In this document: positions 1 to 32,000 of the stretch, one piece after another | Position numbering within the stretch: the first letter of the stretch is position 1 | Layout: every line of letters starts with the position of its first letter | Assembly: GCA_000743035.1 (NCBI GenBank) | Contig: CP008936.1 | Span: 750,001-782,000, forward strand | DNA length: 32,000 nt | Direction: 5' to 3' | Origin: Candidatus Paracaedimonas acanthamoebae | GTDB lineage: Bacteria; Pseudomonadota; Alphaproteobacteria; Caedimonadales; Caedimonadaceae | Program-made: the position numbers and the translations under genes | The notes under the pieces: generated by a model | Databases searched by the model: none | What the model saw: only the letters and a program-made list of their open reading frames with translations | What the model was told of the DNA's origin: nothing

Positions 1-100
1 TTATTGATGTTTTTTAAAGATAAAAAATTTTCATTGCTAAAAAATGATTTTTAAGTTTATTGCTGCTTAACTGGACAAAATGCATAGGGGGATTTAATTA

Positions 101-3100
101 ATGCGGTCTATTAAAGTTTTAGCACTACTCATTTCAATTGTTTCTTTTCAACCACTCCAAGCAAGTTCTTCGACACCTCAACAAAATTCTTTAGAATCTT
201 CTTTGATCGTAAAGTCGGAACCTTCTTCAAAAGAATCATCAGGCTTGTGGGGACAAACAAAAAAATTCATTTCTTTGTGGTTTTCTTCATTTAGATCCTC
301 TTCTTCCAGCCCAAAAAACCTTTTGGAGCATACAGAAAATCCGAATTGGTGGGCTGCTTCTGAAAAGGATGACCAACCTTGGGCAAAAGAATGGAGTAAA
401 TTGGTTGGACATGTGGCAGAAGAAAACGCCAAGCAAACAAGAATACTTTTAACGCAAATGGTGTATCGAAAAGGTGAGTTAGAACAAAGCTCGGACGAAT
501 ATTATCAAGAACTTGCCGAATCTTTCAAAAAAACGCCTGACTTTATTAAAGGGCAAGATATAAATCTTATCAGTAAGCTTGGAAGTACAGGTTTAGGAAA
601 AAGATTAATTTCCTTAGTAAATAGATCAATAAACTATTTAGAAGATCAACATACAGCAGAAGGAAGATCAGCTCTTATTGAGTATACTCGTCTTCTGTCT
701 GATTTCTACCTTAGTATTGAAGCAGAAGGCATAGATGATGATCATTTTGATCAAGATTTATTTCAACAAGGTTATGATTATAAAAATGTATTAGTTAAGA
801 TTAGTAAACTTAAAAGGCATCCAGGAAACCTTGCTTCCCTTAAAAAGCTCATTAAGGATCTTTATATCAAACTTGATGGCGGTAGATTAAGTGAGCTCTC
901 TCATGATACATTGAGTTCTCTAGGAATAGAATTTGGTCAACCTCACAGAAGATCAAGCTGGCTTTCAAGTCAGAAAGTAGGCACAGGGCTTTTGTTCTTA
1001 GTTGTTTCCAGTGGGATGATTACCGCCGCTGCTGCCGCAAGGCCTCCGCTTTTAGATGCTTTCTGCTCCACAAATGAATTCAATTATGGGACTTGTGAGA
1101 CATCATTTAGTACGCCGATTGGATTTGACACCGAAATCGCTAGCCTTAAAAGCAATTCTTTTTTTCAAGATATTATTACGAATACCATTACTCAGACAAG
1201 TCGCTCCAGTAGCATATCTGACACACTTGATAGGCTTAGTTCTATAGGCACTCAATTTTATGGAGAAATTATTACCGCAAGAACAGGCTCTTTTTCGGGT
1301 GGGAATGTTACTTCAACTATGTATTTTGACATTCCACCCTATTTAGGGATGAGAGATGCCCCTATATCAAGCACTCAGTATGATCGCATTACTTTTAATA
1401 TGACAGCCATGAGTGATACAACAATGCAAACCATCAACTCTTACACACGTACAGGCCCGATGGGACCTTCTTACTATGGACAAATCCCAAATAGCGAGCG
1501 GATGATTCTAGCGATCACCGATGTCAACCAAACCTGGCCGATCTATGGGGTTGTGATAGATCGTCCTTCTGGCGGAGTACCAACTATTATAAGAGAGGGA
1601 ATTATCACATCAACTGTACAGGCCGTCTATCCTGACTCTCTTTCAATAACCCCCGTGAATAATGTGAATCCGAACGGTCTCCTTCCGGTTGAAAGCGTTG
1701 ATAGCTTTGTAAGCAGCCTTTATAGTGGACAAGTAGCAGGACCAGATGGTTTAAATCCCCGTCCTATTGCTCAATATTTAGAGGATATTGGTTTTTCAAC
1801 TTCAAGCTCCTTTCTTGCAGCCAAAAATTGCCTAGAAAGCCCCGGGGTAAGCCCTTTGGCCTGTAGCTCTCAGTTTGCTCAAAACTCTGGTTTTACCACG
1901 GCATTATATGTTTATGCGACACAACCTAATTCGGTTGTCACTCTCTCCCGTAATCTTTTGCAGGGGACGAATTACACCGAAGGAACCTATCAAGCTGGCA
2001 GTGGAAATGTTCTGGAAACATTGATGAGCTATACGTGGAATCCTGCTTTAGGGACAGCAATGCGGACAAACTCAACCCTTCCCATCCCTTTTAGTACTCT
2101 TCGTGGGACCTTACCTCTTAATCAGATTGAAAAGATTTGGATCTATAATCCTGATCCTGCGAATTCAGAATTGGGGTATGTGGTCAGAACAACTCAAAAT
2201 GCGTCAGGGACAGCAACTTCTTACTATGTTGTTCCTGGAGAAGGGATTACGACATTTGTCCCTACCCCCTCTCCAACCCCAACATCTTCTGGCCCTACGC
2301 CAACAGATCAACCCTCCTCAGGTCCATCATCTTCAGGCTTAAGCGAGACCGCTAAAATTGGAATTGGTGTGGGGGCGGGTGTAGGAGGCGCAGCTCTCCT
2401 TACAGCTATAGGCGTAGGGGTCGGTTGTGGCGTCCTTAAGCATAAAATTAAAAAATCCAAACTAAAAGATCTTGAAGCAGGAAATAATGATATCCCTCTT
2501 GGTCCTGTGACAAGAGGAAGCACTGTGACAAGAGAAAATTTTGCCCCGACAGGAAAAGGAATTGTCTCAGGTATTTCAGTGACAGGTACGCTTAATAAGA
2601 ATCAATATGTTTTGTTTTTTACAGTTACTGAGGAAGAATTTGATGAAATTGTCAGAGAAACTGGGCTTAAAATGCAGTTTACGCCTGAAGAAAAAGAGCT
2701 GAAACCAGGTGAAAAGCCCAAAATGAATCTCATTTTAGGGGGAGGAAATTTTGGTCAAGTCCGTATTGCTAAAGACCTACAAGACGAAAAATTTGTGGCC
2801 GTTAAGATTATCTCTGGCAATGAAAAAGTTAAAAGTTCTAGGAGAGAAGGAGATATGCAATATCGCCTTAGGGATGCATTTCATGTTCTTCCTTTAGATG
2901 ATTATTTATATTATGCCCCATCTACTGACAGAGCTGCGAGTACAAAGCTCCGAAAGAAAGCTTTTGGCAATACAGACCATGCAGATGAAGATCTTCTTTT
3001 GCAATTCACTCCTTTAGCAACTCTTGGGAGTGGGGAATCTTTAAGCTATTACCTCTCATTCTTAAAGGGGAAAGACGATGAACTGAGGGATAAGATTGTG

Positions 3101-4096
3101 GCCTATGTTGGTTACTGTTTATTGACAGGCCTCCTGAAGATGCATCATTCAGGTATTGCCCATCTTGACGTCAAACTTGATAATTTACTTCTGAGCTGGG
3201 ATGGTGATGTTTGGGTAGCTGATATGGGATGTGCCGTTCAAAAGACGATTTTGTCAGGGGGGATTGGCGATTTTAGGAATTTTGATTTGGCGCGTTTAGA
3301 ACATTTACGCCATTTAGGGAAAAAGAAAAAAGGAGACCTTCGTGCAACTTTCAATGGTCATGCATCAGATAACTTTGCCGCGGGTCTCGCCATACTTCAT
3401 TTAATTCTTGGGGAGGAACATCCGTTTCAAGAATTGTTTGATCCGGTCATAGAAAAAAGGGCCAGCATTCCAAATTACATGCTTAACAAATGGACTCAAG
3501 AAACCTATGAAGCTGCGCTTGAAAAGGCTTTTGGTAAATCAAAAAATAATGATACCGGAATTTTCAAGGTGATTCGTGGATTAACTTTTACTAATCCTCA
3601 AGAGAGATGGTCAACTGAGAAAGCTCAAAAAGCACTTGAAAAACTTCTCCCTGAAGAAAGTGGTAAAAAGTTGTTTTCACAATTCGAAAAGAGGTGGCAA
3701 CAAATAGCAAGCCAATCGCAACAGGTAGAAAATCCCGAAGAAGGAAGTGATCTTTCTTCTAACTATCTATATAAGAAAGAGGCTATCTATTATCACGACA
3801 TCTTACAGGAAGAAAACCATTCTAGTGAATTTTATGGAAAAGACCTTTCTGTTTATGAGACTATGCAAAAGCCCTATGAAGAGGAAAATAAGCGTATTGG
3901 GGCGGCGAGTTCCTCAACCGATGTATATGTTGACACTCTAGAGAAACCAGAGGGAGGAGAACCTACTACTTATACAATCATTCCAGATGAAGAAGATGGG
4001 GCTACTTATACAATCCCAGATGCTTTTAAAAGTTCCCCTCCTCCGCGCCGTAATGGAAACCCAAGCAATACCCCCAACGAATGGGTCTATCAATAA
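101..4096 (+). CDS. Large membrane-anchored protein with C-terminal eukaryotic-like (Hanks-type) protein kinase domain
   Basis: 1331-aa ORF with AGGGGGA Shine-Dalgarno-like element just upstream of ATG 101. N-terminal signal-like segment (VLALLISIVSFQPLQASS). Pro/Ser/Thr stalk VPTPSPTPTSSGPTPTDQPSSGPSSSG (2258-2338), then Gly/Ala/Val TM helix IGIGVGAGVGGAALLTAIGVGVGCGVL (2357-2437). Kinase motifs: GGGNFGQV (2738-2761), VAVK, HLDVKLDN (3161-3184), DMG in place of DFG (3221-3229), NPQERWS (subdomain XI-like). Confidence 0.8.
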   Translation: MRSIKVLALLISIVSFQPLQASSSTPQQNSLESSLIVKSEPSSKESSGLWGQTKKFISLWFSSFRSSSSSPKNLLEHTENPNWWAASEKDDQPWAKEWSKLVGHVAEENAKQTRILLTQMVYRKGELEQSSDEYYQELAESFKKTPDFIKGQDINLISKLGSTGLGKRLISLVNRSINYLEDQHTAEGRSALIEYTRLLSDFYLSIEAEGIDDDHFDQDLFQQGYDYKNVLVKISKLKRHPGNLASLKKLIKDLYIKLDGGRLSELSHDTLSSLGIEFGQPHRRSSWLSSQKVGTGLLFLVVSSGMITAAAAARPPLLDAFCSTNEFNYGTCETSFSTPIGFDTEIASLKSNSFFQDIITNTITQTSRSSSISDTLDRLSSIGTQFYGEIITARTGSFSGGNVTSTMYFDIPPYLGMRDAPISSTQYDRITFNMTAMSDTTMQTINSYTRTGPMGPSYYGQIPNSERMILAITDVNQTWPIYGVVIDRPSGGVPTIIREGIITSTVQAVYPDSLSITPVNNVNPNGLLPVESVDSFVSSLYSGQVAGPDGLNPRPIAQYLEDIGFSTSSSFLAAKNCLESPGVSPLACSSQFAQNSGFTTALYVYATQPNSVVTLSRNLLQGTNYTEGTYQAGSGNVLETLMSYTWNPALGTAMRTNSTLPIPFSTLRGTLPLNQIEKIWIYNPDPANSELGYVVRTTQNASGTATSYYVVPGEGITTFVPTPSPTPTSSGPTPTDQPSSGPSSSGLSETAKIGIGVGAGVGGAALLTAIGVGVGCGVLKHKIKKSKLKDLEAGNNDIPLGPVTRGSTVTRENFAPTGKGIVSGISVTGTLNKNQYVLFFTVTEEEFDEIVRETGLKMQFTPEEKELKPGEKPKMNLILGGGNFGQVRIAKDLQDEKFVAVKIISGNEKVKSSRREGDMQYRLRDAFHVLPLDDYLYYAPSTDRAASTKLRKKAFGNTDHADEDLLLQFTPLATLGSGESLSYYLSFLKGKDDELRDKIVAYVGYCLLTGLLKMHHSGIAHLDVKLDNLLLSWDGDVWVADMGCAVQKTILSGGIGDFRNFDLARLEHLRHLGKKKKGDLRATFNGHASDNFAAGLAILHLILGEEHPFQELFDPVIEKRASIPNYMLNKWTQETYEAALEKAFGKSKNNDTGIFKVIRGLTFTNPQERWSTEKAQKALEKLLPEESGKKLFSQFEKRWQQIASQSQQVENPEEGSDLSSNYLYKKEAIYYHDILQEENHSSEFYGKDLSVYETMQKPYEEENKRIGAASSSTDVYVDTLEKPEGGEPTTYTIIPDEEDGATYTIPDAFKSSPPPRRNGNPSNTPNEWVYQ

Positions 4097-4110
4097 GGGA
4101 CATTTTAATC

Positions 4111-4137
4111 GCGAGAGCCAGATTTAGTGGCTCTCGC
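4111..4137 (+). terminator. Putative rho-independent terminator after the kinase gene
   Basis: Perfect 9-bp stem GCGAGAGCC / GGCTCTCGC with a 9-nt loop, 15 nt after the stop codon. It is followed by a T-rich but interrupted tract (TAATCTTTATTC). Confidence 0.5.
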
Positions 4138-4382
4138 TAATCTTTATTCTCCTTATTTTTTGCAAAAAATACCTCCTTCTCTGTACAACGTTATTGCTGC
4201 TTAAAACATTTGAACTTTCAGCGTTAAAAGATACGGAATACGAGCTACCAAGTATTAAAAATATGCGAGAAAAGGTATGGTAAAAAGCTGAGGATATTTC
4301 TTTTTGAATTACTATAACCTATTAGCTTTTTCTTAATTTTCAAAGTCTATTCTAATCAAAATAAAATAAAAAAATTAAAAAA

Positions 4383-5252
4383 ATGATAAGTAGAGCTGGT
4401 CGTCAATTACTCAAATTAGCTATGATGTGTTTTCTTCTAATACAATCTTTAAACTGTTTTGCGTCTGATGCGTTGGAGGAAGAAGAAAAGTGGGAAATGA
4501 TGATTCCTAAAAAAGAATTTCCCTTGGTTGAAGAGAAAAGACAAGAAATTAGTCTGAAAGAATTAAAGCATCTATTTCAAGATGGTCTTATAAACCTTCA
4601 ACAAACCCCGCTCAGTATAGTCCAAAAGTTTCCTTTCGCGAAGAGAACTTTTCGCAAAACTCCTCAACTTCACTTAACCTTTGAGTATGAAGAGTTTAAT
4701 TGGTTAATATCAAATGATCGAGATAACCAGATATTTCATTTATTTAGAGCTGGGGTTGAATGCTTAAAATACGTTTATGGTCAGCAATTAACATTCTCTT
4801 ATTCTAAATATAAAGATCATTCTCTGGGGAGCATGATGCATTATTTTTATGATATAGGTATTCAAGGAGAAAATGATCAAATATTTTTTAAATTTAATGC
4901 GGTAGAGTGCATTTTTGCATCCACATATGAAGAAATTCTGTCTTATAGTAAACTGTATTCTAGAAAAAAGAGAACTTCAGAAGAGTCCAAGATAGAAAAT
5001 ATTCAAAAAGCGATGTGTCTTTATCAAGTTCCTGTCATTGTTGCTTTATCGTTATCTAATGATCTCAATGAAACCTCTTGTAAAATATTAGTTCTTTATC
5101 ATTTTGATAATGATACTAAAAATTTTATAGGTAAAGATCTGTACTCAAATAACGAGATAAAAATTCCTTATGTGGCAATTCAATTATTAGCTCTTGAAGC
5201 TTGGGTTGGTTATAACTCAACAGATTTCACCTCGCGAAATCAAGGTCTATAA
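4383..5252 (+). CDS. Hypothetical secreted protein (no recognisable family)
   Basis: 289-aa ORF with N-terminal signal-like segment (LLKLAMMCFLLIQSLNCFASDA). No motif I can assign. No clear SD before ATG 4383, so the start is uncertain. Confidence 0.55.
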   Translation: MISRAGRQLLKLAMMCFLLIQSLNCFASDALEEEEKWEMMIPKKEFPLVEEKRQEISLKELKHLFQDGLINLQQTPLSIVQKFPFAKRTFRKTPQLHLTFEYEEFNWLISNDRDNQIFHLFRAGVECLKYVYGQQLTFSYSKYKDHSLGSMMHYFYDIGIQGENDQIFFKFNAVECIFASTYEEILSYSKLYSRKKRTSEESKIENIQKAMCLYQVPVIVALSLSNDLNETSCKILVLYHFDNDTKNFIGKDLYSNNEIKIPYVAIQLLALEAWVGYNSTDFTSRNQGL

Positions 5253-5318
5253 ATCTCATTTGATCTCTTCTTACTTTCAAATTAAGCTTACCTTTTAAGA
5301 TTAAAAAAGAGGCATTAG

Positions 5319-6266
5319 ATGCAGACTTTATTTCCTCCTATTGAACCTTATGATTCAGGTATGCTACAAGTTGATGAAATTCATACAATATACTGGGAGC
5401 AATCAGGAAATCCTCAAGGTGTGCCTGTGGTTTTTTTGCACGGCGGGCCGGGGTATGGAGCTTCTCCTAAAAGTCGACAATTTTTTGATCCTGCTCATTA
5501 CAGAATCGTCGTTTTTGATCAAAGAGGAGCAGGAAGATCCCAACCACTTGGAGAAATGAAAAACAATACAACACCTCTTCTCATTGAAGATATGGAGAAA
5601 CTAAGAATCCTTTTAGGTATCGATAAATGGATATTATTTGGTGGATCATGGGGAAGCACGCTTGCACTTGCTTATGCTGAGCATCACCCCAGTAGATGTG
5701 TTGGGTTGATTTTAAGAGGTATCTTCTTATGCCGTCCTCAAGAAATTAAGTGGTTTTTTAATGGAATGAAGAATATTTTTCCGGAAGTGTGGGATCGGTT
5801 TGCAAATTATATTCCTCTTGCCGAAAGAGGAAATTTATTAGCTGCTTATAGCAAGCGTAATCTTGATTCAAATCCCGAAGTATACTTACCAGCGTGTAAA
5901 GAATATTTTCGGTATGAGCTAAGTCAATCAATGCTTGATCCAGCGCCTGAGACGGTGGAAGAAATTTGCAAGGATGAAGGGGCTGCAATCGGACTTGCAC
6001 GCGCTGAGGTCCATTATTTTTCAAATAATATTTTTCTAGAAGAGAACCAACTTTTGAAAGATATCCATAAGATTCGTCATTTGCCATGTATCATTGTTCA
6101 TGGTCGTTATGATGTCGTTTGTCCTATTATTACGGCATTTGATCTCATTAAAGAATGGCCTGAAGCTGAATTTCATCTCATCCAATTAGGAGGGCATTCA
6201 GCGTTAGATCCAGGAATTTTAAATGCTTTAATGAGAGCAACTGAAAAAGCAAAAAATTGGAAGTAA
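5319..6266 (+). CDS. pip: Prolyl aminopeptidase (proline iminopeptidase), alpha/beta hydrolase
   Basis: End-to-end resemblance to the Pip family: VVFLHGGPGYG, YRIVVFDQRGAGRSQP, nucleophile elbow GGSWGSTLALAYA, LILRGIFLCRPQEIKWFF, HGRYDVVCP, GGHSA. Confidence 0.9.
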   Translation: MQTLFPPIEPYDSGMLQVDEIHTIYWEQSGNPQGVPVVFLHGGPGYGASPKSRQFFDPAHYRIVVFDQRGAGRSQPLGEMKNNTTPLLIEDMEKLRILLGIDKWILFGGSWGSTLALAYAEHHPSRCVGLILRGIFLCRPQEIKWFFNGMKNIFPEVWDRFANYIPLAERGNLLAAYSKRNLDSNPEVYLPACKEYFRYELSQSMLDPAPETVEEICKDEGAAIGLARAEVHYFSNNIFLEENQLLKDIHKIRHLPCIIVHGRYDVVCPIITAFDLIKEWPEAEFHLIQLGGHSALDPGILNALMRATEKAKNWK

Positions 6267-6325
6267 GTCTTTGATTTATAATAAATAATTTTAGGTACAT
6301 TTTCGTTAAATGTAACAGAAATAGC

Positions 6326-6354
6326 TTGCAAAAAGACGCCTGTTTTGGTAGAAT
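6326..6354 (+). promoter_or_regulatory. Candidate sigma70-type promoter upstream of ddpX
   Basis: TTGCAA (6326-6331), 17-nt spacer, TAGAAT (6349-6354), preceded by TGg (extended -10 like). About 125 nt upstream of ATG 6479. Pattern match only. Confidence 0.3.
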
Positions 6355-6478
6355 AAAAAGGTAAGGTAATAAAAGAATTTGAATAACTTTTCTTAAGCTC
6401 TCCTCCCTAAAAAAGTTTTTAATTATTCTTTCATTACAAGACAGATATCTTTGTTAAAGAAAGGTGTATTTTATTAAT

Positions 6479-7171
6479 ATGGCTTTAGATAAAACTTTGC
6501 CTGAAGGTTTTGCATATCTTGATGTAATAGACCCTAGTATTCAATTCTCGTTGAGATACTACAGTCATGATAATTTTATTGGAAAACCGATTGAAGGTTA
6601 CCTTGCGGAGCGCGTTATTATGACTGAAAATGCGGCAAAAGCTTTGTGTAAAGCACAAGCATTATTTAAGAAGGATGGTTATTCGATTGTTGTTTACGAT
6701 AGTTATCGCCCCCAAACAGCGGTTGATCATTTTTCTCGTTGGAGTCAAGATGCTACAGACCAAACGATGAAAGCCTTATTTTATCCCCGTATTGATAAGG
6801 CTGATGTTTTTGAATTGGGGTATATTTCTAAAAAATCTGGTCACTCACGTGGCAGCACAGTCGACTTAAGTCTTATTCATGAAAGTGTGAACCTTAAAAA
6901 AATAACCCCTACTTCCCGAATTTTAAATGGTAGCGTTGAGATTCTCTTTTTAGATGATGGAACGCTTGATATGGGGTCTTCATTCGATTTATTGGATGAA
7001 ACATCTCATTATCAAAATAACCTTATAAATGAGGAGCATTTTAACAGGCGAACGTATCTAAAAGAGGTTATGGAAACCTGTGGGTTCAAACCCTATGCGA
7101 AAGAATGGTGGCATTTCACTTTAAAAGACGAGCCTTTCCCAGATACTTATTTTGATTTCCCCGTGAGGTAA
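6479..7171 (+). CDS. ddpX: D-alanyl-D-alanine dipeptidase (VanX/DdpX, peptidase M15D)
   Basis: Family motifs DSYRPQ, SGHSRGSTVDLSL, MGSSFD, EWWHFTL. I prefer ATG 6479 (MALDK...) over the GTG at 6464 used by the ORF track. Confidence 0.88.
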   Translation: MALDKTLPEGFAYLDVIDPSIQFSLRYYSHDNFIGKPIEGYLAERVIMTENAAKALCKAQALFKKDGYSIVVYDSYRPQTAVDHFSRWSQDATDQTMKALFYPRIDKADVFELGYISKKSGHSRGSTVDLSLIHESVNLKKITPTSRILNGSVEILFLDDGTLDMGSSFDLLDETSHYQNNLINEEHFNRRTYLKEVMETCGFKPYAKEWWHFTLKDEPFPDTYFDFPVR

Positions 7172-7316
7172 CTTATTTTTTAGGTTTATTAACAAGCTGA
7201 AAATCATAAAAATAGAGCCAGAATAAAGATAGAGATATGTTATTAAATTTTATTTACAGATGAAATTTTGGAATTAGAAAATTTTTATTAATAAACAATA
7301 TGTAAATAATTTAGAT

Positions 7317-7529
7317 ATGCTTGTAAGGAGATCGAATATGTTGTGGCATAAAATTTTTAAATATTTTGTACTTAAATTTTTTATCCTTTTTATTTTAGGA
7401 AATTCATATACTGTCTTTTCTTCTGCAGGCGTTGATATTGAAACTCTTAAAAAAGATAAAGAAACTTTACGGTATATAGCTTCAGTTGTTTTTAAGCGTG
7501 AAAAAGGTATAACTTACATACCAAGATAA
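7317..7529 (+). CDS. Small hypothetical protein with signal-like N-terminus (possibly the 5' part of a disrupted gene)
   Basis: 70-aa ORF with hydrophobic N-terminus FVLKFFILFILGNSYTVFSSA. The frame of the next ORF is already open from 7513, overlapping this ORF's end. Confidence 0.3.
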   Translation: MLVRRSNMLWHKIFKYFVLKFFILFILGNSYTVFSSAGVDIETLKKDKETLRYIASVVFKREKGITYIPR

Positions 7530-7551
7530 AATTTGTACACACAGCCCGCAA

Positions 7552-8007
7552 TTGTTTGACATTTGGAAAGGAAACAAATGGCAAAGCATTGATAGTAATA
7601 AAAGAACAAGTCTCTCAACTACTTTAGAAGAAAACTATAAGATAGTTCCAAGTCAAACAAGGCGGCTTTTACAACGTGATGATTTCTCTTTATTAGATCA
7701 AGAAATCATAGATAAGTATGCTTTATATGGAAACAGAGCCATTAAAGAAGCGAAAGACGAGGATATTACTCTAATTCAGAGCCCAGGTAACAATAGATGG
7801 TCTATTAAAATCTTAATAGATTTTAATGAAATAGAAGTTGGAAAGCTATATCAAAGATCAGATTTAGAACACTTAATCTCAACACATACGCTTAATATAG
7901 ACATTGATGTCCATGATATTGTTCAGAAGATAACAACATCGGGATTAAAAGCTTGGGATGTTGCAGTCGATGGCTATGCTTCAACGATGTGTGCGACGAA
8001 AAGATAA
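7552..8007 (+). CDS. Hypothetical protein (possibly the 3' part of a disrupted gene)
   Basis: 151-aa ORF starting at TTG with no SD. Its frame is open upstream to 7513. No recognisable motif. Confidence 0.35.
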   Translation: MFDIWKGNKWQSIDSNKRTSLSTTLEENYKIVPSQTRRLLQRDDFSLLDQEIIDKYALYGNRAIKEAKDEDITLIQSPGNNRWSIKILIDFNEIEVGKLYQRSDLEHLISTHTLNIDIDVHDIVQKITTSGLKAWDVAVDGYASTMCATKR

Positions 8008-8076
8008 ATTAATATTTATTGAAGATTCGTAACAAAATGGTTATTTTAAGAGTAACCGCAATATTAAGGAAACGTT

Positions 8077-8851
8077 ATGAAAGCTAATTTATTATTGTTT
8101 TTAGGTGCGACCTTATTCCTTACTTATTTCAATGATCAAGTATGTGCAACTTGTTTAGAATCCTCGCAGTTATCAGAATCTCACAATTATGTAAGGTTTG
8201 TCCCGTCAGGCAATACTTCTCCCTCACAAGCGACTGGAATTGTTATTGAATTAGGCAGAGAGGAAGAATTCGAAATAAATTTAAATCTTCTCAAAAATAT
8301 ATCATTTGATATAGATCTTGCTGAACAATCCGACATAGAAGGTAAACTTATAAAGCTACAAGCTTATGCCTCTCTCATAAGTAGTCTTGATGTGTCTGAT
8401 AATTTTCTTGATAACTCAACTTTAGAACTGCTTCCTACAATTTAGTAAGCTAAGGAAATTAAATTTAGCTAATAATAGATTTGATGATAACGAATTAAAG
8501 GCTATTGCACTGCTATCAGGGATTACGGATCTTAGCTTGTATCATAATAAAATTACAGCAAATGGAATTCGTATGCTTGCAGATTTAAAAGAACTCACAA
8601 TACTTGATGTTAGTTGTACTTCAATGGGAGTTTCAGGAATTAAAACTATCCAAGAAACATTTCCTCATCTTATCTCTTTAAAAGCTAGAGGATGTGAATT
8701 AGAAGATCAATCGTTAGAGTATATCTTAGCTATGTCTCATCTCAAAAATATTGATATTTCTTCAAATAAATCTCTCAGTTCAAATGCTATGCAAGCATTT
8801 AGCACAAAAGCCTCTGAAAAAGGATTAACCATTGTCTCCAGTGGAACATAA
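8077..8851 (+). pseudogene. Leucine-rich repeat (RNI-like) secreted protein, interrupted by a frameshift near 8435-8445
   Basis: ORF 8077-8445 has a signal-like N-terminus and ends ...LDVSDNFLDNSTLELLPTI*. In the +1 frame the LRR periodicity continues without a start codon from ~8435: LQFSKLRKLNLANNRFDDNELKAIALLSGITDLSLYHNKITANGIRMLADLKELTILDVSCTSMGVSG... Confidence 0.65.
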
Positions 8852-9058
8852 GCGCACTATGTTCCTATAATAGGAGACTTCACATTCACCTCACATTCTT
8901 AGGATCTCCAACAAAATTTTCTTGAGAATATAAGCAGCCTTGAAAATAAAGGGCGTCTGCAGTTAATAATAGGTTCAAAGGATTCCTGTGCTCATTTTTC
9001 TATTTATTCTTTAATTAGAACACGTTACTCTTGCTTGTATGAATGGAGGAGCTAAGGG

Positions 9059-10303
9059 ATGCACAAAACTCAACGACATGTTTTTATTGATTATTTGAGA
9101 GGTTTTTTGGTTGCGCTTGTGGTTTTAGATCATGCGTGCCATGCCTATACAGAACACTATTCTAAGTTTTGGTTTTTCCCGGATTTTGAGCACAGTATTA
9201 TCTTTGATATTTTTCATCTACATAATGACAGCTTTATGATGCCGTCGCTTTTCTTTTTAGCCGGGCTTTTTATCCTTCCTTCTTTGAAACGAAGAGGTTA
9301 TTTAAGCTTTGCAAAAGAAAGATTTTTGCGCCTTGTAATTCCTTATATTGTAGGACTTCCGCTCATTAGTCCCCTTCTCTCTTATCCTCGTTATGTTCTG
9401 AATGAAAATCCCAGCATTGGCTATTGGCAGTATGTTACAGAAGTATGGGTTCATCGTTTACAAGCTGGGCCATTTTGGTTTTTATATTACTTAGTTCTCT
9501 TAAGTACGATTACGGTTGTTTTATATGCGGTAGTTCCTAAGATCTTTACTTTTCTTGGGAAATTTGCTGAATGGCTTATTGCAAAACCGCTGCGTGGCTT
9601 TGCTGTTTTTTGTTTTATTAGTTCTCTTATTTTAAGCATTAGTGACCTCATTTGGGGAGCTCCTTGGTGGATTGGTTGGTGGGCAGACTATAAATTTTTT
9701 TATGTTCGTGGTTCTCGTTTTATTCTTAAGGCTTTCTATTTCTTTCTTGGGGCTGGTTTTTCGCAAATTGTCATTCTTGACAATGAAGCTTTCTGGGAAC
9801 AACTTAGCAATAATTGGCAAAAGTGGGCTCTCTTTACACTTGGAGTTGCGGCTTGCTATATGGGCTATACGTTAGAGTTTTTTGATGAAGGCGTTTATAG
9901 TGATCATATTCGCTACTATATCGCAGAGCAAAGGGCCTATAATGCTGACTGGGCTGACGTGCTAGTCGGTTTTTGGCCGATTTTCTTTGAACATGCTCCT
10001 AAAGTTTTACTTCGAACAACGCTGCTGGGGATTTTTATTTGTTCTCAACTTGTTACCTATTCAGCCGTTTTTTATCGTTTTCTGAATAAAGGCAGTCTTC
10101 AATGGGCCTCATTGGCTGCTGCAGCTTATGGGATTTATATTATTCATGAACCCTTTGTCGTCTGGTCGCATTGGTTCTTTTATGGAGGGCAAGCTCCGCT
10201 TATTATCCGTTTTATTGTATCTGGATTCGGGGCACTTTTTATTTCATGGTTGATTGTAAACAAAGTTCTTCTGCGTCTTCCAGGTTTTAAACGTATTTTA
10301 TAG
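9059..10303 (+). CDS. Acyltransferase family 3-like integral membrane protein (paralog 1)
   Basis: 414 aa with about 10 hydrophobic segments. N-terminal FIDYLRGFLVALVVLDHACHAY resembles the acyltransferase_3 / OpgC-like signature. GGAGG SD precedes the ATG. Confidence 0.8.
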   Translation: MHKTQRHVFIDYLRGFLVALVVLDHACHAYTEHYSKFWFFPDFEHSIIFDIFHLHNDSFMMPSLFFLAGLFILPSLKRRGYLSFAKERFLRLVIPYIVGLPLISPLLSYPRYVLNENPSIGYWQYVTEVWVHRLQAGPFWFLYYLVLLSTITVVLYAVVPKIFTFLGKFAEWLIAKPLRGFAVFCFISSLILSISDLIWGAPWWIGWWADYKFFYVRGSRFILKAFYFFLGAGFSQIVILDNEAFWEQLSNNWQKWALFTLGVAACYMGYTLEFFDEGVYSDHIRYYIAEQRAYNADWADVLVGFWPIFFEHAPKVLLRTTLLGIFICSQLVTYSAVFYRFLNKGSLQWASLAAAAYGIYIIHEPFVVWSHWFFYGGQAPLIIRFIVSGFGALFISWLIVNKVLLRLPGFKRIL

Positions 10304-10321
10304 CAAGAAGGGAAAAGCTTG

Positions 10322-11569
10322 ATGCAAGGACAGCGCTATATATTTATTGATTACCTGAGAGGGTTTATTTTTGCACTTATGGCAATCGATCATTCTTTGC
10401 ATGCATATGCGCAGAATTGGGGACAATTTTGGTTTATTCAAGATCACGATCGTAGTCTAATTTGGGATGCTTTCTACCTTTTTGATCAAAGCATTATCAT
10501 GCCAATGCTTTTCTTTATTACAGGGCTTTGGGTATTACCTTCTCTAAAAAAATATGGATTTCAAGCATATCTTCGTCGGCGCTTTGTAAAGTTAGGCATC
10601 CCTTTTATTATTTGTATTCCTTTAATTGTACCTTTAATGACGTATCCTCGCTATACCCTTACTGTAGATTCCGATATTAGTTATCTTGATTACTGGTTTA
10701 ATGTTTTCTTGAGCGGAAAAAAGCTTCAAGCAGGCCCTTTATGGGTTATGTATGGCATGTTTTTATACAGCATGATTTTAGTTGGCCTCAGTGCGCTTCC
10801 AGGCATCATGAATAAATGGAGTAACTTCGTTCGCTTGCTCGTTAACCGACCTCAGTTTGGTTTTATTTTTCTTTTTCTGCTAAGTGCTCTTATTTTAGGT
10901 ATGAGTGATCTTACTTGGGGGGCTCCTTGGTGGATTGGTTGGGGAGTTTTCTATCTTCCAGGCGCACGATTTTTGCTATATTTCTTATACTTTATGCTCG
11001 GAGCAGGCTTTAGTCAGGCGGGACTCTTAGAGGACCGTTTTTTTTGGAAGCGACTCTCTGATCGACTGCCATGGTGGGCGGGTATTATGGGGCTGTCTGC
11101 TTTAGCATATGTGGGATATTCTCTTATTTTTATGCATGATGGAGCTTATAGCGATGTGATTCGACATGCTTTTCATGAATTCTTTGCTCTTGGTAGTTCT
11201 TGGAGTGAAATGCCTGAATTTGTAAATCAACAAGGTTGGCAATTAATTGAGAGTCATGCGCCTCGTGTTTTAATTCGAACAACTTTGCATGGAACTTTAT
11301 GCCTTTTCCAGGTTCTAACTTTGTTGGCTTTTTCTTATCGCTATTTTAATAAAGAACACCCCGTGTGGAGTTCGCTTGCTCGGAGCTGCTATGGCATCTT
11401 TTTAACTCATGAAGCCATGGTTATTTGGCTTCAGTATTTTCTGATTGGCATTGAGCTTCCTCAGATTTTAAAAATCATCATTATTGCTGGCCTTGGTTTT
11501 GGAGGCTCCTGGCTCTTAACTGAGAAATGGTTGCTTAAAATCCCCGTTTTAAAGAAGGTTATTGGCTAA
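10322..11569 (+). CDS. Acyltransferase family 3-like integral membrane protein (paralog 2, tandem duplicate)
   Basis: Colinear with the previous protein. Shared blocks: FIDYLRGF, MP.LFF..GL...PSLK, QAGP.W, WGAPWWIGW, LGAGFSQ, AP.VL.RTTL.G. I prefer ATG 10322 over TTG 10319. Its stop overlaps the convergent MBL gene stop by 3 nt. Confidence 0.8.
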   Translation: MQGQRYIFIDYLRGFIFALMAIDHSLHAYAQNWGQFWFIQDHDRSLIWDAFYLFDQSIIMPMLFFITGLWVLPSLKKYGFQAYLRRRFVKLGIPFIICIPLIVPLMTYPRYTLTVDSDISYLDYWFNVFLSGKKLQAGPLWVMYGMFLYSMILVGLSALPGIMNKWSNFVRLLVNRPQFGFIFLFLLSALILGMSDLTWGAPWWIGWGVFYLPGARFLLYFLYFMLGAGFSQAGLLEDRFFWKRLSDRLPWWAGIMGLSALAYVGYSLIFMHDGAYSDVIRHAFHEFFALGSSWSEMPEFVNQQGWQLIESHAPRVLIRTTLHGTLCLFQVLTLLAFSYRYFNKEHPVWSSLARSCYGIFLTHEAMVIWLQYFLIGIELPQILKIIIIAGLGFGGSWLLTEKWLLKIPVLKKVIG

Positions 11570-12402
11570 GGTAGAGAGATTTTCATTCCTTGGCGTGCCA
11601 TAAAGCATGAAGCCCACACCTTTTGTGCTTTTTCTTCAATTTTTAATAAGATGTCATCCGTATGAATTGGATCATGATGGTATAGTGCGAGCCTTTTAGC
11701 ACCGGCCTTTTGAGCGAGCCTGAGACCTTCTTTCCAGGTTGAATGCCCCCATCCACTTTTTTGGGAAAATTGTTCTTCAGTATACATGGCGTCATAAATG
11801 ACGAGATCTGTATTCTGCATAAGCTTTATAACATTAGAATCATCATGACCTGGGACGTGTTCTGTATCACTGATATAAGCGATTGAAGGTCCTTCTGGAC
11901 AATGTAACTGGTATCCATATCCACCTCCAGGGTGATTGAGAGGGGCGATATTTAGACGATAATTTTGGAAAAATGTTAAGCTTTCGTTGCGTGGGCAATC
12001 AATATATTTAATATGAGCTGGGACCTGATCTAGCTTTACAGGAAAGAGAGGGTCATTAAAGACATAATTTTCTAAAAATTTTCTTAACCCGCCTTTTTCA
12101 TAACAATGAGCAGAAAAAAGTGTAAGTTGAAAATTCGGATTCCAAATAGGAGTAAAAAATGGAAGACCGATGATATGATCAAAGTGCATGTGCGAAAGAA
12201 TAAGAGTGGCTTGATTTACGCCTGTTTTTTCCATTTCTTCGCCTAAATCTCTAAGACCGGATCCTGCGTCAAAAATAAATATATTTTCCTTATGCGTGAC
12301 GCTTACACAACTTGTGTGCCCCCCAAAATAGTTGTGTAACGATGAACTAACAGGAATGGAACCCCGTACTCCCCAAAATTCTACACTTGCGCTCATATTC
12401 AT
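11566..12402 (-). CDS. MBL-fold metallo-hydrolase
   Basis: HxHxDH motif (SHMHFDHIIG) and further His/Asp ligand context (GWGHS, YHHDP). I prefer the start MNMSASVEFWGVRG at 12402. The longer ORF to 12480 would overlap the divergent regulator start. Confidence 0.85.
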   Translation of the reverse strand: MNMSASVEFWGVRGSIPVSSSLHNYFGGHTSCVSVTHKENIFIFDAGSGLRDLGEEMEKTGVNQATLILSHMHFDHIIGLPFFTPIWNPNFQLTLFSAHCYEKGGLRKFLENYVFNDPLFPVKLDQVPAHIKYIDCPRNESLTFFQNYRLNIAPLNHPGGGYGYQLHCPEGPSIAYISDTEHVPGHDDSNVIKLMQNTDLVIYDAMYTEEQFSQKSGWGHSTWKEGLRLAQKAGAKRLALYHHDPIHTDDILLKIEEKAQKVWASCFMARQGMKISLP

Positions 12403-12470
12403 ATTTTTTCTATTAAAGTTGTGTTTTATGCTACACTTTTTCATGAAAATAAAAAAGAAGGCACATAAGA

Positions 12471-12842
12471 ATGCATACAATATTGATGGTAGATGACGAA
12501 CCAGATCTTGATATCCTTATTCAACAAGGGTTCCGCAAGGAAATTAGAGAGGGAATTTATAATTTTATTTTTGCGCGGCACGGTGCTGCAGCTTTAGAAC
12601 TCATGGAGCAGAATCCAGATATTAAACTCGTTCTGACAGACCTTAATATGCCTGAGATGAATGGACTTGAGCTACTTGGTCGTCTTAAACGCCAATATGC
12701 AGATTTAAAAGTATTAATCTTATCAGCCTATGGGGATGAAGAAAGTCGGTCAGTTGCTCTTTCTTCTGGAGCCGTGGACTTTCTGACAAAACCTATTGTA
12801 TTTTCTGAGCTGCAGGCAAAGTTAAAGGCTCTGCTTTCATAG
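12471..12842 (+). CDS. Stand-alone CheY-like response regulator receiver protein
   Basis: 123 aa with acidic pocket MVDDEPD, phospho-acceptor context LVLTDLNMPEMNG, LSAYG and conserved Lys in FLTKP. There is no output domain. Confidence 0.9.
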   Translation: MHTILMVDDEPDLDILIQQGFRKEIREGIYNFIFARHGAAALELMEQNPDIKLVLTDLNMPEMNGLELLGRLKRQYADLKVLILSAYGDEESRSVALSSGAVDFLTKPIVFSELQAKLKALLS

Positions 12843-12909
12843 AAGGCGGGCAACCGTTAAATAGTGCTTGCAACTTGCTTAAAATATTCGTAATTTTGCA
12901 GCGAATAAA

Positions 12910-12985
<76 letters not shown>

Positions 12986-13099
12986 TATTTAACTTTGTTT
13001 TTATGAGATTTTTCCTCCATAATATTTATCTTCTGCAAAAATAAAAAAAATGGTTTGTATATGGTTTTATGTGAAGAAGACTTTCCTCTTCTTACAGAA

Positions 13100-13579
13100 T
13101 TATGTTTTTGACGTTCCTATAAATAGGATCACAGAACAAAAGAAAACAAGTAGAGCGGCTACAATAACCAAAGCTGTCTTACTCGTACCACTCTTTTCAA
13201 CCCCTTTAGAGATTTTTCTAGAAGCATGTTTTAAGTAAAGATAATCAGCATACCTCATTACAAAAACTATAAACAAAAGAGGAATACCTATTTCTAACAT
13301 ATTCTCCCAAACACCTAAAGAAAAGTGCCTAACTACCCAATTTGTCAGTTTTCCAGAATAAAGCGAAAACATTCCTACCCCAAGTCCATCCCAATACATA
13401 CGCCGATAAAAGAACCAAATAGGCCAAAATGTTGCCCAATTCCAGTTCCCCTTTTTGCCCGTTTGCTGATATTGATCAAAATAGTCTAAATAATGTTGAG
13501 TTGAAGACGATAATTTATCATCGGTGTCTTTATTTGTTTTAATAAAGTTTAAAAATTGCTCTCTGGTAATATTGATCAT
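13100..13579 (-). CDS. DUF2628-like small membrane protein
   Basis: 159 aa. NWNWATFWPIWFFYRRMYWDG followed by hydrophobic helices matches my memory of the DUF2628 pattern. Confidence 0.65.
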   Translation of the reverse strand: MINITREQFLNFIKTNKDTDDKLSSSTQHYLDYFDQYQQTGKKGNWNWATFWPIWFFYRRMYWDGLGVGMFSLYSGKLTNWVVRHFSLGVWENMLEIGIPLLFIVFVMRYADYLYLKHASRKISKGVEKSGTSKTALVIVAALLVFFCSVILFIGTSKT

Positions 13580-13748
13580 AAAACATACCTTTTTTAAGCG
13601 TCTAAGAAAAAAATAAGTAAATCATCTTTACCCTGTACACCGGCTGAAAGCGAGTCTTAATCCTTCCCCAATTTCTGCAGGTGGGGCATTAGCAGGGATC
13701 TTGACATAAGAACCCGGTCTAATCCCTCATCCTACCTTGCCTTTAGCT

Positions 13749-14043
13749 TCACTTAAGTACTGTATCAGGGGTTTCTTTGCATTTCTTGGCTAATCGGGTA
13801 ACCTCATCAATATGTGCTGGATCTTCAGGATCTGTTACTTCCTTACGCACCTGCAACAATTCTTCAATGATTGCATCCATATCACTGGTATCAAATACTG
13901 AATAATCATGAAGTTCCACTTCTCCTAAATAAGGAAACTCTGGGTTCTTATATCCTTTCACAAGGTAAGATCCATTGTTCTCTCGTGTGGTTCTTTCAAT
14001 CAACTTATCATCCTTAGACTCTAAAATTAATATGGATATTCAT
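13749..14043 (-). pseudogene. Orphan immunity-gene copy (paralog of 14153-14458) with a 1-nt frameshift near its 5' end
   Basis: Its protein aligns with the functional copy: NNGSYLVKGYKNPEFPYLGEVELHDYSVF...MDAIIEELLQVRKEVTDPEDPAHIDEV.RLAKKCKE. The ATG at 14043-14041 corresponds to the paralog's start but is out of frame. The orphan has an A4 run at 14023-14026 where the functional copy has A3. Confidence 0.6.
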
Positions 14044-14124
14044 TTATCCCACCTTATATTTAAATGGCCCAGGATAGGCATTAATTAGATTTTCTTCCTT
14101 ATCCGTGAGGATGTAATAGGGTGA
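14044..14124 (-). pseudogene. Orphan remnant of the toxin C-terminal tip (last ~26 codons)
   Basis: The minus-strand translation SPYYILTDKEENLINAYPGPFKYKVG* aligns with the end of the 2233-aa toxin (SIITILTDAEGNLVNVFPGPLKYMVK*). It is bounded upstream by an in-frame stop and has no start codon. Confidence 0.6.
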
Positions 14125-14152
14125 CTAGCATACTTACTTTTTCTAGAATTTT

Positions 14153-14458
14153 TCATACCCCAGAGAAAACAAGTGCCGTCTCAGGCATCTCTTTGCATTT
14201 CTTCGCTAATCGAATGATATCATCAATATGAGTTTGGTCCCCAGGATCTGCAACTTCCTTACGCACACGCAATAATTCTTCAATGATGGCATCCATATCC
14301 TTATCAAAAAAAACTGAGTAATCATCTATTTCGACTTCCCCTAAATAAGGAAAAACAGGATTGTTCTCTCCTTTCACAAGATAAGAAGTATTGTTCTCTT
14401 TTGTAATGCTTTCTATTAATCTACGATCTTTATTTACTAAAGCAATATCGATATACAT
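14153..14458 (-). CDS. Putative cognate immunity protein of the CdiA-like toxin
   Basis: 101-aa acidic ORF whose ATG lies 1 nt after the toxin stop (TGA-a-ATG). This is the position of cdiI genes. A paralog sits directly downstream. Confidence 0.65.
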   Translation of the reverse strand: MYIDIALVNKDRRLIESITKENNTSYLVKGENNPVFPYLGEVEIDDYSVFFDKDMDAIIEELLRVRKEVADPGDQTHIDDIIRLAKKCKEMPETALVFSGV

Positions 14459-14459
14459 T

Positions 14460-17400
14460 TCATTTCACCATATATTTTAATGGGCCTGGAAAAACATTAA
14501 CTAAGTTTCCTTCTGCATCTGTTAATATTGTAATAATAGAAGTTGTATTGCTTCCATGTTGTGATGGTAATTTACCAATAATTGTACCAACGTCTACTTC
14601 TCGAACATACCTTCCACTTTCAACTATTTTAGTAATAGGCGTTTCAATAGTTTTTTTATCACTTAAAATAGATCTTACTTCTTCTTTAGGAATTGTAAAC
14701 TGAGACTTATTTGTTTTATCGAGGTTCATATGTTTACGCCATACTTTATCAATACCAGGCTTAGTCTCTCCTTCTACGCGCTTATTGGGTTTACCTGTTC
14801 CCTCTATAATATTAATTCTTGATTGAGCGCGAGGGGGCGCATAAATATCTAAATCATTCCCAGGAACGCTAGCTTTAGTAATGCCAGGAGCCTCTCTTCT
14901 TGTCAGCTTCTGCATCCCTTTTGACCAAGTTTCTGAGAGGAGCCCATCAGCGGTGAGGTAAAGTTCTTTGGCTTTTGTAAATCCTTTGCTTAAGGGGGCA
15001 AACACCTTAGCTATCACTTGTGCAAAGGCAGGGTTTTGGGCAATATAAGCTTGCCATACCATCTCAGCCATAGGACCAGAAAGCTTTGCAACTTTATAGA
15101 CAACTTTACCAGCCCCAAGGGTTACTATCGTTATAGCCCCATCAACAGCTACTTTCTGAAGTGCTGCTGCAGGGCCTTCTCTCTGCGCAGTTTTAATCAC
15201 ATCATAAACTTCATAGGCGGCAAGCCCTATCCCAACCGCCAGCATGATAGCATTATTTTCAACTGCATTTGTACTTGTATGTGCCCCAATACTTGGATCT
15301 TGCCCCAAAAGCGCTGCGACGGTGGCACCACTGAGCTTCGCGAAGGCAAGTTCCTTGGAAAGAGCATCATAAAGCTCAAGCTGGAACTTCCCATCCTTTA
15401 AAGACTGTCCTTCTTTTTCCGCCTTGGCCAGAATATCGAGCGCTTTATTTTTTGCTATACCTCGGCATTCCTCCATCACCACTTCAGAGACAATGCTTCC
15501 AATTGCTCCAGACATAAGGCCTCTTGCGGATGAGTCTAAAAACCATCCTGAAAGAGCGCCAACACTTCCATGTAAGGCTTTATGTTCAAAGTAACCCATT
15601 GGTTTGCTTGGATCGGCATATATGCGGCCTATATGATAGGATGCATACGATGCAAGCGTATCAACCCCTAAGTTCTTAACTCCATTCTTAACAGCTTCTT
15701 CCACAGAGATACGCCCTATCAGGCATTGAAGCGGCGTCTCAACAACTGTTTTTAAAGCATTCGCTTGTAAGAAATCCATAAACTTGACTTGCTTTTGCGG
15801 ATCTGTAAGCGCTGTTAAACCTGGGTGCAGATCAATCTTCAAAGCCTCGCTTATATTTTGACAAAGACCTGCACTGGTCATGGTAACAGCGAGAGAGCGC
15901 ATGCTTGCAGGAGAGATAAGCTCTTTACCTGCTTGAATGGGATTTCCTGTTCTTAAGACAGAACAAGTAAGTTGACTACAAATGGTCGAGAATCCCGCAT
16001 TGGCCACAGCCATCCCGGTAGATGAAAGTGTCACAGCAGGCACCATCACTGCTGCGCCTGCCGCTGTTGCAGCTGGCACTACGCCACAGAGAGATTCACC
16101 TAGAGAATTAATTAAAGAAGCCCCCCACCCTTGCGTTGCCAGGGTTACGCCTAATGCGACAACGACAAGGGCTTCATTTGGAATCAGCTGTTTATGATGC
16201 GCCCAACTTTTTTGCCAACTCTTCAGGTGATAGGTTGTCTCAGCAAACTTCCCAATGATTTGCGTGCGATCTTTATTCCAATCAACGGATTGAAGCTTGA
16301 TTTCTCCTTCATCAACTTGACGAATGATCTGATTAACAAGCAATCGACAAGGTTGCATGACTTCATAGCCGCCTTTACATCCCACATCACTTTTTAAAAA
16401 GGGACTCTTGGTGATGATTTGATGGAAATACTCAAGCCAACTTATCGAAGGCGCAAATGTGGCTCCTTCTTTCGTGTTGTCATAAATAATATCCGCAATA
16501 AAGTCGGTACCTCTGTAAATGGCGCTTTCTGTGTTCGTATGAATGGCCGGGGCACTGAGAGTAGTGGGAGCAAAATTTGCGCTTTGTCTAACACTGTGGC
16601 TATGCGAAGAAGAAAATAGACCATCCGTTTCGCTCTCTGTTTTGGTTGTGTTAATACCAACTGCTGCATGGGTTTCAAGGTCTTTTCCTTGGAAGATGAT
16701 TGCCACAATAGACTTGAGGAGAGAACCGGTAATGGTTGTCTTGGCTGTGTCGCCAGATAAGATCGTGACCTCTTCTTTCTCTGAGACAAGTTCAGAAGGA
16801 TGCGAAATTGTGGTTTCTTGGATGGTATGCGTCGTCGTATCCCCTTTGAAGAACCCGCCCTTTTTTGTATGGTAAGAGTGCTCAGTCCGCTTTAGCTGAG
16901 CTGCTTCAATATCTGAATTTCCCTCAAGTGAGCCCGCAATAAGCCGCAGTAAAGAACGCAGCTTTGTAGCTGTCATTTGGAAGCCTTTCTTGCCAAGAGC
17001 GATAACCTCCCCTTCTTCGCTCTCTAAACTTGTAGGAGAATCGAGAGATTCTTGTGTCCCTTTGCCATGAAAATGCGTACTGATGGTCGAAAGGAATGAA
17101 AGATGATCTTCAGAGAAAAAGTGCATCCATTTCTTTATCTTAATGGTCGTATCTTTAACAGTAAGAGGACCTTGGTTGTAAACATCCATTGTGTCGGCAC
17201 TCATTCCTTGAACGGAGTTCATGTCTTCTTGAGCAACAAATAAACTTAAAATCTGATGGATCTTATCACCTACCTGGCTTAAGCCAGGGAGAATCATTGA
17301 ATGCCTTGCCTTCTGGACGTCTTCGAGCGTTACAATCGCTTTTTTCTCATCCTGGCCAAAGCTGATTCCGTTTTGGATGAGACTTTGAAAGAGGGTGTCT

Positions 17401-20400
17401 TTATTTGAGTGATTAATGCTCACTCTGCCCGCCACCTGAGAAAGGGTTGCTTGTGTAAATAAGTTATACAATCCCAAAGATAACGTTTGTAAGGGGCTTA
17501 AAAGACGACTTGGATCTAAGGGGATCTGATAAAGATGGTGATTTTCTCGGGTACTCAACATGATCATTTGATCCCCTACTAAAGGAACATAAGGACTTCC
17601 AAGAGGAACTGTTGTAAGGACTTCGCCTATCGGTGTCAGACGCAGGAGACTGTTTCCTTTAGCTTGTGCTTGAATAGCACTTGTTAAATTCACTAACGCT
17701 GGCCCTGAGAGTGTTATTTGGGAACGCATTTGTTTGGAGTTATCAAAGAGGCCTGATCCAGAAGCTTGGATGGTAATCGTGCCTGAATGCTTGTTTCCAG
17801 ATAAAACGTAATTCCCGGTATTAATGTGGATGGCGATAGCAGATTGAACAATACAAGGATAGCTAAAAATTATCCGTGTGAACCATTGTGTCCCATTAGT
17901 CCACTTATGAATACAATTGGCAGGCTCTTCAATATAATTCGAGAGGCTTATTTTATCGTTTATAGCTATGCCGTTCACATAAATTTTTCCTTGTGTACGA
18001 ACAGTACTCCCACAATTAGTGACTTTATGCGTATTAATATGAATATCACCAAGGGAATCCAAGGTTGCTGGACCTGAAGTAGGCCTTTCCCATCCTTCAC
18101 CATCAAAAGAGCTTGAATCAGGTATAAATTTAGGGGGCTTTCCTGTATGTTTGTATTCATAACCTTGTATGAGGGTAGTTCCTAAAGAAAATATCTTTCC
18201 GGCTGTATTTTGAATATTTTTTGTAGCTTTAAAAGTGCTTCCTTTACCACTGAAGACGGTTCCACAGTCCACAATAACATTGCTTGCAGAGTCTATGATA
18301 ATATTATCTTCTGAAGCGAGATAAGCTTCGTTGCATTTAGAGGCATCGTCAAATAGGTGCTCTCTAGTATGCGTTGCTCTCCTTGCAGTCGTAGGACTAA
18401 GATCTGCAGTCGAAAAACTTGTATTTGCATAATAATATTTTTTAAAATCCTCATCTATTCCTTTCTGGGGAGCCCCGACGAGAGCATTTCCTTTTGTTGC
18501 TTTTATAAGTGTGGGCCCTTTGCCATACATTTTCCCAAAGCGATTATCGATACTATGAGCTGTGACAGTAAGGGATCCTTCGGTGGAAGCAATTTCGCCC
18601 ATAACTGTATTACTACTTCCGCATGTCAGCGGACCGTTGACATCGAATGTTAGAGTGGGGGCTGTAAACTTATGCGTAGTTGTAAAGAGACCACCCACAT
18701 ATAAAATGAGATGACCAATATTGGCAAAGTCATAGTTTTTGGTTGTGGTTATGGCAGGGGTATAAAAAACAACTTTTCCTTGTTTATTCGTACTTACTCT
18801 AGAAAGATCTGCAAGCGTTCGGCTGCTGCGATAGCGGGATGTGAAAAGTATTCCTTCTTGTGAACGGATGGCTTTGGGTAAAGTTTGAACATCATACGTT
18901 AAATCTTTTTGACTTTCGATCTCTCCTTGTGAGCTATAATTCTTACGTGCATCACCTTTTAGAACAAGGCGGTTTGCTGTAGTTGAAGTGTCATCCTCTG
19001 TGAAATGCCATTCGTTGTCTTGGAAGCTGATTAAACTATTATTCTTTAAAGTACCTATGATCGTATACTGGCCACTCCTCAGAATAAGACTTTTATTATT
19101 GATTAGATTAGTAAAAAATAGAGAACTATTTTGAAGTTCAAGGGTTTGATCATTTTGAATGTCAAGAGGAGAAGTACAACTTATATGCTCAAAGAGCCAC
19201 TGCCCATAATTATGAAATTTCGTTGGCTTGAATTCTAAAGTCCCATTCCGCCAGACAATGGTGCCCTGGTTAGAAATGGGGCCTGAATCTAACTTTAAAT
19301 GACCTTCATGAAACCATTTTCCTTCATTGTTAAATTCTCCAGCTTCTTGAAGCAATGAAAACTTTTGTTGTCCATTAGTTTCCCCTGTGAGTAATGATCC
19401 CTTATTCAGGATATGGCTCTTGGTCACTTTAATCGCTTCTAAAGCTTCAATAACTCCTTCCGTAAGGTTGTGGAGTTTTCCCCCTACAATTGCCAAAGTG
19501 GTGAACATCATTTTACCTGCATTTTCTATGAGGCGCTGACTCACATCTATGGAACTTGATTTTAAGGTTCCCAAATTATGAAGCGTATACGAAAGAGCAT
19601 CCTCCGGCCTTCCTTGAAAAGATAAGTGATCGACGAAAATATCCGCATCCCGATCGTTAACAAATGACTTATTCTGTCCTCCTAAACTAACTCGTTTCCC
19701 TCTGACCAAAGCTCGAGGGCCTTTGCTTTGGGTTTTATTTATAAATTGCAGGATTGAAAGTGTTGCTGGCTCCTTTAGATCTAATAGATCCAAAGTATGG
19801 TAATTCTTGAATAGGCCATTGCCGATTAATTGTTGGAGTGAAATTTCTCCTTCATTGGTCATCTCTCCTTGTACATTCAGGATTAAGCCTTCTCCCTTAA
19901 TTGTTCCTGTATTATGTCCCTTGGCTAGACTTAAGTGTTTAGTCTCAATGTCTCCTTGATTCATAAGCTCGGAGTTGACAGCGAGCTGATCAAGGATTCG
20001 GAGTGAACTTAAAGATGAATTGATAAAAGGTTTCCCCTTAACCACCATTTTATGAGCTTGCCAAAATCCATTATTTGAAGCCTGGCGCTTAAGCGTTGCT
20101 TCTTTAACGTAGAAAGCGCCTTCATTTACCATAGAAGCCCCCGAGGGAGATGAACTTAGATCAGCAGATAACTCTTCTGACACTCTGACTTCAGCTTCTT
20201 CACTATTTTTAAAGAGTTGGTTAGTGGATGCGATATGAAGGTAGGTACTCTCTATTTTTGCGCCTTCAGCTGTAGGCATTCTTTTTTCATTGGTGATTTG
20301 ACTCAAACCCAGCACCGCGCGTTCAGCTTGAGTTCCTTGAAACTGACAATAGGCATGGTTAGTAAGCTGCCCCTCACCGGTTAATCGTTTAACGCGTAAC

Positions 20401-21161
20401 CCTCCCTCATTAATGGCTTCATGAAAGATATGGAGGTGATCTGCAACAACGGCATGGGAAAAATGTGTTTTTTGAGATTTTAAGGTTAAGGATTTGGCAT
20501 TGAGTGTTTGGATGAAAAGTTCTTGTGATGTTTTAAGAACGAGATCATAAGCTGACTGAAATGGAGATGTAGCTAATTGATCAAAAAATATTGCACCATC
20601 TTTTAAGATATTAACGGTGGCAAAGCCTGGAATATACCACACCATGCTATCATTTTTATAGTTAACTAAGGAAGCTCCCTTGCATAAAGACAAGAAGGTA
20701 TCGGCTTGGGCCTCAGCTACTGGTGTAAAAAATGGCGTGATCCGGTCTTGTTCAACACTTGCGGTATAAAGGGTCTCAAAAGATTTTTGGGATGTTTTTG
20801 ATTTTCGTGAGACTTTAAACTGAATCGCTTTATTTTCTGGATTAAGCGTTTTAATTGAAATTTTATATTGGTAGCTCCCTAACGTTGTGGGTTGGGATTT
20901 CTCTAAAATTCGTTGTGCTTTTACCATCTCATCAACTGATGGGATGTAGGATGCTTTTATAGCTGACACGTCCTCTATAGGAAGAGGTCCTTGAATGATG
21001 TCCTTAGACGATAGAGTTGAATCTTTGAACCTAGGAAAATGTTTATTGTATGTGCTTGAAGAATGATCAACATCACAAGCAAGTGCAAATGGAGTCAGTG
21101 ATTGTATTGAGTAAGAGACCAAAACTAAGCGCGCAATCACTTTGAAAAACTTATTTTGCAA
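14460..21161 (-). CDS. CdiA/FhaB-like polymorphic toxin (beta-helical repeats, pretoxin region, VENN motif, variable C-terminal toxin)
   Basis: 2233-aa ORF. TTG start at 21161 with GGGAGG 8 nt upstream and a signal-like N-terminus (VIARLVLVSYSIQSLTPFALA). Long Asn/Gly/Thr-rich repetitive region. FHA-2-like segments (YHTKKGGFFKGDTTTH, TDGLFSSSHSHS). Gly/Ala/Ser-rich pretoxin (DUF637-like) region. VENN at 15252-15263 (GTTGAAAATAAT on the minus strand), followed by a 263-aa tail. Confidence 0.8.
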   Translation of the reverse strand: MQNKFFKVIARLVLVSYSIQSLTPFALACDVDHSSSTYNKHFPRFKDSTLSSKDIIQGPLPIEDVSAIKASYIPSVDEMVKAQRILEKSQPTTLGSYQYKISIKTLNPENKAIQFKVSRKSKTSQKSFETLYTASVEQDRITPFFTPVAEAQADTFLSLCKGASLVNYKNDSMVWYIPGFATVNILKDGAIFFDQLATSPFQSAYDLVLKTSQELFIQTLNAKSLTLKSQKTHFSHAVVADHLHIFHEAINEGGLRVKRLTGEGQLTNHAYCQFQGTQAERAVLGLSQITNEKRMPTAEGAKIESTYLHIASTNQLFKNSEEAEVRVSEELSADLSSSPSGASMVNEGAFYVKEATLKRQASNNGFWQAHKMVVKGKPFINSSLSSLRILDQLAVNSELMNQGDIETKHLSLAKGHNTGTIKGEGLILNVQGEMTNEGEISLQQLIGNGLFKNYHTLDLLDLKEPATLSILQFINKTQSKGPRALVRGKRVSLGGQNKSFVNDRDADIFVDHLSFQGRPEDALSYTLHNLGTLKSSSIDVSQRLIENAGKMMFTTLAIVGGKLHNLTEGVIEALEAIKVTKSHILNKGSLLTGETNGQQKFSLLQEAGEFNNEGKWFHEGHLKLDSGPISNQGTIVWRNGTLEFKPTKFHNYGQWLFEHISCTSPLDIQNDQTLELQNSSLFFTNLINNKSLILRSGQYTIIGTLKNNSLISFQDNEWHFTEDDTSTTANRLVLKGDARKNYSSQGEIESQKDLTYDVQTLPKAIRSQEGILFTSRYRSSRTLADLSRVSTNKQGKVVFYTPAITTTKNYDFANIGHLILYVGGLFTTTHKFTAPTLTFDVNGPLTCGSSNTVMGEIASTEGSLTVTAHSIDNRFGKMYGKGPTLIKATKGNALVGAPQKGIDEDFKKYYYANTSFSTADLSPTTARRATHTREHLFDDASKCNEAYLASEDNIIIDSASNVIVDCGTVFSGKGSTFKATKNIQNTAGKIFSLGTTLIQGYEYKHTGKPPKFIPDSSSFDGEGWERPTSGPATLDSLGDIHINTHKVTNCGSTVRTQGKIYVNGIAINDKISLSNYIEEPANCIHKWTNGTQWFTRIIFSYPCIVQSAIAIHINTGNYVLSGNKHSGTITIQASGSGLFDNSKQMRSQITLSGPALVNLTSAIQAQAKGNSLLRLTPIGEVLTTVPLGSPYVPLVGDQMIMLSTRENHHLYQIPLDPSRLLSPLQTLSLGLYNLFTQATLSQVAGRVSINHSNKDTLFQSLIQNGISFGQDEKKAIVTLEDVQKARHSMILPGLSQVGDKIHQILSLFVAQEDMNSVQGMSADTMDVYNQGPLTVKDTTIKIKKWMHFFSEDHLSFLSTISTHFHGKGTQESLDSPTSLESEEGEVIALGKKGFQMTATKLRSLLRLIAGSLEGNSDIEAAQLKRTEHSYHTKKGGFFKGDTTTHTIQETTISHPSELVSEKEEVTILSGDTAKTTITGSLLKSIVAIIFQGKDLETHAAVGINTTKTESETDGLFSSSHSHSVRQSANFAPTTLSAPAIHTNTESAIYRGTDFIADIIYDNTKEGATFAPSISWLEYFHQIITKSPFLKSDVGCKGGYEVMQPCRLLVNQIIRQVDEGEIKLQSVDWNKDRTQIIGKFAETTYHLKSWQKSWAHHKQLIPNEALVVVALGVTLATQGWGASLINSLGESLCGVVPAATAAGAAVMVPAVTLSSTGMAVANAGFSTICSQLTCSVLRTGNPIQAGKELISPASMRSLAVTMTSAGLCQNISEALKIDLHPGLTALTDPQKQVKFMDFLQANALKTVVETPLQCLIGRISVEEAVKNGVKNLGVDTLASYASYHIGRIYADPSKPMGYFEHKALHGSVGALSGWFLDSSARGLMSGAIGSIVSEVVMEECRGIAKNKALDILAKAEKEGQSLKDGKFQLELYDALSKELAFAKLSGATVAALLGQDPSIGAHTSTNAVENNAIMLAVGIGLAAYEVYDVIKTAQREGPAAALQKVAVDGAITIVTLGAGKVVYKVAKLSGPMAEMVWQAYIAQNPAFAQVIAKVFAPLSKGFTKAKELYLTADGLLSETWSKGMQKLTRREAPGITKASVPGNDLDIYAPPRAQSRINIIEGTGKPNKRVEGETKPGIDKVWRKHMNLDKTNKSQFTIPKEEVRSILSDKKTIETPITKIVESGRYVREVDVGTIIGKLPSQHGSNTTSIITILTDAEGNLVNVFPGPLKYMVK

Positions 21162-21234
21162 CTTTAATGCCTCCCTTTATGCTTATCCCTAAAGCAAATT
21201 GACAAGAATGTCTTAACCTAAGCTTCTATGATCA

Positions 21235-21263
21235 AATATAGGAAATAGCTAAATGTTGGTCAA
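21235..21263 (-). promoter_or_regulatory. Candidate promoter of the toxin operon
   Basis: On the minus strand: TTGACC (21263-21258), 17-nt spacer, TATATT (21240-21235). About 70 nt upstream of the TTG start. Pattern match only. Confidence 0.35.
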
Positions 21264-21381
21264 TTTTTTAGAATGCCCGAATAATTTTAATTAAATTTTA
21301 TAATAAGATTGGTGATCTTTTATTTTCCCTAGATAATTTATTTTTTCTATTTTTATAAGAAAAAAAGAGATCAATTAATGA

Positions 21382-21759
21382 CTAATTGACCTTTATGGCC
21401 ATGCAAGTTCTCAAGCTATTCTTAATCTCTTTAATACGTTTATCTTCTTCAGAAGCACAGATCCACAGACAGCCAGCTGGATTTCTAAAGTATTAGGGGA
21501 GAAGGATGAAACAGAAATTGTTGAAAATCTCTCCTATGGCGCAAACACCATTCAAGGTGGCGTATCCTTAAATCAGCAAACGCATACTAAGCCCATTATC
21601 ATTCCCACAGAAATCCAAAATTTAAGAGACCTTGAGGCCTATATCAAACTCACAGGCAATTATCCTATTACTAAGCTCAAGATGCCCTACCAGCCTGAAC
21701 CACAAAGTAAGATCGAAGCGTTTGATTTCTCCCTAATCACAGGAGCTGACCATGCCTGA
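21382..21759 (+). pseudogene. 3' fragment of a type IV coupling protein gene (TraD/TraG/VirD4 family)
   Basis: Open frame with no start codon: ...YGHASSQAILNLFNTFIFFRSTDPQTASWISKVLGEKDETEIVENLSYGANTIQGGVSLNQQTHTKPIIIPTEIQNLRDLEAYIKLTGNYPITK... This matches my recollection of the C-terminal region of T4CPs. Only ~125 codons remain of an expected several hundred. Confidence 0.6.
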
Positions 21760-22336
21760 AATGCAAGATCCCTTTGAGATGAACTACTATAAGCTCTCAC
21801 TTCTTAAAGAAGAGATGGCCTCTCAAATTAAAGACTTACAAAAGACGATAGACGAGGTTAAAGCAGGAGCCCGCATGTTCATGGTGCAACACGAAGAGTT
21901 TAAAACTATTGCCTCTCATGTTCAAAAGAGCCTGAAGGCTAGTATCCTAGATGCTTCTCAGCAAATGGGGCAAGAGGTAACCGATAAGATTGAAGAGCAA
22001 ATAAAGGAAACATTCGAGGAAGCTGCCCAAAATTTACTGACCACCTCTCAAAGTACTGAAGGGACACTCCTTAAAGCACAAAAGGCTCTATCTTTGAGAA
22101 ATTGGCTTATAGGCGCAACAACGCTTGTAGCCTCCCTTCTAACAGCGCTTTCTCTTAGTTATTTTTACCTCGCCAAAATAGAATCTATAGCCACACGGCA
22201 GCTTGTAAAGACTTATAAATATGGCCTTTTGCTTAAAGACATTTGGCCTAAGCTCAGTGCTAAAGATCAAAAGAAATTCAGCCAGTTCTTGGAAGACAAA
22301 GAGCATAAATTTAAAAACCGTAAAATACGTTACTAA
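21752..22336 (+). CDS. Coiled-coil protein with one TM helix, hypothetical (likely a former tra-operon gene)
   Basis: 194 aa with a heptad-like charged N-terminal half and a TM segment LIGATTLVASLLTALSLSYFYL. Its ATG overlaps the coupling-protein remnant stop (ATGCCTGA). Confidence 0.55.
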   Translation: MPEMQDPFEMNYYKLSLLKEEMASQIKDLQKTIDEVKAGARMFMVQHEEFKTIASHVQKSLKASILDASQQMGQEVTDKIEEQIKETFEEAAQNLLTTSQSTEGTLLKAQKALSLRNWLIGATTLVASLLTALSLSYFYLAKIESIATRQLVKTYKYGLLLKDIWPKLSAKDQKKFSQFLEDKEHKFKNRKIRY

Positions 22337-22477
22337 AGGAAAGCCATATACGCAAGGTCGTTCTCTAAGTATCTTTCATATCTTTCCAATGTGTGCCAAT
22401 ATGGGATAAATAAATGCTTGTATAATAGTACCCTTCCCGATATGTTCATATAATCTTTTAAAAATGCGGAAGAAACA

Positions 22478-24031
22478 ATGTTGGGTTCATTAAAAACTAG
22501 AGCTTGGATTATATGGTTATCATTAAGCATCATCAGCTTAATTAATTATCCCACATGCGCGAGTAATTCATTTGAAACAATTAGAATCTCAGAATTTGAT
22601 AGTAACAAATTAAAGAGGCAAAATGTAAAGGATTGTACTATTTCAGACCCAACATCTGGCTATAATTCATGCTATGGAAATGGAATGATTTTCACGGTTT
22701 TTCCTCCGCCAAAAGAAGACGATGGCAGATATAAAGATGCAACCATGGTACAAGAATTTTACAAAAAATTAACTGATTCAGGTGTAAAGCAAAATGTCGT
22801 TGTCGCTCGAGCAGTATTTAAGTTCAACCACTTAGAAAATCTGGGTTCTTTCACTCTTCCTTACATATTTTTTAGTGGGAGCCCAGATGAAGTAAAGTCA
22901 ACAATTCCATTAAATAAAAAGGAAGTTGAGACAACTATAATAGCACTCCCTACTTGTTTAAAAACTAAGCTCAAAGAACAAATTGAAGGAAGTTCTCTAG
23001 AATCTATTGCCAGAGAGTGTTTGAAAGATTTCTTCCTACCTGCTTATAAAAACCCAATATTCATTTTTGATAGTAATGCTAGTTCTATTGATCAATTAAA
23101 GGACAGCATCCTAAATTTCAGAGGCTTTATTTATAGTCATTTTATTGATGAAGAATCTGAAGGCTATAAACTTTTTATGCAAAACAATCCCCATACAACC
23201 TTCATAAGTATACTTAGAGGTATTGCTTCTTATTCCAAAGGATGCTCTGGGGATAAAATGCAAAAGCAAAGTGAGCCAGCTTTAAATCTTGCTTTGCAGG
23301 AAATCTATTTAAGGCAACCTGCTACAGAAAAATTGCTTAAAGAAATATTTGATGAAGATAGTCTGGATGAATTATTTGGACAAGGCTCCCATGGAGAAGG
23401 TAATAAAAAGAAAGGGATGAGTTTTTGCTTTCATCAATCTGAGCAAGCATTATTAGGCTACTTGCTAAAAAAGGATGGCAATAAAAAACATCATAATGAA
23501 TTTATTTCAATATTAATTGAATTCTTGAAATATAATCTTAATTCTCATTTTGACCAATATAAGGAAGTGTTAAGTGTAACATCCTCTTCCGCTCAATCTG
23601 GAGCACCCACGATTGCAGATGATCTTCCTTCCTTAAGCGAGATAGTACAGAGTCCCGTTGAACAACAAGGATCTAACGTGATATTAGTTGCAAAGTGTGA
23701 CATTGATACAAATCTTGAGCTTTTTTCACCAAGACATATTTGTAAATATTGCAGAGGTACATTTTATATATGCCAACAAAAAATCCTTAATCTCATAAAG
23801 GATGTTTTGCAAAATAACGGGCTTAATATACTTGAAGCTGAACAAAAAAATAAAAAAGTCTCCCAAGAAGATAATTTATATGATAAGGTAGTTACACACT
23901 TTAAGCTACCAATCAAACCTAAATCAATAATAGTCAAATATATGGGAAGGATAAACTTAAGCATATTTGCTACTTCTCATCAACCAGCCGAACCTGCTTT
24001 AATGGGAAAAATGGAGACAATACATGAATAG
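22478..24031 (+). CDS. Secreted orphan protein with a deaminase-like motif arrangement (speculative)
   Basis: 517 aa. Signal-like N-terminus AWIIWLSLSIISLINYPTCASNS and GGAAG SD. C-terminal third contains MSFCFHQSEQALLGYLL and, about 105 aa later, SPRHICKYCRGTFYICQQ. Confidence 0.65.
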   Translation: MLGSLKTRAWIIWLSLSIISLINYPTCASNSFETIRISEFDSNKLKRQNVKDCTISDPTSGYNSCYGNGMIFTVFPPPKEDDGRYKDATMVQEFYKKLTDSGVKQNVVVARAVFKFNHLENLGSFTLPYIFFSGSPDEVKSTIPLNKKEVETTIIALPTCLKTKLKEQIEGSSLESIARECLKDFFLPAYKNPIFIFDSNASSIDQLKDSILNFRGFIYSHFIDEESEGYKLFMQNNPHTTFISILRGIASYSKGCSGDKMQKQSEPALNLALQEIYLRQPATEKLLKEIFDEDSLDELFGQGSHGEGNKKKGMSFCFHQSEQALLGYLLKKDGNKKHHNEFISILIEFLKYNLNSHFDQYKEVLSVTSSSAQSGAPTIADDLPSLSEIVQSPVEQQGSNVILVAKCDIDTNLELFSPRHICKYCRGTFYICQQKILNLIKDVLQNNGLNILEAEQKNKKVSQEDNLYDKVVTHFKLPIKPKSIIVKYMGRINLSIFATSHQPAEPALMGKMETIHE

Positions 24032-24641
24032 AAAAGTTAAACGGTATTTTAGAATATTTTTATTTACATTTCTTGCTGTGCCTCAAAACCACTCTTTTGC
24101 AAGTAAGCATTGTGATCTAGGAGACATCTATCATCATGGCCCTAAAGTAATTTGTTTAGGGGAGCGGCCTAATTTAAGCTCAGATCAGTTAGACCACTTC
24201 TTTGAAAAACATTTCGATAAGAATGCAAAAATATTAAGTTTAAGGTGCCAAGAAGAATTAACAGATGCTCACTTAAAGTGGTTATCAAAACTACCACAGA
24301 CAGCCACAATTATAGAACTGAACCTTAGCAGGACTAGTATTTCTTATGATGGAATAGTGCACTTATGGAAATCAGAATTTTTGGGTTCCGTTAGAGATGA
24401 GCAACCAATATATGAAAGCTATTATAATACGCCTATATCCGTAGTAAAAGTTGAAATAGGCCACACAAAAGCTCTAAAACAGTATAAAAAGCATTTGAAA
24501 AATGGGAAAAAAATATTTCCCTTACCTTTGCGTAATAAGTTTGAAATCCGCTATGTACACCCAGCAATTGATGTTGAATATAAAGAGATTGGCCTTAAAC
24601 AAATTCTCCTCACTGACCATGGTGAGCCTATTGGAAATTAA
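24024..24641 (+). CDS. Secreted orphan protein with 1-2 LRR-like units
   Basis: 205 aa. Its ATG overlaps the upstream stop by 8 nt (ATGAATAG). Signal-like FRIFLFTFLAVPQNHSFAS. LRR-like ILSLRCQEELTDAHLKWLSKL...IIELNLSRTSISYDGIVHL. Confidence 0.6.
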   Translation: MNRKVKRYFRIFLFTFLAVPQNHSFASKHCDLGDIYHHGPKVICLGERPNLSSDQLDHFFEKHFDKNAKILSLRCQEELTDAHLKWLSKLPQTATIIELNLSRTSISYDGIVHLWKSEFLGSVRDEQPIYESYYNTPISVVKVEIGHTKALKQYKKHLKNGKKIFPLPLRNKFEIRYVHPAIDVEYKEIGLKQILLTDHGEPIGN

Positions 24642-24722
24642 TTGTATTTAAGTTAAAGTAGGAGAAAATAATAAGTGGTACATATTCATAATACACATAG
24701 ATTTCTCTTAACAATTTCATAC

Positions 24723-25852
24723 TTAACGAAATAGCCTCACTTTTAATAAATTGATTTTATCTACTGAATCCCTTATCAATAGTCTTATTTTCTTTTTTAA
24801 GAAGTATTTTAGTACCTCTGCTGCTTCTTTATCCTTTAACTCAAGGCTTATAAAGTTAGGATCTTGCTTATAAAGCTCTTGCGCGTATCTTCTTAAATCA
24901 GCTTCAGTTTAAGTTTTATCGTAAGCATTGCAAGCAAACTTATGGTCTCTTAAGAGAGAGTTGAGCTTTTCTGAAGGTGTGGGTTCTACTCTTACTTGCT
25001 TATCGCTTAAGATCTTTAAACGATGGGCCTTAGCTTCAGCGTGCATTTCACCCCCTAACTGTGCTGCAAGTTCGGGATTTCTGGCTTCAAACTGTCGCCG
25101 CCATTCAAGCTTTGGATCATATTTTACACCTTGATTTTGCTGAGGAACCTCATAAGAAGAGAGTGGTTTCTTAAACTCTTCTCTCTCTGTTGATAGGCGA
25201 ATCCCAATGCTATCAGCTTCATTTTTAGATATTCTTGTGGTGGTTGGGTTGGAAGCATTTTTGATTGAGTACTCTTGTTCAATATACTTTTTTATAAAGC
25301 TTATTATTTTCGGTATCATGTCCTTTCAATAACTCTTTCGTCCTGATATGCTCACTGATACTTCCTTGAGAGATACAGATCTCTTGTTGCTCAGGAACTT
25401 TACCTAAAAAACGCTCTGTAATACTCTGCCACGCTTATTTAGACACAAAGCGGATCGCCTGAAGTTCGTTACTAAGACGACTCAAGGTCTCTTGAAGTTG
25501 AGACTGTCTCCTCTGTTTGATCAAGCTTGGCTTTGATCTTATGCCGATCAATTTCTAAGATGGTTCCTAATATTCCCTTTTTAACTTTGAGACCATTATC
25601 ATTCCTCATGAAGAGGATCCGATCTCTTTATGCAAAGTGCTTCTCTTCTTTTGTAATAATCTTGTCGCCAAAATCATCTTCGTCTTCTTTATGGATGGTA
25701 TAAAGATATTCCTCTTTCGATATCATGTTGCCTTGCTTTAAAAGGTGGCGCGCTTCTTCATTAAGCTTAGCAGTCTCTAGAAGTTTTTTGTAAGTTTTGA
25801 AGGCATGGTACCTAACAATCAAAAAATGGGTTGTATATGGTTTAATAGACAC
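24723..25852 (-). pseudogene. Decayed relaxase/RecD-like helicase (TraA/TraI-type) C-terminal remnant
   Basis: One minus-strand reading frame is broken by in-frame stops at 25628-25630 and 24909-24911 and a frameshift near 25460. The segment ...EEKHFA*RDRILFMRNDNGLKVKKGILGTILEIDRHKIKAKLD resembles the GDRI.F..N...LGV.NG..G.V block of conjugative relaxase-helicases. The catalytic N-terminal part is missing. Confidence 0.45.
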
Positions 25853-25970
25853 AGATTCAGAATGACAATTAAAAACTTTTCGAGAACTAGATATTGATAT
25901 AAGTTATTGATAAATAATTATTTATATAATTTAATAAGTTTTAAGAGAATTATAAATATATGACTTACTT

Positions 25971-26019
25971 TACAATGGCATTGTAGAGGTCAGGGGTTCA
26001 ATCCCCCTTGGTTCCACCA
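25971..26019 (+). repeat. Right copy of 49-nt direct repeat: tRNA-Ala 3' fragment (att-like island boundary)
   Basis: TACAATGGCATTGTAGAGGTCAGGGGTTCAATCCCCCTTGGTTCCACCA equals tRNA positions 28-76 with 2 mismatches. The 5' half of a tRNA is absent. Confidence 0.9.
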
Positions 26020-26132
26020 AATATATCATTTGTTTAATTCTATTAATAAAATCTCTCATCATACAATAAGTGACATTTTCATAAAGTTTAACTAAGAAAG
26101 GTTAGTTAACGCCTTTTCATTGATTCAAGCAT

Positions 26133-26163
26133 AAAAAAACCGCGCCAAAAAGGCGCGGTTTTT
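26133..26163 (-). terminator. Rho-independent (bidirectional-looking) terminator downstream of the porin gene
   Basis: A7, then CCGCGCC, AAAAA loop, GGCGCGG, then T5. On the minus strand the hairpin is followed by U7. It lies 23 nt after the stop of the 26186-26791 gene. Confidence 0.75.
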
Positions 26164-26185
26164 CTTGACGTTGAGGTCGTTTAGA

Positions 26186-26791
26186 CTACCACTTGTAGCT
26201 AACGCGGCCTGTAACGTCTGTGACTCTTGCTGTAGCCTTAACATTAGTACCTTTTTCATGGTGCTTCTTGTACATTGTGTGAGTTGCTTCAACACCAACT
26301 ACAACATGTTCAGATGCCATGAAGGAAGCTCCAAGACCTGGTACAAATGCAATTTTACGCTTTTTATGATTTTCCAATTTCCAAGAAGCTGAAGAAACAC
26401 CAGCCTTTACGTAAAGAAGAGCATTTCCACACACGAAACCTGGACGAAATGCAGCGCCAAATTCATTTTCTCTTTTAAATTTCAGATTAGAAGTACCAGC
26501 GTTAATCTTGCCTTCGTGCTTACCGATGTTACCAAATGCTTCAAGTCCGAGATAAAGCTTATTGTTGAATTCTTTACCAAAACCAACATGAAGACCACCA
26601 ACAACACCATTGCTTCCCAAATCAATATTTGTTTGAGCGCCTACTGTAGAGTCTTTAATTTTTGTTTTACCGGAACCGTAACCAAGGTGACCACCAACGT
26701 AGAAACCGGAGAAGTTCTTACCTTCCATCGCAGCATTCGCAGCAGATGCGAGAACTGCAGCGCTTGCAACTGTAAGTGCTAATTTTTTCAT
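26186..26791 (-). CDS. Small outer-membrane beta-barrel protein (Omp25/Omp31/OmpA-beta-barrel-like)
   Basis: Signal peptide MKKLALTVASAAVLASAANA, alternating beta-strand pattern (FYVGGHLGYG, LYLGLEAFG, YVKAGV) and C-terminal aromatic ...RVSYKW. I prefer ATG 26791, which has AGGA 6 nt upstream, over ATG 26803. Confidence 0.85.
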   Translation of the reverse strand: MKKLALTVASAAVLASAANAAMEGKNFSGFYVGGHLGYGSGKTKIKDSTVGAQTNIDLGSNGVVGGLHVGFGKEFNNKLYLGLEAFGNIGKHEGKINAGTSNLKFKRENEFGAAFRPGFVCGNALLYVKAGVSSASWKLENHKKRKIAFVPGLGASFMASEHVVVGVEATHTMYKKHHEKGTNVKATARVTDVTGRVSYKW

Positions 26792-26857
26792 ATTTATCCT
26801 CATATAAGGTTGTTTTAAACTAAATCCAAAAAGACTTATTTCTTTTCGAATGCCATC

Positions 26858-26886
26858 ATATTGTTATGTCTGACTAATCAGGTCAA
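26858..26886 (-). promoter_or_regulatory. Candidate promoter of the porin gene
   Basis: On the minus strand: TTGACC (26886-26881), 17-nt spacer, CAATAT (26863-26858). Pattern match only. Confidence 0.3.
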
Positions 26887-27012
26887 CTACGTAGAAGGAT
26901 TTTTCTGTGTGAAACTTTTCCCTGTGTCTTTTGTGCAACATATTACAATACTAGGCAGAAAGGCGAATATCTGATAAAATTATTTGAATATATAAAAGGA
27001 AAGAATTTTCTA

Positions 27013-28362
27013 ATGTCCACGCCCATTTTACGATTTGCCCCGAGCCCGACAGGATTGTTGCATATTGGCAACGCACGCACTGCTTTAATCAATTGGTTAT
27101 TTGCCAGAAAAAATAAAGCGACATTTATCCTAAGGTTGGACGATACAGATCTTATGCGTTCAAAGCAGCAATACGAGCAAGCCATTTATGAAGATTTAAA
27201 ATGGCTTGGGCTTACCTATGATCGTATTGAGTGGCAATCAAAGCGCTTGCAAGAATATGAGAAAGCAGCAGATGCTTTAAAATCATCTGGGAGATTATAT
27301 GCATGTTATGAAACACCTGAAGAGCTTGAGTTTAAACGTCGCCGCCTTTTATCTCAAGGACGTCCGCCCATCTATGATCGTGCAGCCTTGAATCTAACGA
27401 CTGAAGAGCATGATCGTTTCCTTAAAGAGGGGCGCAAACCTCATTGGCGATTTAAATTAATGCCTGAAGCAATTTCTTGGAAAGATCTCATTCGAGGCGA
27501 TATTAGTTTTGAAGGCGAAAATTTGAGTGACCCTATTTTGATTCGTGAAGATCATTCCCCTGTATATACGCTTTCTTCTGTGGTCGATGATATTGATTTT
27601 GGGATTACGCATGTTATTCGTGGCGAAGATCATATTACAAATACAGCAATTCAGCTTCAACTTATTGAAGCGCTTGGCGCTAATTCCAAGGATTTTACTT
27701 TTGGTCATGTTCAGTATCTACTTGGTGAACAGGGAGAAAGCCTTTCAAAAAGGATTGGCAGCCTTAGTTTGCGTCAGCTGCAAGAAGAAGGCTATGAAGC
27801 TTGTGCTCTTGCAAGCTACCTTGTAAAACTTGGAACTTCGGAAGATATCTCCCCTGCCCTTTCTCTTGATCAGTTAATTAATGAGTTTGACATTAGTCAT
27901 GTTGGCCGAGCGGCTCCTCGTTTTAGTAAGAACATGCTTGATCGAATGAATGCAAGATTGCTACGCCAGCAGTCTTATAATCATATTCAAGCTCGTCTTG
28001 CTGAAGAAGGTCTCCACTATATTCATGAAGAATTTTGGAATACATGCCATGGCAATATTGATAAGCTTATGGATTTAAAACATATATGGAATGTTTGTAC
28101 GCAAGAGCTAACGCCAAGAATTGAAGATGCATCATATTTAGAAAAAGCTTGTAAATCTCTACCCCTTGAGCCTTGGACTTCTGAAACCTGGATTATATGG
28201 ACTCAGGCTTTAAAAGAAGAAACAGGCCGTAAAGGAAGAGATCTATTTATGCCTTTAAGACAGGCTCTAACAGGCGAAGATCATGGGCCAGAAATGAAAG
28301 AATTATTGCCGCTTATTGGTCGAGAAAAAGCTCTTAAGCGCCTGCAAGGAAAGGTTGCATAG
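27013..28362 (+). CDS. gltX: Glutamyl-tRNA synthetase
   Basis: RFAPSPTGLLHIGNARTAL (HIGH), VIRGEDHITNT, LSKRIGSLS (KMSKS variant). The 449-aa length fits short alphaproteobacterial GluRS. Confidence 0.93.
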   Translation: MSTPILRFAPSPTGLLHIGNARTALINWLFARKNKATFILRLDDTDLMRSKQQYEQAIYEDLKWLGLTYDRIEWQSKRLQEYEKAADALKSSGRLYACYETPEELEFKRRRLLSQGRPPIYDRAALNLTTEEHDRFLKEGRKPHWRFKLMPEAISWKDLIRGDISFEGENLSDPILIREDHSPVYTLSSVVDDIDFGITHVIRGEDHITNTAIQLQLIEALGANSKDFTFGHVQYLLGEQGESLSKRIGSLSLRQLQEEGYEACALASYLVKLGTSEDISPALSLDQLINEFDISHVGRAAPRFSKNMLDRMNARLLRQQSYNHIQARLAEEGLHYIHEEFWNTCHGNIDKLMDLKHIWNVCTQELTPRIEDASYLEKACKSLPLEPWTSETWIIWTQALKEETGRKGRDLFMPLRQALTGEDHGPEMKELLPLIGREKALKRLQGKVA

Positions 28363-28367
28363 CACCA

Positions 28368-29729
28368 ATGCTTAAGCTTTATAATACTCTGACAAGGCGA
28401 CTAGAGCCTTTTACTCCCCTTAACCCACATAAAGTAGGTTTATATGTATGTGGTCCCACCGTTTATGACCGTGCACATCTTGGGAATGCACGCCCTTATA
28501 CGGTATTTGATGTGTTAGTAAGGTTGTTGCGTACAACGCATGAGGTGACGTACGTTAGGAATATTACAGATATTGATGATAAGATTATTAATGCTTCTCT
28601 TCAAACCGGTGAATCCATTGAAACAATTACCCGCAAAACAACAGTATTTTTTCATGAAGATATGGCAGCTTTAGGAAATCTTCCACCAACGATTGAGCCT
28701 AAAGCGACAGGACATATCAATGAAATGATTGAAATGATTGAACTGCTGCTACAAAGAGGGTTTGCTTATGCCCAAGATGGTCATGTTCTTTTTCATGTTC
28801 CTAGTTTCCCCAACTATGGGACTCTTTCTGGTTGTAAGTGTGAAGAAATAATTGCTGGAGCTCGCATTGAAGTTGCTCCTTATAAAAAAGATCCCACGGA
28901 TTTCGTTCTGTGGAAACCTTCAACCTCTGAGCAACCAGGTTGGGAAAGTCCGTGGGGACGAGGTCGGCCTGGATGGCATATTGAATGTTCGGCCATGAGT
29001 TTTAAGCACCTTGGAATTAATTTTGATATCCATGGTGGAGGCCAAGATTTGATCTTTCCTCATCATGAGAATGAGATTGCTCAAAGTACGGCTGTGTACG
29101 GTATTGGTACCTTTGCTCGTTATTGGATGCACAATGGAATTTTATTAGTCAATGGTGAAAAAATGTCTAAGTCTCTCGGAAATTTTATAACAATCCAAGA
29201 TTTGCTTAGTCAGGCACGTGGTGAGATTATAAGATTTGCTCTCCTTTCTACCCATTATCGACAACCACTCGATTGGACGAACGACACACTTATGCAAGCA
29301 AAGGCATCTCTTAACCGTCTTTATACAGCTCTTGAGGGGTTTGTAGGCGAGAATTTACAGCAAATCGATCAAGATGTTTTAAGGGCTTTACAAGATGATC
29401 TTAACACTCCACTTGCAATTGCTCGGCTCCATGAATTAGCGCGCGAAGCCAATAAAAAGGAAAAAGGTCAAGCTAAGGAAGAAATTCAAGCTAGGCTTAA
29501 GGCAAGTGCTGCCTTTTTAGGTCTTTTACAATGTTCTTCTGAAGCGTGGTTTAAATCTGATTGCACTCAAGGTTTAAGTTCTGAAACCATAGAAGAGCTT
29601 ATTATGCAACGTCGGGTAGCAAGAGAAGCCAAAGATTTCAAAAAAGCTGATCAAATCCGTCTAAACCTTGAAGAAAAAGGTATTTTACTCCTTGATTCGG
29701 CAGAAGGGACAAGCTGGCGCCGAAAGTAA
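28368..29729 (+). CDS. cysS: Cysteinyl-tRNA synthetase
   Basis: YVCGPTVYDRAHLGNAR (HIGH-type), WHIECSAM, GGGQDLIFPHHENE, KMSKSLGN. It starts 5 nt after the gltX stop. Confidence 0.95.
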   Translation: MLKLYNTLTRRLEPFTPLNPHKVGLYVCGPTVYDRAHLGNARPYTVFDVLVRLLRTTHEVTYVRNITDIDDKIINASLQTGESIETITRKTTVFFHEDMAALGNLPPTIEPKATGHINEMIEMIELLLQRGFAYAQDGHVLFHVPSFPNYGTLSGCKCEEIIAGARIEVAPYKKDPTDFVLWKPSTSEQPGWESPWGRGRPGWHIECSAMSFKHLGINFDIHGGGQDLIFPHHENEIAQSTAVYGIGTFARYWMHNGILLVNGEKMSKSLGNFITIQDLLSQARGEIIRFALLSTHYRQPLDWTNDTLMQAKASLNRLYTALEGFVGENLQQIDQDVLRALQDDLNTPLAIARLHELAREANKKEKGQAKEEIQARLKASAAFLGLLQCSSEAWFKSDCTQGLSSETIEELIMQRRVAREAKDFKKADQIRLNLEEKGILLLDSAEGTSWRRK

Positions 29730-29733
29730 AAGG

Positions 29734-30558
29734 CTAGCTTGTACTCTTAAGAGCTTGCTTCAGCATCAAAAGGTCAAGCCAAGCTAGACGCTTTTGTCCA
29801 GGGGCACGCAATAAATATGCCGGGTGAAAGATAGCTAAGGTCTTTATAGGTTTTGTCATGGTGGAAGTTTGATATGAAAGCCATTTCCCACGAAGTTTCA
29901 TAATACCTTCATTCGATTGAAGGATTGTTTTTGCTGATGTGCCACCAACAAGAATAAGAAAATCTGGAGAAACTAATTCGATGTGCCTTTCCACAAAGGG
30001 GAGACAAAGATTAGTTTCACTGGATGTTGGTTGGCGATTTCCTGGAGGGCGCCAAAAAATAATATTTGTAATATAAATAGTAGTTCTATCAAGTCCGATA
30101 GCAGCAAACATACGATCAAGTAATTTTCCACTTAACCCCACAAAAGGTAAACCTTGTCGGTCTTCATCTGCGCCTGGCGCTTCTCCAATAAGCATTACCT
30201 TTGCTTGGGGGTTTCCATCACTAAATACAGTATTTGTTGCTGTTTTTTTGAGTGGGCACTCATTATAGTTTTCAACAATAGTCCTTAATTCATGAAGTGT
30301 TTTTGCCTGTGCTGCTAGATTCTTTGTTGATCCGGCATGAGGCATTAAATTGAAAGAGCTTTTCTCTTTATTTGGCATAAGTTTGTCCGTTTGATTAATA
30401 ATAGGTTTTGCATTATTAGCGGCCAAATTATCCTCCTTTAATTTAGTCAATCTCTTTGAGGCGATTATTTTATTTGTTGGAGATGTCTCAAATACTTCAT
30501 CAATGCCTAGCTCATAAAGAAATTTTAGAGTTTCGTAATCTTGCTTATTATTGTGCAT
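29734..30558 (-). CDS. Uracil-DNA glycosylase, family 4, with N-terminal extension
   Basis: LIGEAPGADEDRQGLPFVGLSGKLLD and ...NIIFWRPPGNRQP... are family-4 UDG motifs. Its ATG directly abuts the aroK stop (TGAATG). Confidence 0.88.
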   Translation of the reverse strand: MHNNKQDYETLKFLYELGIDEVFETSPTNKIIASKRLTKLKEDNLAANNAKPIINQTDKLMPNKEKSSFNLMPHAGSTKNLAAQAKTLHELRTIVENYNECPLKKTATNTVFSDGNPQAKVMLIGEAPGADEDRQGLPFVGLSGKLLDRMFAAIGLDRTTIYITNIIFWRPPGNRQPTSSETNLCLPFVERHIELVSPDFLILVGGTSAKTILQSNEGIMKLRGKWLSYQTSTMTKPIKTLAIFHPAYLLRAPGQKRLAWLDLLMLKQALKSTS

Positions 30559-31101
30559 TCACTTCCAAAACCTTTCAGCCAACTCTTCTATAATTCTATC
30601 TACTGTCAAGTCGGGAGCTTGATCATCACAGTCAATGTGAATATCTGCCTCTGCATAAATTGGATCATAACTTTCAATAAGATTTTTAAGGATCTCTTTT
30701 TTATCCCCTTTTTCTAGTTGTGGCCTATGAGTGCGGCGTTCAACCCTTGGGAAGATCGTGTCAACAGAGGCTTTAAGCCAAATAGAATAAGAATTCTCTT
30801 TTATAATTTTGCGTGTCTCTGGCATAATAAAAGCTTCAACACCAGTTGAGAGTACATGGGGGCGCTCCATTAATAAACGAGAAACAATGCGCCGTTCAGT
30901 ATCTCGAAATGCTTGCTCGCCATACCAAGCAAAAATGTTAGCAACAGTTTGTCCAGCGGCAGCTTCAACCTCTTGATCCGAGTCTTTAAACTGTACTCCT
31001 AGCTGCTTTGAAAGCTTTTTTCCTATGCTTGTTTTTCCGACTCCCATCATTCCCACAAGGGTAAGAGTTTTTGGTAATATAATCAATTTCGACGTGCGCA
31101 T
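30559..31101 (-). CDS. aroK: Shikimate kinase
   Basis: P-loop LVGMMGVGKTSIGKKLSKQLG, then DSDQEVE and GEQAFRDTE. The 180-aa size fits. Confidence 0.9.
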   Translation of the reverse strand: MRTSKLIILPKTLTLVGMMGVGKTSIGKKLSKQLGVQFKDSDQEVEAAAGQTVANIFAWYGEQAFRDTERRIVSRLLMERPHVLSTGVEAFIMPETRKIIKENSYSIWLKASVDTIFPRVERRTHRPQLEKGDKKEILKNLIESYDPIYAEADIHIDCDDQAPDLTVDRIIEELAERFWK

Positions 31102-31146
31102 AGTTTATACCTTATTCTTGTAGTGACGCACTCCGCGAATAAAACT

Positions 31147-31176
31147 TTGCGAAAGGCTTCTCTCTTATCGTATAGT
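31147..31176 (+). promoter_or_regulatory. Candidate promoter for the small ORF and xerD
   Basis: TTGCGA (31147-31152), 18-nt spacer, TATAGT (31171-31176). About 33 nt upstream of ATG 31209. Confidence 0.35.
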
Positions 31177-31208
31177 ATGGAAAAATATACAAGCAGGAGT
31201 TAATATAA

Positions 31209-31358
31209 ATGCGTGTCCCATTCAAAATTTTGTTGTTCATCCTACTTATACTATTCATAGGTGGTATTATAGCTCTTTCTGGATGGGAAATTCCAGCCCC
31301 TTCTACTGAGGTCAGAAAATCAATTTCCACAGATAAGATTTTTACAAGAACCAAGTGA
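31209..31358 (+). CDS. Small (49 aa) single-pass membrane protein, not in the ORF track
   Basis: MRVPFKILLFILLILFIGGIIALSGWEIPAPSTEVRKSISTDKIFTRTK. AGGAG lies 9 nt upstream of the ATG and a candidate promoter is upstream. Its stop TGA overlaps the GTG of xerD (GTGA). Confidence 0.5.
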   Translation: MRVPFKILLFILLILFIGGIIALSGWEIPAPSTEVRKSISTDKIFTRTK

Positions 31359-32000
31359 AATATCTAAGTCAATTTTTAGAAAGTTTATCTGCTGAGCGAG
31401 GGTATGCTTTAAATACGCTTGAAGCCTACGCCAGAGATATAAAAGATTTTAATATATTTTTGAAAGGTAAGGTGTTGGAAGAAGTTAAGAAAACCGACAT
31501 CCAACAATACCTTCTTCATCTTAAAGAACGCATTATAGCATCTTCTTCGCGTGCAAGGAAACTTTCTGCTTTAAGGCAGTTTTTTAGTTTTTTAGTTGAA
31601 GAAGAAGTTATCTTTGATAATCCAACTCTCTTAATTGATTTACCGAAACAAGAGCGCCGCCTTCCAAAAACGCTTACTGAAGAAGAAGTTTTTGCATTAA
31701 TCGAAGCAACACGAGAGCTTGATAGTCGAGAGCGAGTTAGGCTTTCTTGTTTACTTGAGATTCTCTATGCAACGGGAATGCGAGTTTCTGAACTTGTAAG
31801 TCTTCACTTAAAGACAGCATTATTAGCTTTAAGAACGGCTCAAGAAAAGGGAGAGGCTTTTTTTATCATTAAGGGTAAAGGAAATGTTGAAAGACTAACC
31901 CCATTAACATCTTCAGCCATTAAGGCTTTAGAAGATTACTTAAAAGTAAGAGAAACATTTGAAGTCAGTGTTCATGGAAAGAAATGGCTCTTTCCTTCAA
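31355..32000 (+). CDS. xerD: Tyrosine recombinase XerD (5' partial, runs off the window)
   Basis: The translation VKYLSQFLESLSAERGYALNTLEAYARDIKDFNIFL...SSSRARKLSALRQFFSFLVEEEVIFDNPT...LPKTLTEEEVFALIEA...LLEILYATGMRVSELVSL matches the XerD N-terminal and early catalytic domains. The GTG start is inferred. The frame is open to the window end. Confidence 0.85.
   Translation, partial: MKYLSQFLESLSAERGYALNTLEAYARDIKDFNIFLKGKVLEEVKKTDIQQYLLHLKERIIASSSRARKLSALRQFFSFLVEEEVIFDNPTLLIDLPKQERRLPKTLTEEEVFALIEATRELDSRERVRLSCLLEILYATGMRVSELVSLHLKTALLALRTAQEKGEAFFIIKGKGNVERLTPLTSSAIKALEDYLKVRETFEVSVHGKKWLFPS

Follow-up and report, generated by a model that had tools for sequence, protein, structure and literature searches.

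How a bacterial symbiont of Acanthamoeba comes to encode a protein with the domain order of a eukaryotic receptor kinase is the question raised by IM40_03910, which lies in a stretch of 32,000 nucleotides of the Candidatus Paracaedimonas acanthamoebae genome (hereafter the window). All parts listed in the original prediction were located in the ORF in the same order, namely a signal peptide, a region of about 700 residues, a stalk, a TM helix, a Hanks kinase and a Tyr-rich tail (Table 1). This type-I layout is the reverse of that of PknB, as had been proposed, and no PASTA domain was present (the PknB_PASTA model of NCBIfam scored 21.9 bits, where 450 is the cut-off). Among the three explanations put forward for the gene, namely horizontal transfer, a host-directed effector and a sensor, the sensor is favored here, although the three are not fully separated.

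Table 1. Features of IM40_03910 and its flanks; nucleotide positions are those of the window.
Feature	Residues (aa)	Position (nt)	Strand	Basis or property
Shine-Dalgarno-like AGGGGGA, 8 nt 5' of ATG		86-92	+	read directly from sequence
ORF, hypothetical protein IM40_03910 (Candidatus Paracaedimonas acanthamoebae)	1331 aa in total	101-4096	+	ORF list
Sec-type signal-peptide-like segment, MRSIKVLALLISIVSFQPLQA-SS	1-21	101-163	+	read from sequence
N-domain, all-alpha bundle module	about 93-273	377-919	+	AlphaFold2 model
H2, internal signal-peptide-like segment	281-316	941-1048	+	hydrophobicity, conservation
Novel ectodomain-like region	317-720	1049-2260	+	composition, conserved Cys pairs
Cys pair C322-x9-C332	322-332	1064-1096	+	conserved
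Cys pair C577-x10-C588	577-588	1829-1864	+	conserved
Pro/Thr/Ser stalk	721-746	2261-2338	+	P 25%, S 32%, T 18%
H3, Gly/Ala/Val-rich transmembrane segment	751-779	2351-2437	+	Kyte-Doolittle peak 1.97; Hessa dG +1.7
Basic cluster KHKIKKSKLK, kinase side of H3 (positive-inside signal)		2438-2467	+	read from sequence
Juxtamembrane region	790-870	2468-2710	+	conserved in family
Clade-specific extension before G-loop, within juxtamembrane region, GISVTGTLNKNQYVLFFTVTEEEFDEIVRETGLKMQF		2570-2680	+
Hanks-type Ser/Thr kinase domain	871-1190	2711-3670	+	Pfam Pkinase
G-loop GGGNFGQV		2738-2761	+
VAVK lysine	K902	2804-2806	+
Glutamate	E916	2846-2848	+
Catalytic loop HLDVKLDN	D1023, K1025, N1028	3161-3184	+
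DMG	D1041	3221-3229	+
APE-equivalent DLA	1062-1064	3284-3292	+
Basic insert EHLRHLGKKKKGDLRATFNGH		3299-3361	+	contains LGKKKKGDLR
Subdomain IX ASDNFAAGL		3362-3397	+
Subdomain XI ERWS		3593-3625	+
Acidic, Tyr-rich C-terminal tail	1191-1331	3671-4093	+	Tyr 8%
Tail motif EFYGKDLSVYETMQKPY		3827-3877	+
Tail motif EPTTYTIIPDEEDGATYTIPD		3959-4021	+
Tail motif SSPPPRRNG		4031-4057	+
C-terminal NEWVYQ		4076-4093	+
Intrinsic-terminator-like GC-rich hairpin		4111-4137	+	10-bp stem, 7 GC pairs, then T-rich tract

Gene and surroundings

The ORF has a database entry at 100% identity, sited on a 1.72-Mb contig, and its neighbors throughout the window are bacterial housekeeping genes, with neither a secretion-system gene nor a chaperone found among them. 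The gene is intact, evolves under purifying selection and has the structure of a recombination mosaic.

Kinase domain

The Pfam Pkinase model matched aa 878-1047 with 49.3 bits (cut-off 31.7), and the C-lobe was matched by NCBIfam MADS6 (aa 1006-1223), PADLOC MkoA (aa 976-1196) and SnRK2.6 in the PDB. The near-canonical core expected from the original prediction, with HLD for HRD and DMG for DFG, is indeed present, and G880, G882, F884, V887, K902, E916, H1021, D1023, K1025, N1028, D1041 and G1043 are invariant in 13 homologues. The activation segment had been described as long and basic, but from DMG (1041-1043) to the APE-equivalent its length is a normal 24 residues. LGKKKKGDLR was rejected as the activation segment, as it belongs to an insert between DLA and subdomain IX. 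At the APE position, 10 of the 13 homologues have SPE or APE, and the glutamate is lost in the ortholog group of IM40_03910.

N-terminal region and membrane segments

The N-terminal segment consists of a basic n-region (R2, K5), a hydrophobic core (VLALLISIVSF) and a c-region (QPLQA-S), and is kept in all full-length homologues, including distant ones. Residues 22-720 did not match any Pfam or NCBIfam model, as anticipated for a region without recognizable motifs. AlphaFold2 modeled aa 60-318 with a mean pLDDT of 78.6 and a pTM of 0.73 (helical core >88), while Foldseek comparison of the N-domain fold with the PDB gave no match better than E = 0.7. The N-domain lacks Cys and evolves faster than any other part of the protein (dN/dS about 0.5); in the ortholog L005 it is partly replaced or expanded. 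The following ectodomain-like region is rich in S, T, N and G with low charge (K 1%, E 3%), and its dN/dS is 0.16-0.18. Both Cys pairs are kept in distant homologues (down to ~25% identity), some of which carry extra Cys residues. For this region no homologue was found outside the family, no internal repeats were seen, and the AlphaFold2 model reached a pLDDT of only 53.6 with no fold match. The length of the stalk differs between homologues.

An equivalent of H3 was found in at least 58 clade members, and the 15-aa TM flanks of 42 non-family relatives contain on average 4.5 K+R on the kinase side versus 1.1 on the N side. In H2, a basic flank (PHRRSSWLSSQK) is followed by a hydrophobic core (GLLFLVVSSGMIT) and by AAAAA-RP with an A-x-A site, and this pattern, with [small]-x-A as the last element, is conserved in 13 aligned full-length homologues. 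The hydrophobic stretch (aa 293-313, nt 977-1039) had been called weakly hydrophobic; instead, its summed Hessa dG is +1.5 versus +1.7 for H3. Both are marginally hydrophobic, and a dG of +1 to +2 is unusual for inner-membrane anchors. H2 appears in the AlphaFold2 model as an unpacked helix with a pLDDT of ~40. The suspicion that a second hydrophobic stretch makes the topology ambiguous was therefore well placed, given its TM-like hydrophobicity and conserved signal-peptide anatomy. The Gly/Ala/Val-rich TM helix is present as proposed, but for the same reasons it may not be the only one.

Tyr-rich tail and paralogues

The tail motifs recur in paralogues, including P0015 and P0017 with their degenerate kinases, and Tyr-rich tails are found across the wider clade. 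We take the repeated E-P-x-Y motifs of the acidic tail to resemble EPIYA-type tyrosine-phosphorylation sites; to our knowledge, EPxY-type and PPPR motifs have no known reader in bacteria. In P0015, a conserved paralogue, the same signal peptide is joined directly to a degenerate kinase and a tail without a TM segment.

Relatives of IM40_03910

Word-based searches returned only 13 relatives and an exhaustive HMMER profile search far more, namely 86 cluster representatives with E<=1e-30 and 456 with E<=1e-10. Of 165 inspected proteins, at least 58 showed the IM40_03910-like layout. N-region, TM segment, basic cluster and C-terminal kinase follow each other in this order in no fewer than 42 non-family members, and many clade members also have a low-charge N-region and a Tyr-rich tail. 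The wider clade matches the juxtamembrane extension at profile positions ~20-60. In a neighbor-joining tree, the full-length family is one clade adjoining other groups with TM-anchored C-terminal kinases. The module of TM segment, basic cluster, juxtamembrane extension, kinase and Tyr-rich tail is common to a large bacterial clade, and the first 720 residues are peculiar to a small family of Holosporales type. The receptor-kinase order is not a one-off but typical for a larger group of bacterial kinases that has not been studied. If the kinase had been expected either to nest in an ordinary bacterial clade or to stand apart, the outcome lies between the two: the clade is bacterial and the layout common in it, but it is not an ordinary PknB-like one.

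Proposed function and alternative explanations

Taken all together, we see about an even chance that IM40_03910 is anchored in the membrane and catalytically competent, as a non-RD (HLD) Hanks-type Ser/Thr kinase from a receptor-like clade of bacteria. The best reading is a bacterial sensor kinase of type-I-like build whose ectodomain is novel. Judging from the sequence, the N-terminal signal peptide would bring the protein to the Sec translocon. The Cys-pair ectodomain and the stalk would lie outside the cytoplasm, in the symbiont periplasm, as suggested by their composition, by conservation of the Cys pairs and by the positive-inside rule. The helix at aa 751-779 would act as the anchor, and all that follows it, from the basic cluster and the juxtamembrane extension to the kinase and tail, would be in the cytoplasm of the bacterium. 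If the protein works like single-pass receptor kinases and PknB, its novel N-terminal modules would sense a ligand or a state of the envelope and the oligomeric state would change, and the kinase would phosphorylate its own Tyr/Ser-rich tail and bacterial targets; phosphorylation of the activation loop would not be needed, since the kinase is non-RD. Against this reading, the polarity of H2, basic side first and A-x-A last, would place the N-domain in the cytoplasm, and P0015, without a TM segment, would have its kinase module outside the cytoplasm. Also counted against it were the marginal hydrophobicity of H2 and H3, the EPxY-type and PPPR tail motifs, the loss of the APE glutamate, and the fact that no ligand, substrate or partner phosphatase was identified within the window.

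An inactive pseudokinase with only a scaffold role could be suspected from HLD, DMG and DLA and from the truly degenerate P0015 and P0017 in the same family. However, the G-loop and all catalytic residues are invariant and the dN/dS of the kinase is below 1 (0.16-0.35), so this explanation, which would have undermined the original prediction, seems highly improbable and the kinase is apparently active. HLD is moreover the clade norm (102 of 146 listed members), non-RD kinases of other families are active enzymes, and the contrast with P0015, in which G-loop, Asn and DFG Asp are all gone, illustrates what decay looks like in this family. If a eukaryotic gene for a type-I receptor kinase, for example an amoebal one, had been acquired recently, the domain order would be accounted for. 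The best solved structures are also eukaryotic, being STE20 and SnRK2 for the family profile and CAMK-group kinases (CIPK23 with 120 bits, CDPK1, MARK, CHK2) for the wider-clade profile, with no bacterial kinase among the top 60 matches of the latter, but the PDB is strongly biased to eukaryotic kinases. Outside the clade, the nearest matches (P0018 and P0019) resemble eukaryotic CAMKs. However, the 150 nearest relatives group in one clade in bacterial contexts (every inspected contig was bacterial), the N-terminal 720 residues were found in no eukaryotic protein, no close relative was found in giant-virus contigs, and the ribosome-binding site, terminator and Sec-type signal peptide are bacterial. 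With so large a clade around it, the gene is not a lone eukaryote-like import, and we regard a recent transfer as very unlikely; an ancient one into the ancestor of the HLD clade may have occurred.

The two remaining alternatives concern where the parts of the protein reside. As a host-directed effector, IM40_03910, or its kinase and tail, would reach the amoeba cytosol or host membranes, by exposure or by delivery, and there the kinase would phosphorylate host proteins and the (D/E)EPxY(T/Q)x[FLI]P and PPPR motifs would dock host SH2/SH3-type proteins in the style of EPIYA effectors. The bacterium lives naked in the Acanthamoeba cytoplasm (PMC6200196), and the family is limited to Holosporales-type symbionts and metagenomes, with at least two paralogues per genome. 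The retention of Tyr motifs even in P0015 and P0017, the TM-less architecture of P0015, the marginal TM segments, the fast-evolving N-domain and the mosaic gene would also fit, as would relatives that adjoin Ank-repeat genes, lie on a plasmid-like contig or weakly match Legionella LegK1 (best 2e-9) and Ank effector models. Nevertheless, with its classical Sec signal peptide and the strong positive-inside flank of its TM segment, the protein is predicted to stay in the bacterial inner membrane, no delivery machinery is encoded in the window, relatives occupy ordinary chromosomal settings such as the inside of a his operon, and N-x-S/T sequons are not enriched in IM40_03910, which gives no hint of passage through the host secretory pathway. 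We consider delivery to the host unlikely. It is likewise doubtful that H2 spans the membrane from inside to outside, which would make the N-domain cytoplasmic, the Cys-pair domain periplasmic and the kinase cytoplasmic; signal peptidase I may then cut after A-x-A to yield two polypeptides, like a polyprotein. Such a two-span sensor would explain why all aligned full-length homologues (down to ~25% identity) keep the basic n-region, a core of 10-14 aa and [small]-x-A followed by (A/Q)RP, and it agrees with the hydrophobicity of H2 and its lack of packing against the N-domain. Kinase and tail would be cytoplasmic in both the full-length protein and P0015 if the N-terminal hydrophobic segment were not an export signal. 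On the other hand, that segment is a conserved textbook Sec signal peptide, which would carry the N-domain out of the cytoplasm and turn H2 the other way round, and H2 of L005 is less hydrophobic (N and D present, dG +4.0).

Comparison with known systems

Like the PASTA kinases of the PknB/Stk1/PrkC type, IM40_03910 has a Hanks (ePK) catalytic fold in a bacterial genome and is predicted to cross the membrane once, with its sensor outside the cytoplasm and its kinase inside. It differs in its inverted order, with the sensor N-terminal and the kinase C-terminal, in the lack of PASTA repeats, and in its non-RD catalytic loop, clade-specific juxtamembrane extension, post-APE insert and Tyr-rich tail. 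With eukaryotic type-I receptor Ser/Thr kinases (plant RLK/Pelle-IRAK, including non-RD members, and amoebozoan transmembrane kinases) it shares the succession of signal peptide, ectodomain and Ser/Thr/Pro stalk, then one TM helix with a basic stop-transfer flank, and lastly juxtamembrane segment, kinase and C-terminal tail, as well as the non-RD catalytic loop. There is no specific sequence affinity to them, however, as the best matches among solved structures are STE20 and CAMK-group kinases rather than IRAK or RLK; its gene context and expression signals are bacterial, its ectodomain is without a eukaryotic homologue, and it has an extra internal signal-peptide-like segment. As a eukaryote-like kinase of an intracellular bacterium, with repeated E-P-x-Y motifs in its acidic tail, IM40_03910 resembles translocated kinases of the Legionella LegK family and effectors with EPIYA motifs (CagA, Tarp, Tir, Bep proteins, AnkA). 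It differs from them in its Sec signal peptide and its TM anchor of positive-inside type, no secretion system was found in its window, and the LegK1 model was matched weakly and by relatives only.

The nearest group is the uncharacterized bacterial HLD clade, represented by MBL0941832.1 ('protein kinase [Alphaproteobacteria bacterium]'). The IM40_03910 family shares with it the motifs HLDxKPxN, GDxRYFSPERL, ADxWAxGL and LLLQFxPLAxxGNG, the juxtamembrane extension, the Gly-rich TM segment with its basic cluster and the Tyr-rich tail. In contrast to the clade, the family has its own N-terminal modules, where other members carry FG-GAP, LVIVD, beta-propeller, NACHT, Ank or LRR; its N-terminal signal peptide is one that, by a crude test, most relatives do not have; and it has DMG for DFG and, in the catalytic loop, KL for KP.

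Gene, layout and genomic context

The product of the kinase ORF is 100% identical to IM40_03910, a hypothetical protein of Candidatus Paracaedimonas acanthamoebae encoded on a contig of 1.72 Mb. Its domain order agreed with the original prediction: a signal peptide, a region of ~700 aa, a stalk, a TM segment, a kinase and a Tyr-rich tail.

Coordinates of the receptor-like kinase gene (window positions) and of the segments of its product (aa)
Feature	Position	Strand	Basis or remark
Kinase ORF, 1331 aa	101-4096	+	ORF list
Ribosome-binding site AGGGGGA	8 nt upstream of ORF	+	read from sequence
Terminator-like 10-bp GC-rich hairpin, then T tract	4111-4137	+	downstream of kinase ORF
Sec-type signal-peptide-like segment	aa 1-21	+	sequence
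Region without Pfam/NCBIfam match	aa 22-720	+	profile searches
Pro/Ser/Thr stalk	aa 721-746	+	composition
Gly/Ala/Val-rich hydrophobic segment (H3), then KHKIKKSKLK	aa 751-779	+	hydrophobicity, sequence
Pkinase domain	aa 871-1190	+	Pfam, 49.3 bits vs cut-off 31.7
Tail, Tyr 8%	aa 1191-1331	+	composition

Apart from this gene, the window consists of ordinary bacterial DNA that codes for GltX- and CysS-type tRNA ligases, uracil-DNA glycosylase, shikimate kinase, a response regulator, an OMP and a CdiA-like toxin. A 2233-aa ORF at 14460-21161 (-) carries DUF637 and a PT-VENN pre-toxin domain, as in CdiA/polymorphic toxins, and showed neither a TPS-domain match nor an adjoining CdiB-like transporter gene. 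Two tandem Acyl_transf_3 membrane acyltransferase genes lie at 9059-11569 (+), and the AT skew is strongly negative (-0.2 to -0.3) across 9-12 kb of the window.

When the contexts of the relatives were compared, no conserved neighbourhood was found for the family genes except at the syntenic ortholog locus L005, and the small upstream ORFs were unrelated. Directly 3' of the kinase gene, an orphan 289-aa protein with a signal-peptide-like N-terminus and without a Pfam match is encoded at 4383-5252 (+). It has a counterpart with 60% identity at the corresponding place in Caedibacter sp. 38-128 (L005 10759-11676) and does not adjoin the genes of other family members.

The kinase domain retains its catalytic residues

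PF00069 matches aa 878-1047 with 49.3 bits (gathering score 31.7), so that the kinase belongs to the Hanks superfamily, and its C-lobe was also matched by further kinase models. The full Hanks catalytic residue set is present from the Gly-rich loop to the DFG Asp, with G880, G882, F884 and V887 of GGGNFGQV, K902 (VAVK), E916, H1021, D1023, K1025, N1028, D1041, G1043 and the GGxGD motif invariant in all 13 homologues. The catalytic loop has the D-x-K-x-x-N form, which is that of Ser/Thr kinases, and HLD in place of HRD makes it a non-RD kinase. HLD for HRD and DMG for DFG were both read in the window protein as predicted, the latter being peculiar to its family. The HRD arginine and the APE glutamate are both missing (HLD; DLA); these two residues are dispensable for catalysis in other non-RD kinases.

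The activation segment had been described as long and basic. However, the distance from DMG to the APE-equivalent is 24 residues, which is a normal length. The 13 aligned full-length homologues show GGIGDFRYFSPERL where the window protein reads GGIGDFRNFDLARL, and this alignment identifies D1062-L1063-A1064 as the APE-equivalent, a position that is SPE or APE in 10 of the 13 homologues and DLA in the window protein. LGKKKKGDLR is part of an insert between the APE-equivalent and subdomain IX (ASDNFAAGL). The possibility of an inactive pseudokinase was likewise unsupported by the sequence, since the catalytic residues are invariant, the pairwise dN/dS of the kinase is 0.16-0.35 (Nei-Gojobori), and decay looks different in the degenerate-kinase paralogue P0015, where the G-loop reads ENEYSAQV, the catalytic-loop Asn is gone and DMG has become GMD.

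The N-terminal region has two modules joined by a signal-peptide-like segment

The N-terminal 720 residues are composed of two modules. The first, the N-domain (~aa 93-273), was confidently predicted as an all-α bundle (model of aa 60-318: pLDDT 78.6, pTM 0.73, core >88). It is the fastest-evolving part of the protein (dN/dS ~0.5) and is partly replaced or expanded in L005. No specific fold match better than E = 0.7 was obtained for its model, and an identity as a 4HB/HBM-type sensor was dropped because the only matches were generic helical bundles (E ≥ 0.7). The second module (aa 317-720) is S/T/N/G-rich with 1% K and 3% E, and is under strong constraint (dN/dS 0.16-0.18). Its Cys pairs, C322-x9-C332 and C577-x10-C588, are kept down to ~25% identity, with extra Cys residues in some distant members. 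No homologue of this module was found outside the family, and no internal repeats were detected by hhalign. Structure prediction of aa 317-720 gave a low-confidence model (pLDDT 53.6) and no fold match. N-glycosylation was considered and rejected, as N-x-S/T sequons in the ectodomain were not above shuffled sequence in 13 of 15 homologues.

Between the two modules, directly ahead of the Cys-pair domain, lies an internal segment (H2; aa 281-316). Its hydrophobic stretch (nt 977-1039) had been called weak, but the summed Hessa ΔG of +1.5 compares with +1.7 for the accepted TM segment; H2 and H3 are both just marginally hydrophobic. In every full-length homologue, H2 can be divided into a basic flank (HRRSSWLSSQK or SRKVDWSRVSK), a hydrophobic 10-14-residue core and a [small]-x-A site, then (A/Q)RP, with ITAAAA/ARP, FNAVAA/QRP, INVSAA/IPR and IQMAYA/APA as examples (slash at the site). 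Judged by its sequence, H2 has the anatomy of a signal peptide located inside the protein. This anatomy and the placement of H2 suggest an ancestral fusion of two signal-peptide-bearing proteins, namely a "signal peptide plus helical protein" and a "signal peptide, ectodomain, TM and kinase" receptor.

An extracytoplasmic location of the Cys-pair domain is suggested by its composition, by the conservation of its Cys pairs and by the neighbouring Pro/Thr/Ser stalk; in that case, the basic cluster after H3 would place the kinase in the cytoplasm. The order of signal peptide, ectodomain, TM and kinase is present, with the equally hydrophobic H2 as a possible further span.

The receptor-like layout belongs to a bacterial clade

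Word-indexed searches returned 13 full-length relatives and a few fragments, with the next-best kinases at just 37-38 bits. A scan of one genome per GTDB species gave 2 loci only, both from the Holosporales MAG "Caedibacter sp. 38-128": the syntenic ortholog L005 and a paralogue, L004. Queried with the whole protein, with the kinase profile or with the N-terminal profile, word-indexed searches indicated a 13-member orphan family, a picture overturned for the kinase domain by an exhaustive HMMER search with the kinase profile, which yielded 86 cluster representatives at E ≤ 1e-30 and 456 at E ≤ 1e-10. For the N-terminal 720 residues, the small-family picture still holds within the limits of word-based sensitivity. 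Six proteins from the HMMER search are distant full-length homologues (P0020-22 and P0024-26; 1270-1311 aa), as they also matched the N-terminal profile with 190-339 bits.

Among the 146 other proteins listed from the HMMER search, 102 have HLD and 128 have DFG. At least 42 non-family relatives combine a long N-region with just one Gly-rich hydrophobic segment, a basic cluster and a kinase at the C-terminus; their mean K+R per 15-residue flank is 1.1 on the N side against 4.5 on the kinase side, and their N-regions are low in charge (~14% KRDE) with ~40% S/T/N/G/Q. A juxtamembrane extension before the G-loop, "GDxRYFSPERL", "ADxWAxGL" and an insert after APE are common to the clade, and Tyr-rich tails (4-11% Tyr) occur across it. 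FG-GAP, LVIVD, β-propeller, NACHT, Ank, LRR or WD40 domains were matched by Pfam in some members. No curated family names the clade, the database labels of 30 clusters read only "Alphaproteobacteria bacterium" and "Holosporales", and a literature search, including by accession, found no papers on the window protein or its clade.

Neighbour-joining of 115 kinase domains gave a tree in which the full-length family was a single clade beside other TM-anchored C-terminal-kinase groups. The contexts of the inspected relatives were all bacterial, for example one beside ValRS and LptFG and another beside ClpB, RF-1 and HisRS. Considering the clade-wide layout, these contexts and the tree, the receptor-like order is a hallmark of an uncharacterised bacterial clade. 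The type-I receptor-like order of the original prediction was upheld; one of the readings offered with it, a singular eukaryote-like import, was not.

Several relatives showed features of their own. P0056 (L013 10001-14377), with a weak FG-GAP match, a TM segment and an HLD kinase, interrupts a his operon (hisGDCBHAFI) that is otherwise intact, its gene lying between hisA and hisF. P0071 (1565 aa; L012 1-16741) lies on a plasmid-like contig with a MobA/MobL relaxase, a TraG-like coupling protein, RepA, ParA, a BrnT/CopG toxin-antitoxin pair and an Ank-repeat gene. In its N-region there are matches to surface-repeat domains (delta-60, tandem-95, FG-GAP-like), and tblastn with P0071 matched such domains only. 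In a crude test, most non-family relatives with an N-region, TM and kinase were without a Sec-type signal peptide. These relatives (P0035, P0056, P0060, P0079, P0097, P0100, P0102 and others) begin instead with Ser-rich, acid-poor N-termini, which might be secretion signals, and the route of their 800-1000-residue low-charge N-regions across the membrane is puzzling. On other symbiont-like contigs, family members have very large autotransporter genes (1584 and 2820 aa) and a RAP-domain protein in their vicinity, without conserved synteny (L001 1-1532 and 14479-19233; L002 1-7889).

dN/dS was below 1 in all regions of the gene. Between the window gene (101-4096) and L005 (6001-10149), dS was 0.84-0.93 in the 5' half and 0.12-0.19 in the juxtamembrane/kinase/tail half, a contrast which points to a mosaic gene, formed by recombination or gene conversion among paralogues or strains. 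In the PDB, which is biased toward eukaryotic kinases, the family and wider-clade profiles scored best on eukaryotic STE20 and CAMK-group kinases (CIPK23, 120 bits), with no bacterial kinase among the top 60 matches. tblastn found no match to the kinase on plasmids, and giant-virus contigs gave no close relative and just two weak generic kinase matches. Of the proposal that the gene was horizontally acquired from a eukaryote, a recent import from the host is unlikely; against it speak the nearest 150 relatives, a clade that occurs in bacterial contexts. An ancient eukaryotic origin of the clade is neither supported nor contradicted, given the PDB bias and a tree without root or reference kinomes.

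Tail, degenerate paralogues and likely function

The tail keeps the motif SGE(V/I)YGxxLx(I/V)YQxMQxAY, PPPR(R/N) and a terminal EWVYQ, together with 1-3 copies of (D/E)EP(T/H)Y(T/Q)x[FLI]P, which read EPTTYTII and GATYTIP in the window protein. These motifs, which we take to resemble EPIYA-type or YxxΦ/SH2-type motifs, persist in paralogues with a degenerate kinase; alternatively, the tail tyrosines could be autophosphorylation sites. A short paralogue (P0015, L006 742-2265; P0017, L007-L010) has the signal peptide of the family, a Ser-rich linker, a decayed kinase and the Tyr-motif tail. Its G-loop, catalytic Asn and DFG Asp are destroyed, and it has neither ectodomain nor TM segment. P0015 is a complete gene on its contig, in which the same signal peptide leads to the degenerate kinase and the conserved Tyr tail; the copy in Caedibacter sp. 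38-128 is in every case at the end of a contig.

The likeliest function, for which we put the chances at about even, is that of a type-I-like bacterial sensor Ser/Thr kinase with a novel two-module extracytoplasmic region. P0015, sharing signal peptide and Tyr tail and having no TM segment, fits this simplest model poorly and leaves room for export or for a host-directed effector role, the latter of which we nonetheless consider unlikely. The topology bears on another reading. With a working N-terminal signal peptide, the N-domain would be periplasmic and H2 translocated, although for a stop-transfer sequence the basic flank of H2 would be on the wrong side. If H2 instead spans the membrane as its polarity suggests, the N-domain would be cytoplasmic; this two-span, possibly cleaved, topology is as unlikely as the effector role and leaves the N-terminal hydrophobic segment without explanation.

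The locus draws attention to a sizeable bacterial clade that has gone unannotated (456 cluster representatives at E ≤ 1e-10), mostly non-RD and with Tyr-rich tails, which has the reverse order of the usual Hanks kinases, like eukaryotic receptor kinases. In a bolder picture, which we regard as quite unlikely, type-I receptor-like non-RD Ser/Thr kinases with Tyr-rich tails would make up an unrecognised bacterial clade, and the window protein, coming from a named and sequenced amoeba symbiont, would be its best-anchored member. It would be a double-signal-peptide precursor, cut by signal peptidase at H2 to free the helical module from a Cys-stabilised ectodomain/TM/kinase receptor, and its EPxY/PPPR tail would link the symbiont to Acanthamoeba phosphotyrosine signalling.

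Relatives of Candidatus Paracaedimonas acanthamoebae live in the Acanthamoeba cytoplasm without an enclosing membrane (PMC6200196). If the layout works as a receptor, one may ask whether receptor-kinase architecture arose independently in bacteria or was exchanged with protists, what a cytosolic symbiont would sense with a 700-residue domain without a recognised fold, and whether a two-part receptor could be assembled by means of an internal signal peptide. Should kinase and tail instead reach the host, they would represent a new class of membrane-anchored effector kinase in amoeba symbionts. The locus is of interest for its unrecognised clade, its internal signal peptide and its Tyr-motif tail, and the organism, gene and motif coordinates are defined well enough for direct tests.

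Comparison with known systems

Bacterial Hanks kinases are usually described with the kinase first and the sensor last. In contrast to the PknB/Stk1 PASTA kinases, the window protein has its kinase at the C-terminus and no PASTA match (NF033483, 21.9 bits against a cut-off of 450). An anti-phage defence kinase (MADS mad6, PD-T4-6, MkoA) was rejected because PADLOC gave generic kinase matches only; mad6 scored 47 bits, PD-T4-6 at most 30 bits and NCBIfam MADS6 32 bits against a cut-off of 460, and no partner genes of those systems were found in the window. Compared with the Legionella LegK Dot/Icm effector kinases, no LegK model was among the NCBIfam matches of the window protein, and T4SS_LegK1 was weakly matched by 11 of 43 relatives (best E-value 2e-9). 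As possible counterparts of the motifs of EPIYA effectors, the window protein has EPTTYTII and GATYTIP, and the paralogues have (D/E)EP(T/H)Y(T/Q)x[FLI]P. The kinase domain does not group with RLK/IRAK; its best solved matches were STE20 and CAMK kinases, and its nearest 150 relatives lie in bacterial contexts. The order of signal peptide, ectodomain, TM and kinase resembles that of eukaryotic type-I receptor kinases (RLK/Pelle), in which the TM is single, whereas the window protein may have H2 as a second span.

Follow-up and report, generated by a model that had tools for sequence, protein, structure and literature searches.

We analysed a window of 32,000 nucleotides, by which we mean the whole stretch of DNA studied here. 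A giant toxin gene, a small gene directly 3' of it and an orphan tip/immunity module further downstream were located in the following features, given in window coordinates.

14460-21161, minus strand: giant CdiA-like polymorphic toxin gene, 2233 aa (ORF list and translation; TTG start)
15504-16001, minus strand: DUF637, aa 1721-1886 (Pfam PF04830, E = 1.2e-6, 28.9 bits vs. a cut-off of 26.6)
15249-15347, minus strand: PT-VENN pre-toxin domain, aa 1939-1971 (Pfam PF04829, E = 1.7e-4, 22.1 bits vs. a cut-off of 20.3)
14838-15251, minus strand: post-VENN hydrophobic/helical region and linker, aa 1971-2108 (hydrophobicity, position)
14463-14837, minus strand: toxin tip domain, aa 2109-2233 (profile search, AlphaFold model, conserved residues; stop codon at 14460-14462)
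14153-14458, minus strand: cognate immunity gene, 101 aa, pI 4.56 (translation; ATG 1 nt after the toxin TGA)
14044-14112, minus strand: orphan remnant of a diverged tip, comprising its final 22 codons (ILTDKEENLINAYPGPFKYKVG*) (aligns as DNA with the toxin gene's 3' end)
13749-14043, minus strand: second (orphan) immunity copy, 71% identical in amino acids (BLASTP, 59/83 identities, E = 4e-43)

The 2233-aa ORF has a Shine-Dalgarno-like GGGAGG 8 nt before its TTG start, and its N-terminus resembles a signal peptide. DUF637 and PT-VENN both score above the Pfam gathering score and mark off a variable C-terminal region, as in CdiA. The VENN motif occupies aa 1967-1970 (window positions 15252-15263); the first-pass annotation had set the far end of its CdiA-CT toxin/immunity region at 15263, which is exactly the first base of this motif. 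The TPS domain (PF05860) was not found by Pfam search of the full-length protein or of its first 500 aa at E <= 1. In a positive comparison, a true CdiA bearing the same tip family (P0097) scored E = 3.7e-52. No FHA repeats (PF05594/PF13332) were found with Pfam, and the NCBIfam model fil_hemag_20aa reached E = 0.015, which is under its cut-off. Two similar giants (P0034 and P0066) are likewise without a TPS match and have similarly signal-like N-termini. POTRA/ShlB domains of cdiB/tpsB were absent from the 25 window ORFs searched with Pfam (all plausible genes of at least 80 aa), which cover at least 10 kb on either side of the giant gene. The CdiA label given earlier therefore agrees with the DUF637/PT-VENN arrangement but not with the Pfam results for the TPS domain, FHA repeats and cdiB within the window; because the TPS domain and cdiB were not found, the "CdiA" identity of the giant protein is unproven. 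A promoter and terminator scan at the locus gave a result no better than that for shuffled sequence.

The tail after VENN is 263 aa long and has a pI of 9.6. Its first ~110 aa are hydrophobic (Kyte-Doolittle GRAVY +0.52), and two segments there exceed 1.4 on the same scale (aa 1971-1989 and 2004-2022). The GC content of the post-VENN region (45.5%) is similar to that of the upstream pre-toxin region. Searches of 290 proteins (tip-bearing or related) and of plasmids gave no homologue of the region, and the ~135 aa before the tip are common to none of the other carriers. Hydrophobicity and position make it a candidate cytoplasm-entry or delivery domain. The tail had been described as bipartite, and the alignments agree: homology to all other carriers begins at aa 2105-2109, with a break in GC3 at the same point, and among 17 large carriers the alignments start at aa 2092-2109, except for one at 2038 and one at 2072. 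The tip is indeed basic (pI ~9.5), but its earlier size and start required correction. Because conservation sets in at about aa 2109 (PPRAQSRINI), the tip measures ~125 aa rather than ~110 aa, and starts at neither aa 2120 nor aa 2136.

Homologues were found for the tip at E = 1e-49 to 1e-22 and for the immunity protein at E = 4e-45 to 2e-22; since both have strong homologues, neither is a chance ORF. An exhaustive profile search gave a tip family of 634 clusters at 50% identity (411 at E <= 1e-10), and the earlier suggestion of a new toxin family was overstated, since the tip sits in this large existing one. The domain always lies at the extreme C-terminus of carrier proteins of 100-3800 aa, and stand-alone forms also occur. 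Its carriers include TPS+FHA proteins (P0097), RHS proteins (P0047, P0201), PT-TG proteins (P0061, P0251) and DUF637 giants (P0034, P0054, P0066), so that, as expected of a polymorphic toxin, one tip is common to proteins with unrelated N-terminal delivery regions. Family members come from several bacterial phyla and occur in Pseudomonas, Burkholderia, Yersinia, Photorhabdus, Ralstonia, Rhizobium, Paenibacillus and others, including free-living bacteria with the tip on classic TPS/FHA and RHS proteins.

The tip had been judged not placeable in a named toxin family, and at threshold this holds: the single sequence matched no named family in Pfam, NCBIfam, PADLOC, PHROGs or PDB sequences, and neither searches of 38 members against Pfam and NCBIfam nor a search of the family profile against PDB sequences returned anything at threshold. 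The sub-threshold Pfam matches of family members were to Ntox50, DUF4258, PBECR3 and PBECR1. We found no curated family and no experimentally tested member in the literature and databases. Current database labels of members are "hypothetical", "adhesin" and "filamentous hemagglutinin"; one protein from Photorhabdus bodei (P0183, UniProt A0AAW6BGG5) bears the name "Bacterial EndoU nuclease domain-containing protein".

An acidic ORF starting 1 nt past the toxin stop had been proposed as the immunity gene, and the proposal is borne out by homologues that follow the tip in other loci. The immunity family comprises 21 clusters of homologues, none of them annotated, and the closest named ones are from Ca. 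Paracaedibacter symbiosus and Ca. Paracaedimonas acanthamoebae. A scan of genome contigs with the immunity alignment matched only Ca. Paracaedibacter symbiosus, and a single-sequence scan matched none. Neither the single sequence nor 22 family members gave a Pfam, NCBIfam or PDB match at threshold; DUF6673 appeared below threshold in 3 of the 22 (best E = 4.9e-4). The same immunity family lies directly 3' of the tip in five or more further loci (L001, L003, L006/L007, L008), as follows.

Pyrinomonadaceae MAG: tip-immunity pair with a 2-nt gap
Ca. Paracaedibacter symbiosus: tip-immunity pair, immunity gene directly after the tip
Metagenome contig also bearing RebB genes: tip-immunity pair, immunity gene directly after the tip
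Second, similar metagenome contig: tip-immunity pair, immunity gene directly after the tip
JGI metagenome contig: tip-immunity pair, immunity gene directly after the tip

The pairing of the toxin with a cognate immunity gene immediately 3' is thus conserved, as in other polymorphic toxin systems. Other branches of the tip family (Rhizobium, Ralstonia) pair with an unrelated immunity family.

The GC3 is 35-37% in the upstream part of the giant gene, 18% in the tip (total GC 33.9%) and 29% in the immunity gene. Because GC3 drops from ~35% to 18% where the tip begins, we regard the tip and immunity gene as a swapped-in cassette. The orphan tip/immunity module typical of polymorphic toxin loci is present downstream at 13749-14112. 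Its immunity copy carries a +1 frameshift after codon ~6 that leads to a stop at codon 10, and an 84-aa ORF restarts at a TTG at 14003. A direct repeat (13755-14025 vs. 14171-14441) is 76% identical in nucleotides. The cassette would have entered by recombination at the edge of the tip instead of at VENN, and its insertion may have left the truncated older tip and the frameshifted older immunity gene downstream. A tRNA-derived direct repeat bounding an island next to tRNA-Ala was searched for and none was found.

An AlphaFold model of the tip built on 121 sequences (pLDDT 86, pTM 0.79) shows helices followed by a four-strand beta-meander; a run on 7 sequences reached a pLDDT of 52 and was not used. 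The predicted model has the BECR order of elements (N-terminal helix, four-stranded antiparallel beta-meander), with a TM of only 0.43-0.49 to its best PDB match. This Foldseek match was 9v8i_B, the C-terminal domain (CTD) of YxiD (probability 0.99, E = 4.4e-3, TM 0.43/0.49), and colicin D tRNase domains ranked lower at E > 1. The best viral match was the C-terminus of a MuF-type minor capsid protein (probability 0.96, TMq 0.50), and a phage protein named "Colicin D" was also among the viral matches. All these matches start from a predicted model and have TM <= 0.5, no E <= 1e-3 and sequence identity <= 18%. The Foldseek check proposed with the first-pass annotation returned weak to moderate matches, the best being the Ntox50 tRNase YxiD, the C-terminal domain of a phage MuF protein and colicin D. 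The accompanying guess of a BECR-fold RNase fits the predicted model, these matches and the sub-threshold Pfam matches. BECR CdiA-CT toxins can usually be recognised as BECR only from structure (PMC9086364).

The family-invariant residues R2115, N2117, H2144, S2153, R2187, T2207, T2214, D2215 and N2219 are all present in the tip, and every residue at least 90% conserved in 235 tip domains is kept here. This complete set suggests that the tip in the window is likely active. The family has a single invariant His (H2144, in K2143-H2144); a second His occurs in one subfamily (GWxHxxxxH) and is missing from the window's tip and from most family members. Invariance or near-invariance points to H2144, R2187, S2153, T2207, T2214 and D2215 as candidate catalytic residues.

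We think it probable that the tip is a BECR or BECR-like RNase of a polymorphic toxin-immunity module, carried as a swapped-in cassette on a giant Sec-signal-bearing CdiA-like protein. Going by the model, the tip most likely has the fold of a BECR or BECR-like ribonuclease and would kill by cleaving RNA of the translation apparatus, with tRNA the likeliest target and rRNA a possible one, by acid-base catalysis that may be centred on the invariant K-H2144. The 101-aa acidic protein would be co-translated and would neutralise the toxin by binding the basic face of the tip, and the ~135-aa hydrophobic/helical region after VENN may serve delivery.

Several other readings share part of this evidence. 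The UniProt name of P0183 raised the question of whether the tip is a diverged bacterial EndoU (PF14436, Tox-EndoU), that is, a His-His-Lys, metal-independent anticodon-loop tRNase like CdiA-CT(STECO31) or MafB(MGI-1 NEM8013). EndoU is itself a BECR clade, and the H, H, [SNT] and [SNT] conserved in Tox-EndoU (Zhang et al., 2012) resemble the invariant His, S2153, T2207 and T2214 of the tip together with the second His of one subfamily. However, PF14436 was matched by 0 of 48 tip members even at E <= 1 to 10, P0183 included, and EndoU membership was rejected at the sequence level. The family profile matched no PDB chain at E <= 10, even though EndoU toxins such as 5HKQ are in the PDB, and no EndoU structure was among the top 50 Foldseek matches. 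EndoU, built from two alpha/beta subdomains, exceeds the tip in size. Given also that the window's tip and most members have no second His, we consider this reading quite unlikely. We give a similarly low probability to membership in the "BECR-like" RNase superfamily founded by SRLase1/STox4, in which case the tip would cleave rRNA, e.g., the sarcin-ricin loop, perhaps with EF-Tu as a cofactor, and not tRNA. Fusions to PT-VENN, FHA, RHS and LXG have been described for SRLase1 (10.64898/2026.09.18.752725), and the invariant N-terminal SRIN segment of the tip is modelled as a beta-bridge before the helix (pLDDT ~90). Against this, the SRLase1 set R70, D72, H85, H97 and N99 differs in residues and spacing from R2187, T2207, T2214-D2215 and N2219, and the tip family is without a His after the helix; this mismatch of conserved residues, in a comparison by description only, speaks against SRLase1-type membership.

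It is also conceivable, but very unlikely in our estimate, that the scaffold is of BECR type and not a nuclease (a ParE-like gyrase poison or another activity), or that the Foldseek matches are a fold-level coincidence. ParE, a non-nuclease, does belong to the BECR fold (PMC9086364), the low TM and identity values would allow for coincidence, and the putative catalytic set of the tip is unlike that of every characterised relative. On the other hand, the types of invariant residue (His, Arg, Ser/Thr, Asp) are those usual in acid-base RNases, every BECR-fold CdiA-CT characterised is reported to be a nuclease (PMC9086364), and the BECR clades of polymorphic toxins were described as RNases by Zhang et al. 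(2012; PMC3482391). A last reading keeps the biochemistry and changes the role, so that the module would act on a eukaryotic protist host or as an addiction/retention system rather than in interbacterial competition. It draws on the symbiont origin of the closest named immunity homologues, on a related locus that adjoins RebB R-body genes, on a Ser/Thr kinase-domain protein and an LRR protein also encoded in the window, on the missing CdiB and TPS domain, and on a proposal that polymorphic toxins of a Paracaedibacter-like symbiont serve as a host-addiction mechanism (PMC8163844). Free-living bacteria, however, carry the same tip on TPS/FHA and RHS proteins, and a cognate immunity gene implies intoxication of self or kin and therefore a bacterial target; we regard the host role as unlikely.

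The arrangement of the locus is ordinary for bacterial warfare loci, and no curated family was found for its widespread tip. The general picture of polymorphic toxin systems is unchanged by it. A family model and one biochemical characterisation of the tip would annotate hundreds of loci, including those of Pseudomonas aeruginosa, Burkholderia multivorans, Ralstonia and Yersinia, and the unusual set of conserved residues could show another way in which a small BECR scaffold cuts RNA. The sharp break in GC3 shows that the edge of the toxin domain, rather than VENN, can be the site of cassette exchange. Should the source prove to be an intracellular symbiont that lacks CdiB, the locus would be relevant to the ways in which these bacteria use polymorphic toxins and to the targets they use them against. 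A more far-reaching view, which we think somewhat less likely than not, is that the tip represents a large, experimentally unstudied clade of BECR/BECR-like RNases with a single-His set (K-H, R, S/T, T-D, N) unlike those of Ntox50, EndoU, colicin D and SRLase1, associated with at least two unrelated and undescribed immunity families and found here on a giant protein without TPS or cdiB in what is probably an endosymbiont of a protist; its RNA target and export route could then be new.

Among known systems, the best structural match to the tip model is the YxiD-CTD/YxxD pair of Bacillus subtilis 6633 (Ntox50, PF15542; 9v8i), which is grouped with NmMafB2-CT2 (8HHJ). The YxiD CTD is a BECR, Ntox50 tRNase neutralised by the immunity protein YxxD (PMC12700104). 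Like the tip, a predicted BECR domain, it is small and basic and forms the C-terminus of a polymorphic toxin; the next gene downstream encodes a small acidic immunity protein, and the K-H dipeptide of the YxiD active site (K446-H447) corresponds to K2143-H2144. In contrast, the essential H521 and H528 of YxiD have no counterparts in the tip family, where T2207, T2214-D2215 and N2219 are found instead; because these two C-terminal histidines are lacking, the YxiD chemistry is not simply transferable. Similarity in sequence is not detectable: the tip family profile misses 9v8i at E <= 10, and Pfam Ntox50 was reached by 2 of 38 members, at E = 0.012 at best. The window protein itself is unmatched by PF15542, and the C-terminal His is absent from it, whereas Ntox50 conserves H, S, K, T, H, K and HxVP with three catalytic His. 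YxxD is Sm-like and the immunity family here is unrelated to it in sequence. Delivery also differs (LXG/T7SS for YxiD vs. a PT-VENN giant protein here).

The BECR CdiA-CT tRNases of E. coli NC101 and 3006, K. pneumoniae 342 and P. aeruginosa PABL017, together with colicin D, resemble the locus in having VENN, an N-terminal region, a small nuclease-like C-terminal domain and an immunity gene, and resemble the tip model in the helix and four-strand meander. They show no sequence match to the tip, and the giant protein here, unlike the carriers of these CdiA-CTs, is without a detectable TPS domain and without an adjacent cdiB. SRLase1/STox4, which differs in the conserved residues given above, is likewise a widespread, formerly uncharacterised small RNase domain of polymorphic toxins on PT-VENN, FHA, RHS and comparable carriers, with an immunity gene downstream; an extra N-terminal strand is possible in both.

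The tip family may be the Ntox41 of Zhang et al. (2012; PMC3482391), compared by description only. Ntox41 is a predicted BECR domain with [RK]H, [KR] and [ST]xxP motifs and T5SS, T7SS, RHS and FilH carriers, and no immunity family is listed for it. The tip matched no Pfam model of that name. Most tip family members have T-F-P-G, i.e., [ST]xP and not the [ST]xxP of that description. Otherwise the description agrees: the tip family has an RKH/KKH motif, a conserved basic residue, a C-terminal motif like S/T-x-x-P in its many LVTATPG-bearing members, and a matching spread of carriers and phyla.

The locus is an ordinary polymorphic toxin with its immunity gene and an orphan remnant. The toxin and immunity features are as follows:

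14460..21161, minus strand: giant toxin ORF, 2233 aa (ORF translation)
aa 1721-1886 of the 2233-aa protein, minus strand: DUF637 (Pfam, above gathering score)
aa 1939-1971 of the 2233-aa protein, minus strand: PT-VENN (Pfam, above gathering score)
14153..14458, minus strand: immunity ORF, 101 aa, pI 4.56 (translation)

The TTG start of the giant ORF lies 8 nt past a GGGAGG Shine-Dalgarno-like site. The VENN motif occupies aa 1967-1970, and its first base is 15263, where the first-pass annotation had ended its toxin span. The 263-aa tail after VENN (pI 9.6) is bipartite, as described there: a hydrophobic stretch of ~110 aa comes first (GRAVY +0.52; aa 1971-1989 and 2004-2022 both score above 1.4 by Kyte-Doolittle), and the C-terminal ~100-125 aa are basic (pI ~9.5). 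The acidic immunity ORF was found at the same tight spacing, its ATG 1 nt past the toxin TGA. Re-derived from the sequence, the ORF, VENN, tail and immunity spacing all agreed with the earlier description, which was accurate apart from the tip boundary: a basic C-terminal tip is present, but homologues and stand-alone proteins give it ~125 aa rather than ~110 aa.

DUF637, PT-VENN and a variable C-terminus followed by an immunity gene are CdiA traits. A Pfam scan of the giant protein detected neither a TPS domain nor FHA repeats, an NCBIfam FHA repeat scored under the cut-off, and no TpsB/CdiB-like gene was found in the window, at least 10 kb to either side of the giant gene. The protein therefore appears to be a CdiA only in part, and we label it "CdiA-like". 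Two proteins with the same tip, P0034 and P0066, match it in architecture: no TPS is detectable, and the N-terminus likewise resembles a signal sequence.

The tip is a discrete mobile domain of ~125 aa. A search with the last 122 aa returned only six relatives, among them 119-aa stand-alone proteins whose N-terminus falls exactly at the motif PRAQSRINI. A profile from these first relatives, searched exhaustively against 1.84 billion representative proteins, matched 634 clusters at E <= 1e-3 and 411 at E <= 1e-10. Of the 73 top matches inspected, in proteins of 100-3800 aa, 72 stop no more than 7 residues short of the C-terminus. Carriers include a classic CdiA with TPS and FHA repeats (P0097), an RHS protein (P0047) and an RHS fragment (P0201), a PT-TG protein (P0061) and more PT-TG fragments, and DUF637-only giants similar to the window protein (P0034, P0054, P0066). 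Sources include Pseudomonas aeruginosa, Burkholderia multivorans, Yersinia rohdei, Photorhabdus bodei, Paenibacillus, Desulfosporosinus, Ralstonia GMI1000, Rhizobium rhizogenes and Paraburkholderia phymatum.

BLAST alignments with 17 large carriers started at aa 2092-2109, save two at 2038 and 2072. No counterpart of the ~135-aa stretch that separates VENN from the tip was found in any of 290 related proteins or in plasmids. Base composition along the region was:

toxin tip: GC 33.9%, GC3 18%
immunity gene: GC 35.6%, GC3 29%
post-VENN region: GC 45.5%, GC3 35%
pre-toxin region: GC 45.8%, GC3 37.5%

GC3 breaks sharply at ~14838 (aa 2108/2109): the tip has 18% and the immunity gene 29%, against 35-37% for the post-VENN region, pre-toxin region and shaft. 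This break places the recombination joint of the cassette where the toxin domain begins rather than at VENN. Taken with the alignment starts and the unshared ~135 aa, it indicates that the exchangeable cassette is the tip plus immunity gene, with its junction at ~14838.

Just downstream of the immunity gene lies an orphan module:

13749-14112, minus strand: orphan module, diverged tip remnant and second immunity copy
14044-14112, minus strand: tip remnant, last 22 codons (encoding ILTDKEENLINAYPGPFKYKVG and a stop)

The second immunity gene abuts the 22-codon remnant; the two immunity copies are 71% identical over 83 aa and form a nucleotide repeat of 76% identity over 271 nt. A 1-nt insertion in a T-run after codon ~6 of the second copy leads to a stop at codon 10, and its 84-aa ORF restarts at TTG 14003. 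This frameshift could be a sequencing error. The module marks where a related cassette displaced an earlier C-terminus.

The immunity family is small and unannotated: none of its 21 homologous clusters (E 4e-45 to 2e-22) carries an annotation, DUF6673 was matched weakly by 3 of 22 members (best E = 4.9e-4), and a PDB search with the family gave nothing meaningful. Homologues with a named source are those of Ca. Paracaedibacter symbiosus and of a Ca. Paracaedimonas acanthamoebae plasmid, the closest named relatives being Holosporales protist symbionts. The suggestion of a new toxin/immunity family is overstated: the tip is uncurated and the immunity protein unannotated, but the tip belongs to the large family of 634 clusters. 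Homologous pairs and a second immunity family were found at these loci:

L001, Pyrinomonadaceae MAG, 8001-8722: stand-alone 119-aa toxin, 2-nt gap, 119-aa immunity homologue directly 3'
L003, Ca. Paracaedibacter symbiosus: toxin a 284-aa protein with unrelated N-terminus, immunity homologue directly 3'
L006 and L007, metagenome contigs with RebB R-body genes nearby: toxin a 2228-aa giant (P0034), immunity homologue directly 3'
L008, JGI metagenome contig: toxin gene truncated by the contig end, immunity homologue directly 3'
L004 3324-3695 and L005 3345-3698: unrelated ~120-aa immunity family, motif WVPEQxEDI

The L001 pair, which has no delivery domain, is preceded by a secreted DUF8575 protein, with PIN and BrnT toxin-antitoxin genes alongside; either toxin-antitoxin-like use or an orphan cassette is conceivable. 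At L006 9107-10112 (ENA contig NODE_89, 36 kb), three RebB genes lie ~3 kb downstream of P0034 and its immunity gene, which suggests a Caedibacter-like killer symbiont. At L008 772-1720, an Ntox24(weak)/Imm53 pair and a transposase come after the immunity homologue, as is typical of an orphan array. In Rhizobium rhizogenes (L004) and Ralstonia GMI1000 (L005), a tip subfamily with a second His precedes the unrelated ~120-aa protein; the Ralstonia locus has no annotation in the PLSDB table. Several immunity families per toxin fold are the usual pattern among polymorphic toxins. Judging from the tip-immunity pairing pattern and by analogy with solved BECR complexes (PMC9086364), the acidic 101-aa protein would bind the basic face of the toxin and so neutralise it.

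The window (GC 38%) is part of a 1.72-Mb contig, and its genes include GltX, CysS, UDG and AroK, together with:

101-4096, plus strand: 1331-aa protein with Ser/Thr kinase domain (Pkinase, E = 5.7e-13)
8537-8851, plus strand: small leucine-rich-repeat protein
9059-10303 and 10319-11569, plus strand: two tandem paralogous Acyl_transf_3 membrane acyltransferase genes
12910-12985, plus strand: tRNA-Ala(GGC), flanking the toxin locus
21752-24641, plus strand: three ORFs of 194, 517 and 205 aa, upstream of the toxin gene and divergent, the last two overlapping

The toxin locus ends with a DUF2628 gene, and the tRNA, ~115 nt away from it, may mark a site of island insertion; the far end of the locus showed no direct repeat derived from the tRNA. 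The three divergent ORFs gave no family match. Intracellular protist symbionts commonly encode kinase and leucine-rich-repeat domains. Holosporales protist symbionts have been reported to carry polymorphic toxin systems with orphan modules, for which an addiction role is proposed (PMC8163844).

The first-pass annotation could not place the tip in a named family, and Pfam, NCBIfam, PADLOC and PHROGs likewise gave no match at threshold for the window protein and up to 48 relatives. PDB chains were not matched at E <= 10 by the tip sequence or the family profile. The recurring sub-threshold Pfam matches were to BECR-fold families only: Ntox50 (E = 0.012), DUF4258 (0.058), PBECR3 (0.001) and PBECR1 (0.13). 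AlphaFold reached pLDDT 52 with 7 input sequences, and pLDDT 86 and pTM 0.79 with 121; the latter model predicts a short confident N-terminal segment, then helices and a four-strand meander. Its best Foldseek match in the PDB was 9v8i_B, the YxiD C-terminal domain (probability 0.99, E = 4.4e-3, TM 0.43/0.49, 18% identity), followed at E > 0.3 by a Serratia CDI-system chain (7m5f_C) and colicin D tRNase domains. In BFVD, the best match was the C-terminus of a MuF-type "minor capsid protein" (probability 0.96, TMq 0.50, rmsd 3.6 Å, 99 columns), and a phage protein labelled "Colicin D" was also matched. These structural matches are moderate; with the sub-threshold matches and the model, they make a small BECR-like RNase, formerly a guess, the best-supported reading of the tip.

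Three labels were considered for the family and are treated here as rival or provisional names within one general kind. Nine polar residues are at least 90% conserved in 235 near-full-length domains (R2115, N2117, H2144, S2153, R2187, T2207, T2214, D2215 and N2219), and the window tip has every one; the residue before H2144 is usually K or R, and no conserved His was found in the C-terminal strands of these domains. Membership in bacterial EndoU is prompted by the UniProt name of one family member, A0AAW6BGG5 ("Bacterial EndoU nuclease domain-containing protein"), but PF14436 matched none of 48 members, that one included, and the best 50 Foldseek matches held no EndoU structure. An SRLase1-type toxin would resemble the tip family in its type of carrier and in having an N-terminal strand as an optional element. 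SRLase1, an EF-Tu-dependent sarcin-ricin-loop RNase, defines a "BECR-like" superfamily and relies on R70, D72, H85, H97 and N99 (10.64898/2026.09.18.752725); this pattern is absent from the tip family. The description of Ntox41 is suggestively similar to the tip: Zhang et al. (2012; PMC3482391) give it a predicted BECR fold, the motifs [RK]H, [KR] and [ST]xxP, and T5SS, T7SS, RHS and FilH carriers, and list no immunity protein.

The tip family is thus large, uncurated and, as far as we found, apparently without experimental characterisation, and its fold is predicted to be of BECR type. The nearest structural neighbour, YxiD-CTD, is a BECR-fold, metal-dependent tRNase of the Ntox50 family with its active site at K446-H447, H521 and H528 (PMC12700104), a catalytic set that differs from the residues conserved in the tip family.

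Follow-up and report, generated by a model that had tools for sequence, protein, structure and literature searches.

Systems described to date

In the type Vb CdiA/CdiB/CdiI systems, CdiA combines a Sec signal, a long β-helical shaft and a variable middle segment with DUF637 and PT-VENN domains, a VENN boundary and a bipartite C-terminus, the swappable tip of which is matched by a small immunity gene. These features recur in a giant protein of Candidatus Paracaedimonas acanthamoebae. Unlike CdiA, this protein lacks TPS, ESPR and detectable FHA-2 (PF13332) repeats, its N-terminal ~200 amino acids and the region at residues 1101–1660 are specific to its own family, and an adjoining cdiB/tpsB gene is absent in about 20 loci of that family. 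A canonical counterpart is the Rhizobium rhizogenes pC5.7b locus (L019), in which a ShlB gene lies upstream of a TpsA that matches TPS at 2e-47 and FHA-2 at 1.5e-58. The Rhizobium protein ends in the same toxin domain family (37% identity), but its downstream gene is not homologous to the Paracaedimonas immunity gene.

In a second group, including toxins of Odyssella thessalonicensis and Neisseria MafB, a signal peptide is the sole recognisable trafficking element ahead of polymorphic C-terminal toxins with immunity genes, as it is in Paracaedimonas. Zhang et al. (2012; PMC3482391) classed signal-peptide-only polymorphic toxins as T2SS/Sec and included in that group OTU-bearing toxins from Odyssella, an amoeba symbiont. 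Odyssella, compared here by description only, is likewise a Holosporales symbiont of Acanthamoeba, and one relative of the Paracaedimonas toxin (P0006) resembles the OTU-bearing proteins in having an insertion whose Cys and His motifs are OTU-like. MafB, in contrast, is short and non-filamentous, and Pfam MafB_N (DUF1020) had no match in the Paracaedimonas toxin, which differs from the whole group in joining a Sec-only front end to T5SS-type pre-toxin domains and a TpsA-type β-helix.

Large, multidomain toxins with immunity genes have also been described in Alphaproteobacteria that live obligately inside the cells of protists and arthropods: novel polymorphic toxin systems in Ca. Bodocaedibacter vickermanii (Midha et al., 2021; PMC8163844) and, in Rickettsiales, an order in which cdiB is reported to be scarce or absent, toxins with a CRCT domain (Verhoeve et al., 2022; PMC9111745). 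Their N-terminal parts likewise lack known homology. Both studies define the toxins by C-terminal domains, and the N-terminal module considered below is not described there; CPBP_00656 (Tox-HNH-HHH) and the 2192-aa NF27_IC00050 were compared with the Paracaedimonas family by description only.

An intact toxin gene in a decayed island

The window analysed here is a 32,000-nucleotide stretch of the Paracaedimonas genome, which measures 1.7 Mb (features in Table 1). As the initial annotation had read it, the toxin gene is a single uninterrupted frame of 2233 codons behind a strong Shine-Dalgarno sequence, and its product is identical to IM40_03990, a hypothetical protein of this species. A candidate promoter had also been proposed; the region's best promoter-like site was recovered, but such sites are no commoner upstream of the gene than in shuffled sequence. 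Comparison with orthologues gave a dN/dS of 0.18–0.21, in support of the earlier view that the gene is maintained. The whole gene, N-terminal module included, is under purifying selection, and a dN/dS of ~0.2 across 6.7 kb argues against its decay.

Table 1. Features of the toxin locus, in window coordinates
Feature	Coordinates	Strand	Evidence
tRNA-Ala(GGC), integration site, island left end	12910..12985	+	
Second immunity paralogue, N-terminally shorter (orphan immunity)	13749..14003	-	amino acid identity
Cognate immunity gene, 101 aa	14153..14458	-	position, conserved pairing
Toxin gene, 2233 aa, TTG start	14460..21161	-	ORF reading, database identity
Variable toxin domain, aa ~2109-2233 (~125 aa)	14463..14837	-	homologues
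Hydrophobic post-VENN domain, aa 1971-2100	14862..15251	-	alignment
PT-VENN pre-toxin domain, aa 1939-1971	15249..15347	-	Pfam, 22.1 bits
DUF637 (PT637) pre-toxin domain, aa 1721-1886	15504..16001	-	Pfam, 28.9 bits
Conserved family-specific region, aa 1101-1660	16182..17861	-	dN/dS 0.09
Most variable internal segment, aa 901-1100	17862..18461	-	identity drop, dN/dS
Right-handed β-helix shaft, aa ~201-900 (model reaches aa 720)	18462..20561	-	AF2, profiles
Family-specific N-terminal module, aa ~96-200 (~105 aa)	20562..20876	-	profiles, alignments
Low-complexity linker, aa 29-95	20877..21077	-	AF2 model, alignments
Sec-type signal peptide, aa 1-28	21078..21161	-	sequence, AF2 helix 4-26
Shine-Dalgarno GGGAGG, 8 nt 5' of TTG	21170..21175	-	direct sequence reading
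Promoter-like site TTGACC-17-TATATT, 10/12 matches	21235..21263	-	consensus match only
Type IV coupling protein remnant, C-terminal ~100 aa	21385..21751	+	TrwB_AAD_bind
Repeat of tRNA-Ala 3' half, island right end	25971..26038	+	87% identity

An integrative conjugative element, now decayed, carries the toxin locus at tRNA-Ala. The tRNA island recognised earlier spans ~13 kb between the tRNA gene and the repeat of its 3' half (12937–13004 versus 25971–26038, 87% identity over 68 nt). Its other reported traits were also recovered: the region upstream of the toxin gene (21162–21384) has no ORF and is followed by the coupling-protein fragment, which corresponds to positions 288–387 of the 387 in TrwB_AAD_bind (E 4e-27), and no Omp85-type transporter was found, in that ShlB, POTRA and Omp85 had no match among window ORFs of at least 400 aa. 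Within 10 kb of the family's genes, neither a TpsB gene nor any conserved partner occurs in about 20 loci in MAGs (Holosporales-like, Dependentiae and others) of at least two phyla; one of these loci (L008) adjoins type I secretion genes. The proposed absence of a cdiB partner therefore stands for the window and for the flanks of these relatives.

A predicted filament with a CdiA-like back end

Judged by sequence, the toxin is a member of a coherent full-length family of ~35–50 clusters, found in Paracaedimonas (Holosporales), one Dependentiae MAG and other MAGs; all mid-region marker loci that include the N-terminus carry the family N-terminus. The parts run in the order Sec-type signal, linker, module of ~105 aa, β-helix, variable segment, conserved region, DUF637, PT-VENN, hydrophobic domain and toxin of ~125 aa, followed by the immunity gene. 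The β-helix was modelled by AF2 with pLDDT mostly above 90, and its best Foldseek match, a weak one, is the TpsA HxuA. The family profile matches TPS-bearing TpsA proteins over positions ~350–720 only, and the repeats of the shaft share homology with those of canonical TpsA. The FHA-2-like repeats described in the initial annotation could not be detected, PF13332 being silent on the toxin at E ≤ 1 versus 1.5e-58 in a canonical control. In the variable segment, identity drops to 60–65% in close relatives and 12–16% in distant ones, and dN/dS reaches the highest internal value (0.27), which makes this segment a candidate receptor-binding region.

Both pre-toxin domains exceed their Pfam cut-offs (26.6 bits for DUF637, 20.3 for PT-VENN), and DUF637 is present in 9 of 20 relatives. 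The exact VENN motif reported at 15252–15263 (residues 1967–1970) lies within the PT-VENN match, C-terminal to that of DUF637, and the corresponding column in homologues reads VENN, LENN or VDND. Because PT-VENN is above its cut-off and the motif is retained at the same column, a chance tetrapeptide was rejected. The 263-residue variable tail assigned earlier is in part variable: its last ~125 residues vary, with divergence from the three closest relatives (P0002–P0004) beginning near residue 2100, but the preceding post-VENN domain is 64–82% identical in those relatives and 20–25% identical in P0005–P0007. By analogy with the bipartite CdiA-CT, this hydrophobic domain is a candidate for cytoplasm entry.

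Toxin tip and immunity genes

The toxin tip has invariant Arg, His, Glu, Ser and Thr residues and no Pfam or PDB match, and its AF2 model is unusable (pLDDT 41); its activity is, with low confidence, probably that of a nuclease. Homologues include stand-alone genes of 119 aa, the C-terminal end of the canonical R. rhizogenes TpsA and a Paraburkholderia orphan module, a distribution that identifies the tip as a shared, swappable cassette. The C-terminal toxin of other family members is CDI_toxin_EC869_like (with a CdiI gene downstream), LHH (with a SUKH gene downstream), Tox-REase-9 or Tox-HNH-HHH.

The coupled immunity gene of the initial annotation begins 1 nt past the toxin stop codon. The pair recurs in an unrelated acidobacterial (Pyrinomonadaceae) MAG, in which an immunity homologue (37% identity, E 2e-20) lies directly 3' of the toxin homologue. 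The two Paracaedimonas paralogues share 71% amino acid identity, and the underlying 271-nt direct repeat is 76% identical. A coupled immunity gene with an extra paralogue points to a bacteria-directed toxin from which the producer protects itself. This bears on the possibility of an effector directed at the host or an organelle, or else a functionless decaying relic, which would suit a bacterium residing in amoeba cytoplasm, the Ank, F-box or U-box genes flanking relatives in MAGs and the degraded surroundings of the gene. Either reading is extremely unlikely given the immunity genes, the presence of the same toxin domain at the C-terminus of a canonical CdiA-type protein in Rhizobium and the selection measured over 6.7 kb.

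A front end without a recognisable TPS domain

The signal peptide consists of a basic n-region, a hydrophobic core and a cleavage-like site (ALA|C), and a signal-like N-terminus is kept throughout the family. A lipobox was rejected because relatives have Ser or Ala in place of the Cys. T1SS or T6SS cargo would not be expected to carry a conserved, cleavable signal of the Sec type, so that export in one step by T6SS, T1SS or T4SS appears highly improbable, even though T6SS is widespread in Holosporales, is conserved in Holosporineae (PMC11909080) and has been suggested for the polymorphic toxins of a related symbiont (Midha et al., 2021). Pfam found no PAAR, VgrG, Rhs or RTX in the toxin or 20 relatives. 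The T1SS genes that might favour such a route adjoin a single locus of about 20, and the neighbouring coupling-protein gene survives only as a dead fragment, on the other strand.

The linker is disordered in the AF2 model (pLDDT below 50 for residues 11–72) and is missing from one subfamily, in which the N-terminal module abuts the signal peptide directly. The module sits where a TPS domain would be. It has the motif pattern YQYKL...KxSRK...W.IPGFG...DGSVFF and a dN/dS of 0.13–0.21, is confined to this family and has no Pfam or PDB sequence match. Pfam TPS and ESPR had no match on the 2233-aa toxin at E ≤ 1 and none among 20 diverse relatives at E ≤ 1e-3, versus TPS matches of about 1e-49 to 1e-54 in all 12 canonical TpsA controls. 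Comparison of the module with the TPS core by hhalign gave a probability of 0.4%; the 43.6% obtained against TPS was confined to generic β-helix. NPNL/NPNG(I) motifs, of which the initial annotation had found none in the first ~400 residues, are absent from every family member examined, and Foldseek returned no TPS structure among its significant matches. The front end is thus predicted not to be a TPS domain, in agreement with the initial annotation, which had recognised none.

The module could still be an extremely diverged TPS domain in an ordinary two-partner system, served by a classical TpsB/CdiB encoded elsewhere. Unlinked tpsA genes occur in other bacteria, and both the homology of the β-helix repeats to canonical TpsA and the weak match to HxuA would fit. 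Such a split locus is nevertheless unlikely, since TPS was silent at every sensitivity tried and its motifs are missing, and since a gene that moves on mobile elements should bring any dedicated partner with it, as in the Rhizobium locus; yet TpsB is missing in about 20 loci of at least two phyla.

Export without any dedicated recognition domain, the folded filament leaving by a secretin, vesicles or lysis, would agree with the T2SS/Sec class of Zhang et al. (2012) and the lack of a conserved partner gene. This too is improbable: the module is conserved under purifying selection and abuts the signal peptide in one subfamily, which suggests that it has a specific function at the start of the mature protein, and DUF637 and PT-VENN are listed as T5SS-associated pre-toxin domains (PMC3482391).

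A model for export and competition

The most probable explanation is that the gene product is a functional polymorphic toxin of the contact-dependent-inhibition type in which the TPS domain has been replaced, and that its family likely comprises distinct, previously unnamed TpsA-derived filament proteins. The non-canonical export route proposed earlier is the most economical reading. After Sec transport to the periplasm, the mature N-terminal module would assume the role of TPS and engage an outer-membrane exporter encoded off-locus, quite possibly an unlinked or housekeeping Omp85-family protein, TpsB-like or TamA/BamA; a secretin or default Sec/T2SS exit is a more doubtful alternative. The β-helix would then form a surface filament, and its variable middle segment would bind a receptor on a neighbouring bacterium in the same amoeba. 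The DUF637/PT-VENN region and the hydrophobic domain would bring the tip across the target envelope, steps that rest on analogy only given the silence of Pfam FHA-2, and the putative nuclease would arrest cells lacking the immunity protein.

The toxin-immunity logic makes it plausible that competitors are excluded within the host cell. This amoeba symbiont possesses an intact giant CDI-type toxin together with its antidote gene, and in the toxin an undescribed module probably stands in for the part that usually directs passage through a partner pore.

Architecture of the Toxin Protein

The single very long ORF of the window encodes a protein identical to hypothetical protein IM40_03990 of Candidatus Paracaedimonas acanthamoebae, located on a 1.72-Mb contig. 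This bacterium belongs to the Holosporales and is a cytoplasmic symbiont of Acanthamoeba with a G+C content of ~38% (PMC11909080). Two pretoxin domains in the back end of the protein exceed their Pfam cut-offs, DUF637 (PT637) at aa 1721–1886 (28.9 bits vs. 26.6) and PT-VENN at aa 1939–1971 (22.1 bits vs. 20.3). These matches support the initial annotation, which had placed a VENN motif in a pretoxin region at nucleotides 15252–15263 (aa 1967–1970), as do six homologues in which the same column reads VENN, LENN, or VDND. Judged from its sequence, the CdiA-like character of the back end is not a product of chance. The homologues are 29–79% identical along most of their length and differ in their C-terminal toxins, each of which precedes a CdiI, SUKH, or other small gene. 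Those recognized by Pfam comprise CDI_toxin_EC869_like, followed by a CdiI gene, LHH, followed by a SUKH gene, Tox-REase-9, and Tox-HNH-HHH. A shared body with differing toxin ends is the signature of a polymorphic toxin system.

The final 263 aa had been described as a variable tail. In close relatives, 64–82% identity persists for ~130 residues beyond VENN and collapses near aa 2100, so that the tail is bipartite, consisting of a common hydrophobic domain (aa 1971–2100), to which the description does not apply, and a truly variable toxin of ~125 aa, to which it does. In CdiA, by comparison, the pretoxin marks the start of the polymorphic C-terminal region, whereas the divergence of these relatives begins ~130 aa after VENN. 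The CdiA-CT of enterobacteria has two domains, and by analogy we read the hydrophobic domain as a candidate for entry into the cytoplasm. The FHA-2-like repeats that had also been attributed to the protein were not recovered; PF13332 gave no match at E ≤ 1, compared with 1.5e-58 in a canonical Rhizobium control, and matched only one of 20 relatives, at 1.3e-4. Family segments spanning aa 1100–1975 gave no match to the TPS-bearing proteins of the profile search, an uninformative outcome because these proteins need not be of the CdiA type.

The shaft is of the TpsA type. An AF2 model of aa 1–720 (pLDDT 81.8, pTM 0.75) contains a β-helix from about aa 200, mostly with pLDDT >90, and the family profile matches many TPS-bearing TpsA proteins in multiple repeats, only over positions ~350–720, with E-values down to 1e-35. 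Pfam Fil_haemagg gave no match to the shaft, and NCBIfam fil_hemag_20aa fell below its cut-off. The simplest history is that of a TpsA-type filament protein in which the TPS domain was replaced.

Absence of a TPS Domain at the N-Terminus

The protein begins with a Sec-type signal, MQNKFFKVIARLVLVSYSIQSLTPFALA followed by Cys, which is modeled as a helix (residues 4–26) leading into a disordered linker that extends to about aa 72. A signal-like N-terminus is kept in the relatives. Processing as a lipoprotein was considered and rejected: the Cys after the signal is conserved in the six closest proteins, with Asp at +2, but wider relatives have Ser or Ala in its place (YAS, HAS, YAA), which favors signal peptidase I over a lipobox. 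Beyond the linker, a small α/β module (aa ~76–200, pLDDT 55–80) caps the confident β-helix.

Several lines of evidence bear on the earlier claim that TPS motifs are missing from this region. Profiles for TPS (PF05860) and ESPR had no match in the toxin protein at E ≤ 1 or in 20 relatives (23–42% identity) at E ≤ 1e-3, while all 12 canonical TpsA N-termini used as positive controls, themselves distant matches of the family's own profile search, matched TPS at about 1e-49 to 1e-54. The NPN[LGIV] motif is absent from the first 450 residues of every member. A hidden TPS domain was also sought with hhalign, which gave a probability of only 43.6% between the family N-termini and the TPS alignment; this match is confined to family columns 193–417 and the end of the TPS alignment with the helix following it, and so reflects generic helix, and the isolated N-terminal module (aa 60–215 or 60–420) reached 0.4% against the TPS core. 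A sequence profile search of the PDB found no hidden TPS domain, and Foldseek returned nothing from the PDB at E ≤ 0.001 and no significant TPS structure. Its best match was full-length HxuA, a TpsA (E 0.027, TM 0.30), and the isolated HxuA secretion domain ranked 40th (E 1.3). With every approach negative or generic, the hidden domain was rejected, and the original reading of a front end without a TPS domain stands.

A Coherent Family Under Purifying Selection

An exhaustive profile search with aa 1–720 yielded 193 cluster representatives with E ≤ 1e-3, of which 51 reached E ≤ 1e-30; ~35 match from the very N-terminus. Scanning with the conserved mid-region (IPNEALVVVAL...) located further loci in a Candidatus Dependentiae MAG and several other MAGs, and all those that reach the 5' end of the gene carry the family N-terminus, none a TPS domain. 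In one subfamily the linker is lacking and the module directly follows the signal peptide, the place that the TPS domain occupies in TpsA proteins. Neither the N-terminal module nor the family itself was found described in the literature, and the module has no Pfam model.

Comparison with two orthologues, 79% and 76% identical, gave dN/dS values of 0.18 and 0.21 for the whole gene and 0.13–0.21 for aa 1–200; hence the gene, including its odd front end, is maintained, as the initial annotation had argued. Values of 0.09 and 0.27 were obtained for aa 1101–1660 and aa 901–1100, respectively, and the last 133 codons are essentially unrelated to those of the orthologues. The receptor-binding region of CdiA sits centrally, and by analogy the relaxed, variable segment at aa 901–1100 may be a candidate for this function. 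A separate observation concerns P0006, the protein of related locus L007, which carries an insertion of ~340 aa before the mid-region with OTU-like motifs (NSCGFYALL ... YNNHFDRL). Pfam called no OTU domain in this insertion at E ≤ 0.01. The insertion is reminiscent of the OTU-bearing polymorphic toxins of Odyssella (PMC3482391).

The Toxin Tip and Its Immunity Genes

Neither Pfam nor PDB sequence searches found a match for the last ~125 residues, and an AF2 model of the C-terminal domain built from 5 sequences (pLDDT 41) was unusable. The tip is 44–50% identical to the products of stand-alone 119-aa genes. One such toxin homologue, in a Pyrinomonadaceae MAG, has directly behind it a gene homologous to the 101-aa downstream gene of the window (37% identity, E 2e-20), in keeping with the coupling of toxin and immunity gene proposed earlier. 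At this locus (L016, 2621–4722), a 452-aa DUF8575/metallopeptidase-like protein precedes the separate 119-aa toxin gene and the immunity homologue, an arrangement in which this toxin may be delivered from a split or alternative scaffold.

The domain also occurs, at 35–38% identity (E about 1e-11), in proteins of Rhizobium rhizogenes and Paraburkholderia phymatum. In the former it forms the C-terminal end of a 3373-aa plasmid protein that carries a TPS domain (2e-47) and FHA-2 repeats and is preceded immediately by a ShlB/FhaC gene, in a textbook tpsB–tpsA–immunity order unlike that of the family loci; in the latter it lies within an orphan DUF637 module adjoining a ShlB gene. Its presence in both settings identifies the tip as a bona fide CDI toxin module. 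The toxin–immunity pair is thus conserved in another phylum (in the Pyrinomonadaceae MAG, which is acidobacterial), and by sequence comparison the two genes behave as a mobile cassette. Residues R, H, E, S, and T are invariant in the toxin-tip sequences compared, and the conserved Arg, His, Glu pattern, together with the general bias of such toxins, suggests with low confidence that the tip is a nuclease.

The two tandem immunity-like genes of the window are spanned by a 271-nt DNA repeat (76% identity), with no toxin fragment between them, and the shorter copy may be an orphan immunity gene directed against a variant toxin. A toxin fragment with 70% identity, P0166, is present in a metagenome. 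In both the window and L001 (17297–17776), its closest related locus, a DUF2628 small membrane protein is encoded 3' of the immunity gene(s); no other flank gene is common to the two.

Genomic Context and the Search for a Partner

Features of the toxin gene, its island, and adjoining regions of the window
Feature	Position	Strand	Remarks
Eukaryote-type protein kinase domain protein	101–4096	+	1331 aa
Tandem Acyl_transf_3 membrane acyltransferase genes	9059–11569	+	414 and 416 aa; just beyond island; AT skew strongly negative (-0.29 to -0.30)
tRNA-Ala(GGC)	12910–12985		One end of ~13-kb island
tRNA-Ala 3' half repeat	12937–13004 vs. 25971–26038		87% identity, 68 nt; delimits ~13-kb island
Second repeat near both island ends	13045–13070 and 25821–25846		26 nt, 92%
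DUF2628 small membrane protein gene	13100–13579	-	3' of immunity gene(s)
Second, shorter immunity paralogue	13749–14003	-	84 aa; 71% protein identity to first copy
Putative immunity gene	14153–14458	-	101 aa; downstream of toxin gene
Toxin ORF	14460–21161	-	2233 codons, TTG start
TTG start codon	21159–21161	-	Kept in both orthologues with DNA inspected (loci L001, 10001–10003, and L004, 10001–10003)
Shine-Dalgarno GGGAGG	8 nt before TTG	-	Read from sequence
Sigma-70-like site TTGACC-17-TATATT	21263–21235	-	Best match of region; such matches not commoner there than in shuffled sequence
Type IV coupling protein remnant	21385–21751	Opposite toxin gene	Last ~100 residues; just upstream of toxin gene; TrwB_AAD_bind 288–387/387, E 4e-27
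517-aa protein gene	22478–24031	+	Signal-peptide-like N-terminus; overlaps next gene
205-aa protein gene	24024–24641	+	Signal-peptide-like N-terminus; leucine-rich-repeat-like by eye

The strong Shine-Dalgarno sequence and the coupling-protein fragment upstream of the toxin gene, both noted previously, were recovered. The tRNA-Ala repeat and the coupling-protein remnant indicate that the island is a decayed integrative conjugative element, inside which no integrase gene is left. Neither the 517-aa nor the 205-aa island protein has a Pfam match or resembles an Omp85 transporter, and both may be host-directed effectors.

The search for a partner took in the window as well as about 20 related loci, each with flanks of up to 10 kb. 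According to precomputed Pfam annotations of called genes, neither the 32-kb window nor these flanks contain ShlB, POTRA, or Omp85 genes, in line with the initial claim that the island lacks a cdiB gene or other Omp85-type transporter. The TPS HMM matched no ORF of the related loci, and none of the larger unannotated ORFs in the flanks gave a transporter match when scanned with Pfam. A conserved partner gene of another kind was also rejected. When 257 ORFs flanking 21 loci were compared all-against-all by BLAST, synteny emerged within one subclade and no neighbor family was shared beyond it, and the Sel1-like secreted proteins and type I secretion genes seen near family members are sporadic. 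The former lie upstream in two loci and are related via repeats only; the latter (a TolC-like OEP, an ABC transporter bearing a C39 peptidase domain, and an HlyD-type adaptor) stand beside a family member in one locus only, upstream in L008 (2944–9491). The L008 upstream region also encodes a Sel1-repeat protein, and downstream (18545–27211) lies a second DUF637 protein of 2888 aa, which matches neither the family N-terminus nor the mid-region, followed by an Imm39 gene. Near the orthologous toxin of L004/L005, a 1354-aa kinase-domain protein (1–3701, minus strand) is encoded beside a 1613-aa classical autotransporter (4029–8870, plus strand), so that this relative possesses type Va secretion. 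The flanks are generally rich in integrases, transposases, toxin-antitoxin pairs, ParA genes, and eukaryote-like Ank, F-box, and U-box proteins, a content that fits mobile DNA in protist symbionts.

Relation to Known Systems and a Proposed Export Route

The toxin protein shares with TpsA/CdiA proteins a β-helical shaft, DUF637 and PT-VENN domains, and a variable toxin with a putative immunity gene downstream. It has neither the TPS domain nor the FHA-2 repeats that characterize those proteins, though in its working it is putatively CdiA-like. MafB toxins are distinguished by MafB_N (DUF1020), for which the toxin protein gave no Pfam match at E ≤ 1. T6SS Rhs/PAAR effectors lack a Sec signal, whereas the toxin protein has one, and Pfam found no PAAR, VgrG, or Rhs module in it or in 20 relatives. 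The elements of polymorphic toxin systems are all present, namely a trafficking element, filament, pretoxin, recombining toxin, immunity gene, and orphan module (Zhang et al., 2012). Within these systems, the protein fits the group bearing only a signal peptide. This group was filed under T2SS/Sec and observed, with OTU-bearing toxins among its members, in Odyssella, a related symbiont of amoebae; the same work listed DUF637 and PT-VENN as T5SS pretoxin domains (Zhang et al., 2012; PMC3482391). Genes for cdiB are scarce in Rickettsiales with CdiA/Rhs-like toxins (Verhoeve et al., 2022; PMC9111745), and novel polymorphic toxins with unknown N-terminal parts have been described in a Holosporales symbiont, with speculation about T6SS (Midha et al., 2021; PMC8163844).

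In the proposed mechanism, the toxin protein would be exported by Sec to the periplasm, where its mature N-terminal module would be recognized by an exporter encoded outside the locus. Conservation of the signal peptide makes a one-step system unlikely. The favored exporter is an Omp85-type protein, either unlinked or housekeeping, a plausible choice if somewhat short of probable; a secretin or default route is considered unlikely. Once outside, the β-helix would be displayed as a surface filament, the variable middle segment would bind a receptor, and DUF637/PT-VENN with the post-VENN hydrophobic domain would help the toxin tip into the target cell. The immunity protein would protect sibling cells, and the extra paralogue could cover a variant toxin such as that represented by P0166. 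More speculatively, and with some doubt, the N-terminal module might define a new outer-membrane export pathway for TpsA-type filaments, independent of TPS and a dedicated TpsB and using, e.g., BamA/TamA directly or an unrecognized transporter. Horizontal transfer might have carried this pathway between unrelated bacteria that live inside protists (Holosporales, Dependentiae), where it would arm symbionts against co-infecting bacteria.

Significance

For the export of filamentous haemagglutinin/CdiA-type proteins, the pairing of a TPS domain with a TpsB pore is taken as the defining feature, with DUF637 and PT-VENN as hallmarks of this route. Here, a coherent family under selection retains the filament and the toxin-delivery end with its export handle swapped and no linked pore gene in the loci examined. 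The separation of a CdiA delivery end and TpsA shaft from the TPS/TpsB pair should interest secretion specialists. Novelty is tempered because Sec-only polymorphic toxins in endosymbionts and the scarcity of cdiB in such lineages are already known (PMC3482391, PMC9111745, PMC8163844), and the toxin protein is not categorically new. If its export is confirmed, it would represent a second way to carry a β-helix of ~240 kDa over the outer membrane, and the defined ~105-aa module would provide bait for a transporter search. Examples of weapons directed by bacteria against bacteria are few among obligate intracellular symbionts; the family adds another, with the implication that competition within amoebae is real.
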